Position numbers and translations under genes: made by a program
Shown here: piece after piece, positions 1 to 53,606 of the stretch
How the letters are laid out: each line of letters starts with the position of its first letter
Position numbering within the stretch: the first letter of the stretch is position 1
The notes under the pieces: model-generated
Databases searched by the model: none
What the model was told of the DNA's origin: nothing
Seen by the model: only the letters and a program-made list of their open reading frames with translations
Origin: Deltaproteobacteria bacterium
GTDB taxonomy: Bacteria > Desulfobacterota > Desulfarculia > Adiutricales > Adiutricaceae
DNA length: 53,606 nt
Reading direction: 5' to 3'
NCBI GenBank assembly: GCA_031278835.1
Contig: JAITJP010000028.1
Coordinates: forward strand, 1-53,606

Positions 1-114
1 TTTCATCGAGTCCGGCCCTGGGCCAAGAAACAGAAGCTTATCTCATCGATTCCGGCCCTTGGCCAAGAAAAAGAAGCTTATCTCATCGATTCCGGCCTTT
101 GGCCAAGAAAAAGA
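1..114. repeat. About 2.9 tandem copies of a 40-bp unit (tctcatcgattccggcccttggccaagaaaaagaagctta), possibly continuing upstream of the window
   Basis: Copies read directly at 1-40 (diverged), 41-80 and 81-114. The array ends about 35 nt before the ATG at 149. Confidence 0.85.
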
Positions 115-148
115 TGCCAATTTTTTGAAGCTCTCATGGGAGGGTGCC

Positions 149-649
149 ATGTCCGACACTGTCTACATCGACGCCGTGGAAAATTTACCTAGGAAGACTT
201 TGGTCGGCTATTGCTCGATCCTCAATTCCAAGGAAGTGTCGCAATATTACGACCTTTTATGGTTTAAGTTTCTTGAGCGGCTCTCCTGGACCTTGATCCC
301 TCAAGAGCGGGACCTATACGGGATTTGCGCTAACCTCAACATGAGGGGCTTTTTTGAATATTGGACCACGGTCGAGGTTTTGCCGGGAGATATCGTTCCC
401 GATGATTTGATTGCCATGCCCATGGACGCTGGGACTTATGGCAGTCGGGTGGAGCGGCCCGAAAGGCCTCTCCCCATCTTCTATAGCCGCCTGACGGAGT
501 ACTGGGAAACCCCCCCGGACTACGTCCTTAACTGGAACCAGCCCTTTTATGAGCTGTATAAACCCAATTGGGCTAAGCGCAACGCGGTCAAGATCTGCGT
601 TCCACTTTACGCCTCGATCATGGAGCACCAACGACGGATGTCCGGGTAA
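149..649 (+). CDS. GyrI-like / AraC-effector-binding-fold small-molecule-binding protein (tentative)
   Basis: The ORF track gives 59..649. The in-frame ATG at 149 is preceded by gggaggg (138-144). Size is about 166 aa. The YGIC...FEYWTTVEV...MPMDAGTYGS pattern resembles GyrI-like domains. The upstream TTG-initiated part is just the 40-bp repeat translated. Confidence 0.45.
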   Translation: MSDTVYIDAVENLPRKTLVGYCSILNSKEVSQYYDLLWFKFLERLSWTLIPQERDLYGICANLNMRGFFEYWTTVEVLPGDIVPDDLIAMPMDAGTYGSRVERPERPLPIFYSRLTEYWETPPDYVLNWNQPFYELYKPNWAKRNAVKICVPLYASIMEHQRRMSG

Positions 650-718
650 CCGGATTAACGGGACCCAGTTGAAGTAAGAGCGGGAATATTAAGAACAAAG
701 CTTTAAATCTGGGTCTCG

Positions 719-921
719 AGGTGACCTTGTGACTTAAAACTAATAGGTGAGCGCGTTACGGTAAAAAAGTTTTTGATGGTACTTGATTTCACCAAAAAAT
801 TCTGATAGATATAAAAGGCCAAACGTTAGTTCGAGATAAACGAAAAGGTCGGAAGGGACGAAAACGGTTAGACGGTTACGGCGCGAGCGTTTCACTTGGA
901 TTTAAGACCACAAGGTCACCT
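719..921. repeat. Perfect 13-bp inverted repeat (aggtgaccttgtg at 719-731, cacaaggtcacct at 909-921) enclosing 177 nt
   Basis: Read directly. The enclosed segment has no ORF and contains gttacgg/cgcg-rich sub-repeats (about 748-763 and 874-895). Confidence 0.6.
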
Positions 922-2608
922 GATAAATGCCAGAAAGGGTCATAGAATCCTTTAAAGTCTGAAGAACCTAGTCGATTTAAAAAATGTGAGGTTTTGTTAA
1001 GTAAAATTAGGTTTAGTTAAATTTTTTAAAGTAAAGGTAGCTTTGGTTTTATTTATTAAACATTAACCCGGCACTATATAAATTATAAATGATACGATAA
1101 AATAGGCTTAATAACGAATTTTAGACAGACGTAATGATGAGATAGCAATTAGTTATAAAAAAAATAACGTTAAACGTATTTAAGCGATATTTAGAGTGAT
1201 AGATAGAAAATTTAAAAAATAACCACAAATTGGAATTGATAAATAGCTTATTTATATAGTGTTTGATATTTATAGACTATAAAATGGTTATTTTGGTACG
1301 CTAAAGTCGATAAGGTACAATCTAAGTCCTCAGCGATGAATTTTAGACTGGGGTGATATGGTACAAGGCATTCTTTTTAATTTAACAACATATTGATTAT
1401 GATGCTGACCTTCGCTAATTTATAACATGTATAATTAATGCCAAGGTACTATATTTCACTTTTGTTAAGCGTAAGATTAGGTAGATGTCCTCGCAAAGAA
1501 GCATTGGTTACATACATCTCCTAGGCTATCCCATTGGTTCTATGACCCTGGCTTAAGTCCTTTGGTCACTCTTAGGCCGCCAGGGTTTGGGGCCGTCAAT
1601 CCCGGGAAGCTACACCATTTGATAGTCTGAATAAACTTAAGACCTCTGTATCTTTGGTTTTAAGGCGCCTTTGGGTAAGGATGACCAGGCCAGGTAAAAG
1701 CTTACTCCGCTATATTTGCCTTTAAAACTAGTTTTTAAGAAAAGAATATAGATATCTTAAGTTTTTGTAAAGTCCCCTTTGGGTAATAAATCGCTTAGCG
1801 ATTTAAGTTTACCTAAATGTTTTTTTATATCCCACAAGGTTTTAAAAAAAGATTATAATTTTCTCAACTTGTCGTGACGACGACTTTTAGAATGACCGGT
1901 CGGCTTATTTGAACTTTGTTTATGATAGTTTTTATTAACCTTTAAAAGAGCGAATCGGTAAGTCCACTATTTTACTTGATTTAAACTCGAACTATTTTAA
2001 AAATTTAAGGAGAGTGAATATTTAATGGTAACTTACCCTGGGATCTTGGAATAAACCCTAGAGGGCCTTTCCCAGACCAAGTCAGAAGCCGGTAAACTTA
2101 TGACTTGAATTTTTATAATAAAAGGGTAAGATCAATTGCCAGCTCAGTGGGCCCGGTGAGCCCAGCCTAACGGCTGATAGCTGAGCTTAATAAATCGACT
2201 TTTCGGTCATGGGAAAGAGGCTCCCTTAATAGGCTTCTAGACTAACGCCCGTGCACGGCCGTTCGTTAATAAGCCTAGCCAGATAGCCCGTTATGACTAA
2301 TGATTCTGGAGGATTCAGAATGGCCAAAAGGCGAACTCTATGGTAATCTACCTCGCCGGAGCGATCGGCCGGCGATAAGATGACCAAAGCTGACCTGACT
2401 ATTTTGGGTCAGTTGATTTGAACGTTTGGAAATAAAAACCTTAGCGTCCGGCCTAAGGGGTCCTGGCTTACCCAAAGCCGCCTGACCCCAAAGAATTTAA
2501 GGCTTTTGCTTTCAAGCCCCAATGAAAAAAGGGCTTGGCCGAGCCGCTCAAAATAAAAAAGGCCTGGGTTTTTCTTTCTGAATTTGAAGGTTGCTTGGGA
2601 TATTTGCT

Positions 2609-3292
2609 ATGACCTCTAAACAAAAGGTGGATCCAAAATATAAAATTTTTGGAGACGTCGTAAGTTTACCTCTTTATGAAGATTCCTCCAAGACCAAGGA
2701 CCATATCATCTTGGAATCGACGATATTGTTTGCCAAAAAAGGCTTCGACGCCGTCTCGATTAGAGACATCGCCGCCGTCATAGGCATCAAGCCATCGAGT
2801 TTATATAATCATTTTGAGAGTAAGGAAGCTTTATTTGACGCCGTCATCAAGCACGCTGAGGATCTATACCTTTTATATTTTCAGCACCTTGATTCCATGA
2901 TCAAAGCTTCAGGCACGTTTTCGGAAATCCTGGATGTCATTTTTTTAGAGCCAATTAAAATGTCCAATACCTTTACGTGCTATGCCTTTTCTTTAGTTCA
3001 GACCGAGCAATTTCGTTACAACCGGGCCTCGATGATTTTTACCAATACCTTCTTGGAATATAGCATCAACTTCTTTAAGAAGCACTTTGACGATTGCGTA
3101 GCCAAGGGCTTATGTCAGCCTTTCGATTGCCGGACCGTCTCCATGGTCATCATGCATAGCGTCCTGATTGGCATTAACCTCCGGGTTCACGAATACCTGG
3201 AACAGCATCCGCCCTACTCCTTTGCTGAGATGTTTAACGACCTTAAGCATTTTATCATGCGAATCGCCTGTCCCGAGGCCTACGAGGACTAA
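2609..3292 (+). CDS. TetR/AcrR-family transcriptional regulator
   Basis: N-terminal HTH signature ILESTILFAKKGFDAVSIRDIAAVIGIKPSSLYNHFESKEALF. ATG at 2609 lies inside ORF 2591..3292. About 227 aa, a typical TetR size. Confidence 0.8.
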   Translation: MTSKQKVDPKYKIFGDVVSLPLYEDSSKTKDHIILESTILFAKKGFDAVSIRDIAAVIGIKPSSLYNHFESKEALFDAVIKHAEDLYLLYFQHLDSMIKASGTFSEILDVIFLEPIKMSNTFTCYAFSLVQTEQFRYNRASMIFTNTFLEYSINFFKKHFDDCVAKGLCQPFDCRTVSMVIMHSVLIGINLRVHEYLEQHPPYSFAEMFNDLKHFIMRIACPEAYED

Positions 3293-3944
3293 GGCTAAGC
3301 CCAGAGCCGAAAGGGATAATGACTTTTCCCCTAAAGGGCGGCCTTAAGCCTAAATTCAAATGGTCAAAGGCGACCTGGCTTTATTTGACTAGGGGCCGTT
3401 TAAGGCCAATAGAAATTTTTACGATAATGACAAGATATTCTCAAGGTTAGGTGCAACAAAGAGATTTTAAATGGAAGGGTTAATTTATAGGTAGAAATTT
3501 TAACCTATTTCCGTTACAAGTTTTAAAGGCGCTAGATAAGTTGGTTTTTTTTACTACTAGTGTAAATTTAGCTTAAAATAGCTATTTTATACTTGGTAGA
3601 GGGATTTTTTGGCCCTAATAAAATGTCGATAATTGTAAGTCATTTCAAATGTTTAATTATCGAACCGCGGTCATTGGCTATTTAGGCTCAGGATAAAAGG
3701 CCGGTTTTTTGGGAGTTTAGACTCTAGGGTTAAAAAAAACCTCGGTTTTTTTAGGCGCTTAGGCCCTAGGCTCAGTTATTAAACCGATATTGCTTATGAT
3801 GGGCTTGTTTATTTAATGGTTTAAGAATAGATATCCATGTATAGATATCTAAAAAGAAAAAAAGATTTGTAAAATTCTGATTCTAAGATCTATATCATGA
3901 AATAATATTTGATTATAGGTTTTAGTTAATCAAAAAACAATTTA

Positions 3945-3991
3945 AATACACTAAGTGTATTATATATTATTACTTTTTTTAAAAAAGTAAT
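3945..3991. promoter_or_regulatory. Two adjacent palindromes just upstream of the second TetR gene, candidate operators
   Basis: aatacact-a-agtgtatt (3945-3961) and attactttttt-t-aaaaaagtaat (3969-3991). They are followed by GGAG (3999-4002) and the ATG at 4010. Confidence 0.35.
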
Positions 3992-4009
3992 TGTGTTTGG
4001 AGCCTTTAA

Positions 4010-5836
4010 ATGTGCAATAAGCAAGTAGATCGGTTTTTTCAACTCTTTGAAGATGATGTCACCGATAAGGTTTCCATGGATATGCCCATGACCAAAGCCA
4101 AACTGCTCATGGAATCCATGATCATGTTTTCCGAGCGAGGCTACGATGGCATTTCCGTTAGGGATATTTCCGACGCGGTGGGTATCCAGACCTCGTCTTT
4201 GTACAATCACTTCAAGTGCAAGCAGGAACTCTTGGAGGTGGCCATCGAGCTGTCCTCAAACCTTTACTACCTCTACCTAAACTGCGTGATGGAAAAATAC
4301 AATAAGGCCGTCACCTTGATCGACATGCTCGACGCCGTGGTTCAGGATCCCAAGAAGGCCTTTAACGCCACCTCATGTTACGCGCTTTCTCTGGTTCACT
4401 GCGAAAAATATCGTAACCCCCGATCGGCCAAGGTCTACGCCAATATCTTCATCGATCATAGCGTCCAATTCTACAGGAATATTTTCCTGGATCTGGTGGC
4501 CAGAGGGGCTTGCTCCGATTTTGACACTAAAACGGCGGCCATTATTGTTAATAACGCCTTCCATACGGCCATTAGCCTATCCATGCAAGATTATCTTGGC
4601 TTTAGGCACGAACCCGATTTCTCGGAAATGGTCTACGGGATTAAGGAACTCATCTTAAAGCAAGTTTATCCAGGCGGAAAAATTAGCGACTTTGACGAAA
4701 AGGAAGCCCCGCGTCTGCCCCCTTTTCCCAAGGAGATGATGAATTTCCAAAAGACCGGTGAGGCCATGGATTCGGCTCAAGGCCAAGACCTTGAGAAGAT
4801 GATGTCTCACTTCTCGCCCGAGCTTGGCCAGGTTTTTTCCGACCATCTCGATAGCTACTTAAAGCTGATCAAAGCCGACTGTGGGGAGTTAACCAACTTT
4901 CAGATAGGAAACGAAAGCCAAACGGTCATTCAATTTTTAAAGGAAAATTATTTAGAATCCGTGGCTAGCCAAGCCACCAACTTAGAACAAGCTATGCTAA
5001 TCACGAAAGCCATGGAAGCCCACGCGGAGAACTGGACCAAGCTCAAAGAGAGCATCCAGAAAAAGATCAAAAACGCCGAGATCAAGATCCAAGACATCTT
5101 CGCCGTCTTCCTCACCATCGAAAAGGAGTATGAGCGGGTCTACAAGCGCCATTACGAATATAGCCTAACCAATAGCCGTCCGGCTGAGGTTAGCGCTAGG
5201 CTAGTCGAGAGTTTACAGGCCTCCATGAAAACCGTCTTTGGCCTTCTGGAAAAGGCCGACCCGGGCCGCCCGGCCGTCGGCGAGCAGGCTCTGGAGACGG
5301 TCAGCCTGGTCGCCTCCGAAAGGGACCCAGCCGAGCTTAAGAGCCGGCCAAGCCCTGGGGGCCCCTCGGATAAAGAGCTAGTCTATGGCGCCCAGATCTT
5401 GTCTTCAAAAAAAGTCGAGTTGGCCATCGACTCCTTACTCAATGACATGATGGTGAACCAAGCCATGACTCGAGGAAAAGGTGACAAAATGTTAGAGAAC
5501 TTAACCCCTGAAAAAGACGGGAAAGGACTCGAAGTGAGGGAGCCTGGTTCGGGCTTTTTCAGCCAAAGGAAATCTTATGGAAACGGTTCGCTGAAACGGA
5601 CCGATCACAAAAACTTGGACGTTTTCGTCAAGGTTAACGGCAAAATCGTGAAGCGCCCCGAACCGAGACTTGAGCCAATCCAGCCCATGCCCACCATGCC
5701 CAAGGACGAGCGCCGGGAACCCGACAGCCAAGCCACTAGGTCCCTGGCCCCGAAGGCCGAACTCGACGACCTGCCCTTAAAGTCCGAGATCTGGAGCGCC
5801 GCCGAGGTCATGTGTAAAAATAAAACCAGGAGCTAA
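4010..5836 (+). CDS. TetR-family regulator paralog with a ~380-aa C-terminal extension of unknown function
   Basis: Residues about 25-225 parallel the 2609..3292 protein (LMESMIMFSERGYDGISVRDISDAVGIQTSSLYNHFKCKQELL). The rest is helical/charged and then Pro/Gly/Lys-rich, with no motif I recognise. GGAG lies 7 nt upstream of the ATG. Confidence 0.7.
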   Translation: MCNKQVDRFFQLFEDDVTDKVSMDMPMTKAKLLMESMIMFSERGYDGISVRDISDAVGIQTSSLYNHFKCKQELLEVAIELSSNLYYLYLNCVMEKYNKAVTLIDMLDAVVQDPKKAFNATSCYALSLVHCEKYRNPRSAKVYANIFIDHSVQFYRNIFLDLVARGACSDFDTKTAAIIVNNAFHTAISLSMQDYLGFRHEPDFSEMVYGIKELILKQVYPGGKISDFDEKEAPRLPPFPKEMMNFQKTGEAMDSAQGQDLEKMMSHFSPELGQVFSDHLDSYLKLIKADCGELTNFQIGNESQTVIQFLKENYLESVASQATNLEQAMLITKAMEAHAENWTKLKESIQKKIKNAEIKIQDIFAVFLTIEKEYERVYKRHYEYSLTNSRPAEVSARLVESLQASMKTVFGLLEKADPGRPAVGEQALETVSLVASERDPAELKSRPSPGGPSDKELVYGAQILSSKKVELAIDSLLNDMMVNQAMTRGKGDKMLENLTPEKDGKGLEVREPGSGFFSQRKSYGNGSLKRTDHKNLDVFVKVNGKIVKRPEPRLEPIQPMPTMPKDERREPDSQATRSLAPKAELDDLPLKSEIWSAAEVMCKNKTRS

Positions 5837-5889
5837 CCAACCAGCTTAGCCAGAGCCGAGACCAACCAAACAGAGCCGAAACGAATAAA

Positions 5890-5920
5890 AGCCTCTCCCA
5901 GCCTGGGGGAGGCTTTTTTC
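5890..5920 (+). terminator. Putative intrinsic terminator after the long TetR gene
   Basis: agcctctccc-agcct-gggggaggct stem followed by tttttt. Confidence 0.5.
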
Positions 5921-6160
5921 GTTTCGAAAATAAGCTTAGCCCTTAATAGGAACTCGGGATTTTTTCTGTCAAGGTTGCGAAATGGGTGGGGAAAGGTATA
6001 TGATAGGCCCGGTTTGGGGCTGATGGTCGTAAATGAGGGGGAGATCATGATGATTTAGAACTGGTTTATAAATAGTTTTGCTTTTATTAAACCTTTGTTA
6101 GGCAATCTTGGATGATTGGCTATTTTATGGGGCTTTGGTGATTTGAAAGGAGCTATGGGC

Positions 6161-7168
6161 ATGAAGGCTCAGTTAAAACCGCGCCTAGATTTATTTGACC
6201 GGCTGGAACTTAGAAAAGTCATCCCCTTGGTGACGCCCTATGTCATCTACATCGACCCTTGCGACCAGTGCAATTTTCAGTGTAAGTTTTGCCCAACCGG
6301 TGATCGGGAATTAATGAAAAAAATTCCCGGCCGCCAGCATGGCCCCATGGAGTTTGAAAAATTTAAAAAACTCATTAAGGCGGTTAATGAGTTTGAAGAA
6401 AAGGTCAAGGTCATTAGGCTCTATAAGGACGGCGAGCCGCTTTTGAATCCCAGGCTGGCTGACATGATTAGCTTCGCCAAAGAGGCCAACTGCTGCGAAA
6501 AAATCGACACCACCACCAACGCCTCGCTTTTGAGCCCGGCCTTAAGTAGGAGCCTAATTGAGGCCGGATTGGATAGGATAAATATCTCAGTTGAGGGCAT
6601 TAACGCGGCCCAGTACCAGGATTTTTCCGGCATTAAGCTCGACTATGACAAATTCGTAAAAAACATCGCTTATTTTTATGAACACCGCCAGGGCTGCGAG
6701 ATGAACATCAAAATTAACGGCGATATTTTGACCGAAGAACAAACCAAGCATTTTTTCAAGACTTTTGGCGACATCACCGATGGCATTTTTATCGAGCACG
6801 CCATTGATTACTGGCCGACCTTCAAGCAAGAGAAAGTTGAGATTAACCAAGACATAGGCATTTTGGGCCACCAGGCCAAGGAAGTTAAAGTTTGCCCCTA
6901 TGTTTTTTATGAAATGGCCATTAATTCCGATGGCAGCTATAGCATGTGCCGCTTTGATTGGAAAAGGGTCTTGATTTTGGGTCGGGACATGGGCATTTAC
7001 GCCTCGCCAAAAAAGATTTGGAACAGCATTATTTTGTGGAGTTTTCAGCAGAGATTTTTGCGCTTGGAGCGCGATTCTTTCTTTTACTGCGCCAATTGCG
7101 GGGAGATGAAACAAGGCCTTACCGAGGATCTCGATGAATTTGCCGAGGAACTTTTGGAAAAAATGTGA
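6161..7168 (+). CDS. Radical SAM enzyme (MoaA/NifB/PqqE-like core with Cys-rich, SPASM/twitch-like C-terminus)
   Basis: CX3CX2C cluster motif CNFQCKFC. GEPLL and TTTNASLL core motifs. C-terminal Cys residues (VCPY..., SMC, YCANCG). Start chosen at ATG 6161, 8 nt after aaggag; ATG 6155 or TTG 6116 are alternatives. Confidence 0.8.
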   Translation: MKAQLKPRLDLFDRLELRKVIPLVTPYVIYIDPCDQCNFQCKFCPTGDRELMKKIPGRQHGPMEFEKFKKLIKAVNEFEEKVKVIRLYKDGEPLLNPRLADMISFAKEANCCEKIDTTTNASLLSPALSRSLIEAGLDRINISVEGINAAQYQDFSGIKLDYDKFVKNIAYFYEHRQGCEMNIKINGDILTEEQTKHFFKTFGDITDGIFIEHAIDYWPTFKQEKVEINQDIGILGHQAKEVKVCPYVFYEMAINSDGSYSMCRFDWKRVLILGRDMGIYASPKKIWNSIILWSFQQRFLRLERDSFFYCANCGEMKQGLTEDLDEFAEELLEKM

Positions 7169-7375
7169 TTTTGAGTAAAAACTGGCCCAGGAACTTTGAA
7201 AATAAAAAAATAAAAAAAAATTTTTTTTTATTTTTTGGTTGTGGTAAGATTGAACCATCGAAGAAGATTTTGGCTTGGTTAAGAAAAGAATTGGGCTGGT
7301 TTTTGGCCATTTGGCTTTGTCTTTTTTGCCGCGTTTTTGACACAATTGGTTTTGGACTAATCAGTCATTCTGAAG

Positions 7376-7416
7376 GTCGAAGGCATCCACCGGGATGTGA
7401 CTTCGGCTTTTTTTTT
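7376..7416 (+). terminator. Putative intrinsic terminator about 210 nt downstream of the radical SAM gene
   Basis: Outer stem gtcgaag/cttcggc and inner stem catcc/ggatg, followed by a T9 run (7408-7416). Confidence 0.45.
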
Positions 7417-7442
7417 AGCCTCGGCTTGGTTTTAGTTTTTTT

Positions 7443-7465
7443 ATGAAAGTCGTCGAGACTTTCAT
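7443..7465. promoter_or_regulatory. Perfect 9-bp-stem palindrome atgaaagtc-gtcga-gactttcat in the metY upstream region
   Basis: Read directly. It lies 128-150 nt upstream of the metY ATG. No T-run follows on either strand, so it is not a terminator. Confidence 0.3.
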
Positions 7466-7592
7466 TGGCTGGGGTGTTAAAGTTTTATCATGAGCGTTTT
7501 TTGTGGGTGATTTTACCCGTTTTTCATAGTTTTGGAATTGACTAAGCCAGTTGGTAAATTTAGTTAGTTTGGTTCCAAACTTGGGAGGAATA

Positions 7593-8891
7593 ATGTCCGA
7601 AGAAAGAAAGTATCGTCTGGAGACTTTGGCCGTCCACGCCGGGCAGGAAGAAGTCGATCCCGTGACCTTGGCTAGGGCCGTGCCGATTTACCGAACCACG
7701 GCCTATAAGTTTAAAAACAGTCAGCATGGGGCCGATCTGTTTGCCTTAAAGGAGCTTGGCAACATTTACGCTAGGCTCATGAACCCCACCAATGACGTTT
7801 TGGAAAAGCGCCTGGCCGCTTTGGAGGGCGGGGCGGCCGGTTTGACCTTGGCCAGCGGCACGGCGGCCGTTTACTTTGCCATCACCAATATCCTAAAGTC
7901 CGGCGACGAGCTGGTCAGCGCCGTAAATCTCTACGGCGGCACCTACACCATGTTTGACGCCATCTTGCCCCAATCCAACAACATCACGGTGCGCTTTACC
8001 CCGGTAAATGACGAAAAAGCCGTGGAGGCGGCCATAAATGAGAAGACCAGGGCCATCTTCATCGAGACCATTGGCAATCCGGTTTTGGACGTGGCCGACT
8101 TGGAACTCTACGCCAGGCTGGCTAAAAAGCACCATTTGCCCCTGTTGGTCGATTCGACCTTTACCCCACCCTCGCTTTTAAGGCCCATCGAGTACGGGGC
8201 CGACGTGGTCATTCATTCCCTGACCAAGTGGATCGGCGGTCACGGGGCCGGCATTGGCGGGGCCATCGTGGACGCCGGGAAATTCGACTGGTCCGATCCT
8301 AAGTTTGAGCTTTACAACACCGGCGATCGCGGTTACCACGGCCTTAAATTTGGCACCGACCTGGGGCCCCTGAGCCCGATCGCCTTTGCCCTAAGGCTTA
8401 GGACGGTCGGTTTAAGAAACCAAGGGCCCACCTTGGCTCCGGACGCCGCCTGGGTCTTTTTGCAGGGTGTTGAGTCTTTGCCCTTAAGGGTGGCCCGTCA
8501 CAGCGAAAACGCCCTAAAGGTGGCCGAGTATTTAAAGGCCCAGCCCAAGGTGACCTGGGTCCGCTACCCAGGCCTGGCCGGCGATCCGGCCAATGCCTTG
8601 GCTGACAAGTATTTGCCCAACGGGGCCGGCGGCATGGTGGTCTTTGGGGTTAAGGGCGGCCGAGAGGCGGCCATTAAGCTGGTCGATAACATTAAGCTTT
8701 TTACCATCTTGGCTAACGTCGGGGACGCCAAGAGCTTAATCATTCACTCCAGCTCGACCACCCACTCCCAGCTCTCCGGAGAGGCCCAGAAGTCCGGCGG
8801 CCTGGAAGAGGATCTGGTCAGGCTGTCCATTGGTATCGAGCACATCGATGACATCATCGGGGCCCTGGAGGAGGTTTTAAAAATCGTCTAG
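7593..8891 (+). CDS. metY: O-acetylhomoserine sulfhydrylase (PLP-dependent Cys/Met metabolism family)
   Basis: RLETLAVHAGQ...AVPIYRTTAY...GNIYARLMNPTNDVLEKRLAALEGG and the PLP-lysine region SLTKWIGGHG. ATG at 7593 follows gggagga. Confidence 0.9.
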   Translation: MSEERKYRLETLAVHAGQEEVDPVTLARAVPIYRTTAYKFKNSQHGADLFALKELGNIYARLMNPTNDVLEKRLAALEGGAAGLTLASGTAAVYFAITNILKSGDELVSAVNLYGGTYTMFDAILPQSNNITVRFTPVNDEKAVEAAINEKTRAIFIETIGNPVLDVADLELYARLAKKHHLPLLVDSTFTPPSLLRPIEYGADVVIHSLTKWIGGHGAGIGGAIVDAGKFDWSDPKFELYNTGDRGYHGLKFGTDLGPLSPIAFALRLRTVGLRNQGPTLAPDAAWVFLQGVESLPLRVARHSENALKVAEYLKAQPKVTWVRYPGLAGDPANALADKYLPNGAGGMVVFGVKGGREAAIKLVDNIKLFTILANVGDAKSLIIHSSSTTHSQLSGEAQKSGGLEEDLVRLSIGIEHIDDIIGALEEVLKIV

Positions 8892-8914
8892 GGCCATAAA
8901 AAAATGGCCAAGCC

Positions 8915-8943
8915 AAAAAACCCCGGCCTGGCCGGGGTTTTAT
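8915..8943. terminator. Bidirectional intrinsic terminator between convergent metY and lgt
   Basis: aaaaaa-ccccggcc-tg-gccgggg-tttt. The A-tract and T-tract flank a GC stem. Confidence 0.7.
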
Positions 8944-9722
8944 GGAAGGCTCTGCCTAAATTTTCCATCTCGAAGGAGCAAAAAAATGGTCAAGGCCAGG
9001 CCCAGTAGGGCCAAGCCGGCGGCGGCGTAGCTGGTCGGGGCCAGGTCCAGGACCTGGGGGCCTCGGTAATCGCCTCGAAAAAGATCGACCACAAAGCGCA
9101 GAAAACCGGCCAGGCTTAGGTAAAGGGCCAAGATTAGTCCGGCCGGGCGGGGGCCATTAAGGACCTTGGTCAGTAAAAAACAAATGGCCAATAAGCCCAG
9201 CGATTCGGCCAACTGGGTCGGGTAGAGGGGAATCCCGGCCGGGGCCAGGGAGCCTGGGGGAAAGGTCAGGGCCAAGGGAAAATGGCTTGGGGCCAAGCGC
9301 CCGTAACAGCAGCCGGCCACGAAACAGCCCAGGCGGCCTATGGCCTGACCCAGGGCCAGGGCCGGGGCCAGGGCGTCGGCCATGAGTAAAAATTTAAAAC
9401 GGCCCAGGGCGGCAAGGACAATTACCACCAGTAGGCCCAGGATCAGGCCGCCCTGAAACATGAGCCCGCCTTCCCAGTATTTAAAGGCCTTTAGGGGTGA
9501 GTTAAGAAAATTTTTAGGGTTAAAAATTACGTAGGCCAGCCGGGAACCGACTAGGCCGGCGATAATTAGCCAAAAGGCCAGATCAAAGGCCCTTTTGGGA
9601 CAAACCCCGGCCCTGGGAGCCATCCGGTTTAAATAAAAAAGGGCCCCCAGCACGGCCGCCACTAGGGCTAAGCCATAGCCGCCTAGGCTGATGGGGCCTA
9701 AATGTAGATCATGGGGCCACAT
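8940..9722 (-). CDS. lgt: Prolipoprotein diacylglyceryl transferase
   Basis: Polytopic membrane protein of 260 aa. It has an Lgt-like N-terminus (GPISLGGYGLALVAAVL) and a GRLGCFVAGCCYG motif. Confidence 0.85.
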   Translation of the reverse strand: MWPHDLHLGPISLGGYGLALVAAVLGALFYLNRMAPRAGVCPKRAFDLAFWLIIAGLVGSRLAYVIFNPKNFLNSPLKAFKYWEGGLMFQGGLILGLLVVIVLAALGRFKFLLMADALAPALALGQAIGRLGCFVAGCCYGRLAPSHFPLALTFPPGSLAPAGIPLYPTQLAESLGLLAICFLLTKVLNGPRPAGLILALYLSLAGFLRFVVDLFRGDYRGPQVLDLAPTSYAAAGLALLGLALTIFLLLRDGKFRQSLP

Positions 9723-9780
9723 GGTTTTTTAAAAAACCAAAAGCCCCCAAAAGGCCCCGGGCCTTTTGGGGGCTTTGGCT

Positions 9781-11085
9781 TTAGTGCTTAAAGGCCCTTT
9801 GGCCGGTAAAGACCATGGCCACTGGGGGCTCGGCTTGGTTAACGGCCAAGATGCCTTCGTAATCCCTAAGCGAGCCGCCGGGATGGGCGATGGCCGTGAC
9901 CCCCTCGACACTGGCCGCCTCCAGACCGTCGGGGAAGGGGAAAAAGGCGTCCGAGACCATGACCGAGCCCAAAAGGTTGCCTTTTTGGTCATCGACCTGT
10001 TTTAGGATCTCGGAGAGGGCTTCAATGGGTTTGGGGCCTTCTTCCACGGCTTGGGAGAGTTCCATGAGGCTCAGGCCGTGGTTTGAGTGGGACAGGTGTT
10101 CAGCGTAATTGCGCCTGGCTTTAAAGCAGGCCACTTCGACCACGCCGACCCGGTCCTGTTGGCCGCAGCCAATGGCCACGGTAGTTTGATCTTTGACAAA
10201 AAGAACCGAGTTTGAGATGACGCCCTGCTCCACGGCCCAGCCAAAGAGCAGATCTTGGTACTCGGCCTCGGTGGGCCGCCTCTGGGAGGAAATTTTCTGA
10301 CCGTTTTTTTCAGCCCAGGCCAAAGTAAAATCCTCGGCCGAGCGGATGCGGTTAAGGGCCGAGTGTTGCAAGATTAAGCCCCCATCCAGTAAGCTTTTGA
10401 TGTCTAAAAAGCGTAAATAAGCGTAATCTCTTAGTTTATCGATATCGGAGATTTTAAAGATTCTTAAATCAGGCTTTTTGGAAAGAATTGAGAGGACCCC
10501 TTCTTCAAAGTCCGGGGCGGCCACCACCTCCATGTAGCGCTCGATCATCAGTAAGGCCGTCTCCTGGGTTAGGGGCTTATTTAAGACCAAAACCCCGCCA
10601 AAGGCGGCGATCCGGTCGGCCTCAAAGGCCTTATGAAAGGCCTTGGCTTGATTTTGGTCCAGGGCCGCCCCGGAGGGGTTATTGTGCTTGACGATTATGG
10701 CGGCCGGTTTATCCGGTAAATAGCGCATAATGCCCAAAGCCGAGTCAACGTCGGTCAAATTAGTTTTTGAGGGATGCTTGCGGCTCCCGTGGATGGCCTC
10801 CTGGGAACTTAGGCCAATCTTGGAGACCAGACCATTTTTGGCGCTGACGAATTCCAAGCCCGATAAGGCCAAATGGCCATTGACCAGTCTATACAGGGCG
10901 GCCGGCTGGTCGGGGTTTTCCCCATACCTAAGGCCGCTTTGAATCAATTGCCCTTGCTGGTTTGGTAAATCAAAAAGCCTTTTTTGATAAACTAGCTCGA
11001 CTTCTCCCAACTTTATAGTTAATTGATCAGGAAAGTCTTCGGTTAAGTCTTTTTTATAAATATTTTTAAGATCTTCTGAACTCAT
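9781..11085 (-). CDS. purH: AICAR formyltransferase-domain protein (PurH C-terminal domain only; no MGS-like IMP cyclohydrolase domain)
   Basis: LRYGENPDQPAALY occurs near residue 53. SDAFFPFPDG and AIAHPGGSLRD are AICARFT motifs. At 434 aa it is too short for bifunctional PurH. Confidence 0.75.
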   Translation of the reverse strand: MSSEDLKNIYKKDLTEDFPDQLTIKLGEVELVYQKRLFDLPNQQGQLIQSGLRYGENPDQPAALYRLVNGHLALSGLEFVSAKNGLVSKIGLSSQEAIHGSRKHPSKTNLTDVDSALGIMRYLPDKPAAIIVKHNNPSGAALDQNQAKAFHKAFEADRIAAFGGVLVLNKPLTQETALLMIERYMEVVAAPDFEEGVLSILSKKPDLRIFKISDIDKLRDYAYLRFLDIKSLLDGGLILQHSALNRIRSAEDFTLAWAEKNGQKISSQRRPTEAEYQDLLFGWAVEQGVISNSVLFVKDQTTVAIGCGQQDRVGVVEVACFKARRNYAEHLSHSNHGLSLMELSQAVEEGPKPIEALSEILKQVDDQKGNLLGSVMVSDAFFPFPDGLEAASVEGVTAIAHPGGSLRDYEGILAVNQAEPPVAMVFTGQRAFKH

Positions 11086-11484
11086 GAATGGTAATCCTTG
11101 GAAATTATATCTTTTAAGCGCGGCCGGCGGCCCAGCTCAAAAATCAAGATTGGGCCTCTGGCCCGACCAGGTCAAAAGCTGACCTCTGACCCGGTCTAAA
11201 AATGCCCCGTAAAGGCCTCAAATCGCCCCGCCAGGGCCATTTTGAAGCAAATGGCCCCTTTACCCCAGGGTCCGGGCTCCCAGAGGCCTACAGGGGCTTT
11301 AAAAACGATCTGGCCCAGAGCCAGAGCTGGGCCTGGCCTTAGGGCTAAATCATCATAACAAAAAACCAGCCAAAATGAACTTCCAGCTGGTCGAAAAAGG
11401 GGCGATTTTAAGCTGTCAAGAAAAACTTGGCCCGGGCCATTAAACTTACAAAAGTTTGGCTCCATTTCTTGGAGAGTAATTTTT

Positions 11485-14157
11485 TTAGGTGCCGTCCGAG
11501 GAGAGGCTGGCGCTTGGGGTGCCAAAGGAGCCCAGGCCTAAAAGGTTAAAGACCAAGCCGACCCTTTGGTCATCGTAGGTGCTGGAAAAGAAAACCGAGA
11601 CGGCGTAACACTGGGCCTCGTAGTTTAAGGTAAAGTAGGTCTCCAGTTCTTTTTTGCGCTGAAAATCAAAGCGGGTGGAAAAACTGGAACTCCAGCCGCC
11701 GGTAAAATTTATAATGGCGTCGCCGCGGATCTGGCTGACGTTGTTTTCTTGGGCCGGGCCGCTACTGATGGTCGAATTGTCGTAATCGTAGATCAGGCCC
11801 AGAGAATCGCCCCGACGGTTAAAAAGGCTCATGGAAATTTCATGGCGGGTGAATTTTCCGGCCCGGCCGTCAAATTGCGAAAGAAGCCTAGTCGAAACGC
11901 CGTTGGCCAGATTGCTCTCAATTTCCAACTCAAAGGGCCCGACCCCGCTATCGTAGTAACCGGTGGTGTAGTAACGAGCCCAGGTGTTTTCGGCCCATTC
12001 GATGTTATTGGCAAACTCGTAACTGCCATAAATACCCAGCTTAAAAATCTGCTTGTAGTCATTGTAAAGAAGATTTTCCGAGGCGTCCAGGACCGGGGTT
12101 TTGGTGGTAATTGAGTTTCTAAGGCCGTAGCGGAAGGTTTGCCGGGAAAGGCGCCGGTCGAGCATGTCAAAAAAAGGCGCCTCGGATTGGGAGGGGCTTT
12201 CGACCAGTTCAAAGGCCAAGATGGGGCTGACCTCGTGCTGGGTTTGGCTGGCCTGGCCGGGGCCAAAATCATAAACCCGGCTTAGGGAGGTGGTTAACTC
12301 GATATCGACATTGCCGGAAAAAATGTGTTGATTGGCCTCGTGTTTGATTCGTCCGGTCCTGGTGGGCCGATAGCCGGTGGGAAAATAAGCCGTGTACCTA
12401 AGGCCGCCGTCAAGCTTAAGGTTCATAAAGGTGCCCATGTCTTGGTTCCAAAAAAGCGAGGGGGCCATGGTCAAGCGATGACCGATCTCGGTGATGTAGC
12501 TGTGCCGGTCGGTTTTCCTACTAAAATAATCGTATTGAAGCTCCAAACTGAACCTGGGTCCGGCCAAGCTCCCGGGCATGGAAAAGCCGAGATTGATGGG
12601 CCGACTGACAATGTTGTATTGCAACTTGGGCAGATTTTGGAGGGTATCGACGTTATTTTTTAAATACAAATTATTGCTGTAATTTAAGGAGCCCTTGAAA
12701 TAGGTGTCGTCGGCGGTCCTTTGGACGTACAAGGTCGATTGGCGAATGGGATCGAGTTCTTCGTTAATGGTTCTACCAAAATAGCGTGAAAACAAGGCTT
12801 GGGAAACGTTAAAACCATCCAGGTCACTTCTAAAAGTGTACAAATACATGGGGTCAGAAACCAGGTCAAGGTCTAGATTGATGTTCCAGCCAGAGTAGTT
12901 CCAAGCGTTTTGGGTTCTTAGCCAATACAAGTTTCTGACGTTTTTCTCTTGACGGCCCTCGGAGCGATACGAGTAAAGGTTATTTTGCTTATCTTTGAGA
13001 GCCGTGACCAGCCAGATGCCTTGACCGGCGCTTAGATTGTAGCGGCCCTCCAAGGTCACGGCCAGGCCCCTATGGGAGCGCCAAACCGGGGTAATGGTCA
13101 GATCGTAATCTTCGGCCAGTTCCCAGAAAAAGGGCGTGGCCAGAAAAAAGCCATCCCTTTTGGAGTATTCGACCGTGGGCATCAAAAAGCCGGTCTGTCT
13201 CTCGCCTTTAATGGGCACGGCGAAGTAGGGGGCGTAAAATAAGTTAAACCACTTGTTTTCCAAGGTCACCCCGGTGGCCGTGGCTAGGCCCCCGCGGTTA
13301 ATCATCAAATCTTTGGCCAGTAAGCGCCAGGAGGGATCCGGCCCATCGCAGGTGGTAAAAACGGCTTCGTTAACGTAAAAAGCTTCCTCGCCTTGTCTTT
13401 CAATGACGTCGCCTTGAACGTAATAATGCCCCTGGGGAAAAAAAGCCTTGCCGTCATAGAGCTTGGCCAGTTTAAGATCCATATTGACGGCCGCCCGAGC
13501 CGCCGTGGCCGAAAAATCCGGGGTGCGCATCTTGACCGCCCCGCTGACCTCGACTGTCTGGGTTGGCTCGTGCCAAAGGGCCCGGTTGGCTGAAATTTGT
13601 TCGGCCTCCCGGGTAATTAAGACCTGGCCGATGAAATCAAGCCGCCCGGACAGCTCATCATAGCGCATCTCGTCGGCCTCGATGACAACCTCGGGGCCGT
13701 TTTGAGAAACCACCATCCTGACCCGGTTACTGGTCTGGGGTAGCTCCTGGGCCTCGACTTGATAGAGCCGGGCTTCTTCTTCCCGGCTTAGGGGCTGGTA
13801 AGCCCTGGGAAAGGCCTCCTCGGGAAAGGGCCCCGGGTACTCCCGATCCTCGGGCCAGGGGGCAAAGAGATCGCCCTCGGTCCTCGGGTCTTCCAAAACA
13901 AAGCCGGTTTCCGGGGCCCGCAAGGCCTCGGTTAAATTGGTGCCCAAGCCGCTTCGGTTTAAGGCCTGGGCCCAGCCCGGCTCGGCAAAGAGCTCCAGGG
14001 CCAAAAACAAAATGGCCGCCAAAATCACCCCAAATTTACCCCAAAATTTTCCCCAAAATTTACCGCTAGCCAGGCCCAAGCCAAAGCCCAGCCTCCAGGG
14101 CCCCAAAAGGCCCCCAGGGCTGGTCTGACTTAAGCTATGTCTAGTATCTTGGTTCAA
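11485..14157 (-). CDS. lptD: LPS-assembly outer-membrane protein LptD (OstA family)
   Basis: 890 aa with a signal-like N-terminus. The OstA-like N-domain is followed by TTCDGPDPSWRL...NKWFNLFYAPYFAVPIKGERQTGFLMP and a long beta-barrel-type C-terminus. Confidence 0.85.
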   Translation of the reverse strand: MNQDTRHSLSQTSPGGLLGPWRLGFGLGLASGKFWGKFWGKFGVILAAILFLALELFAEPGWAQALNRSGLGTNLTEALRAPETGFVLEDPRTEGDLFAPWPEDREYPGPFPEEAFPRAYQPLSREEEARLYQVEAQELPQTSNRVRMVVSQNGPEVVIEADEMRYDELSGRLDFIGQVLITREAEQISANRALWHEPTQTVEVSGAVKMRTPDFSATAARAAVNMDLKLAKLYDGKAFFPQGHYYVQGDVIERQGEEAFYVNEAVFTTCDGPDPSWRLLAKDLMINRGGLATATGVTLENKWFNLFYAPYFAVPIKGERQTGFLMPTVEYSKRDGFFLATPFFWELAEDYDLTITPVWRSHRGLAVTLEGRYNLSAGQGIWLVTALKDKQNNLYSYRSEGRQEKNVRNLYWLRTQNAWNYSGWNINLDLDLVSDPMYLYTFRSDLDGFNVSQALFSRYFGRTINEELDPIRQSTLYVQRTADDTYFKGSLNYSNNLYLKNNVDTLQNLPKLQYNIVSRPINLGFSMPGSLAGPRFSLELQYDYFSRKTDRHSYITEIGHRLTMAPSLFWNQDMGTFMNLKLDGGLRYTAYFPTGYRPTRTGRIKHEANQHIFSGNVDIELTTSLSRVYDFGPGQASQTQHEVSPILAFELVESPSQSEAPFFDMLDRRLSRQTFRYGLRNSITTKTPVLDASENLLYNDYKQIFKLGIYGSYEFANNIEWAENTWARYYTTGYYDSGVGPFELEIESNLANGVSTRLLSQFDGRAGKFTRHEISMSLFNRRGDSLGLIYDYDNSTISSGPAQENNVSQIRGDAIINFTGGWSSSFSTRFDFQRKKELETYFTLNYEAQCYAVSVFFSSTYDDQRVGLVFNLLGLGSFGTPSASLSSDGT

Positions 14158-15542
14158 TTGGACTCCACGGCCGGGGCCCCGGTCAGGTAGGCCCTGGTTT
14201 CCCCCACGGTAAAAAGCGAGCCGCTGACCACGACCAAATCTTCTGGGCTGGCCGCCTGGGCGGCCGCGGCCAGGGCCTGGGGGATGGTCGGATGGAGACT
14301 ATAGGGGCATTTGGGCTGACCCAAGGCCTTGGTTAATCTCGACAAAAGTAATTCTGGGTCAGCGGCCCTATGGTAAGCCGGCCTGGTTAAATACAAACAA
14401 TCGGCCAGTTCCAAGACCGGAGCCAAGACCCCGGCGATGTCCTTGTCGGCCATGACCCCGACCACCAGGTGAAGTTTTTTTCTGGGGGCCGTTTTTAACA
14501 AACTGGTTAAGGCCAAGGCCCCGGCCGGATTGTGGGCCCCGTCCAAAATCAAGGGGGCGGCTGAATTCTTCTCCGCGGGCCAAGTCCCGGCGGCGAAGAC
14601 CTCGGCCCGGCCCGGCCACTTAACCGAGCTTAGGCCCCTAGAAATTATTTCCGGCTTAAGCTCAAAGCCCAAGTCCTCCAAACCGGCCAAGGTCTCGGCC
14701 ATGGCCAGGGCCATGGCCCCGTTATCGGCCTGGTAGGGTCCGGTCAAGGCCAAGGGAAGGCCGCTAAGCTGCCACTTTGGCCCAATATAATCTATAGTCT
14801 GGGCGGCCCCTCCCAGTCCAAAAGCCGCCCCGGCTTGCTCGGGGGCGATTTTGACCTGATAATCTCGGCCTAAAATCATAACCGAGGGGCAGTTCATTTC
14901 TTGGCTTTTTTCCAAGATAAGCTTAGAGACTTTTTCCGTATAGCGGCCCCCCACGAAAGGCACCGCTCTCTTAATCACCCCAGCCTTTTCGAAGGTAATC
15001 TCCTCAATGGTCGTGCCCAGATGGTCGGTATGCTCCAAACTTACGTTGGTTATGGCCGACAAAAGGGGCCTAATGACGTTGGTGGAATCTAGCCGGCCGC
15101 CCAAGCCCGTTTCGATCACGGCCAAATCCACGCCCTTTTGCTTAAAATACAAAAAGGCCATGGCCGTGACAAACTCAAAAAAAGTCGGGGGACTGGCCGG
15201 ATCGGTAGCCGGCCAAACTTGATTGACCAGCTCAATCACCTCGCCTTGGCCAATAAACTGCCCGTTTATTTGGATCCTCTCCCGAAAGGTGATTAAATGA
15301 GGAGAAGTGTAAAGGCCGGTCTTTAAGCCCTGCCGCCTTAAGCCCTCGGCCAGCATGGCCGCCGTGGAGCCTTTGCCATTGGTTCCGGCCAGGTGGACAA
15401 ACTTGAGTCCCTCATGGGGCCGCCCCAAGTTCTCCAAGATTTGATTCATGGAATCAAGGCCAAACTTCATGCCAAACTTTTGCAAGTCAAAAAGCTTGGC
15501 GATATTTTTTCCATAATGGTCTGAGACGACGGTGTCTTCCAT
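14154..15542 (-). CDS. folC: Dihydrofolate synthase / folylpolyglutamate synthase
   Basis: Mur-ligase P-loop HLAGTNGKGST. FolC-type N-terminus (FGMKFGLDSMNQILENLGRP). 4-nt overlap with lptD. Confidence 0.9.
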   Translation of the reverse strand: MEDTVVSDHYGKNIAKLFDLQKFGMKFGLDSMNQILENLGRPHEGLKFVHLAGTNGKGSTAAMLAEGLRRQGLKTGLYTSPHLITFRERIQINGQFIGQGEVIELVNQVWPATDPASPPTFFEFVTAMAFLYFKQKGVDLAVIETGLGGRLDSTNVIRPLLSAITNVSLEHTDHLGTTIEEITFEKAGVIKRAVPFVGGRYTEKVSKLILEKSQEMNCPSVMILGRDYQVKIAPEQAGAAFGLGGAAQTIDYIGPKWQLSGLPLALTGPYQADNGAMALAMAETLAGLEDLGFELKPEIISRGLSSVKWPGRAEVFAAGTWPAEKNSAAPLILDGAHNPAGALALTSLLKTAPRKKLHLVVGVMADKDIAGVLAPVLELADCLYLTRPAYHRAADPELLLSRLTKALGQPKCPYSLHPTIPQALAAAAQAASPEDLVVVSGSLFTVGETRAYLTGAPAVESN

Positions 15543-16066
15543 AAAAAAACTTTATTTCCGCGAAAAAAGGGCGCCCCTGGGCCCAGAGATCTGGCCCCTG
15601 GCCCAGAGACCTGGCCCAAAAATTTAGTCAAAGCTGTTAACAGTTTATGGACTAAAATATATTATAATATAGCCCTAGCCATTACAACAAAAAGTTTTTC
15701 CAATCAATGATTCATCACTTAGTGGTCTTGTTTAAACTCTTTTATCAATAACGTAACTACTTAATATCGCTAAAACATGATAAATTTCATTGATAGGGCT
15801 AAGCAAAGTTAGCCCTGGTCCAACCGTCCTGATCATGGGGCCCATGGCCCCGTTCAAGTCAGAAAAAAAACTTTTTTTAAACCAGGGGGGGAGCGGCGCT
15901 GACAACAAATTGTAGCCACAAAGACCAAAAAAGTAAACGAATTTTGGGCTTACTTTAAGCTGGCCCGGCCCTAAGCGCTATTTGTGGGCCAAAATTTCCA
16001 GACCAGCCCCGCTTATGGTGGTCAGCCCAAAGCCCAGCTGGGGCCCCAGCTGAGTTTTTTTTGGCC

Positions 16067-18415
16067 TTAGGGGGCCGTAAGTTTGGAGTAGCGAATCATG
16101 ACTTTTTTCTCGCCATATTGCTCAAAATCTATGATGGCCGTGCCGCCGCTCACCGCCTTGACCTGGCCCAGGCCAAAGCCGGGATGAATGACCTTTTGCC
16201 CGAGGCTTAGTTCCAAAAGAACCTGGCCCTTATGGGGTTTGGGCCTAGCGGGGCTTTTTTTCTGGGCCTTTTTGGCCGAATCTTCAGCTTCGTCAAAGAT
16301 TTGCGATCCATGGTCCTGGCTTAAAAACTCATCGATTTGCGAGCCGTCGTCGTTGGCGAAAATATCGCTTTGGTCCTCATCATCATCAAAAAACTGACTG
16401 CCGCCTCTGGGATTGGCGATGGGCCGTTTTTTCACCTGGTGGGCGCTATGAATGACTTGACTGGTTTCCTCAAAAAAATCCCCGTCATGGTTGTCACTGT
16501 CATGGATAAGCTCAACCAAGTCATGGTCAATTTTGGCCAGAAATCTGGTCGGGCCGTTATTGGAGGCCCCCCAGGAAGGGCACCACAGGGGCATGGTGAT
16601 GACCAAACGGTCTTGGGCCCTGGTCACGGCCACGTACATGAGCCGAAGTTCTTCTTCGGTTTCCGTGGCCTTGGCGTAAGAGGAGGGAAAACGCCCCTCC
16701 ACGGCTGAGATCAAATAGACCCGGGGCCACTCCAGGCCCTTGGCCGAATGTACGGTGGATAAGGTCAGATCGTTTCTCTCGTGGCCTTGGCCCACGCTTA
16801 AATTATTGGGCGGATCCAGGGTCAAATCGTCCAAAAAGGCCACTAAACTAGTGGCCCTTTCGGCCATGGGCTTAAATTCTTTCAAATCCATCAAGCGATC
16901 CGGGTGATCGTCTGGGTAGAGTTCCGGGAGCTTGGCTGAATAATATTTAAAAACCAGTTCGGTCACTTCCTTGGGCCCAAGATCCTTTTGGCTTATGGCC
17001 ACCAAGAGATCTTTAAGCTCAGTTAGGCCTTCCTTGGAAGCGCTCCTAGTAAGCTTGGCTTGGTCCAAAAGGCCCATATAATCGGGGTTGGCCAAAGCCC
17101 AGTTGACTATCGAGTCAAGGCTTTTGGGCCCCAAACCGTGAACGTGAATGAGTACCCGCCTTAGGCTAATTTCATCAAAGGGGTTAACCGAAAGGCGCAA
17201 ATATGAGAGAAAATCCTTGGTGTGGGCTGATTCCAAAAATTTGCGGCCGCCAAATTTGGTATAGGGGAGGCGGCGTCTGACCAGCTCGGCTTCAAGCTCA
17301 AAGGAGTGAGAACTGGCCCTAAAAAGCACGGCCATATCCGGTAAACTTAAGCCGCTCTCCAGATCAGCCTCGATCAAGTCAGCCACCCTGATGGCTTCTT
17401 GATGGAGATCGGCCAGGGTGATTATTTTGACCAAGGGGCCGTCGGTCCTGGTTGGCCGTAGAACTTTTTCAAAACGCTCCTGGGCTTGGCCCAACAAATG
17501 ATTGGCCACGTATAAAATTTGCGGGTGGCTTCGGTAATTTTCTTCCAGGGTTAGAATTTTGGTGCCCTGGTAGATATTGGGAAAATCAATGATGTTTCGA
17601 AAGTTAGCCCCCCTAAAGGAATAAATCGACTGGGCCTCGTCGCCCACGGCCGTGACGTTTTTATGGCCCAAGCCCAAAAAGGCGGTTATTCTGGCCTGAA
17701 TGGCGTTGGTGTCCTGATATTCATCGACCAAAATGTAATCGTAACGGGCGGCGATTTCATTTTTAACCTCTTCATTTTGGATCAGTAATTTTTCAAAGTA
17801 AAAAAGCAGATCGTCAAAGTCCATGAGGTTTCTTTGGGCTTTTTGAGTCCCGTAGGCGGTAAAAATTCTCTCCAGGCCAGGGGTAAAATCCTGTAAATGG
17901 GGATATGATTTTTTAAGTACTTGGCTGACCGTTAAATCTTTGTTAACGGTTTGGCTAAAAATATTTTGAATGGTGTCGCGTTTGGGAAACTTGGCGTTCC
18001 TAGAGGCGGTGTGTTCTTCGCTTCTGATTTTGCCCAATAAGCTTACGGAATCGTCCCTATCCATGATGACGAAACGGTTGGAAAAGCCCAGCTTAGGGGC
18101 GTAGACCCGCAAAATGGAATTGGCCAGGGCGTGAAAGGTGCCCCCGGCCACCCGGCCCTCCATGCCGCCCAAAATATCTTCGCAGCGGCTTAACATCTCC
18201 TCGGCGGCTTTACGGGTAAAGGTTAAAAGTAAAATCGATGAGGGGGCGATGCCCTGGTCGATTAACCAAGCCACCCGATAGACTAGGGTCCTGGTCTTAC
18301 CGCTCCCGGCCCCGGCCACGATCAAAAGCGGTCCCTCCATGTGCGTGGCCGCTTCATACTGGGACTGGTTTAATAGGCCCTTTAAATCGAGCCTGGGTTT
18401 ATGAATAAAGGTCAT
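16067..18415 (-). CDS. UvrD/PcrA/Rep-family SF1 DNA helicase with acidic linker and Tudor-like C-terminal domain
   Basis: Walker A AGAGSGKT. Motifs DEYQDT and VHSAKGLEW. D/E-rich stretch FFDDDEDQSD...DEAEDS. The C-terminal GQKVIHPGFGLGQVKAV resembles the PcrA/UvrD C-terminal Tudor fold. Confidence 0.9.
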   Translation of the reverse strand: MTFIHKPRLDLKGLLNQSQYEAATHMEGPLLIVAGAGSGKTRTLVYRVAWLIDQGIAPSSILLLTFTRKAAEEMLSRCEDILGGMEGRVAGGTFHALANSILRVYAPKLGFSNRFVIMDRDDSVSLLGKIRSEEHTASRNAKFPKRDTIQNIFSQTVNKDLTVSQVLKKSYPHLQDFTPGLERIFTAYGTQKAQRNLMDFDDLLFYFEKLLIQNEEVKNEIAARYDYILVDEYQDTNAIQARITAFLGLGHKNVTAVGDEAQSIYSFRGANFRNIIDFPNIYQGTKILTLEENYRSHPQILYVANHLLGQAQERFEKVLRPTRTDGPLVKIITLADLHQEAIRVADLIEADLESGLSLPDMAVLFRASSHSFELEAELVRRRLPYTKFGGRKFLESAHTKDFLSYLRLSVNPFDEISLRRVLIHVHGLGPKSLDSIVNWALANPDYMGLLDQAKLTRSASKEGLTELKDLLVAISQKDLGPKEVTELVFKYYSAKLPELYPDDHPDRLMDLKEFKPMAERATSLVAFLDDLTLDPPNNLSVGQGHERNDLTLSTVHSAKGLEWPRVYLISAVEGRFPSSYAKATETEEELRLMYVAVTRAQDRLVITMPLWCPSWGASNNGPTRFLAKIDHDLVELIHDSDNHDGDFFEETSQVIHSAHQVKKRPIANPRGGSQFFDDDEDQSDIFANDDGSQIDEFLSQDHGSQIFDEAEDSAKKAQKKSPARPKPHKGQVLLELSLGQKVIHPGFGLGQVKAVSGGTAIIDFEQYGEKKVMIRYSKLTAP

Positions 18416-18491
18416 GTCAATAAATCAAAGCCTTGGCCCAAGGGCCAAGCTTTCCAGGTCTGGCCGGCTACTTTGGGGCCAGGTTTAATGG

Positions 18492-20102
18492 TTAAAAGTC
18501 AAGTTTCGGCCCCTTAGTTTCGGCCCCTTGGGTCAAAAACTCGGTCACCGCCGCCACCAAAGAATCAATGGTGGCGCTTTTGGCCTCGGCCACCACCTTA
18601 AAGCCCAGCTCCTGGGCGGCTTTGGTGGTGATCGGCCCAATGGAGGCCACCTTGACCAGGGGGCGATTTTCCGGGCCAATGTAATTAGACAGCCCCTGGG
18701 CCGTGCTGGCGCTGGTCAGGGTGGCTAAGTCTAGGGGCCGTTGGTAAAAGGAAGTTTTTTGGTCTCCGGTTAACTGTTTATTATATCCAATAAAACTTAA
18801 ATTTTCAAATCCTGACCAATCGGCTATAAGGGTCTCATATAAGGGGATTAGATCTATTTCAAAGCCTAAATTACTTAGCCCCAAAACCAAGGCCTCTCGG
18901 GCCTCCTTGGCCCGGGGTAACAGAACCGGGCCCAGGGGCAGATCTTCAAAAAGCTTGACCAAGCCCTCGGCCACATAGCGGCAGGGCATCAGATCGGCCA
19001 CCAAACCAAAAGTGCCCAAGGCCTCGGCCGTGCCCGGCCCAATGGCGGCAATGGACAGGGCGTGAAGGGCCCGGCTATCGAGCTTGGCTTCAAAAAGGGC
19101 CTTCATGAAAAGGTTGACTCCGTTTGGCGAAGTAAAGATTAAATAGCGGTACCTGGCTAGATTATTTAGAGCCTGGTCCAGCTCCAAATTAGGCCAAAGG
19201 GCCTTAATCTCAATTGAGGGTCTTTCCACTACCTCGGCCCCCAGATCCCTTAAAGCCGCCGACAATCGGCCGGCCTGCTGCCTAGTCCTGGTGACCAGTA
19301 TTCTTTTGCCAAAAAGGGCCCTTTTTTCAAACCAGTTCAGCTTATCCCTTAAACTGACCACCTGGCCCACCACCAAAAGGGCCGGACTATTAAGGCCCAA
19401 TCTCTTGACTTCATCAAAAAGCCCCTCTAATCTGCCCACGGCCACCTTTTGCCGGGCCGTGGCCCCCCATTCGATTAAGGCGGCCGGGGTCTGGGGATCC
19501 TGGCCAGCTCCGATTAAATTTTCTAAAATCATACTTAAATTTTCCAGGCCCATGACCACGGCCAAGGTGCCCAGCTTAACCAGGGCCTCAAAATCCAGGG
19601 CCGAATAGCCCTTGCCGGCCTTTTCATGCCCAGTCAAAATGCCAATCTGTGAGCCCATATCCCGATGGGTTAAGGGTATGCCGGCCGCCCCAGCGGCGGC
19701 GATGACCGAGCTCACCCCGGGCACCACCTCAAAGGGTACCCCGGCCTCAAAAAGTTCCAAGGCCTCCTCGGCCCCTCGGCCAAAGACATAGGGATCCCCG
19801 CCCTTAAGTCTGACCACCGTCTGGCCCTTCCAGGCCTCCTCTACCAATAGCCTATTGATTTCCCCTTGCTTTAAGGTGTGATGGCGGCCGCTCTTCCCGG
19901 CGTAAATTTTCCTGGCCCCTTTGGGGGCTAAATGTAAAAGCTCCGGCGAGGCCAAATAGTCATAAACCACCACCTGGGCCCGGCCCAAAACTTCGGCTCC
20001 CCTTAAGGTTAAAAGGCCCGGATCGCCCGGCCCGGCCCCAACCAAATAGACCTTGGCCGGCAAAGCCCCAGGGCCCTTTCTTTCATTTCTTTCAATACTC
20101 AA
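18492..20102 (-). CDS. cobA-hemD: Fused uroporphyrinogen-III C-methyltransferase / uroporphyrinogen-III synthase
   Basis: N-terminal SUMT motif VYLVGAGPGDPGLLTLRG. A C-terminal HemD-like half of about 250 aa (KRILVTRTRQQAGRLSAALRDLGAEV). Confidence 0.9.
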   Translation of the reverse strand: MSIERNERKGPGALPAKVYLVGAGPGDPGLLTLRGAEVLGRAQVVVYDYLASPELLHLAPKGARKIYAGKSGRHHTLKQGEINRLLVEEAWKGQTVVRLKGGDPYVFGRGAEEALELFEAGVPFEVVPGVSSVIAAAGAAGIPLTHRDMGSQIGILTGHEKAGKGYSALDFEALVKLGTLAVVMGLENLSMILENLIGAGQDPQTPAALIEWGATARQKVAVGRLEGLFDEVKRLGLNSPALLVVGQVVSLRDKLNWFEKRALFGKRILVTRTRQQAGRLSAALRDLGAEVVERPSIEIKALWPNLELDQALNNLARYRYLIFTSPNGVNLFMKALFEAKLDSRALHALSIAAIGPGTAEALGTFGLVADLMPCRYVAEGLVKLFEDLPLGPVLLPRAKEAREALVLGLSNLGFEIDLIPLYETLIADWSGFENLSFIGYNKQLTGDQKTSFYQRPLDLATLTSASTAQGLSNYIGPENRPLVKVASIGPITTKAAQELGFKVVAEAKSATIDSLVAAVTEFLTQGAETKGPKLDF

Positions 20103-20391
20103 TTGCCTAGGCCTCCAAAACCCTTGAGGGGGGCTATTTAATTTCCTTTAATAATTACTTTTCGCAAATATCTTAACTTATTTAAATCCATCAACTCTCA
20201 AAACATTCCCCAAAAAACTGCCAAAAAACTCAGACCTAGCCCCTTTCCCGGTCCCTAAAAAAGCCGCCTCGGTCTCAAAATTTAGAGCAAAAAAAAGACT
20301 TCGGCCCCGGTTGGGACATCAAAGTCCAGGCTCGGCCCAAAGGCCTGTCATGGTATTGTTTGGTCAAAAAAAACCAAGCCAAAAACTTAAG

Positions 20392-20428
20392 GGCTTAAGG
20401 CCAAAGCCCCAGGCTTTGGCCTTAAGCC
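20392..20428. terminator. Perfect 17-bp-stem hairpin downstream of hemC; likely terminator for the - strand
   Basis: ggcttaaggccaaagcc-cca-ggctttggccttaagcc. On the - strand it is followed by T-rich sequence (ttaagttttt...tttttttt). Confidence 0.6.
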
Positions 20429-20477
20429 TTTTGGCCAAATTTAATGGCCATGAAATTTTACTCAAAGTAAATCAGGC

Positions 20478-21443
20478 CTAGGATTTTCTGGCTTTCAAAC
20501 TTGAGGCGACCATTTTGCCTAAATTTTCAGCCTGGGCAAATTCGGCTGGCCCGATGTCTTTTTTGCCCCAATTGACCCGGCCATTTTTAATTAGCTGAAC
20601 GGTCAAGGGGATGGTGATTGATTTTTCGACCTTAATGACTTGACCGTTAATTATCTTGGCCGCCTCAAGACGTAACTCGCCCGAGGAATCAAAGTTAGCC
20701 AGGGCCGAGATGGCTTCGGAGCAGCCTATACCCAGTTCCCGGACAAAGGCCCTTTCGGCGTAAAAGGCCAAAGCCGAGGGGAGATGATATAAGGGTTTGA
20801 GGAATTCCTCCATGAAATGATCCGAGCGGCGATACTCAAAGGCCAGTTGGCCTTGACCCGGGGCCGGCGGCAGGATGGTCTTGGGCAAAACTTCGGTTTT
20901 TAAATTACCCAGATTGGCATTTAGCCTGGAAAGGGCGGCCTGGGCCAAAATGACCCCGGTAAATTGAGTGCCCACCGCCCTAAGCCTGGTGCCGACGTTG
21001 CCTCGAAGGGGCTTAAGTATCAGATCGGGCCGGTAAACATTGAGAAAAGCCTGTCTTCGTAAACTAGACGTTCCTATGGTTGATCTTTTGGCCAGTAAGT
21101 TAAAATTCAGCTTGGTGACCGTGACCAAGACGTCCCATGGTTCGGCCCTAGCCAGGGCCGGACAAACCACCAGATCTTCGGGCAGGTCCGAAGCCAAGTC
21201 CTTGGCGCTATGGACGGCCAGATCAATTTGCTTTTTTTGGAGGGCCATTTCGATTTCTTTGACAAACAAGCCCTTAACTCCCAACTCAAAGGTCGGCTGA
21301 GCTGCCAAGTTATCGCCTTGGGTTTTGATGGGCACGAAGGAGAAATCGATATTGGAGTAAAGGGACCTTAGCTGATCAATTACCAGTTCCGACTGGATTT
21401 TTGACAAATGGCTACCCCTAGCCCCAACCCTAATGTTCCGCAT
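20478..21443 (-). CDS. hemC: Porphobilinogen deaminase (hydroxymethylbilane synthase)
   Basis: MRNIRVGARGSHLSKIQ start and the LRGNVGTRL motif. Start moved to ATG 21443. The longer track ORF 20478..21581 overlaps the upstream gene. Confidence 0.9.
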   Translation of the reverse strand: MRNIRVGARGSHLSKIQSELVIDQLRSLYSNIDFSFVPIKTQGDNLAAQPTFELGVKGLFVKEIEMALQKKQIDLAVHSAKDLASDLPEDLVVCPALARAEPWDVLVTVTKLNFNLLAKRSTIGTSSLRRQAFLNVYRPDLILKPLRGNVGTRLRAVGTQFTGVILAQAALSRLNANLGNLKTEVLPKTILPPAPGQGQLAFEYRRSDHFMEEFLKPLYHLPSALAFYAERAFVRELGIGCSEAISALANFDSSGELRLEAAKIINGQVIKVEKSITIPLTVQLIKNGRVNWGKKDIGPAEFAQAENLGKMVASSLKARKS

Positions 21444-21447
21444 GTTT

Positions 21448-21687
21448 TTAAACTGAGCCACAACCCGCGCACGACGAAGCGGTGCATGAACCGCATGATG
21501 AGGAAGATGACGATGAGCCGCCAGCCAGGTCCAGGGAACCACCAGAGGGCCCGCAGCGGAAACTGGAGAGATGTTTTTCACAATTGGCTTGACCGCAAGC
21601 CGGGCAGATGATTTTTTCCGATCGACTTATGACCAGTTCTTCAAAATCCCGACCGCAGTCTTGGCATTTAAATTCATAGATGGGCAT
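21448..21687 (-). CDS. FmdB-family zinc-ribbon protein (CxxC_CxxC_SSSS type)
   Basis: MPIYEFKCQDCG...CPACG followed by a poly-Ser and Cys-rich tail. Its stop codon lies 4 nt before the hemC ATG. Confidence 0.75.
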   Translation of the reverse strand: MPIYEFKCQDCGRDFEELVISRSEKIICPACGQANCEKHLSSFRCGPSGGSLDLAGGSSSSSSSCGSCTASSCAGCGSV

Positions 21688-21936
21688 TGAAGCTAACCTC
21701 AGAAATGGAGAAAAACTCCCTTCCAGTCCCCCAAAATGGTCAACCCAAAGCCAAGGGGGCCCAAAGCCAAGTTTTTCACTCCCGGACCACTTGGTCAATA
21801 AAACCCAGTCCCGGATTATCTAACCTCCTTATCATACCACCCTAAGCCATATTGGGCAAATATCTCATATCTCCAGCCGCCCGGGCCCACAGCCCGAGCC
21901 CAGCTGGCCGCCCAGCTGGGCTCGGTTCTCTGGCCG

Positions 21937-22992
21937 TTACCTAACAGGTCCTTGGCTTTTTGCCCCAGGCCGGCCTTTAGCTTTTTTTTCATAATTTAGG
22001 TTTTTCAAGACGACCATGAAGGACGATTCGGTGACCAGGAACTCGGGCAAGTAGCCCTGGTGGTAGTCTGGCAGCTTTTTGGTCTCCTCGATGATTTTTG
22101 GTAAGCCAGTCCCTTGGCCTTGGGCGTATTTCATTTTCTGAAACAATTTGGCGATGACCGGATTGCGGGGCCAGGGGCTTAGGAACTCCAAGTCTGGGCC
22201 CGGGATGGCCTTGAGCGGGCCCTGAGGGCCGGGCCGGCCACCCGGCGAGGTGATGGCTAGCCGATTGTCGAAAATATCGATATGAATTTCACAGCCCATA
22301 AACCAATAATCGCGGTGGATAAGGGCGTTGACCAGGGCCTCGGTCACGGCCCTTTCGGCGTAGTCGGGTTTATCCACTCGAGACCGGGCTTCTTTCTTAA
22401 AGCGGACTTTTGTATTGTTTTTAACAAAGTCTTGGCCGTTATTGAGCAGATAAATTAGGCCGCCCTCATATTCTTTGTCATCAAGGGCGTCGTCAAAAAC
22501 CGATCCCTTAACCAGACCGTTCCACCTGGTGCAAAATAGCCTTGAGTTATAGCTGAGGCGCTGGTCGGCCATAAGCGAGCCGGCCTGGGTCAAAAAGCCC
22601 TCCTGGTTGACTAGGCCAAAGGAAAGATAATCTTCTGGCTTAAAAAGTTCCCCGGTCCTTTGCCGATAGGTGGTTTCAAACAAGGTGAAGCTGTAATCGG
22701 CTTTTTTATGCTCAATGACTTTTGAGTCAAAAGAATTGCTGACAACTATTTCCGGGACATTATCTAGGGCGCCCTGGTCGGCCAGGCCGGCCAGGGCCTT
22801 TTGGCTTTTTGGCCTAAGTTTTTCTTGGGCCGGGCCAGTCGGTTTGGGGGCCGTCTGGGGAATGGCCCAGCTTCGGCCAAAACGTATTAGGCCTGGAATC
22901 ATTTCTGACTTACAAAGCCATTGAACTTGCCGCGGGCTGAGCTGCCATTTTTCGGCGGCTTGCCTGACCGAGATATATTCTGGAATGGTCAT
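21937..22992 (-). CDS. HTH (excisionase/MerR-like) plus HATPase_c_4-type domain protein, putative transcriptional regulator
   Basis: N-terminal ISVRQAAEKWQLSPRQVQWLCKSEMIPG... HTH. The C-terminal AVTEALVNALIHRDY motif is typical of the divergent-AAA/Schlafen-associated putative regulator family. Confidence 0.6.
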   Translation of the reverse strand: MTIPEYISVRQAAEKWQLSPRQVQWLCKSEMIPGLIRFGRSWAIPQTAPKPTGPAQEKLRPKSQKALAGLADQGALDNVPEIVVSNSFDSKVIEHKKADYSFTLFETTYRQRTGELFKPEDYLSFGLVNQEGFLTQAGSLMADQRLSYNSRLFCTRWNGLVKGSVFDDALDDKEYEGGLIYLLNNGQDFVKNNTKVRFKKEARSRVDKPDYAERAVTEALVNALIHRDYWFMGCEIHIDIFDNRLAITSPGGRPGPQGPLKAIPGPDLEFLSPWPRNPVIAKLFQKMKYAQGQGTGLPKIIEETKKLPDYHQGYLPEFLVTESSFMVVLKNLNYEKKAKGRPGAKSQGPVR

Positions 22993-23249
22993 ATTGATGC
23001 CCCGTAAAAAAAATATAAAAAAGGCCTCTGGAGGAAACTAACCATTAAATGTGTATAAATTCAAAATAGGCTTTTTTAAGAGTTTTGTCAAGGTATTTCT
23101 AGCCGCCTGAGCCAAAGTCAAAGCCCGAAAAGCCTAAATTTAGCCAAAAGTCAAGGCCGGCCCTTTGAAAAATTATTCCAAGAAAGCTGACAAAAAAATT
23201 TGCCCAGAGCCCCCAAAGCCCCTTGGTAAAACTTTATAAAGCCGCATTT

Positions 23250-23270
23250 TTGTCAAAAATTTTTTGACAA
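23250..23270. promoter_or_regulatory. Palindrome TTGTCAAAAA-T-TTTTTGACAA in the regulator / T6SS intergenic region
   Basis: Perfect 10-bp arms read directly. It lies 258 nt upstream of the - strand HTH gene start. Confidence 0.35.
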
Positions 23271-23399
23271 TAAGTAATATTTTGTGATTTTTCCGGGAGG
23301 GGATCCATACTAATCTAGCTAATTCAAGAAATGGGGTGATATTTTTTAACTAGCCGATCTTAGTTGTCAATATATAAGATTATGGTGTTTAAAAAATAC

Positions 23400-23428
23400 T
23401 TGACTTCTTGAAAAAGTTTTAATATAAA
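23400..23428 (+). promoter_or_regulatory. Sigma70-like promoter TTGACT-N17-TATAAA
   Basis: -35 at 23400-23405 and -10 at 23423-23428 with exact 17-nt spacing. It lies about 630 nt upstream of the tssA ATG. Confidence 0.4.
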
Positions 23429-23434
23429 GTATTT

Positions 23435-23602
23435 CATGATTTTGGAATAAAGTATAAAGGCAGTGGATTCATCACGGTTAAATTGTCTCGGTCAGAAGGC
23501 CAGGTAACCGCTTGAATCCGGCCCCTACCCAGTCACCTGGGAGCCGATCTGGGCGGTTGGGCCCGGTTCTGGTCAATTAAATGGTCTGGTCCAGATTTTT
23601 TA
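23435..23602 (+). ncRNA. Candidate structured leader or sRNA downstream of the 23400 promoter
   Basis: Nested stems ggattca (23465-71)/tgaatcc (23513-19) and cggtta (23475-80)/taaccg (23505-10). Hairpin cccag-tcac-ctggg (about 23528-41). A weak stem plus T6 run at 23596-23601. No ORF. Confidence 0.2.
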
Positions 23603-24057
23603 TAACTTAAAAACCTAAAAACTCAATAAAATTTAAAGCCGGCCAATAAAGGCCCAAATGGCCGCCATTTGGGGGCCAAATGGCCAAGGGAGGGCCTATG
23701 AGCTAAGCCATTTTGTTTTTTTTAAAGGGCCCGGGAAAGCCTCGCCAAGTAGGGCCTTATTTTTCTCATTGTCCGCTTTAAACTTGCCCACGCTCAAAGC
23801 TAACTTGCTTTAGCCCCTTGACTTCCTCTCGAAAAAACAAGGTTTTGCTTTTCAGTGATTTAAACTTAATAAGTTCTTAATAACTGGGTAGTAAAGTCGA
23901 AACAACACCAAGAACCAACCGTTTTCTCTCCAGGAACCTACCGCCGCGGAAAGCGATTAATTCACTTTTTACAGATACAAGTTTTTATGTAATTTTGTAA
24001 ATATCCATATAAATATTTGTATTTGTAGATTTTGTGAGTTATGGCTTAGGAATTAAC

Positions 24058-25659
24058 ATGCTTGAGGAACAAACCTGTGACTATGATTTTATTTATAAGT
24101 GGGCAGAACCAATCGGAGATGGTCGCGGGCCGGCTTGCGGGGTAGAAGCCACCTTTAGCCCGGAATTTGAGTTTATCAAAGACGAGGTTGATAAAAGCTC
24201 CTCTTTGCATGAAAACAATGGGACCAATTGGCAGCTGGTTTTAGAGCGCTCCAACGCTTTTTTAACCGAGCAAAGTAAGGACCTCTGGGTTCTTTGCTAT
24301 GGGCTTAGGGCTGTTTATGAAAAGCATGGTTTAAGCTCCTTGGTGGCGGCTTTGGAGGTTTTAAAGGCGGTTTTGGAAAATTTTTGGGACCAGCTTCATC
24401 CCAGCCTAAAAAGGCCCCAGAGGCGGGCCGCCCCGCTGGCCTGGCTGGCCGGAAAACTGGAAATGATCGTCGCCGGTACGGCCTTTCCCAAAGATGAGGA
24501 CCAGATCGCCCAAAAGCTTAAAAAGGCCTTAGAGGCCTTGCAAAAAATTCTGGACCAAAAACTTAATGAGATCAGCCCGTCCTTTGCCGGGGTGCTTAAG
24601 GGGCTTAAAAATCTAAAGCCTCCACAAGAGTCGGTTCCTCCAGCCCCGGACTTTGAAGCGGCTTTGGCCACGGCCATTTTGACCAGCCCAAGCCCAGCAA
24701 ATAGGGCCATACCGGCCCAGCCCTTTGAGCTTCAAGTCAGTTCCGATGGTCAAATAGCCGCCAATCAACTGCCCCAAGTTTTTAGGGCCATTAAGGAACA
24801 AGCCCAGCTCCTGGCCGCCCATTTAGCTGGGCGAAACATTCTGGATTGGCGGGTCTATTTACTGCACAGAACTTCATTGTGGAGCACCATTAGCCAGTTG
24901 CCCCAGGCCGACCCTGATTTAATCACCCAGCTCCGGCCCGTGCCCAGTGACCTGGTGGCCAGCTACACGGCGGCCGTGGAGGCCGGGCGATTGGCCGAGA
25001 TTTTACCGCGACTGGAACGATCGGCCTCAAAAATGCCTTTCTGGTTTGACGGCCATTACCTGGTCGATAAATGCCTGGAAGGCCTCAAGGCCCGGGAGGC
25101 CTTAAATATCCTGCGCCTGACCTTGGGCCTTTTTATAAGGGAGTTTCCGGAGCTTATTGACTACAAATATTTTGACAAAAGCCCCTTCGCTTCGCCCAAG
25201 ACCCTTCATTGGCTGGCCTCCTTGGATACCATGGATGACGGCACCCTGGGCCGCTTGGCCGGGGCCGTCAAAGTCAGCTCCCCCCCAAAGGAAGGCTCGG
25301 AAGACCAGGAGCTTATCCTCAAACAAGCTCTGGATTTGTGGCGCGACGGGGATTTTGAGGCCGGACTTAAGCGGGTCGGGCCACAACTAGCCACCAAAAG
25401 CAGAGCCTCGATTAAGCAGGGCTTACTGGTGGCAAGGTACTGCCTGGGGGCCGGTCGCCCCGAGGCCGCCGGTAACCTTTTGGGTGATTTGTTTGATAAC
25501 CTAGAGTCCTGGGGCCTTTTGGAGTGGGAACCAGAGCTAACTGCCGATATCTTGACCTTAATCGTCTACGTTTATACCTTTCTCAAGCAGGAAGTCCCGG
25601 TTATGGTTAGGCAAAAGCTTTATTGGTTTAACCTGGAAACGGCTTTACAGGCTTTTTAG
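24058..25659 (+). CDS. tssA: T6SS protein TssA (ImpA N-terminal domain)
   Basis: The ImpA_N-like region EPIGDGRGPACGVEATFSPEFEFIKDEV...WQLVLERSNAFLTEQSKDLWV. ATG at 24058 with AGGA 7 nt upstream (GTG 24034 is an alternative). Confidence 0.85.
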   Translation: MLEEQTCDYDFIYKWAEPIGDGRGPACGVEATFSPEFEFIKDEVDKSSSLHENNGTNWQLVLERSNAFLTEQSKDLWVLCYGLRAVYEKHGLSSLVAALEVLKAVLENFWDQLHPSLKRPQRRAAPLAWLAGKLEMIVAGTAFPKDEDQIAQKLKKALEALQKILDQKLNEISPSFAGVLKGLKNLKPPQESVPPAPDFEAALATAILTSPSPANRAIPAQPFELQVSSDGQIAANQLPQVFRAIKEQAQLLAAHLAGRNILDWRVYLLHRTSLWSTISQLPQADPDLITQLRPVPSDLVASYTAAVEAGRLAEILPRLERSASKMPFWFDGHYLVDKCLEGLKAREALNILRLTLGLFIREFPELIDYKYFDKSPFASPKTLHWLASLDTMDDGTLGRLAGAVKVSSPPKEGSEDQELILKQALDLWRDGDFEAGLKRVGPQLATKSRASIKQGLLVARYCLGAGRPEAAGNLLGDLFDNLESWGLLEWEPELTADILTLIVYVYTFLKQEVPVMVRQKLYWFNLETALQAF

Positions 25660-25809
25660 AAAAAAAATCAAAATATCAATTATTCAAAAAATTAAACAAT
25701 CAATCGACTTTTAAAATTATGTCTTAATCAATCATAAAACTCCGTAAAATCATATAAAAACTCAAAAATTTAAATAAGCTCATAAGTTTTTGCTTTTTTT
25801 GGCTCATTA

Positions 25810-26061
25810 GTCATCCAACTCTAGCTATTTTTTAAAATTTATCTCTAGGCCTCAAGGTCAGTCATCTAACTCTAGCCATCTTTTAAAATTTATCTCTAAG
25901 AATCAAGGTTAGTCATCTAACTCTAGCCATTTTTTAAAATTTATCTCTAAGACTCAAGGTTAGTCATCTAACTATAGCCATTTTTTAAAATTTATCTCTA
26001 AGCCTCAAGGTTAGTCATCTAACTCTAGCCATCTTTTAAAATTTATCTCTAAGCCTCAAGG
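25810..26061. repeat. Five tandem copies of a 51-bp unit ending in the tssB ribosome-binding site
   Basis: Units lie at 25810-25860, 25861-25911, 25912-25962, 25963-26013 and 26014-26061. Consensus is gtcatctaactctagccattttttaaaatttatctctaagcctcaaggtta. The last unit runs into agggagg, and the ATG is at 26075. Confidence 0.95.
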
Positions 26062-26074
26062 GAGGAAAAAATTC

Positions 26075-26593
26075 ATGGCCAAGGAATCTTCCATCGCGCC
26101 CAAAGAGCGCATTAACGTCACCTTTAAGCCGGCTACCGGGGGCGCCCAAGAGGAAATCGAACTGCCCTTAAAGGTCATGGTCCTGGGTGACTTTCTGCGC
26201 GGCCACGACCCCAGAAGGCTAATTGACCGCAAGCCCATCAATATCAACAAGAACAATTTCGAGGACGTGGTGGCCAAGCAAAACTTGAAGCTGACCATCA
26301 ACGTGCCCAATCGTTTGAGCGATGAGGCTGGCAGCAATGACTTGCCGGTCAGTCTGTCTTTCAATAACCTTAGGGATTTTAGCCCCGAGGGCCTGGCCCG
26401 TCAGGTGCCTGAGTTAAATAAGCTCCTGGAGCTTAGGGAGGCCCTGGTTTCGCTCAAAGGCCCCTTGGGTAACATGCCGGCCTTCCGTAAGGCCATCGAA
26501 GAGAGCCTGAGCGATCCGGCTCAGCGCGACAAGGTCATTAAGGAATTGGCTTTGACCAATGAGCCCAAAGACGGAAACGGCCAAGATTCATAA
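26075..26593 (+). CDS. tssB: T6SS contractile sheath small subunit
   Basis: The canonical VipA/TssB N-terminus KERINVTFKPATGGAQEEIELPLKVMVLGDF. 172 aa. Confidence 0.95.
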   Translation: MAKESSIAPKERINVTFKPATGGAQEEIELPLKVMVLGDFLRGHDPRRLIDRKPININKNNFEDVVAKQNLKLTINVPNRLSDEAGSNDLPVSLSFNNLRDFSPEGLARQVPELNKLLELREALVSLKGPLGNMPAFRKAIEESLSDPAQRDKVIKELALTNEPKDGNGQDS

Positions 26594-26683
26594 CTCACCA
26601 GCTTTTAAAACTTTCCCGCTTGGAACCAAGGCTCAGGGCTCGGAAGCGGCGGCTATCTCTCGACATAGGAGGGAAGATTTTAT

Positions 26684-28162
26684 ATGTCCCAACGGCAACA
26701 GCAAGCGGCGCTCGGGGAGTCCCTCCCGGCCCCAAATTTGTTAGAGGCCATCATCAAGGAAACCAACCTGACTCCCAATGACGAGGGCTATGAAGCGGCC
26801 CGTTTGGGCATCAGTTCTTTCATTTCCGAGATGCTCAAACCGGATTATCAGCACGAAAAGGTCAAAAAAACCACCGTAGACAGGATGATCGCTGAAATCG
26901 ATTACCGTATGGGCCGGCAAATTGACGAGATCCTGCACCATCAAGATTTTCAGGCCCTGGAATCGGCCTGGTTAGGCTTAAAACTCTTAATCGATCGATC
27001 TGATTTTCGGGAAAACATCGAAGTTGAGATCATCAATCTGACCAAAGACGAGCTTTTGGATGATTTTTTGGACGCCTCGGAAATGGCCCAATCGAGTCTG
27101 TATAAGCTCATCTATACGGCCGAGTACGGTCAGTTTGGCGGCAAACCGGTCGGGGCCATGATCGGTAACTATTTCTTTGGGCCCACGGCCATGGATATCA
27201 GGCTACTACAGTCTCTGGCTAGCCTAGCGGCCATCGCCCACGCCCCTTTCATCGCCGCCGCCGAACCCTCCTTTTTTGGCCTAAACAGCTTTGAGCGCTT
27301 GCCGGCCCTAAAGGATCTCCAGGACATTTTTAGCGGCCCGCGCTACGCCAAATGGCAAAGCTTTAGGGAGTCCGAGGACTCCAGATACGTGGGCTTGACC
27401 CTGCCCAGGTTTTTACTTAGGCAGCCCTACGATCCCGAGGATAACCCGGTCAAGGCCTTTGTTTACAAAGAAAACGTGGACAACAGTCACGACAGTTTTT
27501 TGTGGGGCAATACCGCCTTTGCCTTGGCCTCGCGCCTAACCGACAGTTTCGCTAAATACCGCTGGTGCCCAAACATCATTGGCCCCAAGTCCGGCGGGGC
27601 GGTCGAAAATCTGCCCGTGCACCTTTACGAGAGCATGGGCGATATTGAGATGAAGATCCCCACCGAGGTCTTGATTTCCGATCGAAGGGAATACGAACTG
27701 GCCGAGCAGGGTTTTATCGCCCTAACCATGCGCAAAGGCAGCGATAACGCCGCTTTTTTCTCAGCCAGTTCTTGCCAAAAAGCCAAGTTTTTTGGCTCTT
27801 CGCCCGAAGGCAAAGAGGCTGAACTAAATTATCGCCTGTCCACCCAGCTGCCTTACATGTTTATCATTTCCCGCTTGGCCCATTACATCAAGGTCTTGCA
27901 ACGGGAAAACATCGGCTCCTGGAAAGAGCGCACTGACTTGGAAAGGGAGCTTAATCTCTGGATCCGCCAATACGTGGCCGATCAGGAAAACCCCAGCTCC
28001 GATACCCGTAGCCGGCGGCCCCTAAGGAGTTCCCAGATAACCGTTGATGAGGTTGAGGGCGATCCGGGTTGGTACCGGGTGACCATTTCCGTGCGGCCCC
28101 ACTTCAAATACATGGGCGCCTACTTCACCCTGTCTCTGGTCGGTAAACTCGACAAGGAGTAA
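26684..28162 (+). CDS. tssC: T6SS contractile sheath large subunit
   Basis: 492 aa with a VipB/TssC-type sequence (LPRFLLRQPY, NIIGPKSGG, RPHFKYMGAYFTLSLVGKLD). Confidence 0.95.
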   Translation: MSQRQQQAALGESLPAPNLLEAIIKETNLTPNDEGYEAARLGISSFISEMLKPDYQHEKVKKTTVDRMIAEIDYRMGRQIDEILHHQDFQALESAWLGLKLLIDRSDFRENIEVEIINLTKDELLDDFLDASEMAQSSLYKLIYTAEYGQFGGKPVGAMIGNYFFGPTAMDIRLLQSLASLAAIAHAPFIAAAEPSFFGLNSFERLPALKDLQDIFSGPRYAKWQSFRESEDSRYVGLTLPRFLLRQPYDPEDNPVKAFVYKENVDNSHDSFLWGNTAFALASRLTDSFAKYRWCPNIIGPKSGGAVENLPVHLYESMGDIEMKIPTEVLISDRREYELAEQGFIALTMRKGSDNAAFFSASSCQKAKFFGSSPEGKEAELNYRLSTQLPYMFIISRLAHYIKVLQRENIGSWKERTDLERELNLWIRQYVADQENPSSDTRSRRPLRSSQITVDEVEGDPGWYRVTISVRPHFKYMGAYFTLSLVGKLDKE

Positions 28163-28173
28163 GGGCCAGCCCA

Positions 28174-28211
28174 AGTTAACTTAGTTAGTTTTAGAACTAA
28201 CTAAGTTAACT
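28174..28211 (+). other. Perfect 17-bp-stem hairpin between tssC and tssE
   Basis: agttaacttagttagtt-ttag-aactaactaagttaact. It starts 12 nt after the tssC stop and ends 25 nt before the tssE ATG. No T-run follows. Confidence 0.7.
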
Positions 28212-28236
28212 CTGGCTTTGGACATGGACTAAGTAA

Positions 28237-28620
28237 ATGGGCGGCTCCCTTTTTGAAAGGTTAACCATGGGCTCCCAGGCCCAGGCCTTGGAGGAAAACG
28301 ATTCCATACGAAACCATCTGCTAAGGTTATTGACCACCAGGCAGGGGGCCGTTCAGACCCTGCCTGACTATGGGCTGCCCGACTTAAACCATCTGGGGCT
28401 CTCCAAAAGCGAGCTTTTGAGTGAATGTTGTCGGGTCATGGCCGAGGGCATCGAGCGTTACGAGCCCAGGCTGACCAAGGTTAGGGTGGAGGCCTTGCGG
28501 GAAAGCCAGGGGCCCATGACCTTGGTCTTTGCCATCTCGGGGCAAAAGGTCTCCGAGAACGGGGAGCTGTCACCTTGGCGTTGGGCCTTTAGCTTAGACA
28601 ACTTGAAGTTTAAGCCCTAG
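28237..28620 (+). CDS. tssE: T6SS baseplate protein TssE (gp25-like)
   Basis: 127 aa. SLFERL...IRNHLLRLLTTRQGAVQTLPDYGLPDL is the typical TssE/GPW_gp25 signature. Confidence 0.9.
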   Translation: MGGSLFERLTMGSQAQALEENDSIRNHLLRLLTTRQGAVQTLPDYGLPDLNHLGLSKSELLSECCRVMAEGIERYEPRLTKVRVEALRESQGPMTLVFAISGQKVSENGELSPWRWAFSLDNLKFKP

Positions 28621-28738
28621 CCAGTTAAAGGCCCAGATAATTTTTTCCCATTTTTTATGTTTTTTGGCTGGAGCCTGGGGCAATAAATTAAAAAAAAGGC
28701 CAGTATTTGGGGCTTTTTCAGGGGCTTTTATCGGGAAA

Positions 28739-30502
28739 ATGAGTTTTAACAAGTATTATCAGGACGAATTGGTGGCTTTGAGGGAACTGGGAGCCGAGTT
28801 TTCCAGGCGCAATCCCGGTTTGGCCCCGTTTTTGGCCACGCCCGGAAGGGATCCGGACGTGGAGCGGCTTTTGGAGGGTTTCGCTTTTTTGAGCGGCCGG
28901 CTTAGGCAAAAGTTAGACGATGAGCTGCCGGAAATCACCCACGCCCTTTTTAACCTACTTTGGCCAAACTATTTGCGTCCCGTGCCTTCGGCCAGTATTT
29001 TGCAATACCAGCCAGCCACCAGTTTGAGCTCAAACTTAAATATCCCCAAGGGCACCAAGGTTAGTTCAAAAACCGTTGAGGGTCTGGCCTGCACCTTTCA
29101 GACCGTTTACGGGGTGGAGGTGGCCCCATTAAAGCTAGTTGACTTGGAGTTTAGGGAGGATTCCGGGCGGCCGGTCTTGGGCCTAAGTTTTGAAACCCTT
29201 GGCCTGCCCTTGTCAAACTTTAGTCTGGATAAGCTTAGGTTTTTTCTGGCCGGAGAAGCCAGCCTAAGCACGATTTTGTATTTCATTTTTTTAAAAAAAG
29301 TCACCCAAATCCAAGCCAGCTTTGAGGAGGCCCAGGGCCAGGAGAAAACTTTCCTGACCTTGGGGCCTGAGGCCTTAAGCCCGGTGGGTTTTAAAGAATC
29401 CGAGGCCATGTATCTCTACCCGGCCAACACCTTTTCCGGTTATCGCCTGATGCAGGAATATTTCTGCTTTCCGGAAAAATTTCTCTTTGTTGAGCTAAGC
29501 GGTTTGGGGGAATTAAATAAAAAAATTCCCGAAAAATATAAAGATATTAAGTCATTTAAGTTACTTTTTAGTTTAAAAGAAAGGCCTGAGCAAGCTGAAA
29601 TAATTAAAAAAGATAATATTAAGTTATTTTGTACCCCGGTGGTTAATCTCTTTCCCCTGGACGCCACGCCCATCTTAATGGATCATCGTCAAACCGAGTA
29701 CCGGGTCGTCCCCGATCCCCGCAATCCTTACCATTACGCCGTTTATAACGTTGATAAGGTCAGTAGTTGGCTCCACGAAGCTAAAAAAGAAGTCGATTAT
29801 TTACCCTTTGAATCCTTTGAGCACGGCCAAGCTCCGGGTTCGGCCTCGGCTTTTTATCGACTCAGACTTAAGCCCTCGGTTCACGATCAAGCCACCGAGA
29901 CCTTCATTTCCGTGGTCCACCTGGACCGGGGCGCCCCGCTTAGGGAAACGGTTAGTTTGGAATTGACGGTCACCAATCGCTTGTTGGCCCAAAAGCTGGA
30001 AATGGGCGATATTTGTCGGCCCTCGGACAATAGCCCCGAGCAGGTCAGCTTTTCCAACATTACCCCGGTCAGCGGTTCCTACGCCCCGCCCCTGGAAAGC
30101 GACTTACTCTGGCGGCTTATTTCCAACATGTCTTTAAATTACATTCCCCTAATTGACATACAGGCTTTGAAAACCGTGATTTCGGCCTATGATTTTAGGG
30201 CTCTTCATGACAAGACCCGGGCCCGGGCCTTGGAACGGACCCTTAATGGCTTGGTGGCGGTGACTTCCTTTTCCACTGACCGGGTCTACCAGGGCTTGCC
30301 GCTTAGGGGTTCCAAAACCACGCTGACCTTAAACCTGGAAGCCTTTAACGGTGAGGGCGACCTGTATCTTTTTGGTTCGATAGTCAATGAATTTTTGGCT
30401 TTGTACGCCACGGTCAATAGCTTTCATGAGCTAGGGGTGACCGAAGAAAAAGGCGGGGAAACCTACAAATGGCCAGCCCGATTAGGCCTGATGAGCCTTT
30501 AG
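28739..30502 (+). CDS. tssF: T6SS baseplate protein TssF
   Basis: The canonical start MSFNKYYQDELVALRELGAEFSRRNPGLAPFL. ATG at 28739 lies inside track ORF 28664..30502. Confidence 0.9.
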   Translation: MSFNKYYQDELVALRELGAEFSRRNPGLAPFLATPGRDPDVERLLEGFAFLSGRLRQKLDDELPEITHALFNLLWPNYLRPVPSASILQYQPATSLSSNLNIPKGTKVSSKTVEGLACTFQTVYGVEVAPLKLVDLEFREDSGRPVLGLSFETLGLPLSNFSLDKLRFFLAGEASLSTILYFIFLKKVTQIQASFEEAQGQEKTFLTLGPEALSPVGFKESEAMYLYPANTFSGYRLMQEYFCFPEKFLFVELSGLGELNKKIPEKYKDIKSFKLLFSLKERPEQAEIIKKDNIKLFCTPVVNLFPLDATPILMDHRQTEYRVVPDPRNPYHYAVYNVDKVSSWLHEAKKEVDYLPFESFEHGQAPGSASAFYRLRLKPSVHDQATETFISVVHLDRGAPLRETVSLELTVTNRLLAQKLEMGDICRPSDNSPEQVSFSNITPVSGSYAPPLESDLLWRLISNMSLNYIPLIDIQALKTVISAYDFRALHDKTRARALERTLNGLVAVTSFSTDRVYQGLPLRGSKTTLTLNLEAFNGEGDLYLFGSIVNEFLALYATVNSFHELGVTEEKGGETYKWPARLGLMSL

Positions 30503-31503
30503 ACCAGTTTTTGGATGAGCAGGGCAGGCGGCTCAAAGAAGCCCTGACCGAGAACCCGGGCAGTTTTAGCCTGGCCCAGGCCGTCACTCTTAGTCAGAGC
30601 TTGATTAACTCGTTTTTTGGCTCTGGCTCAAAAAATAGCCCGCGCTACCGGGTTAACCCGTCTTTGAGTTTTCCGCCCCACGACTTGGCCGCTCTGGATT
30701 TTGAAAACACCGACAGCGGGCTTAGGACCCTAATCACCCTAAACCTGATGGGCTTGCATGGAGCGGCATCGCCCATCCCGGCTTATTTCACCGAGTACGT
30801 GGCCCAGCATCAAGACGAAAAATGCCTTTTAAGGGATTTTCTCGATATCTTTAACCACCATTTGGTCGATTTACTCTGCCAATCTTGGCTAAAGTATCGC
30901 TACCATCTACGTTTTAGGCCCCAGGCCAGCGATAGTCTCTCCAATCGGTTTTTTAGCTTCATGGGCTTGGGTCACCCGACTTTGCGGGAAAACGGCCAGC
31001 TAGATCCGGTCAGGCTCATGGCTTACATGGGTCTAATCGCTTTTAGCGGTGAATCGGCCGGATCTCTGGAGAGCATTTTACGCCATTACTTTTCCCACCG
31101 AGAAGTTCACCTGATTTTGTGCGTGCGCCGCCAAGTGCCCATCCCAGACGATCAAAAATCCTCCCTGGGCCTGGCCAACAGTACTTTGGCCGACGATTGC
31201 CTTTTGGGAGAACAGGTATGCGATCAAAGTGGCAAGTTTCGTATCGTCATAGAAAACCTAAACTGGCTGGCCTTTAATGGCTTTCTGCCCTGCGGTCAAA
31301 CCTTTCCCCGCCTCAAATCGCTGATTCGCTTTGTCATGCGCTCGCAACTAAGCTTCGATTTGGAACTGCGCCTAAGGCCCCAAGACATTCCGGCCCTAAT
31401 CATCAGCCAATCGGCCCAGTGCCGTTTGGGCTGGTCAACTTGGCTAGGTAACGGCGGCGACGGCCTGGTCCTCTTGGAAACCGATAGCCTTTACTATCAC
31501 TAG
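30469..31503 (+). CDS. tssG: T6SS baseplate protein TssG
   Basis: 344 aa. It overlaps the tssF end by 34 nt. Position and size match TssG; GLHGAASPIPAYFTEY is TssG-like. Confidence 0.85.
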   Translation: MASPIRPDEPLDQFLDEQGRRLKEALTENPGSFSLAQAVTLSQSLINSFFGSGSKNSPRYRVNPSLSFPPHDLAALDFENTDSGLRTLITLNLMGLHGAASPIPAYFTEYVAQHQDEKCLLRDFLDIFNHHLVDLLCQSWLKYRYHLRFRPQASDSLSNRFFSFMGLGHPTLRENGQLDPVRLMAYMGLIAFSGESAGSLESILRHYFSHREVHLILCVRRQVPIPDDQKSSLGLANSTLADDCLLGEQVCDQSGKFRIVIENLNWLAFNGFLPCGQTFPRLKSLIRFVMRSQLSFDLELRLRPQDIPALIISQSAQCRLGWSTWLGNGGDGLVLLETDSLYYH

Positions 31504-31575
31504 CCAAAACTCTAGTCCCCTGGCCCAGGCCCCTAGGTTAGGGGACTTGGCCAAGGCAGATGGTGCTTAAAAGTC

Positions 31576-34245
31576 ATGCTTAACATGAACCTGGGCTCCT
31601 TGGTGGCCGCCCTAGATGAGACGGCCCGTTCCTGCTTGGAAGGGGCGGCCGAGAGCTGTCTTAGTCGGGGCGGCCAAGAAATAGGCCTTGAGGATTTTTT
31701 TGAAAAAATTCAGTTAACCAAGCCTTTTGAGGACATCTGCCTTCAATTTGAGATAAACCTCGATAAGGTTAGAGAACTTTTGGAAAAAGGTCGAAAAAGG
31801 GCTGGAAAGTATACTGGAAGGCCGGTCTTTTCCGTTCTTTTGGTTGAGTTTCTTCAAGAGGCTTATCTCTTGACTACTTTAGAGCTAAAGGCCGGACAAA
31901 TTGAGGTGGGCTTTTTGGTTTTGGCCTTATTGTCAAACCCCTTACGCTATAGCCTGATGCCCTTTTTTCAAGAACTGGCCAAAATCTCGCCCGAAAAATT
32001 GCGGGCCTTATTGGAAGGCGGCCTGGAGGAAAGCTCTCCCAGGCCAAAGCCAGCCGGGCCCGGCCAGGCTGGGGGTTTTTTGGCCCAATTCGCCATTGAT
32101 TTTACCCAGGAGGCCAAAAACGGCTCAATTGATCCGGTTTTCGCCCGCGGGCCGGCCCTTCGCCAAGTCATCGACATCCTGACCAGGCGCCGTAAAAACA
32201 ATCCCATCTTGGTGGGCGATCCCGGGGTGGGCAAAACGGCCCTGGCCGAGGGCTTGGCCTTAAAAATAGCCCAAGACGACGTGCCCGAGGTCTTACGGAA
32301 GGTGCGTTTGATTGGCTTAGATATGGGCCGTTTGGCCGCCGGGGCCGGCCTCAAGGGCGAGTTTGAAAGAAGGCTCAAAGGGGTAATCGATGAGGTCAAA
32401 GCCTCGCCCGTCCCGACCATCGTTTTTATCGACGAGGCCCACAGCCTCATCGGGGCCGGCAATAGCCCGGGTATGGGCGATGGGGCCAATCTCCTAAAAC
32501 CGGCCCTGGCCCGGGGCGAACTAAGAACCCTGGCCGCCACCACCTGGAGCGAGTACAAAAAATACTTTGAAAAGGACGCCGCCCTGGCCAGACGTTTTCA
32601 GCTGGTTAAACTAGAGGAACCCAGTCCCCAGGAGACCATGACCATCCTCCGAGGTCTGGTGCCCAGCTATGAAAAAAGTCACCAAGTTTACGTCAAAGAC
32701 CAGGCCATCGTCAGTATCGCCCAACTCTCGGCTCGCTACATCAGCGGGCGCTATCTGCCCGACAAGGCCATAGACGTCCTCGATACCGTCTGCGCCCGGG
32801 TTAAGGTCAGCCTGGGGGCCAAACCCGCCGCCCTGGAAGCCCTCGAAGAAGAACTGGCCGCCACCAAAAGGGCCCTAACCGCCCTGGAAAGAGACGGCCT
32901 TTACGACCCAGGGCCGCCGGCCCCAAGCCCCGCGGAAAATTTGCCTAGCCTAAGGGCCAAAATGGCCGCTCTAAAGCAAGCCCGAGACGACCTGGAGCGG
33001 CGCTGGCGTAAGGAACTCGACTTGGCCCAGGAGATTATAAAACTAGGCCATCAGCTTACCGGCCCTTTTCCGCCCAAGCTGGCCCCAGCCGAGGGCCAGC
33101 TTGAAGAAAAAGCCAGCCTTCCAGAAATTGAGTCCGAGGATTTTGCCTCGGCCGGCCTTGGCTCGGCCGACGAGGCCAGGGCCAAACTAAGGGAGTTACG
33201 GGAAAGTTTGGAGGCCATTAGGCAGGGCTCGCCACTGGTTTTTTATGAAGTCGATGTGCCCTTGGTTATTGAGCTTATTTCCGAGTGGACCGGCCTGCCC
33301 AGGGAAAAACTGCTGGGCCAGGCCCAGGGCCTTGAAGATTTTGGCCAAAGGCTTAGGAAACGCATCCGCGGCCAGGAAATGGCCCTAAGGACCATCGAAA
33401 AGACGGTCATGACCGTTTTTAGCGGCCTGGAAAATCCCAATAGGCCCAACGGGGTGTTTTTGCTGGTCGGGCCCAGCGGGGTGGGCAAAACCGAGACGGC
33501 CTTGGCCGTGGCCGAGGAGCTTTTTGGCGGCGAGCGTTTTCTAATAAGCCTAAACATGTCCGAGTTTCAAGAAAAGCACACGGCTTCCCGCTTAATTGGC
33601 TCTCCCCCGGGATACGTTGGCTACGGCGAGGGCGGCCGTCTGACCGAGGCGGTGCGGCGTCAGCCCTATTCGGCCGTGCTTTTCGATGAAGTGGAAAAAG
33701 CCCATCCGGACATCCTAAACCTTTTTTACCAAATCTTTGACAAAGGCCTCTTGGCCGACGGCGAGGGCCGTGAGGTTGACTTTAAAAACTCCATGATTTT
33801 TATGACCTCAAATCTGGGCGGGGATATCATTGCCGCCCTTTACGAGGAGGGCCAGCCCAGCGAAAAAGTTTTGGATGAGGCCCTAAGACCAATACTCAAT
33901 CAATTTTTTAAGCCGGCCCTACTGGGCCGCTTAACCGTGGTGCCCTACGCCCCCATGGCCAAGGACATTTTAAGGGAATTAGTGGAAATTAGGTTAGCGG
34001 CCCTTCGAGAACGCTTTTGGCAAAGGCGGGCCTTAAATCTCCTCTGGAGCCCAACGGTCATAGACAGCCTGGTGGAAAGTTGTCAGGCCGTGGAAAGCGG
34101 GGCCCGTAATATTGACCGGGTTTTAAACAGCTCCCTATTGCCCAATCTCTCCATCTTGGCCCTAGGCGGCCTTAACCAGGGCCTCAGCCAGGTGGAAATT
34201 GACCTGGACCAAAGCCTCGGCACTTTTTCTTTCAAAACTTCCTAA
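31576..34245 (+). CDS. tssH: T6SS AAA+ ATPase ClpV
   Basis: Two Walker A boxes (GDPGVGKTALAEG and GPSGVGKTETALA). Clp N-domain. 889 aa. Confidence 0.95.
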   Translation: MLNMNLGSLVAALDETARSCLEGAAESCLSRGGQEIGLEDFFEKIQLTKPFEDICLQFEINLDKVRELLEKGRKRAGKYTGRPVFSVLLVEFLQEAYLLTTLELKAGQIEVGFLVLALLSNPLRYSLMPFFQELAKISPEKLRALLEGGLEESSPRPKPAGPGQAGGFLAQFAIDFTQEAKNGSIDPVFARGPALRQVIDILTRRRKNNPILVGDPGVGKTALAEGLALKIAQDDVPEVLRKVRLIGLDMGRLAAGAGLKGEFERRLKGVIDEVKASPVPTIVFIDEAHSLIGAGNSPGMGDGANLLKPALARGELRTLAATTWSEYKKYFEKDAALARRFQLVKLEEPSPQETMTILRGLVPSYEKSHQVYVKDQAIVSIAQLSARYISGRYLPDKAIDVLDTVCARVKVSLGAKPAALEALEEELAATKRALTALERDGLYDPGPPAPSPAENLPSLRAKMAALKQARDDLERRWRKELDLAQEIIKLGHQLTGPFPPKLAPAEGQLEEKASLPEIESEDFASAGLGSADEARAKLRELRESLEAIRQGSPLVFYEVDVPLVIELISEWTGLPREKLLGQAQGLEDFGQRLRKRIRGQEMALRTIEKTVMTVFSGLENPNRPNGVFLLVGPSGVGKTETALAVAEELFGGERFLISLNMSEFQEKHTASRLIGSPPGYVGYGEGGRLTEAVRRQPYSAVLFDEVEKAHPDILNLFYQIFDKGLLADGEGREVDFKNSMIFMTSNLGGDIIAALYEEGQPSEKVLDEALRPILNQFFKPALLGRLTVVPYAPMAKDILRELVEIRLAALRERFWQRRALNLLWSPTVIDSLVESCQAVESGARNIDRVLNSSLLPNLSILALGGLNQGLSQVEIDLDQSLGTFSFKTS

Positions 34246-34307
34246 AAAAGACTTAATTAAATAAAAATTCTTTTATTTTTTTAAGTTAATTTAAAAAAAT
34301 CTTAGCT

Positions 34308-35660
34308 ATGGAAATATTATTCGAAATCATAAGTCACCATAAATTTTTCCCCCAGGGTAGGATCTCCCATATTTTTAACGAAAGCGGAGGTTACATTGGC
34401 CGTTCCAACGAGTCTGACTGGGTTTTGCCGGATCGTTTTCGAGAGATCTCCCGTAAACACGCCCTAATTAGCTGCGATGGTAAGAATTTTTTCCTGGAGG
34501 ATTTAAGTTCCAATGGGGTTATGTCCACCTTGACCCAGGAAATGGTCGGGGCCGGCCAAAGACACCTAATCCAGCACGGCGATTCTTTCCAGCTGGGCCA
34601 GTTCGTCATCCAAGCCAGGCTGCTGAGAAACCCCAATTCCTACTTGCCGGTTGATTTGGAGGGCACGGTTATTGAAAACGACCAAGACCTTGACCCCCTG
34701 GTGGCCATGGAGCGCCAAGAACTTCGAGAAGTAAGAGATGGCCTGGGCTTTTACGACGACTTGGTGGCCCCAAAAAACTCCCAGCCCCCCAGCTATGCCG
34801 ATAGCCTGCCCGATCATAACCAGGCCGAGCTAAACGCCATGCTCAGCGTCCGGGGCATCCCCGAGGACTGGGAGGCCGACCAGCCAGACCTGGTGGCTCT
34901 TGGTCTGGAGCCCCGGGCCCAGGAGCCAGAGCTTTGGCTCCACTCGCCCCAGGACAATTCCGGCCCGGCCTCTGGCCCCCAGGCGGCGACGCCGGTCATT
35001 GACTTTATCCCAGGCCAGGGGCCGGGGGCCCAAAACAGTGGGCCCAGACTGGCCCCTGACTTTGAGCCCAGTAGTGAAGTTGATTTGTTTTTTAAGACCC
35101 TGGGAGTGGACCTGGAGGGGGCCAGTTCCGAGGAGCGTAAAAAATTACTTATTTTGGCGGCCGAACTTTTGCGGGCCTCAATTGACGGCCTGACCAGTTC
35201 GCTTCAAAATCGGGCGGCCAGTCAAAAAGAACTGCGCTTGCCCATAACCACCATTGAAGTTTCTGGCAATAACCCTTTAAAGTTTGCCCCAAGTCTTCAA
35301 ACGGCCTTAAACCATCTGTTTTTTAAGCCATGGCCAGAGGCCCTCTCGCCTCAGGAGTCCATCGCCCAGGCCTTTAATGATTTACACTCCCATCACCTGG
35401 GTATACTGGCCGGGGCCCGGGCGGTCACGGCCGCCTTACTGAATAAGTTAGCCCCGGCCAAGGTCCAAGAACGCCTGGAAACCACTGGCTCCTTTAAGCT
35501 AAACAAAGAAGTTAAGTTATGGAAGACTTACACAAAACTTCATGTGGAAATATCCGAATCAGAGGCCTTGGCTGATTTCTTTTCGCGCGATTTTGCCAGA
35601 GCCTATGAAAGGCAGGTCCGCCTCCTAAAACCGGTTAAATCCGGGCCTCGAGAGGGCTAA
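34308..35660 (+). CDS. tagH: T6SS-associated FHA-domain protein (TagH/Fha1-like)
   Basis: N-terminal FHA (GRSNESDWVLPD...ISRKHALISCDGKNFFLEDLSSNGV). Pro/Gln-rich linker. TagH-type C-terminal domain. Confidence 0.85.
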   Translation: MEILFEIISHHKFFPQGRISHIFNESGGYIGRSNESDWVLPDRFREISRKHALISCDGKNFFLEDLSSNGVMSTLTQEMVGAGQRHLIQHGDSFQLGQFVIQARLLRNPNSYLPVDLEGTVIENDQDLDPLVAMERQELREVRDGLGFYDDLVAPKNSQPPSYADSLPDHNQAELNAMLSVRGIPEDWEADQPDLVALGLEPRAQEPELWLHSPQDNSGPASGPQAATPVIDFIPGQGPGAQNSGPRLAPDFEPSSEVDLFFKTLGVDLEGASSEERKKLLILAAELLRASIDGLTSSLQNRAASQKELRLPITTIEVSGNNPLKFAPSLQTALNHLFFKPWPEALSPQESIAQAFNDLHSHHLGILAGARAVTAALLNKLAPAKVQERLETTGSFKLNKEVKLWKTYTKLHVEISESEALADFFSRDFARAYERQVRLLKPVKSGPREG

Positions 35661-35665
35661 GAATA

Positions 35666-36421
35666 ATGCCGCTTTTATTTTTTTTCCAAAAATCATTTTT
35701 GACCAGAAGCCTGGTTGGGCTTTGGCTGGCCTTAATGGCCGGCCTGGCCTTGTCACTGTCCGGTTGCGGCGGCCCCTCTCTGACTTTGGTCATGGCCGGC
35801 TTACCTAACGCCAATCCGGACGCCACCGGACGGCCCTCTCCGGTCATCATCCAAATGTACGAACTAAGATCCGATTTGCTCTTTAAGCAAGCCGAAATGG
35901 TCCCCTTGTTTAGCGACCCCACCGGGGTTTTGGGGGCCGATCTGGTGGCCTTGGATGAGCTGACCGTTTTGCCGGCCACGGCTTACACCATTGAGTATGA
36001 ACCGGCCCCCGAGACCAAGTTTATTGGGGTCATGGCCAGTTTTAGGCAATCGGCCGGAAAGGGCCCCTGGAAAATCATCGTGCCCATTGACCCCCAAGAC
36101 CAAACCACCCTGGCTATTGAACTAAACTCATCGAGTTTGATTTTAATCCCCCCTGATAAGGCCAAAAAATGGGATCCGGCCCAGGCCCTGGCCAGTTACC
36201 GAGAAAGCTCCCGGGGCACCTCGGTTAGCCCGCCCTTGATGGGCGGCCCAAGCCAGGCCGAATCGGCTGCAGCTTTGGCCGAAACGGACTCAGAGAATTT
36301 ACCCGAGGCCAGCGCTTCCAGGGTTTTTGACTACCCGCCCGGGCCTTCGCTGGAAAAGGCCACCGAGACTTTAGAGCCCAGCCAGGCCCTTAAAAAAGTC
36401 GAGAGCCTGGTCAGTCAGTAA
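35666..36421 (+). CDS. tssJ: T6SS outer-membrane lipoprotein TssJ with a Ser/Pro/Ala/Glu-rich C-terminal extension
   Basis: The lipobox LSLSGC follows a hydrophobic leader. The SciN-like core is RPSPVIIQMYELRSDLLF. About 90 extra C-terminal residues. Confidence 0.8.
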   Translation: MPLLFFFQKSFLTRSLVGLWLALMAGLALSLSGCGGPSLTLVMAGLPNANPDATGRPSPVIIQMYELRSDLLFKQAEMVPLFSDPTGVLGADLVALDELTVLPATAYTIEYEPAPETKFIGVMASFRQSAGKGPWKIIVPIDPQDQTTLAIELNSSSLILIPPDKAKKWDPAQALASYRESSRGTSVSPPLMGGPSQAESAAALAETDSENLPEASASRVFDYPPGPSLEKATETLEPSQALKKVESLVSQ

Positions 36422-36487
36422 AAAAAAAGAAAAAAAAGCGCCCAGCCCATTGGGCTTATGATTTAAACATCATTTAAGTGGTAAATA

Positions 36488-37819
36488 ATGCTCCCAGAAA
36501 AAGTGGTTTGGTCGGAAGGCATGATGCTAAGGCCGCAGCATTTTCAACAACAGGATCGCTATTTGGCGGCCCAGATCCAAAGGCGCGGGCTTTTACTGTC
36601 TCATTATCCCTGGGGACTAAGCGAGTTTGAAATCGACCAGCAGTATTTAAGTTTAGGCAAACTGGTCTTGAGCCGAGCGGCCGGGCTCTTACCGGACGGA
36701 ACCCTTTTTGAAACCGGCCGGGGCCGAGAATTATTAAGCTTGGATATTCCCTCGGGCCTTAGTAATCAATTGATTTATTTGGTTTTGCCCTTGTCGCCTG
36801 AGGGCTCCTCTGAAACCAGCCCCGAGGGTGAGGCCGGTTTGGCCACCAAGTATTTGAGCCATCCCCTGGAGGTTTATGACAGTAATATTGGCCAGACCAG
36901 AAATTTTACCATCATGTGCGGGGCCCTGGCTTTGAGACTGGTTTTGGAAAGTGAATTAAAGCTCGAGGGCTGTTTGGCCATGCCAATAGCCAAACTGGTG
37001 GAAAGCAAGGCCGACCGAAGCCTGGTTTTGGACCAGGCCTTCCAGCCCACCTATTTGCGCTTATCGGCCTGCGATTTATTTTCCGGCTATTTGCGGGAAA
37101 TAATCGGGCTTCTTGCCCACCGGGGCAGTCAGCTTTCCTTAAAAGTGGCCGGGGCCGGGCCCAGCGGGGCGGCCGAGATAGCCGATTTTTTGCTATTGCA
37201 AACCATCAATCGTCTGGAGCCTTTCTTTAAGCACCTGGAAAAGGCCGTAAACGTACACCCCGAGGAATTTTATCTTAATCTCTTGGTTTTGATTGGCGAA
37301 TTGTCCACCTTTGCCGAGAGCGCCAAGCGGCCCAAAGAATCTCCGGCCTATGACCACCTAAGGCAGGAAGCGGTCCTGACCGCCCTAATGGAGCAGGCCC
37401 GCTATCTCTTGAGCATGGTTTTGGAACAGCACTCAGTCGAGTTGCCGCTCCAGAAAAGAAAATACGACATCTTGGTGGCCACCATCCACGATCGAAGCTT
37501 ACTGACCACGGCCACTTTCGTGGTCTCGGCCCAAGCCGACCTAGCCCAGGAGACCTTGCGATCGTCCTTACCCAAGCAGCTAAAAATCGGCCCGGTTGAG
37601 CGCATTAGGCAGTTAATCAATCTCCATCTGCCCGGCATAAACCTTAGGCCCTTACCGGTGGCCCCCAGACAGATTCCTTTTCACGCTGACAAGACTTACT
37701 TCCGTTTGGAGATTACTTCCGAAGAACTTTCGCAGTTGGAACTCTCCGGCGGCTTTGCCTTTTTTGTCTCCGGGACCTTCCCGGGGCTAAAACTGCGCTT
37801 TTGGGCCATTAAAGAATAA
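36488..37819 (+). CDS. tssK: T6SS baseplate protein TssK
   Basis: The canonical N-terminus KVVWSEGMMLRPQHFQQQDRYL. 443 aa. Confidence 0.95.
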   Translation: MLPEKVVWSEGMMLRPQHFQQQDRYLAAQIQRRGLLLSHYPWGLSEFEIDQQYLSLGKLVLSRAAGLLPDGTLFETGRGRELLSLDIPSGLSNQLIYLVLPLSPEGSSETSPEGEAGLATKYLSHPLEVYDSNIGQTRNFTIMCGALALRLVLESELKLEGCLAMPIAKLVESKADRSLVLDQAFQPTYLRLSACDLFSGYLREIIGLLAHRGSQLSLKVAGAGPSGAAEIADFLLLQTINRLEPFFKHLEKAVNVHPEEFYLNLLVLIGELSTFAESAKRPKESPAYDHLRQEAVLTALMEQARYLLSMVLEQHSVELPLQKRKYDILVATIHDRSLLTTATFVVSAQADLAQETLRSSLPKQLKIGPVERIRQLINLHLPGINLRPLPVAPRQIPFHADKTYFRLEITSEELSQLELSGGFAFFVSGTFPGLKLRFWAIKE

Positions 37820-37873
37820 ACCAAGCCCAGGCCCCCGAGGGGCCCGGGCTTAGGCAAGGCCCGGACAGGAGCC

Positions 37874-38803
37874 ATGAGAATGCCCAGTCAAGAAAGTTAC
37901 GACGCCGACAAAACCGTGGTCAAGCCCCTGGGGGCTTGGCCCAGCCAGCCTCATGATCCGCCCTTTAAGGTGGTGGCCAGAGCCCCGTCAAAGGCCTCGG
38001 CCTTGGATCAACCCTATATTGGTCAACAAAGTTCTTTGGAGGGCTACCCCAGTGGCATAAATCCTCTAATTGAGGCATCTTTCCCCTTATTAACTGAAAT
38101 AATTAATCTACGTAAGGGAGAACAGGAAAATTTAGAATGGCTAAGGCAGACTTTTGAGACCGGAATCAGGGCCTTTGAGGCCAAGGCCTTAAATAGCCTT
38201 ATTGATCGCTCCCAGATCCTGGCCGCCCGTTACCTTTTGTGCACGGCCTTGGACGAAAGCGTGACCATGTCCTCAATTGAGGATAGCGCCGCCTGGGCCC
38301 ATGAGGCCCTTTTGAGTACCTTTCATGACGAGACCTGGGGCGGCGAAAAATCCTTTAAGATTTTAGAGCGTTGCATGCAGCATCCCGCCCAAAACTTATA
38401 TTTATTGGAACTAATTTACGTCCTAATTAGCCTGGGTTTTGAGGGCCGATACCGGGTCATGGAAAGGGGTATCCAGGCCTTGGAAGCCCTAAGGGACAAA
38501 GTTTACCAGCAGATCCGCATCCTTCGAGGCGAGCCCATCTTGGATTTGGCTAAACCAGTCGATAAGGTCGAAACCGTCAATCCCCTGCACCGTTATTTGC
38601 CGGTTTGGCTGGTCCTGGTTTTGGCCCTCCTGGTCCTGGCCATCAGCTTTGTGGGTTTTTACTTTACCCTAAAAACCCGGGCCCAGCAGGTCTTTGAGGC
38701 CTACCAGACCTCAAACCAGATAAGCTCAAATCAGTTGAGCTCAACTGATTTGAAGCTAAGCCAAATTGAGCTTGGCCAAATTAAAACCAGTGATGAGAAC
38801 TAA
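37874..38803 (+). CDS. tssL: T6SS membrane-complex protein TssL (DotU family), no peptidoglycan-binding domain
   Basis: DotU core (NPLIEASFPLLTEI..., ARYLLCTALDESV). A single C-terminal TM helix (WLVLVLALLVLAISFVGFYF). A short Ser/Gln-rich tail. Confidence 0.85.
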   Translation: MRMPSQESYDADKTVVKPLGAWPSQPHDPPFKVVARAPSKASALDQPYIGQQSSLEGYPSGINPLIEASFPLLTEIINLRKGEQENLEWLRQTFETGIRAFEAKALNSLIDRSQILAARYLLCTALDESVTMSSIEDSAAWAHEALLSTFHDETWGGEKSFKILERCMQHPAQNLYLLELIYVLISLGFEGRYRVMERGIQALEALRDKVYQQIRILRGEPILDLAKPVDKVETVNPLHRYLPVWLVLVLALLVLAISFVGFYFTLKTRAQQVFEAYQTSNQISSNQLSSTDLKLSQIELGQIKTSDEN

Positions 38804-38806
38804 ATC

Positions 38807-41800
38807 ATGATTAAACGGGTATTTGGCTTCTTTACTCGCTTTGGGGCTTATTTGCGAGAAGCCGGGGTGGTTACCTTGGCCCTGCTGGTTATTTGTTTGG
38901 CCTTGATTTGGCTTTTTGGACCGACCATCAGTATTTCCGGAAAACAGATTCTGGAGAGTATTAACTCTAGACTGGTGGCCAGCATTGGGCTTTTGGTTTT
39001 GTGGCTACTGTTTATGACCACCTATAAGTCCATAAATAGTAAGATCGAAAATAAAGATCCAGAAAAACTGGCCAATAAGCAAAAACAAGCCCAAGCCAAA
39101 AAGCAAGCCAAAATTGAAAGAAACCGGACCAGGCAAACCATCAAGGAAACGGTCAGGACTATTGAGAGATCCAGTTATTTTGGGCCCGAGAGTCGATCGA
39201 GGTACTCCCTGCCTTGGTATCTGGTCATCGGGGCCAGTAATAGCGGCAAAACCCTGGCCCTTTTAAATTCCGGGCAAAAGTTTCCCATAAACGAGCAGGC
39301 CGACCGTAACCTTTACAAACTAAAGGCCACCGCCCAACCCGAGGTTCTCTTTGGAAATCAAGCCATTTACATCGATACCCCGGGGGCTTATTTGGAAAAA
39401 AGCTCTGGCGATAATGGTCAGAGCGCCTTTTCTGATTTACTCAAGGCTTTGTATAAAGCCAGACCGGCTAGGCCCATTAACGGGGTCATGGTGACCTTAA
39501 GCCTTAGGGACTTAATGCTGGAAGACCAGTCCCTTTACGAGCACTTGGCTAGGCTAACTAGGGATCGCTTGACCGAGGTTTTAAAAAGCCTAAAAACCCA
39601 GGTGCCCGTCTATCTGCTTTTGACCAAAAGCGACGCCCTGCCGGGTTTTTTCACTTTTTTCTCAGGTCTTTCTAGGTCGGAAAGGGAGCAGATTTTTGGC
39701 TTCCATAACCTTAAGGGGTCCATGGAACCGGGCCGGGTTAGGGCCGAGGTGGCCGATCTGCTAAAAACCTTAAATAGTCAGGTCTTTACCAAGATGCACC
39801 ATGAGCGGGACCTGGCCTCCAGGGGCGATATCATAAATTTCCCCCGGGAACTGGAAAAACTCTCGGCCAAGCTGGAAGACTTCATTTCCGAGGCCTTTGG
39901 CCCTTCCCGTTACCACAAACCGGTCATGTTTCGGGGCTTTTTCTTTACCTGTTCCCTTTCGTCCCAAAAGGCCTTGGAAGCGGCCGACCATAATGGCCAG
40001 TGGTCCTTTCAAACCGGCTACCAGCCGGCCGTGGGTGAGTACGCCAAGGGCTTTTTTCTCTCCAGGCTTTTTAGCCAGGCCATTATTCCGGAAGCCGGAC
40101 TGGCCCTAGACGATCGTAAAAAATGGGCCGGTTTTCGCTTTAGCCAAAAAGCCGTAAAAATGGCCATTTTCGCCCTGATGGTGGCGGCCGGTTTTCTTTT
40201 GGCCTTAAGTTTCAATAACAATTATTCAAAACTGCAGCGGCTCGATCTCTTTAATTCGGAAATTTTAACTAAGATTGGCCAAAACAAAAGCCCGGAGGGG
40301 GCCAAATATGTTTTGCCCGAGCTTAAGGCCTTTGAATCGGCCCTAAGGGTTTTTAAGCCAGCCCAGGATTCTAAACTCAAATACGGTTTGGGTCTCTACC
40401 AAGGCCATCAGGCCAGAAAGGTGCTTGGCCAGGCCTATAAGGCCGATCTTAATCAGAGATTTTTAAGTCTGATCCGCTCAGACGCCGCCCAACAGGTGGA
40501 AAATTCTCTGGGCAATATCGGTGAGCTTAAAAAAAACTTAAGGGCTTATTTGATGCTCTGTCAGCCTGAGCGCCTGGATGGGGCTTATTTACAAACCTGG
40601 GCACAAGAGCGCTGGTCCAGGCAATACCAAGGCCAGTCCGAGGCCCAAAATGAATTACAGGGCCAACTGCTGGCTCTCATTTCTTACGGCCTAGAAGCCA
40701 GCCAGCCCGATTACGCCCTCTTGGAAAGGGCCCGCCAGGCCATGTTTCAACTGCCCCTGGCCGAACTGGCCTACGATCAGGTCAAAGATGAGGCCGTCAA
40801 CTCGGGCCGGGCCCCCTTTACCTTCCAAAGGGCCTTGGGCGAATCTCTCTCGCCCTTTGAGGGCGACGACTTTCCCATCCCCTTTCTTTACACCCGGGCT
40901 GGTTTTGAAGAATATTTACTCAAGCGCTGTCCTGAGCTCATTAAGGAACTGACCTCCGATAGCTGGGTCTTTGGCCTAAATAACCAAGAAACCGGCCTGT
41001 CTCTAAGCCAACTTGACCTGGCCCGGATTCAAGGCGAGGTCAATAGCCTTTACTACCGTGATTACATTGAATACTGGAGCCAAGCCCTAAAAGCCCTAAG
41101 CCTGGCCCAGCCCCAAAACCTGGCCGAGGCCGCCCAAAAAGCCAACCAGCTCAGCTCGGGCCCCTCGCCGGCCGTCCTGGTCCTGCGCGAGCTTCGTTAC
41201 AACGCCCATCTGATGGTCCCCCAGGCCCCGCCCCCGACCAGCCAGGCCGCGGCCGCGGCCGAGGCCGATGGCCAGCCCGCTGGCCAGGCCGCCCCGGAAA
41301 GCCCGCCAGCGGCCGGTTCCCCGGACCCGGCTCAGGCTGGCCCCGAGGCCCAGCCCCAAGGTGAGGCCCTAGCGGTCAAGGCTTATTTTAGTCAATTTGA
41401 GGCCCTTTTGACCGCGGAGGGTTTGGCCGGCCCCTCCTTGGCGGCCGCCAATGAGGCCATGAGCGCCGCGGCTGGATTTTTTGAGCGCCTGACTTCCAGC
41501 GATGACCCAAGGCAGGCCGCCTTTGGGGCTTTACTCAAGATCTCCGAGGACCAAGACGATACCTTAAGACGCCTAAACGCGGCGGCCGGCAAACTGCCGC
41601 CCGAGATCGGCTCTTGGTATACGGTCATCCTGGAGGGCGGCTTGGACCGACTCTGTTATTTGGCCGCCGTCAATATCGACAGCCTCTACAAGACCGAGGT
41701 CTTGGAGTATTTTGAGGCCTCGCTAAGGGATTACTACCCCTTTAATCCCAGATCAGGCTCGGACGCCAATCTTAACGATTTCGCGGAATTTTTTAGGGCC

Positions 41801-42349
41801 GGCGGCCTGGTCGATTCCTTTCAAAGCGCCTATCTAAAGCCCTTTCTTAACCCCTCGGGCCAGTTAAAAACCATCATGGGCAAAAGCTTGCCCCTAAAGG
41901 CCAAAGCCGTGGCCCAGTTAAACCGGGCCGCCCTGGTCAGAGAGGCCTTTTTCGCCGGCGGTGCCAATCCCTCCCTAAGTTACTTTATTGAGCCCAGCAC
42001 CATGGACGAAAGCCTTAAGGTCACCACTTTAAGCCATGACAATAAAACGGTCAGTTATTGGCACGGCCCCATTCAGGGCTCAAGTTTTAGCTGGCCCGGC
42101 GGCGGCCCGGCCTCGGTGGTTTTTGAAGACTTGCAAGGGGTCAGCCAAAGGCGCGAGTCCCGAGGCCTTTTTAGCATCTTTAGACTTTTCCAAGGCGGCA
42201 CCCTGGTCAGAGGCCAGTCCGGCGCCGGGAACCTCATTGAACTTAAACAAAACAACAAATGGACCCGTTTTAATGTTTCCCACCGCAACCGGGCCAACCC
42301 CTTTGACCCGGCCATCTCCGGCTACGCCCCGCCGGACTCGCTGCGCTAA
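38807..42349 (+). CDS. tssM: T6SS membrane-complex protein TssM (IcmF family)
   Basis: 1180 aa with N-terminal TM helices. Walker A GASNSGKT. IcmF-type C-terminal region. A Pro/Ala/Gln-rich insertion is encoded at about 41213-41365. Confidence 0.95.
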   Translation: MIKRVFGFFTRFGAYLREAGVVTLALLVICLALIWLFGPTISISGKQILESINSRLVASIGLLVLWLLFMTTYKSINSKIENKDPEKLANKQKQAQAKKQAKIERNRTRQTIKETVRTIERSSYFGPESRSRYSLPWYLVIGASNSGKTLALLNSGQKFPINEQADRNLYKLKATAQPEVLFGNQAIYIDTPGAYLEKSSGDNGQSAFSDLLKALYKARPARPINGVMVTLSLRDLMLEDQSLYEHLARLTRDRLTEVLKSLKTQVPVYLLLTKSDALPGFFTFFSGLSRSEREQIFGFHNLKGSMEPGRVRAEVADLLKTLNSQVFTKMHHERDLASRGDIINFPRELEKLSAKLEDFISEAFGPSRYHKPVMFRGFFFTCSLSSQKALEAADHNGQWSFQTGYQPAVGEYAKGFFLSRLFSQAIIPEAGLALDDRKKWAGFRFSQKAVKMAIFALMVAAGFLLALSFNNNYSKLQRLDLFNSEILTKIGQNKSPEGAKYVLPELKAFESALRVFKPAQDSKLKYGLGLYQGHQARKVLGQAYKADLNQRFLSLIRSDAAQQVENSLGNIGELKKNLRAYLMLCQPERLDGAYLQTWAQERWSRQYQGQSEAQNELQGQLLALISYGLEASQPDYALLERARQAMFQLPLAELAYDQVKDEAVNSGRAPFTFQRALGESLSPFEGDDFPIPFLYTRAGFEEYLLKRCPELIKELTSDSWVFGLNNQETGLSLSQLDLARIQGEVNSLYYRDYIEYWSQALKALSLAQPQNLAEAAQKANQLSSGPSPAVLVLRELRYNAHLMVPQAPPPTSQAAAAAEADGQPAGQAAPESPPAAGSPDPAQAGPEAQPQGEALAVKAYFSQFEALLTAEGLAGPSLAAANEAMSAAAGFFERLTSSDDPRQAAFGALLKISEDQDDTLRRLNAAAGKLPPEIGSWYTVILEGGLDRLCYLAAVNIDSLYKTEVLEYFEASLRDYYPFNPRSGSDANLNDFAEFFRAGGLVDSFQSAYLKPFLNPSGQLKTIMGKSLPLKAKAVAQLNRAALVREAFFAGGANPSLSYFIEPSTMDESLKVTTLSHDNKTVSYWHGPIQGSSFSWPGGGPASVVFEDLQGVSQRRESRGLFSIFRLFQGGTLVRGQSGAGNLIELKQNNKWTRFNVSHRNRANPFDPAISGYAPPDSLR

Positions 42350-42372
42350 AAAATTTAGCCCAAGGAGATCCT

Positions 42373-42633
42373 ATGCCAAACTTTGCCCGCTTAGGCGATA
42401 AAGTCAGCTGCCCCAAATGCGGAGCCCAGACCATTGTCTCGGCCTCGCCCACGGCCAAGATTAAAGGTGTGCCCATAGCCCGGGTAGGTGATCAAATTAG
42501 TTGCGGTTCAATCATTACCACGGGCTCAGACCTGGTCAAGGTTGACGGAAAACCGGTGGCCCTGATTGGCTCCAAGACCTCCCACGGCGGGGTGGTCTTG
42601 GAAAACGGTCTGACCGTTTCCACGAAAAGTTAA
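42373..42633 (+). CDS. PAAR-domain spike-tip protein
   Basis: 86 aa. It has repeated A-R-x-G-D elements (FARLGDKVSC and IARVGDQISC) and HGGVV, as in PAAR proteins. Confidence 0.85.
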   Translation: MPNFARLGDKVSCPKCGAQTIVSASPTAKIKGVPIARVGDQISCGSIITTGSDLVKVDGKPVALIGSKTSHGGVVLENGLTVSTKS

Positions 42634-42675
42634 ATTAGCCAAAAATGGCTAAGCTCAAAGGCGTTTTTAATCATC

Positions 42676-43449
42676 ATGGCCGATAACCCAAATTTGACAG
42701 CCGCCCGTAGGCCCTCGCCCCAGGTGGTCTACCTGACCTCCTGGGGCTGGACCTTAACCGGAAACTGCCGAGAGGAAAACCAAGATTGCTTTTTAAACTG
42801 GCCCGAACGGCTCCTGTGGGCCGTGGCCGACGGGGTGGGCGGGGGAGAGGACGGGGCCTTGGCCAGTCAACTAATCATCCGTAGACTGTCGGCCCTGCCA
42901 ATGGCCCCCAGCCCAGAAGAAAACCTCCGGGCCATCAAAGAAGCCGCCTCCGAGGTTAACCAGGCCCTTTGGCGTAGGCGCTCTCGGGGTAAGCTTTGTT
43001 CCACCACCCTGACCGTTTTGCTGGCCCAAAACGACCAGGCCATCTGCCTTTGGGTGGGTGACAGCCGCTGCTACTTATCCCGGCAGGGGGCCCTTTACCA
43101 ATGCTCCAAAGATCATACGGCCCGGCAAAGCCACATCGACCAAGGCCTGCTCAGCCCCTGGGAAGCCCTTCGCATGATTAAGGGTAACCTGATAACCCGG
43201 GCCCTGGGTAGCCAGCCCGACCTGGAGCTCGAGCAGGTCGCCTTTGCCATCGCCCCCAGAGATCGCCTGCTTCTTTGCACCGACGGCTTGTCAAACCTGC
43301 TGTCCCCGGAAACTTTGTCAAATACCCTGGCCCGAGGCACCACGGCCAGATCGATTTCTTTAAAGTTTCAAGAGCTGATTAAAAACTTGCCCCAAAGGGA
43401 CAACATCACCCAGATAACCCTTTTGGTCTCAAAGCCATACCAGAAATGA
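42676..43449 (+). CDS. pppA: PP2C-family Ser/Thr phosphatase (PppA-like)
   Basis: WAVADGVGGGEDG, VGDSRCYL and LLLCTDGLSN are PP2C metal-binding motifs. Confidence 0.85.
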   Translation: MADNPNLTAARRPSPQVVYLTSWGWTLTGNCREENQDCFLNWPERLLWAVADGVGGGEDGALASQLIIRRLSALPMAPSPEENLRAIKEAASEVNQALWRRRSRGKLCSTTLTVLLAQNDQAICLWVGDSRCYLSRQGALYQCSKDHTARQSHIDQGLLSPWEALRMIKGNLITRALGSQPDLELEQVAFAIAPRDRLLLCTDGLSNLLSPETLSNTLARGTTARSISLKFQELIKNLPQRDNITQITLLVSKPYQK

Positions 43450-43553
43450 TTAGCCCAAACTTAAGCCAATAAAAAAAAACTTATGCCCAAGGCCTGAAAA
43501 AAAAAACACCTCCCAGGGCACTTTTGACTTAAGCCTGATTAGCGGTGATTGAC

Positions 43554-44447
43554 ATGGAACCTGTCGTAAATTTTATTGATTTAATCCCCATGGACCATTT
43601 ATCGACCAAGGCCTGGCCTGGCCTTGGGCCCGATTCTGGCCTCTCAGGGCGCTTTCTTCTGGGCCCATCGCTGGGGCAGGGGGCCATGTGCCAAGTCTTT
43701 GAGGCTATTGATCAAAGCCGGGCCCAATGGGGCGATGCCCAGCCCAAGGTGGCCATAAAAAAACTACTCCCAGAATTTCAAGAAAACCCCCAGGCCCGTC
43801 TGGCCCTGGCCCAGGAATTTTTTAAAGCCCGGGATCTGCTTCACCCCAATGTGGTTCGGGTTTACGACCTTCATCAACAAGATGGCCAGCTGATGTTTAC
43901 TATGGAACTCTTGTCCGGCCAAACCCTTAGGGATTATTTAAGCGCCCGGTCGCCCCGGCCCATCGACAAACTCAAGGCCGCCGCCCATCTATTTCAGGCC
44001 TTGGCCCACATTCACCAAAAGGGTTTGGCCCACGCCGACCTTAAGCCCGGAAACCTTTTCCTTTGCCCTGGCCGAACGGTCATCTTTGATTTTAACCTTT
44101 CAGTGGTCTGGCCGGCCGGCCAAGAAAAGGCCTCATCGCCCATCCAGGCCCTGCTTAAGGCCAAAAGCCTGCCCGGTTACACCATGGCCTACGCCAGCCT
44201 GGAGCGCCTCCAAGGGGCCCGGCCCAGCTTGGCCGACGATATCTTTGCCGCCAGCCTAACCGCCTACGAACTCTTGACCGGTAATCACCCCTTTTCGCGC
44301 CTTCCGGCCGACCAGGCCCAACAAAAGGGCCTTAGCCCCAAGCGCCCGGCTCAACTGGCCCGAAGGCCCTGGAAGTACCTTTTGGCCGGCCTAAGCCTTA
44401 AGCCGGACCAACGCCCCCAGGCCTCTGAGCTTAGCCGGGTCTTTTAA
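43554..44447 (+). CDS. ppkA: Hanks-type Ser/Thr protein kinase (PpkA-like), kinase domain only
   Basis: Gly-loop GQGAMCQV. VAIKKL lysine. Catalytic loop HADLKPGN (non-RD). DFN in place of DFG. About 297 aa with no TM segment or extracytoplasmic domain. GTG at 43545 is an alternative start. Confidence 0.8.
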   Translation: MEPVVNFIDLIPMDHLSTKAWPGLGPDSGLSGRFLLGPSLGQGAMCQVFEAIDQSRAQWGDAQPKVAIKKLLPEFQENPQARLALAQEFFKARDLLHPNVVRVYDLHQQDGQLMFTMELLSGQTLRDYLSARSPRPIDKLKAAAHLFQALAHIHQKGLAHADLKPGNLFLCPGRTVIFDFNLSVVWPAGQEKASSPIQALLKAKSLPGYTMAYASLERLQGARPSLADDIFAASLTAYELLTGNHPFSRLPADQAQQKGLSPKRPAQLARRPWKYLLAGLSLKPDQRPQASELSRVF

Positions 44448-44711
44448 ATCCAGCCCGGGACCGGACTGGGCCCTGGCCAGACCGGCCCTGCCAGAGCCCT
44501 TTATTAATCTTTAATAATCTTATAACATTATTTTTATAATAAATTATCTAGATCTTTACTATGTTTACATTAATTTTACTTGATATTTTTTCCAATATAC
44601 GATAAAAAGAAAGAGAAACAAACAAAACCCCTAGAGGCTAGTCCAAACCTGGTCCCTAAAAAGTCAGAAAGAAAGTTTGCCATCAAATGTTTCTTTCCAA
44701 GGTATTAGCCC

Positions 44712-45500
44712 ATGGCCCTACCCAAAGCGCTTTTATGTCTGCTCGGCTCAAGTGAGGCTTACTCAGGTGAGGCCGAAGAGCTCTCCCTTCGGGCGGTTGG
44801 CTTTGCCACGGCCACCTTGCGCTGGGCTGATTTTCGGCCTGAAAGTAACGATTGGTTGGGCTTATCAACCCTCTTGGAAGATCCCAGCCTCACGGCTTGG
44901 ATCCTGGCCGGGCCCTATGAAGAATTTAGCCCGCAAATCATAAGCCAGATCAGCCTGTTAAGCTTAGCCCTGGACCGAAAACCCTTACCGATTACGGCCA
45001 TAATAACCAAACTGGCCGATAAATCTTACCTGGAGTTGCCGCCCATCCTGGCCCACCTTAAAATTTTTGACCCCCTGGACCCTTACCCCGCTAAGCTGAT
45101 GGCCTATCGTTTTAAGCCGCCGGAAGACCTGGCCCGGCCTTTTTACTTAAAAACTTACGCCTCGCCCCTAATCGGCCTGTGGTTGGAAGTGGGCCCAAAC
45201 GAAAGCGAAAAATGGTCTGGCTTTATGTTGGCCGTTACCAAGACCCTAATTGAGGTTTTGGGGGTGGGCCCCCGGGGCCAGATCCCCAAAAAAAGTATTG
45301 TCAATTACCCCATGCACGGTCTGGAAGGCCATTTGGGCGATTTGAAATTTCAGGCCAGCGCCGCCAAAAACACCCTGGACGCCGAAACCAGCGCCTATAT
45401 CCACCTGGCCGGGCCCCCCAATCACCTAATCGTCGGCCCTTACCCCGAGGAAAAGCCCTCCGCTGAGGGCTCCTGGGCCCAAGTCTTGGCCCTAGCTTAA
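44712..45500 (+). CDS. Hypothetical protein (262 aa) embedded in the T6SS cluster
   Basis: A clean ORF on the same strand and with similar codon style to its neighbours, preceded by a 264-bp AT-rich spacer. The N-terminus MALPKALLCLLGSSEA is only weakly signal-like. I recognise no family motif. Confidence 0.6.
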   Translation: MALPKALLCLLGSSEAYSGEAEELSLRAVGFATATLRWADFRPESNDWLGLSTLLEDPSLTAWILAGPYEEFSPQIISQISLLSLALDRKPLPITAIITKLADKSYLELPPILAHLKIFDPLDPYPAKLMAYRFKPPEDLARPFYLKTYASPLIGLWLEVGPNESEKWSGFMLAVTKTLIEVLGVGPRGQIPKKSIVNYPMHGLEGHLGDLKFQASAAKNTLDAETSAYIHLAGPPNHLIVGPYPEEKPSAEGSWAQVLALA

Positions 45501-45608
45501 GCCAAGGCCAAAACCTGGTACATCTTAGTTAATCAGCCTATTAAAAAAAAACCAGCCCAGTTGGTCCATGAATGGGCCAAAAGCCTTGGCCTATTTAGCG
45601 CCTTTTTT

Positions 45609-45625
45609 ACGGTTAACTTAACCGT
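45609..45625. promoter_or_regulatory. Palindrome acggttaa-c-ttaaccgt upstream of hcp
   Basis: Perfect 8-bp arms, 67 nt upstream of the hcp ATG. A related half-site taccggtttaac lies at about 45651-45662. Confidence 0.3.
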
Positions 45626-45691
45626 CATAAAAAACCCCGGGTAAATATTTTACCGGTTTAACTTCCCAACACGCTTTCGAGGAGAATCATT

Positions 45692-46213
45692 ATGCCTGTT
45701 CCCGCTTATCTCAGTATCACCGGCGAGCGTCAGGGCCTCATCACTCAAGGTAACTTTACCGAGGCCTCGGTTGGCAACATCTACCAAGAGGGTCACGAGG
45801 ACGAGACCTTGGTCGAGGCCTTTGAGCACCAGATCGTCTTGCCCCGTGATCCCCAGTCCGGCCAACCCACCGGCCAGCGCGTCCACAAGCCCTTAAAGAT
45901 CACCAAGGTCATCGATAAGTCCTCGCCCCTACTCTTTAGGGCCCTGACCAGCGGTGAGCGCTTGCCCAACGTGACCATGAAGTTCTATCGCACCTCGGCC
46001 TCGGGCACCATGGAACACTATTTCACCATCCAGCTGGAAGACGCCATCATCGTCGACATCACCAGCTACATGCCCAACTGCCAAGACCCCGGTCTGGCCC
46101 ATTTCACTCACCTTGAAGACGTCTACATGACCTACCGCAAGATCATCAAAACCCACGAGGTGGCCAGTACCTCCGAGAGCGATGACTGGAGAACCCAGTC
46201 CACGGCCGCTTAA
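45692..46213 (+). CDS. hcp: T6SS inner-tube protein Hcp
   Basis: MPVPAYLSITGERQGLITQG...EGHEDETLVEAFEHQIVLPRDPQSGQPTGQRVHKP...SDDWR is the classic Hcp/TssD sequence. GAGGAG RBS. Confidence 0.95.
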   Translation: MPVPAYLSITGERQGLITQGNFTEASVGNIYQEGHEDETLVEAFEHQIVLPRDPQSGQPTGQRVHKPLKITKVIDKSSPLLFRALTSGERLPNVTMKFYRTSASGTMEHYFTIQLEDAIIVDITSYMPNCQDPGLAHFTHLEDVYMTYRKIIKTHEVASTSESDDWRTQSTAA

Positions 46214-46548
46214 GGGCCCTGGGCCTAATCGGCCCCCTGGCCCTGGCAGGGCCAATTGGCTGCCGAGGCTGATCGGCCACGAGCGAATGAAAATATCCGT
46301 TGGTGGCCGAGCTAGGCCTGAGCCCCAAGAAAAAAAACCCTTTAAGCCGCCTTTAGCTCTTGGGGCCCGATGAGTTTGCCCAAGCCCAGGCCCGGCCAAA
46401 AGCCCTTATCAGGAAAAGGCTTACCTCTCGGCTTTTTCGCGGCTGGCCCCAAGCCTGGGCTAAAAAAAACAAAACAAAAATTATGAGTTTTTACTCGTAA
46501 AATAAAAAAGTTAATAAGTTTTTATTTGTGGAAAAACTGAAATAATTT

Positions 46549-46672
46549 AAGCTTAAGCCTAAATCTTTGACCGTGGTTATGGTTAATTTGGAAACGATTA
46601 AGCTTAAGCCTTAGTCGTTGACCGTGGTTATGGTTAATTGGGAAACGATTAAACTTAAGCCTAAGTCTTTGG
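46549..46672. repeat. About 2.4 tandem copies of a 51-bp unit upstream of vgrG
   Basis: Units lie at 46549-46599, 46600-46650 and 46651-about 46672. Consensus is aagcttaagcctaaatctttgaccgtggttatggttaatttggaaacgatt. The array ends about 60 nt before the vgrG ATG. Confidence 0.9.
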
Positions 46673-46731
46673 TAACTCGGAAACCCTGGAGCTTGGCCTG
46701 ATTGGTTCCATTGGTTTAACGGAGGGCTAGC

Positions 46732-49317
46732 ATGGTCGCTTTATCAGCCAATCGGGGATGGTTTGAGATTGAGATTGAAGGCGGGCCCGAGTTCGGCGTC
46801 TACGCCTTTAAGGGCCGAGAAAAGTTAAACGAGCCCTTTGAATTTCAGGTGGAACTGGTCACCAAGGAGGCCAATATCGACCTGGTTAGACTGATGGGCC
46901 GTCAGGCTCTCTTGAGCGTGTTCGATCATAGCGGGCAAAAGCGCTTGATTAACGGCCAGATCCGAGAAGCCTTTCAACTGCACACCTCCACCACCTTTAC
47001 CCACTATATGATTATCATTGTGCCTAGACTTTGGTTTTTGGGCCAAAATCGAGAGCACCGGGTCTTTCAACATCTATCCGTTCCCAAAATCATTGAACAA
47101 ATCTTAAAAGAACAAAATTTTATCCACGAATCATACTCATTTAAGTTAAAAGAAAGTTATCCAGAACTGGAATACCGGGTCCAATACGGAGAAAGTGATT
47201 TGTATTTTATTAGCCGGCTATGCGAGGAGGAGGGTATTTACTTTTTCTTTGAGCACGCCCAGGGCTGGCAAACGGTTTGTTTTTCAGACGCCTCGGGCGG
47301 GGCCAATATTTCAGGCGAAAGCGATTTGCGCTTTTTTCCTGGCTCGGGGCAGCAGGCCGAAACGGCCGTAACTAGGCGCTTAAACCTTCACCAAAGGGTT
47401 AATAGCGATCTGGCCACTTACCGGGAGTGGAATTTTGACAAGCCCTCCCTTCACCTGGAAGTCTCCTCAAGTGAGCCGGATCAAGATAAGGCCCCGGCTC
47501 CGGGCGGCCTTAGCTTGGAGACTTATCAATACCCCCATCTCTACGATCTAAGCGATCCCGGCCATCGTTACGCCAAAATTCAGATGGGCCGTCAATTAAC
47601 CTTTAGCCGCTGGGTTGAGGGCGAAGGCGACGTTGCCCGCTGGCTGCCTGGTTTTGCCTTTAAGCTCCACGATCACCCCCGCTCTGAGGCCAATTGCCAG
47701 TGGTGGTTAACCGAGGTGGAACACCAAGGTGAGCAGCCCCAGGTCTTGGAGGGCGAGGCCCCGGACCGGGGTTTTCGCTACCAAAGCCGTTTCGTGGCCA
47801 TCCCCTTTGAGAGGCGTTTTATTCCCCAAATCCAACATCCCAAAGTTCGTATCGATGGCCTGCAATCGGCCATCGTCACCGGCCCGGCCGGCGAAGAAGT
47901 TTACGCCGACCAATACGGCCGGGTCAAAGTTATTTTTCACTGGGATCGTTTGGGCCCCAAAAACGAGCGCAGCAGCTTGTGGGTTAGGGTGGCCGATCAA
48001 TGGGCTGGACGAAATTTTGGCTTCATTCAAATACCCAGAATTGGCCAAGAAGTCTTGGTCGAGTTCATGGAAGGCGATCCCGATCGACCGGTCATAACCG
48101 GCCGAGTTTATAACGCCGAAAACCGGCCCCCCTGGAACCTGCCGGATCAAAAAAGCCTCTCGGGCCTTCAAAGCCGCGAGTTTATGGGCGGCCAGCGTAA
48201 CCAACTGGTTTTGGACGATACCCAAGGTCAAGTCCAGGCCCAGCTCTCCAGTGACCACCTGCTTTCCCAACTTAACCTGGGCTATTTGACCCGAATTAAT
48301 CACCTGGAAGGGCGCCAAGATTTTAGGGGCGAGGGTTTTGAACTTAGAACCGATGGCTGGGGAGTAATCCGGGCGGCTAGGGGCCTAATCCTGACCACCG
48401 ACGCCAGAGGCCGGGCCGGAGAACACCACAAAGACGCCTTTGAGGCCATCAATAACCTGCGGGCCGCCGCTGAGCAACAAAAAAATCAGGCCGAACTGGC
48501 CGAAGTTCATAACGCCAGAGACTATGGGCCGGAAGTTAAACCCCTGACCGATTCACTAACCAGTCAAGCCGAACAATTGGCCGGTCCCGGTCCGGCTCAC
48601 CAGGAACTGACCAGCCCCCAATTGGTCCTTTCCAGCCCGGCCGGTTTGGCCCTAACCACCCCGGAGAGCGCCCATATACACACCGGCAATAACCTGGCCC
48701 TAACCTCCGAGCGGCAAGTTTCCATTGCCAGTAACCGCGGTTTTTTTGTCACGGCTTTACAAAAAGTCAGTTTATTTGCCCACCGGCTGGGCCTAAAACT
48801 ATTCGCCGCCGCGGGTAAGGTGGAAATCCAAGCCCAAAGCGATAGCCTGGAAATGATTGCCGACAAAGTCATAAAAATCATCAGCGCCAAGGATAAAATC
48901 CACCTTTCCTCGCCCAAGGAAATTATCCTCACGGCCAACGGCAGCTACCTCAAAATCGATTCCTCTGGAATTGAATCCGGCACCAACGGCAAGTTTACGG
49001 CCCAGGCCTCGGCCCACAACTTTGTCGGCCCGGCTACCAAAGAAACCTTAACGGTGACCTGGCGAAAGGCCGATCCCCTGGTTACCCCCCGGGTGGTGGT
49101 GCGAGATCCCCTGGGTCATTTGATTGACGTCCCCCGCGAGGCTAAAAATAATTCCTCCGAGATAGACGGCCAGGCCACCGAACACCTCTTGCAACTCTTC
49201 CAAGACGATGGCCCCGAAGCCGAACTGACCGTGGTCGAGGGCAAGAATCGCCGGGAAATAATCGTCGATGGCTTTAACATAAAGCTGACCAAAGACAAGG
49301 CCACCAAAGACGATTAA
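46732..49317 (+). CDS. vgrG: T6SS spike protein VgrG with a ~100-aa C-terminal extension
   Basis: gp27-like N-terminus. gp5 OB motif GQEVLVEFMEGDPDRPVITGRVYN. Beta-helix repeats. The non-repeat tail begins at TWRKADPLVTPRVVV... . GGAGGG RBS. Confidence 0.95.
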   Translation: MVALSANRGWFEIEIEGGPEFGVYAFKGREKLNEPFEFQVELVTKEANIDLVRLMGRQALLSVFDHSGQKRLINGQIREAFQLHTSTTFTHYMIIIVPRLWFLGQNREHRVFQHLSVPKIIEQILKEQNFIHESYSFKLKESYPELEYRVQYGESDLYFISRLCEEEGIYFFFEHAQGWQTVCFSDASGGANISGESDLRFFPGSGQQAETAVTRRLNLHQRVNSDLATYREWNFDKPSLHLEVSSSEPDQDKAPAPGGLSLETYQYPHLYDLSDPGHRYAKIQMGRQLTFSRWVEGEGDVARWLPGFAFKLHDHPRSEANCQWWLTEVEHQGEQPQVLEGEAPDRGFRYQSRFVAIPFERRFIPQIQHPKVRIDGLQSAIVTGPAGEEVYADQYGRVKVIFHWDRLGPKNERSSLWVRVADQWAGRNFGFIQIPRIGQEVLVEFMEGDPDRPVITGRVYNAENRPPWNLPDQKSLSGLQSREFMGGQRNQLVLDDTQGQVQAQLSSDHLLSQLNLGYLTRINHLEGRQDFRGEGFELRTDGWGVIRAARGLILTTDARGRAGEHHKDAFEAINNLRAAAEQQKNQAELAEVHNARDYGPEVKPLTDSLTSQAEQLAGPGPAHQELTSPQLVLSSPAGLALTTPESAHIHTGNNLALTSERQVSIASNRGFFVTALQKVSLFAHRLGLKLFAAAGKVEIQAQSDSLEMIADKVIKIISAKDKIHLSSPKEIILTANGSYLKIDSSGIESGTNGKFTAQASAHNFVGPATKETLTVTWRKADPLVTPRVVVRDPLGHLIDVPREAKNNSSEIDGQATEHLLQLFQDDGPEAELTVVEGKNRREIIVDGFNIKLTKDKATKDD

Positions 49318-49356
49318 GGCTTTTGCCTAAAGCCGAAGCCAACCAAAAAAAGGTGG

Positions 49357-49467
49357 CCAAAAAGGTGGCTTGACCAGCCAAGCCAATCGACCAGTCTCAA
49401 AGTTAAGGCCGCCAAAAAGGTGGCTTGGCCGGGCCAAGTCAATCGACCAGTTTCAAAGTCAAGGCCG
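49357..49467. repeat. Two tandem copies of a 55-56-bp unit between vgrG and the downstream gene
   Basis: Units lie at 49357-49411 and 49412-49467 (ccaaaaaggtggcttgaccagccaagccaatcgaccagtctcaaagttaaggccg). A partial ccaaaaaaaggtgg lies just upstream at about 49343. Confidence 0.9.
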
Positions 49468-49519
49468 CTAAAAAAAATCCTCGCCAAAACCCACTAATAG
49501 AGCGAAAACAGAGAACATC

Positions 49520-52500
49520 ATGGGTAACGAGCCAATTCAAGATTCGAATTTTTATATAAACCTATGGGCCATCAAAGGGGTGATTCTATTTCCCGCTTTG
49601 GGAACCCCGGCCATCATTGAACCCAATGGTCAGTTGACCGTATACCTGGCCATGCAAAAACGGGCCTTTGATCGGCACACCAAGAATAATGGGGCCAGTA
49701 GTCCTGGGGCCCCGGTACCCATTGAGCTGGCCAGCTATTTCTATTTCCAGACCATGATTACCCCTTGGACCGATCGCGGTCGGGATTACGTTAATTACAA
49801 AAAATACTCCGATGAATTGGCCACGGAAGCGGCCGCTTCCAAGCGTTTTTACACCAGCTTTGAAAAAGCTCACCAGATGTTTAAACAAAAAAAATTCGGT
49901 GGCTTTTACGTCGGAGAATTTCAAAAGGATCAAGAATTCTTGGCCCAATATTACCCCTTGGAAGGCGACCTTAAACCGCAAGGTCCTTTTGGGGTGATCC
50001 ACAAAGAAGCCGTTAACATGTATCTTGACGGCCAATTAACCGAAACCGAGCCCAAAAAAGCCGCTGAGCCCCCCAGCGCTAAGGACCAGGAGGAGCCCGG
50101 GGTGCCGCCCGAAAATCTGGGCTATCGTTACGTTTTTCAGTTCACGGTCAAGGATTCTCCAAAACTGGCCCATCAAGGTTTATATGAGCTCATGTATTTA
50201 TACATAAATTACGCTCATTACTTTAAAGCCATAATTAATCGGCAAAAAAATGATCACTGGGTTTTGAAAAAATTTGGAGACATACACGATCATTATTTGA
50301 CCAATCCTGGCGATGATCTGGTTTCAAAGGTGATTATTAACGATCTAGAGGTCAAGACCAAGCAAATCAAGTCTGAGTCTAAAATCGTCAACACTTTTGA
50401 GTTTGAGCGCTGGCCTTACATGGAACCGGAAAAAATGAAACTGGTCAAGATTTACGATTCCGATCCCACTTTGGTCATGACTCAGGGCCAAAAAAATTTG
50501 GCCGGAAAACCAGACCAGGATAGAGGCGGGGGTGAAAAATCTTTGCACTATCTGTCCGATAAAAACGGCTGGTTCGTTCTTTCCAAGCACCCGGTTTACA
50601 TAACTGAAAAAAATTATCTTGACCTGGGCGTGGTCTCGGATCTCCATCTTTCCTCCAGGCAGGCCAGCTACAAACTTGTGGCCCCTCAGGTAATCCATGG
50701 GGTTATGGAACAAGATTCGCCCTATCTTGGAGCCCTATGTAACCAAGCCCTGGAAACGGCCCAGAGCCTGATGAAATCCATTGGCCAGGAAAGCGACCTC
50801 CTAATCGTGGCCGGCGACGCCTTTGACGTTCTTAGAAACCTGGATCCCAAAGTGGTGGAATCGAAAACCCTGGCCCTAAGACAAGCCGAGAGCCAAAGGG
50901 CGGCGGCCAACCCAGACCAAGTGCCTAGCCCAGAACCACCTGGGCCAGGTGATTCTGGGCCAAGCGGTTCTGGCTCAGCCCAGACCCCTAAAGCTGGCCA
51001 AGACCCAGACAAGCCCCCGCGGGAAATAAAATTGAGTACGGCCGAACTGTGGGAGCATCTGGATTTTAAAAAATATGAAGGCCAGGGGCCCAATTACCCA
51101 TTTTATATCGACGCCTTGATGTTTATGGCTTTGATATTTGACTATTACACCATCTCGAAAAAACCGGTTTTTTATCTAACCGGCAACCACGAGGCTTATG
51201 AGGTGCCCTACGGTATTTCGCCCAGACCAATGTTTATGAACAATAACATTATCGTCTTTCGGCCCAACGCCGGCATCCCCTCAGACCAAAATTTAACCTT
51301 TTATGAAGCCGCTTTATTGTTTGGCAAAAAATACAGCTTCATTGGCCGAATCGCCAATTTTAAAAAGGAAAATTTGGCTTGGGCTTACCGCTGGATTACG
51401 CCTTGGAAAGATTGCTTGGTAAATTCCGGTAAAAATCAAAACATGTTACTGATGGGCTGGGACGATGATGAAAATTATTTATTGTCAGCCCTGGCCGGAG
51501 GCGATTCTCTGCCCAGGGCCGGTTCGGCCATTACCGACCATCAGCTAAGCTTACTTAAGCGCATGACCGGCCAGGCTGACAAATTTAACCTAATGGCCTC
51601 CCATTTCACCTACGCTAATTTTGACCTGGAAAGCCCCTTGCATAGGCAAGATCGGCTCCGCTCCGGCTCTTGGATTTTACCCCTAAGAAAATCCGACACC
51701 GGCTCATTTGAGGAAAACCGCACGGCCGTGTATTCGGAACTGACCGGGGGGCGGGTTAAGCTGACCATCTCGGGTCATTCCCACCGAGGCGGCGCCTATA
51801 CCTGCTCCGGCGCTGGCCAGATCGATGGCTTGCGCCTTAATGGTTCGGCTGGAGCGGCTGGAGCGGGACGATCTGAAGGTTCGGAAGGTTCGGGAGATTC
51901 GGGCGGATTGGGCGGAGCCGAGGGGGACCAAGGGGTCAGCCTTACCCCGAGCGGGCGGGGACTAAAATCAGTCAATCCCCAAGAGCAGTTCCCGGGTTCG
52001 GTGGCTTGTCTGGTCTCAGGCTCGGCCGGGCTTTACTCGTATCAAAATCTCACCAATGGTGAGCTCTCGGACGTCGATAAACCCCAGGGCATGATTATAA
52101 AATGCGGCCTGTCCGGGGAGCTGGAAAGAGTTCACTACGTGCGAAACGAGAATTGTCCCAAACCGCGCCTGGCCGTGCGCTGCGATTACTTATGGTACGA
52201 AAATGGCATAGAAATGTTTTATCATGGTGATGAGGTTAAGGGTGACATAGTCGCTGAAGAAAAAAAGAAAGATTTAGAGCCTCAATACATGTTTTATTTA
52301 AACCCAGAGTGGCTTCGCTATCTAAATAATGGTAAAAGCGAGGAAAACCAAGCCCTGCCCATAGCTTACTTTCACCTCTACTGTATCAACAGAAAAAATT
52401 ACGAAACTTTTTCAACCAAAGCCCTAGCTCTTGAGATCGAGTCAGACGAGCCCACTTATCCGCTTGGCAAACATCGTAAAGTCCCGGCCTATAAACTGAC

Positions 52501-52777
52501 CAGTGGGCCGCAAGAAGTTATCAACGTCATGGGTAGGCGCTCTTTACTGGGCGATTTTGATGAGCAAACGGCTATTTTGTACTTTATATCGGTTCATTTT
52601 AATGAAAGCCACCCCATCGGCCAGCACTATGATCTTAAATCGCCTTGGTGTTACCCGGTGAATGTCACTTATGACCGAAAGATCATTACCAGAAAATTTG
52701 GCCGCGATGGTGAGTTGCCGCTATACTCGGAATTAAAGAAAATTCCCGAATATAACCCGACCGAAGGCAAAGAGTAA
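49520..52777 (+). CDS. Large VgrG-adjacent protein with a calcineurin-like metallophosphoesterase motif set; candidate T6SS effector
   Basis: DxH in VVSDLHLS (nt 50639-50647). GDxxD in VAGDAFD (50813-50827). GNHE in YLTGNHEAY (51182-51193). GHxH in TISGHSHRGG (51773-51784). No signal peptide. Low-complexity P/S/G linkers. Same strand as vgrG and 202 nt downstream of it. Confidence 0.7.
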   Translation: MGNEPIQDSNFYINLWAIKGVILFPALGTPAIIEPNGQLTVYLAMQKRAFDRHTKNNGASSPGAPVPIELASYFYFQTMITPWTDRGRDYVNYKKYSDELATEAAASKRFYTSFEKAHQMFKQKKFGGFYVGEFQKDQEFLAQYYPLEGDLKPQGPFGVIHKEAVNMYLDGQLTETEPKKAAEPPSAKDQEEPGVPPENLGYRYVFQFTVKDSPKLAHQGLYELMYLYINYAHYFKAIINRQKNDHWVLKKFGDIHDHYLTNPGDDLVSKVIINDLEVKTKQIKSESKIVNTFEFERWPYMEPEKMKLVKIYDSDPTLVMTQGQKNLAGKPDQDRGGGEKSLHYLSDKNGWFVLSKHPVYITEKNYLDLGVVSDLHLSSRQASYKLVAPQVIHGVMEQDSPYLGALCNQALETAQSLMKSIGQESDLLIVAGDAFDVLRNLDPKVVESKTLALRQAESQRAAANPDQVPSPEPPGPGDSGPSGSGSAQTPKAGQDPDKPPREIKLSTAELWEHLDFKKYEGQGPNYPFYIDALMFMALIFDYYTISKKPVFYLTGNHEAYEVPYGISPRPMFMNNNIIVFRPNAGIPSDQNLTFYEAALLFGKKYSFIGRIANFKKENLAWAYRWITPWKDCLVNSGKNQNMLLMGWDDDENYLLSALAGGDSLPRAGSAITDHQLSLLKRMTGQADKFNLMASHFTYANFDLESPLHRQDRLRSGSWILPLRKSDTGSFEENRTAVYSELTGGRVKLTISGHSHRGGAYTCSGAGQIDGLRLNGSAGAAGAGRSEGSEGSGDSGGLGGAEGDQGVSLTPSGRGLKSVNPQEQFPGSVACLVSGSAGLYSYQNLTNGELSDVDKPQGMIIKCGLSGELERVHYVRNENCPKPRLAVRCDYLWYENGIEMFYHGDEVKGDIVAEEKKKDLEPQYMFYLNPEWLRYLNNGKSEENQALPIAYFHLYCINRKNYETFSTKALALEIESDEPTYPLGKHRKVPAYKLTSGPQEVINVMGRRSLLGDFDEQTAILYFISVHFNESHPIGQHYDLKSPWCYPVNVTYDRKIITRKFGRDGELPLYSELKKIPEYNPTEGKE

Positions 52778-52968
52778 AAAAAATATTGATTGAGTTGATA
52801 AGATTTTTTCAAGGCGCTTGGTGGAGTTTTTGGAATCAAGGCGCCTGGTGAAGTTTCTTAGAATTTACTGGGCTTTTAGGCGGCTAAGCTGATTGATTCG
52901 ATTCATTTAATTGATTCGGTAAAAATTTGGTAAACCAAAAAACAGTCCCAATCACCGGAGGACGCTTC

Positions 52969-53606
52969 ATGGCCCTAAGCACAGATTTGATAACCGTAAA
53001 CATCACCGCGGCCGCCATGGCCGCCAACCCGGCCGGCTTGAGCGGAAAACAAATCACTTGCGACATAGATGGCGATTTTGTTTTAGAAAACGCCGTCATT
53101 AAAAGGGCCAGTTTCAACAATTCAAAAATCTGGCGCTCCACCATCAGAAACGTCACCTTTGAGAACTGTTCCTTTACTCGGACCCAGTTCATGAGCACCA
53201 CCTTTGAAAACGTCATATTTAAGGGCGGAAGCGTTAGCTATAGACCCGGTTCTCGCTACGATGATGACGAGGCCAGTTTTGAGGACGTCAGGTTCATAAA
53301 CGTGGTCATGGACGGGGTTTCTTTACACGAGGCTTATTTCCAGGTGACCAGCCGGGGCAATAATTTAACCCTTAAAAACTTAACTAACGTTAGAAACAAA
53401 TACGTGTCTTTTTATATTGGCAATTCAAAGTTGATCATCGACAACTGTAAGGCCAATAACGAATTGTTCGCCGTCCTAAGCGGCGAGCGGACCACGGTTT
53501 ATGTCAACAATTGTGAATTTACCAAGTACTCCGGCATTGGCGGAAACTGTAAGTCTTTGTTTATTAACAATTCGAAATTTTTACGTTTTTCTTATATTGG
53601 CGGCGG
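52969..53606 (+). CDS. Pentapeptide-repeat / beta-helix protein, 3' end outside the window
   Basis: This ORF is not in the track because it has no stop in the window. ATG at 52969 follows GGAG (52957-60). My translation is MALSTDLITV...VLENA VIKRA SFNNS KIWRS TIRNV TFENC SFTRT QFMST TFENV IFKGG. It has 5-residue periodicity, then about 22-residue N/C-rich repeats. Confidence 0.7.
   Translation, partial: MALSTDLITVNITAAAMAANPAGLSGKQITCDIDGDFVLENAVIKRASFNNSKIWRSTIRNVTFENCSFTRTQFMSTTFENVIFKGGSVSYRPGSRYDDDEASFEDVRFINVVMDGVSLHEAYFQVTSRGNNLTLKNLTNVRNKYVSFYIGNSKLIIDNCKANNELFAVLSGERTTVYVNNCEFTKYSGIGGNCKSLFINNSKFLRFSYIGG

Follow-up and report, generated by a model that had tools for sequence, protein, structure and literature searches.

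The spacer between the T6SS genes tssA and tssB holds five head-to-tail copies of a 51-bp unit, and we think it probable that this array is a locus-specific minisatellite, in which a native tssB leader of about 51 bp was duplicated in tandem, amplified and partly homogenised. The DNA analysed, hereafter the window, spans one entire contig (53,606 bp) from a metagenome bin. We infer that the array would have no dedicated regulatory role and that its copy number still varies today. If tssBC expression is affected at all, this would be secondary, through fivefold reiteration of any weak cis-signal that the leader may hold. Another possible side effect would be the longer untranslated gap between tssA and tssB, grown from about 50 nt to 415 nt, eight times the ancestral length.

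The array and its setting

Tandem Repeats Finder (TRF) places the array at 25807-26061 (period 51, 5.0 copies, 93% matches, 0% indels, score 440), making it the strongest repeat in the window, and a second repeat search returned the identical 51-bp register. An earlier sequence-only reading of this DNA had described five tandem units of about 51 bp with few substitutions each, non-coding and abutting the tssB Shine-Dalgarno (SD) sequence, in a 415-bp tssA-tssB spacer of a T6SS operon. The two repeat searches, the spacer coordinates (25660-26074) and Pfam matches of the flanking genes bear out this description. Two details differ: the array starts at 25807 and not at 25810, and in the TRF register it comprises exactly 5.0 units, none of them truncated at the SD as had been proposed. 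The features of the region are as follows (L-numbers denote T6SS loci of other genomes).

24034-25659, plus strand: tssA, 541 aa, ImpA_N and T6SS_VasJ (Pfam); stop codon TAG at 25657-25659
25660-25806, plus strand: A-rich, non-repeated 5' part of the spacer (147 bp); its last 20 nt, TTTGCTTTTTTTGGCTCA, are common to L164
25807-25857, plus strand: unit 1, 3 differences from consensus
25858-25908, plus strand: unit 2, 4 differences from consensus
25909-25959, plus strand: unit 3, 1 difference from consensus
25960-26010, plus strand: unit 4, 1 difference from consensus
26011-26061, plus strand: unit 5, 1 difference from consensus; copy in native place beside the SD, aligning with the SD-proximal segment of L002, L164 and L001
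26060-26065, plus strand: tssB SD, GGGAGG, 9 nt 5' of the ATG; its first two G are the end of unit 5
26075-26593, plus strand: tssB, 172 aa, T6SS_VipA (TssB/VipA) (Pfam)
26684-28162: TssC (Pfam)

The unit consensus is TTAGTCATCTAACTCTAGCCATTTTTTAAAATTTATCTCTAAGCCTCAAGG. Units 1-5 depart from it by 3, 4, 1, 1 and 1 substitutions, so that divergence is greatest in the 5' units of the array. A 21-nt core of the unit has five matches in the window against 0.00 expected in shuffles. The last GG of the array (26060-26061) forms the first two bases of the SD, and 13 bp separate the array end from the tssB ATG (26075). These are direct copies of high identity, arranged head to tail, with a unit length (51 bp x 5.0) inside the ~10-100 bp of minisatellites (VNTRs). 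The units are contiguous, their start-to-start spacing equalling the unit length, and thus lack the unique spacers that split CRISPR repeats.

The TssA C-terminus stops at the same residue in the window, L001, L002 and L164, and the TssB N-terminus, MAKESSIAPKERINVTF, is common to relatives. Downstream of tssC, Pfam matches identify tssE, F, G, clpV, fha, tssJ, K, L, M, pppA, ppkA, hcp and vgrG.

The GAGG of the tssB SD can base-pair with the CCTC at 26054-26057, and a small hairpin appears in the DNA fold. The element CCTC-N4-GAGG is kept at this site in the window (26054-26065), L001 (3244-3256) and L164 (2264-2276), and could form a 4-bp hairpin sequestering the tssB SD. The array contributes further CCTC copies upstream of the SD (three extra CCUC anti-SD-like motifs), whose influence on expression, if any, would again be secondary.

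Several other features of the window were recorded. A 1085-aa ORF (49520-52777) lies directly after vgrG. Its only domain match, to calcineurin-like phosphoesterases, is weak (E 1.3e-5, which falls short of the Pfam cut-off), and it contains 9-bp repeats (51846-51916); we note it as a candidate T6SS effector. A 262-aa ORF without a Pfam match sits between ppkA and hcp (44712-45500). The sole match of a 608-aa protein (4010-5836) is an N-terminal TetR helix-turn-helix, an unusual length for a TetR regulator, and a second TetR gene lies at 2591-3292. The divergent region upstream of tssA (22993-24033) is 1 kb of AT-rich DNA (39% G+C) with strong promoter-like sites on the minus strand only. A fused uroporphyrinogen-III methyltransferase/HemD synthase gene (18492-20102) adjoins hemC, an arrangement typical of sulfate-reducer-type tetrapyrrole pathways that agrees with the taxonomic placement.

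Repeats of this kind invite the question of whether the array is real. A short-read metagenome assembler may have looped through a shorter repeat, so that the array or its copy number would be unreal. The window is the whole 53.6-kb contig of a metagenome bin, the relatives are k119 MEGAHIT-style contigs, and tandem repeats are hard to assemble. The units nevertheless carry unit-specific substitutions, and adjacent diagnostic sites lie less than one 119-mer apart, which fixes the path. Arrays of the same kind also occur in independent assemblies and samples, and collapse to too few copies would be the likelier error. Together these points make an artefact very improbable. In short-read bins, the copy numbers of such arrays are best regarded as uncertain.

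Origin of the unit and history of the spacer

A close relative without an array offers a view of the native spacer. In L002, 57 bp separate the tssA stop from the tssB ATG, and 45 nt of these precede the SD. When units 1, 3 and 5 were globally aligned with this 45-nt segment, 3, 0 and 9 of 5000 shuffles, respectively, scored at least as high. Two colinear blocks carry the similarity, CAACTCTAGCTATTT in the unit against CAAATCTAGCTATTT in L002, and TTTATCTCTAAGCCTCAAGGGAGG against TTTTTCTTTAATACTCAACGGAGG. At L164, the last ~75 nt before the SD align with unit 1 together with the 20 nt that precede it in the window (TTTGCTTTTTTTGGCT), a score reached by 9 of 5000 shuffles. Because the unit aligns with both the L002 spacer and the SD-proximal segment of L164, these comparisons indicate that it is the native SD-proximal tssB leader amplified in place, and not inserted or mobile sequence. 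Derivation from local sequence, as opposed to a dispersed element, is again what is seen in minisatellites. An nhmmer search with a profile of the units found no further copy in the window or in L001-L005.

The 5' part of the spacer was compared with the unit in the same manner. Local alignment of 25700-25760 with the unit gave a score matched by 21 of 2000 shuffles, which marks a marginal relic at ~25708-25760; the other segments of this 147-bp part had no significant match to the unit in the shuffle test. The 5' part (25660-25806) may, from this alignment, comprise decayed older units. Separately, an origin of the pre-array sequence as a duplicated tssA 3' end was considered and rejected, 996 of 2000 shuffles being as good.

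The probable course of events would begin with tandem duplication of the ~51 bp that natively lay between the tssA stop region and the tssB ribosome-binding site. Further rounds would have amplified the duplicated leader to five copies, with partial homogenisation by conversion. Replication slippage or unequal exchange between sister copies would be the likely mechanism. The array would have been tolerated, with the SD, the start codon and all frames left undisturbed.

The same spacer was examined in related genomes. The nearest relatives are termite-gut 'Deltaproteobacteria bacterium' bins (Pcl387_bin34, bin146 and bin95; L002 is bin146) together with JGI contigs. Among the relatives, 67 have tssA immediately 5' of tssB; their spacers have a median of 44 bp (quartiles 28-84), and of those 67 loci only L001 has an array. 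The spacers that bear most directly on the window are these.

Window: spacer 415 bp, array 51 bp x 5
L001: spacer 493 bp, array 31 bp x 8 at L001 2845-3123
L164: spacer 428 bp, array 42 bp x 4.7 at L164 1967-2163
L002, L165 and L166: spacers 49-57 bp, no array

The units of the window, L001 and L164 arrays are mutually unrelated in sequence; the 31-bp unit of L001 showed no significant homology with either its proximal leader or the 51-bp unit. The three array-bearing genomes are mutual nearest relatives, with 77-85% identity over the C-terminal 200 aa of TssA (others ~50%) and 83-86% tssB DNA identity among themselves (76-80% to others), and yet they are different species. Since the array-bearing genomes are each other's nearest relatives but distinct species, a single origin of the expanded spacer in their common ancestor is probable, judging from these identities, and arrays have since been born and lost inside it.

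The idea of a copy-number-variable element, raised in the sequence-only reading, fits the comparative picture, which consists of different species only: three genomes have arrays in this spacer, each a different one, and the other three have none. In the comparison across related genomes that the reading had called for, arrays are replaced outright between species. In the genome contigs searched, the exact 51-bp repeat pattern has no match elsewhere, and the exact TssB protein occurs on the window contig and on no other contig searched. The closest metagenome TssB is 73% identical, and the scan returned distant relatives only.

Minisatellite density in the window and its lineage

The tssA-tssB array is not the only minisatellite in the window. 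Arrays were counted with TRF (period >=20, score >=70) in the 53.6 kb of the window and in 1.01 Mb of T6SS loci from other genomes. The window holds 7 arrays in 53.6 kb, compared with 8 in 1.01 Mb elsewhere, a density about 16-fold higher. Besides the tssA-tssB array, these are:

3-114: 40 bp x 2.8, 34 bp upstream of the ATG at 149; clipped by the contig end
992-1060: 30 bp x 2.3, intergenic
15573-15617: 20 bp x 2.2, 30 bp upstream of the start of the minus-strand gene 14154-15542
46547-46671: 51 bp x 2.5 with an unrelated unit, 60 bp upstream of vgrG
49356-49474: 56 bp x 2.1, between vgrG and the 1085-aa ORF
52809-52864: 27 bp x 2.0, intergenic

Intergenic DNA is 16.8% of the window and contains all seven (P ~4e-6), which make up 8.6% of it; 5 of the 14 window spacers of at least 150 bp carry one. 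Three of the seven lie outside the T6SS cluster. Five end 13-60 bp upstream of a start codon. Their units are mutually unrelated. When the seven window arrays were compared together with those of L001, L164 and L161, no shared motif or family survived multiple testing and no shared 6-mer stood out.

Relatives show the same tendency. The array of L161 (20783-20880, 36 bp x 2.7) occupies the spacer in which the window has its different, 56-bp array. Its first copy corresponds to the final 29 nt of vgrG and takes in the stop codon; this indicates a tandem duplication of local sequence across the gene end. Two further arrays in L161 (24 and 30 bp, G+C-rich) lie downstream, probably within a coding region.

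These counts point to the tssA-tssB array being one of many unrelated minisatellites of the lineage, and not a T6SS-specific device. The rate at which the lineage makes arrays in non-coding DNA would be unusually high. Arrays in coding sequence would be removed by selection, so that arrays accumulate in spacers, which lengthen. Selection rather than mutation pressure could, on the other hand, explain why arrays are found in the same spacer of three relatives, at 415-493 bp.

We regard the density as the more solid point of the analysis: a gut lineage of free-living genome size and ~50% G+C carries about 16 times the usual intergenic minisatellite density. The arrays are visibly made from local sequence, such as gene ends and leaders, and are fully replaced between related species. 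The same spacer measures anywhere from ~50 to >400 bp, a plain illustration of how tandem duplication creates and renews bacterial intergenic DNA.

Regulatory readings and known systems

The sequence-only reading noted a TAAAAT hexamer in each unit, which holds for all five, and offered a reiterated promoter or operator as possible roles. The first of these heads our ranking of rival explanations, followed by an RNA-level attenuator, an operator array and, last, the assembly artefact. In a promoter of the Mycobacterium tuberculosis style, the leader would hold a tssB promoter with TAAAAT as its -10, now stacked in five copies. Transcription of tssBC would then rise with copy number, uncoupled from tssA, and slippage would yield phase-variable expression. 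Sheath proteins are needed in large excess over TssA, which counts in favour of such an arrangement. So does the hexamer itself, which matches 5/6 of the -10 consensus including A2 and T6, and a start at the TAAAAT of unit 5 would give a sensible leader of ~26 nt. The array's distance of 13 bp from the ATG resembles that of mycobacterial 54-58-bp repeats located 12-29 bp upstream of theirs (PMC12817950), the start-codon-proximal position of five of the seven window arrays recalls M. tuberculosis in the same way, and MIRU units in the senX3-regX3 spacer show promoter activity (PMC4213456).

The array was examined for promoters with consensus scans. A strict sigma-70 scan found no plus-strand site in the spacer, while a relaxed scan found TAGTCA 19 bp upstream of TAAAAT in four of the five units (TAGTCA-19-TAAAAT, 9/12 matches). 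A spacing of 19 bp is non-optimal, and with a 4/6 -35 hexamer it predicts a weak promoter. The -10-like hexamer is absent at the homologous position in L002 and L164, and such hexamers are expected by chance in DNA of 27-31% G+C. Since the consensus scan finds no plus-strand promoter upstream of tssA either, it may be uninformative for this organism. A search for the sigma-54 element TGGCAC-N5-TTGCW with up to 2 mismatches gave no match in 25660-26074 and fewer matches across the window than expected by chance, and no sigma-54 activator (enhancer-binding protein) gene was present among the ORFs scanned in the window. Taken together, we judge a reiterated promoter unlikely.

A factor or nucleoid-associated protein bound to each AT-rich core would, as a reiterated operator or nucleation tract, silence or activate the sheath operon. 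The core, TTTTTTAAAATTTAT, is an imperfect palindrome and recurs regularly at close to five helical turns. In the sequence-only reading this phasing was taken to set the sites on one face of the DNA; the near-match to five turns holds, but a single face results only at a helical repeat of 10.2 bp. With 10.5 bp per turn, a 51-bp unit makes 4.86 turns, which offsets each unit by about -51 degrees and the array as a whole by about -206 degrees. The core is found nowhere else in the 53.6-kb contig, including upstream of tssA, hcp and vgrG, and the array units of L001 and L164 are unrelated to it. Neither a cognate binder gene nor the motif at co-regulated promoters was found, as an iteron or operator array would have; the flanking genes are structural T6SS genes. 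An 18-nt stretch is invariant among the units, a length within chance for 8 variable sites in 51 positions (P ~0.2). Selective conservation of the core was accordingly rejected: it is conserved no better than the rest of the unit (P ~0.2). An operator function is, in our estimation, improbable. With null strict sigma-70 and sigma-54 scans, a core confined to the array and chance-level conservation, the proposed promoter or operator is without sequence support.

An effect at the RNA level would place the array within the tssA-tssB mRNA, where this long, AU-rich and untranslated stretch would let Rho or RNase E load, or its CCUC copies would compete for the SD. More units would then lower tssBC expression or uncouple it. 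The interval between tssA and tssB has no intrinsic terminator and no convincing promoter, which suits this idea, as do the base composition of the array (C 54 vs G 26) and its lack of structure (z = +0.84). Ribosomes would not cover it, with stop codons in six of six frames of the unit (read by eye) and no ORF of at least 20 aa inside the array, and the CCTC-N4-GAGG element is kept at the SD. The C-rich bias is, however, not shared by the arrays of L001 (G over C) or L164 (C ~ G). No structure beats shuffles: the RNA fold of the array plus tssB start is no better than they are (the z-score given above), folding the units as DNA revealed no potential for hairpins (z = +0.1 to +0.9), and Rfam returned no match at E <=1. 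The idea is also a purely inferential one, and we give it little chance.

The most far-reaching interpretation is that the tssA-tssB junction is a selected contingency locus of a termite-gut clade, into which independent 51-, 31- and 42-bp minisatellites were repeatedly recruited because slippage-driven shifts in copy number set the tssBC sheath level relative to tssA. If true, it would work either by stacking weak promoters or by varying the untranslated gap, and heritable, reversible on, low or high states of T6SS firing would result in a crowded gut community. To our knowledge, no minisatellite-based rheostat has been described for a secretion machine. A copy-number-dependent effect on sheath expression is possible, and the array is of consequence to T6SS biology only if copy number alters that expression; the sequence gives no sign of it. 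We hold the contingency locus to be improbable, and return to the locus-specific minisatellite as the preferred account.

By its sequence features the array would belong to a known kind, the intergenic minisatellite (VNTR), with the proviso that strain-level copy-number variation is a feature of VNTR loci and the array here is known from one sequence. In Ehrlichia ruminantium, non-coding tandem repeats expand and contract, and intergenic regions are long (PMC10710844); Wolbachia has intergenic VNTRs such as the VNTR-105 and VNTR-141 loci (PMC3287509). Like these, the array consists of head-to-tail units of tens of bp that are non-coding, locus-specific and spacer-lengthening, within a lineage-wide enrichment. 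Its host differs, being an uncultured termite-gut former deltaproteobacterium of ~50% G+C with a full T6SS, and not a reduced Rickettsiales genome.

MIRUs carry short ORFs that overlap the stop and start codons of neighbouring genes. In senX3-regX3 they form tandem units of 53-77 bp, and the spacer can drive the downstream gene independently (PMC4213456). The array resembles them in its location between two co-oriented genes of one operon, and perhaps in promoter activity. MIRUs are, however, one family dispersed over many loci, whereas the present unit is unique to its locus (found at 25807-26061 only in the 53.6 kb), closed in all frames and without a small in-phase ORF.

The closest likeness at the level of the locus is with the promoter tandem repeats of M. 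tuberculosis at dop, lpdA-glpD2 and cysG-efpA. There, repeats of 54-58 bp derived from sequence upstream of the gene itself sit 12-29 bp before the start codon, in variable copy number (PMC12817950). Here a 51-bp unit ends 13 bp before the ATG, and the array shares their position directly upstream of a gene, in this case tssB. The M. tuberculosis unit is a known leaderless promoter whose added copies change phenotype, whereas the unit described here has weak candidate promoter content; and unlike the mycobacterial repeats, this array lies inside an operon, beside the SD.

Follow-up and report, generated by a model that had tools for sequence, protein, structure and literature searches.

The locus raises the question of whether the gene that follows vgrG at the end of a type VI secretion system (T6SS) cluster encodes a new type of T6SS effector. 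We analysed a 53,606-nucleotide stretch of DNA from a Deltaproteobacteria bacterium (contig JAITJP010000028.1; hereafter the window), for which a preliminary description had proposed, from the letters alone, an effector with a metallophosphoesterase (MPE) fold in the cargo position. That proposal is supported here and strengthened by comparative genomics. On balance, we favour the reading that the gene encodes a VgrG-loaded MPE phosphodiesterase toxin acting on the envelope, paired with a pentapeptide-repeat (PRP) immunity protein. If this is true, the pair comprises a T6SS toxin of a new type plus its immunity protein, drawn from a large, unstudied and phylum-spanning family.

A gene in cargo position behind vgrG

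Pfam and NCBIfam scans identified a complete T6SS cluster, with the MPE gene at its end as the first gene 3′ of vgrG. The gene order is TssA, TssB, TssC, TssE, TssF, TssG, ClpV, Fha, TssJ and TssK, followed by an open reading frame (37874–38803), TssM, PAAR, a PP2C phosphatase, a Ser/Thr kinase, a 262-amino-acid gene and Hcp. The open reading frame is probably TssL, given its position between TssK and TssM and the orthologous DotU genes in related loci.

24034–46213, + strand: T6SS main cluster, upstream of vgrG
37874–38803, + strand: open reading frame, TssL candidate
42373–42633, + strand: PAAR (profile scans)
42676–43449, + strand: PP2C phosphatase (profile scans)
43545–44447, + strand: Ser/Thr kinase (profile scans)
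44712–45500, + strand: conserved unknown gene, 262 amino acids
45692–46213, + strand: Hcp (profile scans)
46732–49317, + strand: vgrG, 861 amino acids
49520–52777, + strand: MPE protein gene (candidate T6SS cargo effector), ATG to TAA, 1,085 amino acids
52969–53606, + strand: PRP partner gene, 5′ part, 212 codons, cut by the window end

The vgrG is bona fide, with matches to Phage_GPD (4.5e-77), Phage_base_V, T6SS_Vgr (2.8e-34), DUF2345 (3e-51) and TIGR03361 (511.9 bits), and its product extends about 93 residues past the DUF2345 domain. These matches confirm the earlier placement of the MPE gene directly after vgrG on the same strand, across an intergenic gap of 202 nt, and this VgrG is the presumed carrier spike.

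In public records the protein is labelled only ‘metallophosphoesterase’, and the gene call starts 20 codons later (1,065 amino acids). Because the residues that precede this later codon are conserved in homologs (‘IxDSxFxxxxxxKGVILFP’ in the alignment), the ATG at 49520 is the better start. The 1,085-residue translation has no signal peptide, as had been described, and no transmembrane segment; its hydropathy maximum (1.7, 19-residue Kyte–Doolittle window) falls on a conserved beta-strand motif.

Fold, active site and architecture

Five canonical MPE motifs had been read from the sequence, and we found all of them in order and at exactly the residues given.

50630–50653, + strand: motif I, VVSDLHLS, residues 371–378 (D374-x-H376), invariant in the alignment
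50807–50827, + strand: motif II, VAGDAFD, residues 430–436 (G432-D433-xx-D436)
51173–51199, + strand: motif III, YLTGNHEAY, residues 552–560 (G555-N556-H557-E558)
51590–51613, + strand: motif IV, LMASHFTY, residues 691–698 (H695)
51764–51793, + strand: motif V, TISGHSHRGG, residues 749–758 (G752-H753-x-H755)

The protein matches PF00149 (Metallophos) at 26.2 bits (E = 1.3e-5; gathering cut-off 21.5 bits), as do 47 of 50 diverse family members individually. Across 68 sequences with identity down to about 22%, D374, H376, G432, D433, G555, N556, H557, H695, G752, H753 and H755 are invariant, and R756, directly after the last histidine of motif V, is near-invariant in the family alignment. An AlphaFold (AF2) model (pLDDT 86, pTM 0.90) gave top Foldseek matches that are exclusively MPE enzymes, and purple acid phosphatases are also among the nearest folds.

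Lmo2642 (2xmo): E 8.6e-7, TM-score (target) 0.35
Rv0805 (3ib7): E 4.3e-6, TM-score (target) 0.58
GpdQ (3d03): E 5.9e-6, TM-score (target) 0.63
PhoD (2yeq among hits): E 1e-5, TM-score (target) 0.33

Pfam, structure prediction and Foldseek uphold the MPE fold, and the protein is almost certainly an MPE-fold enzyme. Closest in structure to the predicted core are three small bacterial MPE phosphodiesterases, GpdQ (the Enterobacter aerogenes glycerophosphodiesterase), Rv0805 and Lmo2642. They carry all five metal-binding motifs, ordered as here, but they are about 230–410 residues long rather than 1,085, share 7–13% identity with no significant sequence match, and lack the large core insertions and the roughly 350 N-terminal and 190 C-terminal extra residues. 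None of the three is a secreted toxin or has a T6SS context or a pentapeptide-repeat partner.

Mre11/SbcD and LpxH belong to the same superfamily, with weak motif-level likeness (GHSHR/GHTHR with LpxH; GDxxD and GNH with SbcD; E = 0.05–0.5, not significant). As no specific MPE subfamily gave a significant sequence match (LpxH, E ~0.2; SbcD, E = 0.05), the substrate is not assignable by homology. The targets first listed (DNA, nucleotide messengers, lipid A precursors and phosphoproteins) can nonetheless be narrowed: phosphodiesterase and phosphatase folds are nearest (~1e-6), and Mre11/SbcD rank far lower in Foldseek (E = 2e-3 or weaker).

The motifs lie in an expanded core between two flanks.

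49520–50569, + strand: N-terminal region, residues 1–350, conserved in the family, no known domain
50570–52204, + strand: expanded MPE core, about residues 351–895 (PF00149, Foldseek; boundaries approximate)
50879–51037, + strand: Pro/Ser/Gly/Ala-rich low-complexity insert, residues 454–506, between motifs II and III
51809–51967, + strand: Gly/Ser/Ala-rich low-complexity loop, residues 764–816, 3′ of motif V
52205–52777, + strand: C-terminal region, about residues 896–1085, conserved (Y1037, W1043, P1067), no known domain

The active site had been called split, on the grounds of a gap of about 120 residues between motifs II and III and a Pro/Ser/Gly-rich insertion. Both features are present, but the site is not really split: the gap of 123 residues, the family maximum (median 70), arises from a lineage-specific insert that is variable or absent in homologs (pLDDT <50 at 468–492). 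The insert aside, the MPE core is expanded across the whole family. The composition of the loop after the GHSH motif matches its earlier description; it too varies among homologs (pLDDT <50 at 776–800).

The flanks had been reported as unrecognizable, and neither has a Pfam match in the window protein or in diverse family members; they are nonetheless family-conserved, and the model predicts well-folded regions that pack against the MPE core (pTM 0.90). In the N-terminal region, the strand motif ‘KGVILFPALGTP’ is conserved, P25 and P30 are invariant (alignments A1 and A2) and pLDDT is mostly >90, with a low-confidence loop at residues 174–182. Pfam found no known effector-delivery marker domain in the protein or its family, and the N-terminal region may serve as a VgrG-docking or delivery module.

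A rare, patchy family linked to T6SS loci

The family comprises 438 clusters at 50% identity from many phyla, and its occurrence is rare and patchy, not that of a core gene. Of 65 distinct loci from many phyla, at least 27 have VgrG, Hcp or Tss genes no more than about 8 kb away, and counting iterated PAAR hits raises this to at least 36. Homologs lie directly 3′ of VgrG down to 26–30% identity, and the order VgrG–MPE–PRP is shared by all the homolog loci examined for it, close and distant alike. T6SSi and T6SSiii types are both represented, the latter with the order MPE–PRP–ClpV–TssB–TssC–Hcp. The pair also occurs within multi-effector VgrG islands together with Tle1-like and Tli4 genes, and adjoins M23 and Amidase_2 proteins plus PAAR and DUF4123 in some loci and TssM, TssL, TssK and TssJ in others. 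Taken with the cargo position, we consider it likely that the window protein is a T6SS-delivered effector.

Flanks of the other 29–38 of 65 loci, many of them on short contigs, contain no T6SS marker. Some marker-free loci on long contigs have FG-GAP, OmpA-domain or tail-fibre-like neighbours, and the pairs of Cupriavidus and Sapientia are surrounded by metabolic genes. Such loci could fit a phosphoesterase of general or T6SS-associated envelope maintenance, for example in wall or membrane remodelling for machine assembly, with the proximity to vgrG being incidental. The public name would suit this account, as would members fused N-terminally to Peptidase_M23, OmpA-like or PG_binding_1 domains. 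However, a periplasmic housekeeping enzyme needs a signal peptide, which virtually none of about 160 family members has, and the family's patchy distribution and bona fide effector and immunity neighbours (Tle1-like, Tli4, M23, Amidase_2, PAAR and DUF4123) also argue against it. Tandem arrays of two to five diversified MPE–PRP pairs also occur, each paralog with a partner that co-varies with it, a pattern typical of toxin–immunity evolution. We consider a maintenance role very improbable.

Orphan pairs outside T6SS loci could also indicate a two-gene anti-phage defence or toxin–antitoxin module for which variable T6SS islands are a frequent landing site, and MPE nucleases are present in some defence systems. 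This is extremely improbable: neither protein matched a PADLOC model, VgrG adjacency is strong, and in most lineages the two proteins would occupy different compartments of the producer (MPE cytoplasmic, PRP exported), a split that would be pointless in a two-component module working inside the cell.

The preliminary description had named no MPE-fold T6SS effector, and our search of the literature found none that has been characterised. The sole trace is one passing, unverified sentence on ‘metallophosphatase’-domain candidates 3′ of VgrG in Neisseria, predicted as potential novel effectors (PMC12046857). By description the idea is shared, namely a VgrG-linked gene with an MPE-type domain; no family definition, partner or mechanism is given there.

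The pentapeptide-repeat partner and a candidate target

A PRP gene of about 390 codons adjoins the MPE gene in 52 of 65 loci. The window holds the 5′ part of this gene, preceded by a GGAGGA Shine–Dalgarno sequence 6 nt upstream of its ATG; because the window end cuts the gene, the earlier reader could not recognise it as a conserved pentapeptide-repeat partner. Its translation matches Pentapeptide (28.9 bits; cut-off 20.2 bits), Pentapeptide_3 (31.6 bits) and Pentapeptide_4 (36.9 bits), is 87% identical to the partner in L003 and 73% identical to the full-length partner in L001, and has no signal peptide in the 5′ part translated.

Export signals (Sec, lipobox/lipoprotein or Tat) occur in about 34 of the 52 partners, and about 16 lack one, as in the window clade, where the start of the PRP coincides exactly with that of the mature lipoprotein in a distant homolog. 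An exported PRP next to a signal-less MPE protein has the topology of periplasm-acting T6SS effector–immunity pairs. The two proteins co-vary, with types A and B sharing 38% identity in the MPE protein and about 30% in the PRP. We lean towards the PRP being the immunity protein.

Pentapeptide-repeat proteins are also established T6SS accessory components: TvpB and TagAB, likewise encoded beside vgrG, are known as cytoplasmic accessory factors, not as immunity proteins (PMC13373197, PMC13584744). The PRP could instead be an accessory or loading factor or a co-secreted partner of an MPE effector, with some other immunity gene or none, as might hold for an effector aimed at eukaryotes. The window-clade PRP, lacking an export signal, would share the cytoplasm with the effector and could meet it there, and co-variation fits a specific chaperone equally well. 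We regard this as unlikely. The roughly 34 exported partners cannot chaperone cytoplasmic cargo. TvpB and TagAB work in the cytoplasm with DUF2169 (TvpA) and DUF3540 or DUF6484 (TvpC) proteins; these partners are absent here, and DUF2169 and DUF3540 are also absent from the related loci examined. Moreover, runs of two to three PRP genes 3′ of a single MPE gene (L046 and L065) look like immunity arrays.

Both the export signals of the partners and the fusions to peptidoglycan-binding domains point to the envelope as the site of action, as does a small PG_binding_1 protein encoded directly upstream in L041 and L050. For the window protein itself, an envelope or membrane-lipid target is tentative: periplasmic action is not supported by the location of its partner, as the window-clade PRP has no signal peptide. 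The window-clade enzyme might instead be an Mre11/SbcD-like nuclease or a nucleotide phosphodiesterase in the target cytoplasm, neutralised by a cytoplasmic PRP that is possibly a DNA mimic. Mre11 and SbcD are among the fold and sequence matches, and the closest solved relatives of the PRP include the Qnr, MfpA and McbG group; Qnr/MfpA-group proteins mimic DNA. This alternative is quite unlikely given the low structural rank of Mre11/SbcD, the lack of a capping domain or an SbcC/Rad50 partner, and near-neutral PRPs (pI 5.1–8.6) with no marked net negative charge. Most family PRPs are periplasmic, in a compartment without DNA, and relatives carry peptidoglycan-binding fusions.

Returning to the envelope toxin with its immunity partner, we hypothesize that the signal-less effector is loaded onto the VgrG spike, as gene order suggests, with its conserved non-catalytic N- and/or C-terminal domains serving for docking, and is fired into neighbouring Gram-negative cells. 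There its toxic part, a calcineurin-like phosphoesterase with a predicted binuclear metal centre (D374/H376/D433/N556/H695/H753/H755), would hydrolyse a phosphodiester or pyrophosphate bond of an envelope-associated molecule. Our best guess is a membrane-anchored lipid, with the bond cut in the head group of a phospholipid or in a precursor linked to undecaprenyl pyrophosphate, for instance lipid II. The PRP, a beta-helix protein, would bind the enzyme and block it. Its signals place the PRP in the periplasm in most lineages and in the cytoplasm in the window clade, so the toxin may be able to reach its substrate on either side of the inner membrane.

Should the toxin cut the pyrophosphate linkage of an undecaprenyl-linked precursor, TelC (a T7SS lipid II phosphatase) and colicin M (PMC5555719, PMC6193138) would be possible functional analogues, although their folds and secretion routes are unrelated. 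Both are toxins whose site of action lies outside the cytoplasm, on a lipid carrier that contains phosphate. The family's link to lipid II comes solely from peptidoglycan-related fusions and neighbours.

T6SS phospholipase effectors (Tle) and their periplasmic or lipoprotein immunity proteins (Tli) offer a further parallel: a signal-less enzyme encoded after vgrG, an adjoining gene for an exported, often lipoprotein, immunity protein, tandem arrays and an envelope target, with lipid hydrolysis hypothetical for the MPE family. The immunity folds differ, and the catalytic fold is an alpha/beta-hydrolase or PLD in Tle and a binuclear MPE here. Tle1-like and Tli4 genes share VgrG islands with MPE–PRP pairs.

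A metallophosphoesterase gene beside vgrG

The candidate type VI secretion system (T6SS) effector of 1,085 amino acids is an enzyme of the metallophosphoesterase (MPE) fold with an intact predicted catalytic centre. The MPE motifs are all present in canonical order, and every motif string and residue number in the preliminary description was exact when rechecked:

Residues 374–376: D-x-H
Residues 432–436: G-D-x-x-D
Residues 555–558: G-N-H-[DE]
Residue 695: H
Residues 752–755: G-H-x-H

Aligned relatives (68 sequences, down to approximately 22% identity) show no variation at D374, H376, G432, D433, G555, N556, H557, H695, G752, H753 or H755 within these motifs. The protein matches the Pfam MPE model PF00149 at 26.2 bits (gathering cut-off, 21.5), although the match is fragmentary owing to insertions in the core. 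The same model is matched individually by 47 out of 50 diverse family members (best E = 9e-14), and positions 2–190 of its 191 are covered in some of them.

An AlphaFold model based on a 13-sequence alignment (pLDDT 46.5) was discarded in favour of one based on the 68-sequence alignment, which reached a pLDDT of 86 and a pTM of 0.90. Only residues 174–182, 468–492 and 776–800 are of low confidence, and the latter two stretches lie within low-complexity inserts. All 28 Foldseek matches in the PDB at E ≤ 1e-3 are MPE enzymes, the best being Lmo2642, Rv0805, GpdQ (TM-score of 0.63 on the target), PhoD and purple acid phosphatases. Searches of the viral structure library BFVD returned MPE matches only, with none for the N- or C-terminal domains, and sequence searches of the PDB with the protein and with family profiles gave no significant match. 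Binuclear metal binding and phosphoester hydrolysis, as in the PF00149 superfamily, are predicted for the protein.

The low-complexity stretches noticed beforehand are present (Pro/Ser-rich at residues 454–506, Gly/Ser/Ala-rich at 764–816). The ‘split’ of the active site between motifs II and III amounts to 123 residues, the family maximum (median, 70), and stems from a lineage-specific loop, which homologues either lack or carry in variable form. About 350 N-terminal and 190 C-terminal residues have no Pfam match, but these flanks are conserved family-wide and are modelled as well-folded regions that pack against the MPE core. A 996-residue homologue (P0011) has lost motif III (‘VAGSLKARD’ for ‘GNHE’) together with the stretch after motif IV, and its alignment row suggests that it is a pseudo-enzyme or else a copy undergoing decay.

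The gene forms the end of a complete T6SS cluster in the window (Pfam and NCBIfam scans), and the proposed cargo position was borne out, as 202 nt separate it from a canonical vgrG:

T6SS cluster, in order: TssA, B, C, E, F, G, ClpV, Fha, TssJ, K, (L), M, PAAR, PP2C phosphatase, Ser/Thr kinase, Hcp
46732–49317: vgrG
49520–52777, forward strand: MPE gene, ATG to TAA, 1,085 amino acids
52969–53606, forward strand: 5′ part of a pentapeptide-repeat protein (PRP) gene, which fills the final 638 nt of sequence, with a GGAGGA ribosome-binding site upstream

The public gene call of the contig places the MPE start 20 codons 3′ of the ATG at 49520; we prefer the longer reading frame because the residues ahead of the later start are conserved in homologues. 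As the preliminary description had it, the protein lacks a signal peptide, and it also lacks a membrane segment. Neither the protein nor its neighbours in the window have Pfam matches to the delivery markers or adaptors MIX, FIX, PAAR fusion, DUF4123, DUF1795 or DUF2169, which are not obligatory for T6SS cargo; among the relatives, a single distant one has a DUF4123 adaptor nearby. A 110-residue reading frame on the reverse strand (52884–53216), which overlaps the start of the PRP gene, is without family support and probably spurious.

Family distribution and association with T6SS loci

A word-indexed search recovered only 13 homologous clusters, which gave the impression of a termite-gut curiosity. 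An exhaustive profile search overturned this view, as it placed at least 438 clusters (50% identity, E ≤ 1e-3) in the family, 277 of them at E ≤ 1e-30. Signal peptides are nearly absent, as a hydrophobic N-terminal stretch was seen in a single protein (P0090) among approximately 160 inspected. Scanning a single genome for each species turned up 62 MPE loci in Desulfobacterota, Gammaproteobacteria, Betaproteobacteria, Myxococcota and Acidobacteriota, in Bacteroidota and Ignavibacteria, and in Fibrobacterota, Verrucomicrobiota, Planctomycetota, Gemmatimonadota and other groups. Family proteins are publicly annotated only as ‘metallophosphoesterase’ or ‘hypothetical protein’, and NCBIfam holds no model for them. 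The lineage from which the window derives consists of uncultured ‘Deltaproteobacteria’ represented by metagenome bins only; direct testing is feasible because cultured carriers exist (Formivibrio citricus DSM 6150, two Cupriavidus strains and Sapientia aquatica SA-152). The main interest of the family is that it is large and widespread, completely unannotated and testable in cultured strains.

Association with the T6SS recurs across the family. VgrG precedes the MPE gene in every homologue locus retrieved by protein identity (L001–L007), whether close or distant, and the genes overlap in two of them. VgrG, Hcp or Tss core genes lie within approximately 8 kb in 27 of 65 distinct loci, a count that rises to 36 with iterated PAAR-profile matches, not each of which was checked (one, in L025, was confirmed by Pfam). 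Both T6SSi and T6SSiii systems carry the family, the latter in Ignavibacteria-type loci with the order MPE–PRP–ClpV–TssB–TssC–Hcp–VgrG and T6SSiii-type Pfam families. Elsewhere the MPE–PRP pair follows VgrG and other cargo: a Tle1-like phospholipase in L054, and an alpha/beta hydrolase with a Tli4 immunity protein in L053.

Some relatives carry N-terminal fusions to Peptidase_M23, OmpA-like or PG_binding_1 domains, and LysM-like motifs were recognized in some by eye only. An OmpA–MPE fusion adjoins TssM, TssL, TssK, TssJ and Fha. In L041 and L050, a PG_binding_1 protein is encoded directly upstream. An M23–MPE fusion belongs to an island with the gene order ClpV, LysM–VgrG, an M23 protein, an Amidase_2 protein, the fusion, PRP, PAAR and DUF4123. 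At this locus (L070:1958–4237), VgrG has its LysM domain at the N terminus and the separate M23 and Amidase_2 proteins precede the fusion; judged by gene content, the island appears to be wholly devoted to cell-wall attack.

There are exceptions, some on long contigs, in which giant FG-GAP proteins, a giant OmpA-domain protein or a tail-fibre-like protein lie upstream, and delivery systems besides the T6SS may also use the family. In two Acidiferrobacteraceae loci (L014:1836–7133 and L018:2924–7057), FG-GAP-repeat giants of 1,765 and 1,377 amino acids stand ahead of the MPE–PRP pair in the place of VgrG; the tail-fibre-like product upstream in L030 has Peptidase_G2 and Peptidase_S74 domains. 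The pair lies amid metabolic genes in Cupriavidus and Sapientia. That the window protein is a non-toxin housekeeping enzyme nonetheless seems very unlikely to us, and an anti-phage defence module, against which the lack of any PADLOC match speaks, is scarcely credible.

The pentapeptide-repeat partner and the proposed function

The window PRP fragment and its orthologues match the Pfam families Pentapeptide, Pentapeptide_3 and Pentapeptide_4, and the partner matches PDB entry 2w7z (E = 1e-4). A full-length orthologue of approximately 390 amino acids adjoins the MPE gene, on either side, in 52 out of 65 loci. Among pairs of type A, MPE identity is 59–75% and PRP identity 60–87%; between types A and B, these values are about 38% and 30%, respectively. 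By these sequence comparisons, the two genes co-diversify. In L001 and L031, two to five pairs are arrayed in tandem; in L046 and L065, two or three PRP genes follow a single MPE gene. In L002, the order is VgrG–PRP(B)–MPE(A)–PRP(A)–MPE(B). The extra PRP of this locus was considered as an orphan immunity gene and rejected, as the type-B MPE that belongs with it stands two genes downstream, which implies that the type-A pair was inserted between them. In L031 (approximately 4769–20170), from an uncultured delta proteobacterium, VgrG is followed by at least four pairs, with a signal peptide on each PRP; some MPE reading frames of this array are seemingly truncated or split.

Export signals are found on the PRP in approximately 34 of the 52 loci, and the MPE proteins are without one. 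The signals include Sec-type hydrophobic N termini, lipoboxes (for example, ‘LLMTAC’, ‘FLILLLVAC’ and ‘LIAVISGC’) and, in Betaproteobacteria, twin-arginine signals, most of them with a lipobox (for example, ‘MTTRRCFLAMLGMASLTITGC’). Such a combination of signal-less enzyme and exported neighbour is what marks T6SS effector–immunity pairs that act in the periplasm, such as Tae/Tai and Tle/Tli. The PRP is signal-less in approximately 16 loci, including the whole clade of close relatives of the window protein. Its start in the window, ‘MAL-STD...’, coincides with that of the mature lipoprotein ‘C-STD...’ encoded in L007 (‘...LLMTAC-STD...’, L007:5006–6295), and the signal peptide is cleanly absent in this clade. 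This difference is the main reason why we do not assign the window protein to a single site of action. The PRP is a candidate immunity gene that is conserved, co-varying and mostly exported, with a non-exported copy in the window clade.

In the literature searched, pentapeptide-repeat proteins of the T6SS appear as accessory factors only, and the PRP could likewise be one. We regard this as unlikely, given that most partners are exported. Whereas the accessory proteins TvpB and TagAB are cytoplasmic (PMC13373197, PMC13584744), the family PRP is exported in about 34 of 52 loci, which is incompatible with a cytoplasmic loading factor of their kind. It also lacks their co-partners: no DUF2169, DUF3540 or DUF6484 gene was found in the window or related loci, where sub-threshold matches occur inside VgrG only.

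The pentapeptide-repeat proteins Qnr and MfpA are DNA mimics; outside their group, the functions of such proteins are mostly obscure. This mimicry prompted the idea of a cytoplasmic nuclease held in check by a DNA-mimic inhibitor. We consider that combination improbable, as the partners are near neutral in charge, most of them are periplasmic and the fold ranking is unfavourable. Foldseek matches to Mre11/SbcD have E ≥ 2e-3, about three orders of magnitude weaker than those to phosphodiesterases; the SbcD sequence match (E = 0.05) covers the motifs only, and no SbcC or Rad50 gene lies near the window protein. The UDP-2,3-diacylglucosamine pyrophosphatase LpxH is not among the top 50 fold matches, and its sequence alignment is confined to the GH(S/T)HR motif region (E = 0.15–0.5); we do not adopt this ‘GHTHR’ resemblance (E ~0.2) and treat it as a lead only.

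In the reading that we favour as probable, the window protein is a T6SS toxin. It would ride on VgrG through its non-catalytic domains and be passed by the T6SS into neighbouring bacteria. There, its binuclear MPE centre may hydrolyse a phosphodiester or pyrophosphate bond of an envelope component, and the β-helical PRP would bind and block the toxin as its immunity protein. Our working hypothesis for the substrate is a membrane-anchored lipid, because the nearest folds are phosphodiesterases and the PRP can lie on one side of the inner membrane or the other. Phospholipid head groups are candidates, as are precursors linked to undecaprenyl pyrophosphate, including lipid II; precursors of that kind would make TelC and colicin M functional analogues of the toxin. 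A broader reading, which we hold as a possibility less likely than not, is that the gene introduces a large class of T6SS toxins, spanning phyla and wholly uncharacterized, each of which would cut such a lipid and be neutralized by a PRP. The switch of the PRP between periplasm (Sec, lipoprotein or Tat export) and cytoplasm among lineages would then mean that one toxin family attacks its substrate from the periplasmic or the cytoplasmic face of the inner membrane.

VgrG followed by a cargo effector and an immunity gene is an ordinary T6SS layout; two folds are unusual here, the catalytic one of the toxin and that of its presumed immunity protein. The preliminary description named no MPE-fold T6SS toxin, and our full-text search, mainly outside subscription journals, likewise gave no characterized example, although an earlier description is possible. 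The only trace in the literature searched is one sentence, unverified, in which ‘metallophosphatase’ effectors are predicted to lie downstream of VgrG in Neisseria (PMC12046857). MPE toxins would add to the T6SS arsenal a catalytic class that we did not find in that literature, and, if the broader reading is right, both the chemistry and the immunity fold would be new to contact-dependent antagonism. A new role for pentapeptide-repeat proteins would follow, and MPE and PRP together would serve as a marker pair for orphan effector loci. The search for T6SS effectors has led more than once to new antibacterial chemistries and new drug targets; a wall-precursor or membrane-lipid substrate would indicate a vulnerable step in envelope biogenesis.

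Other features of the window

The region between vgrG and the effector gene contains two tandem copies of a unit of approximately 55–56 nt (49350–49474). Identity between the copies is 88–90% over paired stretches of 42 nt and 26 nt, and no inverted repeats were found there. At the other end of the window, positions 1–4000 have a G+C content of approximately 40%, compared with 45–58% elsewhere, and few long reading frames were called in them. A 608-residue reading frame (4010–5836, forward strand) has an N-terminal TetR_N helix-turn-helix as its sole recognizable domain, and its length is unusual for the TetR family.

A reading frame of 262 amino acids (44712–45500, forward strand), between the PpkA-like kinase and hcp, is without a match in Pfam, NCBIfam or PADLOC. 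The same position is kept in L001 and L003 (phmmer, 5e-129 and 5e-141), and on the strength of this positional conservation it may be an unrecognized T6SS accessory gene.

Follow-up and report, generated by a model that had tools for sequence, protein, structure and literature searches.

The pentapeptide-repeat protein (PRP) gene that closes a 53,606-nucleotide stretch of Deltaproteobacteria bacterium DNA (contig JAITJP010000028.1, the whole of which is called the window here) is proposed to encode the cognate immunity protein of the VgrG-associated metallophosphoesterase (MPE) effector encoded upstream, with a probability of about 0.55. The two proteins would probably constitute an effector–immunity pair with new folds on both sides. 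The initial annotation had suggested that the PRP was an immunity protein acting as a DNA mimic. The first part of this idea was sustained, in that the PRP is a cognate partner of the MPE and probably its immunity protein, as indicated by gene pairing, co-divergence, exported relatives, orphan copies and a locus that already carries an adaptor; the DNA-mimic part found no support. The estimate is not higher because the window subfamily and the PRP' subfamily lack signal peptides, the PRP is highly conserved, and the MPE structure model is too poor for the enzyme to be classified. Proteins are denoted by P and loci by L identifiers throughout.

A T6SS cluster with a VgrG-linked metallophosphoesterase

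Judged from its sequence, a complete T6SS cluster fills the 3' half of the window (Table 1). The core set comprises TssA, TssB, TssC, TssF, TssG, ClpV, Fha, TssJ, TssK, TssL, TssM, PAAR, a PP2C phosphatase and a Ser/Thr kinase. In addition, a 127-aa ORF was assigned to TssE by its position, and a conserved ORF of unknown function is listed between the Ser/Thr kinase and Hcp.

Table 1. Coordinates of T6SS, MPE and PRP features in the window
Feature	Position	Strand	Evidence or remark
Core T6SS genes	24034..44447	+	Pfam scans and ORF list
PAAR, 86 aa, canonical, not DUF4150/PIPY type	42373..42633	+	PF05488, 75.9 bits
Hcp	45692..46213	+	PF05638, 114 bits
VgrG spike protein, 861 aa	46732..49317	+	Phage_GPD, Phage_base_V, T6SS_Vgr, DUF2345
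MPE, 1085 aa, presumed VgrG-delivered cargo effector and PRP partner	49520..52777	+	PF00149
Antisense ORF, 110 aa, judged spurious	52884..53216	-	Pfam matches, orthologues and low dN/dS all on the + frame
Shine-Dalgarno GGAGGA	52957..52962	+	7-nt spacer before ATG
PRP gene, 5' part, 212 codons	52969..53606	+	Translation, Pfam, orthologues; full length of ~398 aa inferred from orthologues
Eleven consecutive canonical pentapeptide repeats, aa 37-91	53077..53241	+	Period-5 hydrophobic run; Pfam stretches aa 39-89
Loop of ~12-14 residues, aa 90-103, YRPGSRYDDDEAS	53236..53277	+	Interrupts the helix; alignments and model

The window MPE is encoded after VgrG, and Metallophos (PF00149) is its sole Pfam match. 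Its five MPE motifs (DxH, GDxxD, GNHE, H and GHxH) are intact and conserved across the family. In at least six loci (the window, L001, L002, L009, L010 and L019), the MPE gene directly follows vgrG; in L020 it is preceded by a DUF4123 adaptor gene. This position, the intact catalytic residues and the lack of a signal peptide are the features expected of a T6SS cargo effector, and point to the MPE as a putative one.

The MPE had been linked to the Mre11/SbcD nucleases, a connection that found no backing in the searches. Pfam returned the generic Metallophos family only; at E ≤ 1, the sole further match among the MPEs was Metallophos_2, in 4 of 13 members. Comparison of the MPE profile with PDB sequences yielded only LpxH, at non-significant E values of 0.2-0.4. 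As no Mre11/SbcD-specific signal was detected, the fold that MPEs have in common with Mre11 does not speak for nuclease activity. AF2 modelled the MPE poorly (pLDDT 49, pTM 0.38), and the Foldseek result for this model (best E 0.23) is therefore meaningless.

The PRP gene runs past the end of the window

The PRP gene is separated from the MPE gene by a 191-nt spacer. It starts with the ATG at 52969-52971 and stays open through the last 638 bases of the window. The start and ribosome-binding site given in the initial annotation were thus confirmed, the GGAGGA lying 7 nt upstream of an open frame of 212 codons. In 7 related loci, the ribosome-binding site and start codon (ATG or GTG) line up with those of the window, whereas the other spacer bases are unconserved. 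Moreover, stop codons are present in frame upstream of the ATG, indicating that the PRP has no hidden N-terminal extension.

The ORF list shows, as had been noted, only the antisense ORF (52884-53216) in this region, because ORFs that run off the window end go unlisted. Coding of the plus-strand frame is supported by its closest orthologue, with which the window PRP shares 87% protein identity at a dN/dS of 0.06, indicating purifying selection. Completion of the gene succeeded by way of orthologues, which give a length of ~398 aa; the window itself is not extendable from public records, as an exact-match search for its MPE among public contigs found no entry. It was also considered whether the window and L002 contigs end in the PRP gene as a result of near-identical paralogues. 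This was not demonstrated, the copies sharing only 69-80% nucleotide identity.

The PRP is predicted to be a single β-solenoid

All ten consecutive repeats listed in the initial annotation are present verbatim, followed by an eleventh (VLENA VIKRA SFNNS KIWRS TIRNV TFENC SFTRT QFMST TFENV IFKGG SVSYR; aa 37-91). Of 20,000 shuffled sequences, 16 contained a period-5 hydrophobic run of this length (11). The window PRP scored 28.9 bits against PF00805 (cut-off 20.2) and 31.7 bits against PF13576 (cut-off 27), above both gathering cut-offs, which places it in the pentapeptide-repeat clan (PF00805, PF13576 and PF13599).

Full-length orthologues have 397-399 aa and a conserved tail (...ESPxPFxFPxIxxPTPExLGVRVE). 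One of them, P0005, shares 81% identity with the window fragment, and its AF2 model reached a pLDDT of 88.3 and a pTM of 0.87. In this model, a single uninterrupted β-solenoid with short strands throughout extends from about residue 28 to 352 and is followed by a short tail. The model is consistent with the right-handed β-helix that had been predicted from the repeats. The N-terminal third of the PRP is a canonical pentapeptide-repeat helix, and the remainder consists of degenerate coils and then the conserved tail. Because no second or enzymatic domain was found in the orthologue-completed PRP, the concern that the finished gene might encode a large multi-domain protein does not apply to this ~398-aa single solenoid.

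The loop that interrupts the helix (Table 1) is conserved in position across the family, and alignments showed that its sequence is acidic and varies among paralogues. In the P0005 model, pLDDT falls to 64 at residues 91-100, within the loop region. A Foldseek search with the PRP model returned no specific structural relative, only weak generic matches to β-helix and pentapeptide-repeat proteins, all at E > 1e-3. Membership in the HalA (Hailong) family was rejected, since the NCBIfam match of 28-37 bits fell far below the cut-off of 250 and covered the repeats only.

PRP and MPE genes occur and diverge as pairs

In nearly every locus with readable flanks, the PRP gene adjoins a gene for an MPE of ~1,000 aa. 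This adjacency was seen in about 13 loci (the window, L001, L002, L003, L006, L007, L008, L009, L010/L011, L016 and L020), and even MPEs only 26-30% identical to the window MPE adjoin a PRP relative. The possibility that homologues never pair with the MPE, which would have spoken against immunity, was thus dismissed by the survey. L002, L006 and L016 carry the same MPE–PRP pair as the window, and L001 has one vgrG with a tandem array of three MPE–PRP cassettes behind it. Gene order varies: the PRP is downstream of the MPE in L009 and L010/L011 and upstream of it in L007 and L008.

A scan with the MPE profile, covering one genome per species, added further loci. In L020, a MAG annotated as Burkholderiaceae, the order is vgrG, DUF4123 adaptor (PF13503, 64 bits, Tla1-like), MPE and two tandem lipoprotein PRPs. 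In L021, a Betaproteobacteria MAG, the MPE is followed by a 405-aa β-helix protein. Matching contigs from Gammaproteobacteria and Desulfobulbaceae end inside the MPE gene.

L003 has the order VgrG-PRP'-[MPEa-PRPa]-MPE'. Its MPE' is 70% identical to the MPE of L007, whose partner is of the PRP' type. Because the MPEa-PRPa cassette sits between PRP' and MPE', this locus is no exception, each MPE having a partner of the matching subfamily. Furthermore, the identity matrices of the MPE and the downstream PRP correlate among seven close pairs (Mantel r = 0.575, 111 of 5040 permutations). These results support duplication and divergence of PRP–MPE pairs as units. Taken with the tandem cassettes, the subfamily matching and the Mantel correlation, the adjacency seen in ~13 loci describes a gene that is next to its putative effector and inherited with it, as an immunity gene would be.

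Strict one-to-one pairing and co-divergence would also suit a co-effector or second subunit, delivered with the MPE or needed for its activity in a two-component toxin, and TseG, a T6SS effector of Pantoea, has been reported with a YjbI/pentapeptide domain (PMC10933656). We nevertheless consider this very unlikely: the PRP showed neither a delivery marker such as PAAR or MIX nor an enzymatic domain, orphan copies occur in housekeeping contexts, and the Sec, lipoprotein and Tat signals of its relatives, described below, are incompatible with T6SS loading.

Export signals and orphan copies among PRP relatives

A word-indexed search of 5.8 billion proteins recovered only ~14 close PRP relatives, the named ones belonging to "Deltaproteobacteria bacterium" MAGs. 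In an exhaustive HMM search, the wider family comprised 80 representatives at E ≤ 1e-10 and 32 at E ≤ 1e-30. Forty-five distant relatives were retrieved, most of them near full length; 32 of the 45 have a C-terminal motif matching P[TSE]x2-3[LMWH]G. By a simple hydropathy and lipobox test, which is a heuristic classification, about 33 of the 45 carry an N-terminal signal, anchor or lipobox.

Such signals are also found on PRPs encoded beside MPEs. The PRP of L009 has the lipobox signal MNGFIKLLPFILGVLLMTAC, that of L010/L011 has a Sec-type signal, and both copies in L020 contain an RRKF motif and a lipobox. No signal peptide was visible by eye in the window PRP, in agreement with the initial annotation, and its close paralogues and the PRP' subfamily likewise have none. 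Exported PRPs would be unable to load cargo onto VgrG in the cytoplasm or to be fired by the T6SS.

Orphan copies, with no MPE or T6SS gene nearby, were identified as well. P0014 (L004) has a Tat signal and is encoded beside DUF4410 and radical-SAM genes; P0073 (L025) is a lipoprotein encoded amid the housekeeping genes ftsH, folP, glmM and lpxC; the PRP of L005 is probably an orphan too. Immunity genes are known to occur as orphans, whereas an adaptor on its own would be without cargo.

These observations bear on whether the signal-less PRP could be a cytoplasmic accessory that stabilizes the MPE or docks it on the VgrG-PAAR spike and stays behind at firing, by analogy with TvpB/TagB or the Tec/Tap adaptors; in that case, the MPE might be an effector aimed at eukaryotes, against which no immunity is required. 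Consistent with such a role, the window PRP and its close paralogues lack signal peptides, Pfam scans recognized no DUF4123, DUF1795 or DUF2169 adaptor in the window cluster, purifying selection is stronger on the PRP than on the MPE, and the published T6SS pentapeptide proteins are accessory factors (PMC13373197, PMC11883445, PMC8747328). On the other hand, homologues beside MPEs in L009, L010 and L020, and most distant relatives, appear to be exported; L020 already has a DUF4123 adaptor; and orphan PRPs occur with no effector at all. The Tvp hallmarks DUF2169, DUF3540 and DUF4150 PAAR are absent from the window cluster, the window PAAR being of the PF05488 type. Moreover, an accessory role would leave three intact MPE genes of L001 without an immunity gene: no ORF of at least 100 aa lies between the genes of these three catalytically intact cassettes, and the PRP is therefore the sole immunity candidate there. 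An accessory role of this kind is thus regarded as unlikely.

Immunity is favoured over an adaptor, a Tvp/TagB-type accessory and a co-effector because of the export signals, the DUF4123 adaptor in L020, the exported orphans and the pairing. The adaptor and co-effector alternatives raised in the initial annotation keep some room within the signal-less window subfamily and are weakened family-wide by export, the L020 adaptor and the orphans.

Several points weigh against immunity. The export argument, which is the strongest, comes from relatives only 17-32% identical to the window subfamily and not from that subfamily itself. Immunity to one toxin family in two compartments would be unusual. 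In the literature searched, T6SS pentapeptide proteins are accessory factors and not immunity proteins (PMC13373197, PMC11883445). Either the MPE can act as a toxin on each side of the inner membrane, or PRPs without a signal serve another or a second function, for example as a pre-secretion inhibitor or chaperone.

Selection on the two genes

Conservation is higher in the PRP than in the MPE (87% versus 66% identity in one example), and the PRP dN/dS of 0.05-0.16 was lower than that of the MPE (0.15-0.24) in all seven pairs compared. Gene-wide dN/dS gave no sign of an arms race and indicated purifying selection on both genes; therefore, it does not discriminate between the explanations. Immunity genes often evolve fast, and the high conservation of the PRP, which may stem from the tight packing rules of the β-solenoid, is not the classic pattern.

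Charge and family matches argue against DNA mimicry

The PRP was also compared with Qnr, MfpA, AlbG and McbG, in line with the suggestion that it mimics DNA to block a nuclease-like MPE or shields a DNA-bound target of the toxin. AlbG and McbG are self-resistance factors against gyrase poisons and would provide a precedent. EfsQnr, MfpA and AlbG can be aligned to the N-terminal repeats of the PRP at E values of 1e-9 to 1e-6, but the profile matches to solved structures of Qnr, MfpA and AlbG are confined to the repeat region, and the NCBIfam equivalog cut-offs were missed by a wide margin (Qnr, 19 versus 240 bits; QnrA, 16.4 versus 450; MfpA, 15.9 versus 360). A further parallel is that YjbI-like pentapeptide genes adjoin GH-E nuclease toxins in T6SS regions (PMC5714182). 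However, the net charge in the ~398-aa window subfamily is -2 to +3, with a pI of 6-8.6, and that of the window fragment is +3; net charge over ~398 aa does not describe a strongly electronegative rod of ~180-220 aa mimicking B-DNA. The PRP is about twice as long as the solved Qnr, MfpA and AlbG chains (~190-240 aa), most of its relatives appear to be located in the DNA-free periplasm, and no Mre11/SbcD DNA-binding or capping domain was matched in the MPE. Given the near-neutral charge, the missed Qnr/MfpA cut-offs, the periplasmic relatives and an MPE with no nuclease signature, the DNA-mimic mechanism is unsupported and regarded as very improbable.

A proposed model for inhibition of the MPE

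If the PRP is an immunity protein, it may bind the MPE one-to-one, with the solenoid rod docking on the enzyme and occluding its dimetal active site or substrate groove. The acidic variable loop at aa 90-103 would be a candidate plug or specificity element. In the signal-less lineage of the window, neutralization of the toxin would be cytoplasmic, taking place in the producer until export and in sister cells once the toxin has been delivered. PRPs of other lineages, which carry Sec, lipoprotein or Tat signals, would do so in the periplasm. We speculate that the MPE substrate may be a phosphoester or pyrophosphate that can be reached from both faces of the inner membrane.

A bolder form of this model is a new T6SS effector–immunity system in which an MPE toxin is neutralized by a rigid pentapeptide-repeat or β-solenoid rod. 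The rod would imitate the substrate or its shape and use the variable acidic loop to plug the dimetal site, in a system in which the immunity family switches between cytoplasm and periplasm by gain or loss of Sec, lipoprotein and Tat signals. All of this holding together is decidedly doubtful. If it did, the toxin would have a substrate open to attack from either face of the inner membrane, lipid-linked pyrophosphates and phospholipid head groups being examples.

Comparison with known systems

Tle–Tli and Tae–Tai are T6SS effector–immunity pairs with periplasmic lipoprotein immunity. The PRP resembles them in adjoining a VgrG-linked cargo enzyme, in cassette duplication and in the occurrence of orphan copies, and L020 reproduces the order vgrG, DUF4123 adaptor, effector and immunity gene, here with two tandem lipoprotein PRPs. 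It differs in that the effector is an MPE, the partner is a β-solenoid of ~400 aa, the family has both cytoplasmic and exported members, and gene order flips between subfamilies.

TvpB/TagB and TvpAB/TagAB, the pentapeptide-repeat components of class III Tvp complexes, function alongside a DUF2169 protein, the DUF3540 protein TvpC and a DUF4150-type PAAR (PMC13373197, PMC11883445, PMC8747328). Like them, the PRP is a non-enzymatic pentapeptide-repeat protein encoded near vgrG. In contrast to them, its partner is a large enzyme and not a PAAR tip, and many of its relatives appear to be exported. DUF2169, DUF3540 and DUF4150/PIPY PAAR were not found by Pfam in the window cluster, nor in the gene tables of L001, L002 and L003.

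With Qnr, MfpA, AlbG and McbG, the PRP shares a right-handed quadrilateral β-helix, repeats of the A(D/N)LXX type and loops that interrupt the helix; AlbG and McbG are additionally alike in conferring self-immunity against a toxin, as proposed for the PRP. The PRP differs from all four in its extra degenerate C-terminal coils and conserved tail, its near-neutral charge and its periplasmic relatives.

The YjbI-like pentapeptide genes of T6SS regions flank GH-E (His-Me finger) nuclease toxins that have no known immunity gene (PMC5714182). The arrangement is similar, an uncharacterized pentapeptide gene lying beside a T6SS-linked toxin with no other recognizable immunity gene, but the toxin folds differ (nuclease versus MPE) and the comparison is one of generic repeats alone. 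Full-text literature searches found no paper on an MPE T6SS effector, a pentapeptide-repeat T6SS immunity protein or a pair of the two; the statement on YjbI-like genes came closest.

Should the immunity reading hold, a VgrG-loaded MPE of ~1,000 aa would join the T6SS arsenal as a new effector class, and the pentapeptide-repeat β-solenoid would be a new immunity fold. Blocking of an injected enzyme would then be a third role of pentapeptide-repeat proteins, beside the two covered by the sources consulted, topoisomerase protection by DNA mimicry and chaperoning of the VgrG-PAAR tip. Furthermore, the cytoplasmic/periplasmic split within one family would be a natural experiment on the site of action of a T6SS toxin.

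Distribution of the PRP family

PRPs of this family are rare and known so far only from metagenomes and MAGs, mainly of uncultured bacteria, the named relatives being deltaproteobacterial, betaproteobacterial and gammaproteobacterial MAGs; practical impact therefore hinges on experimental follow-up. A viral-contig scan, tblastn against plasmids and PADLOC found nothing. Among the matches listed from a metagenome scan for the PRP, made with a broadly matching pattern, the three loci L022-L024 look like generic PRPs at their identity of 22-27%. All distant relatives are singletons, and all except P0073 lie on contigs shorter than 2 kb. Several isolate names (for example, ant_bin and Lab288P3) may point to insect-gut sources.

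Cassette arrangement and contig ends

In the related locus L003, one MPE–PRP cassette (adjacent metallophosphoesterase and pentapeptide-repeat protein genes) is flanked on one side by a PRP' gene and on the other by the MPE' that matches this PRP'. This arrangement suggested that MPE–PRP cassettes move or duplicate as units inside vgrG islands. In addition, two independent contigs end inside the PRP gene, at codon 212 in the window and codon 222 in L002. These assembly breaks may have arisen from paralogous cassettes, but the nucleotide identity between copies is only 69–80%. The source genome may also carry further MPE–PRP cassettes.

Positions of the features described in the window and related loci
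Feature	Locus	Position	Remark
262-aa ORF	window	44712-45500	between Ser/Thr kinase and Hcp
MPE	window	49520-52777
Direct repeat, MPE–PRP spacer	window	52809-52856	21 nt, 27-nt spacing
Contig end in PRP	window	53606
Contig end in PRP	L002	9593
PRP' to MPE'	L003	2604-12214
P0026 (MPE)	L008	2007-4997
New vgrG start	L008	5031-5147	directly 3' of cassette
New vgrG start	L016	3347-3793	directly 3' of cassette
PAAR-like start	L009	6292-6369	…GDSTSHGG; overlaps stop of lipoprotein PRP
Putative chaperone genes	L001	16492-20682	directly 3' of third MPE–PRP cassette

Variation among MPE and PRP relatives

The window MPE contains Pro/Gly/Ser-rich low-complexity linkers at aa ~480-530 and ~790-830. Such linkers differ greatly in length among paralogues, which accounts for part of the lower identity of MPE. 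The MPE copy P0026 carries GSLK in place of GNHE, and a segment upstream of its GHxH motif is missing. This copy probably represents an effector that is inactive or decaying but whose PRP' partner is still retained.

P0072, P0075, P0077, P0085, P0087, and P0091 form a subgroup of short lipoproteins (238–260 aa) that match the PRP profile in the N-terminal half of the profile only. In several members, the C-terminal end is a …YGPPVYTPP-like motif.

The direct repeat in the window spacer (TCAAGGCGCTTGGTGGAGTTT / TCAAGGCGCCTGGTGAAGTTT) was not kept in the corresponding spacers of related loci.

Putative accessory genes

The 262-aa ORF had no Pfam or NCBIfam match. Since L002 has a 75% identical ORF at the equivalent position, the window ORF probably represents a T6SS accessory gene specific to the lineage. 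The L001 genes encode GrpE-like (484 aa), small DnaJ-like (129 aa), and Hsp70 (593 aa) proteins, and look like a dedicated chaperone set adjoining the effector array.
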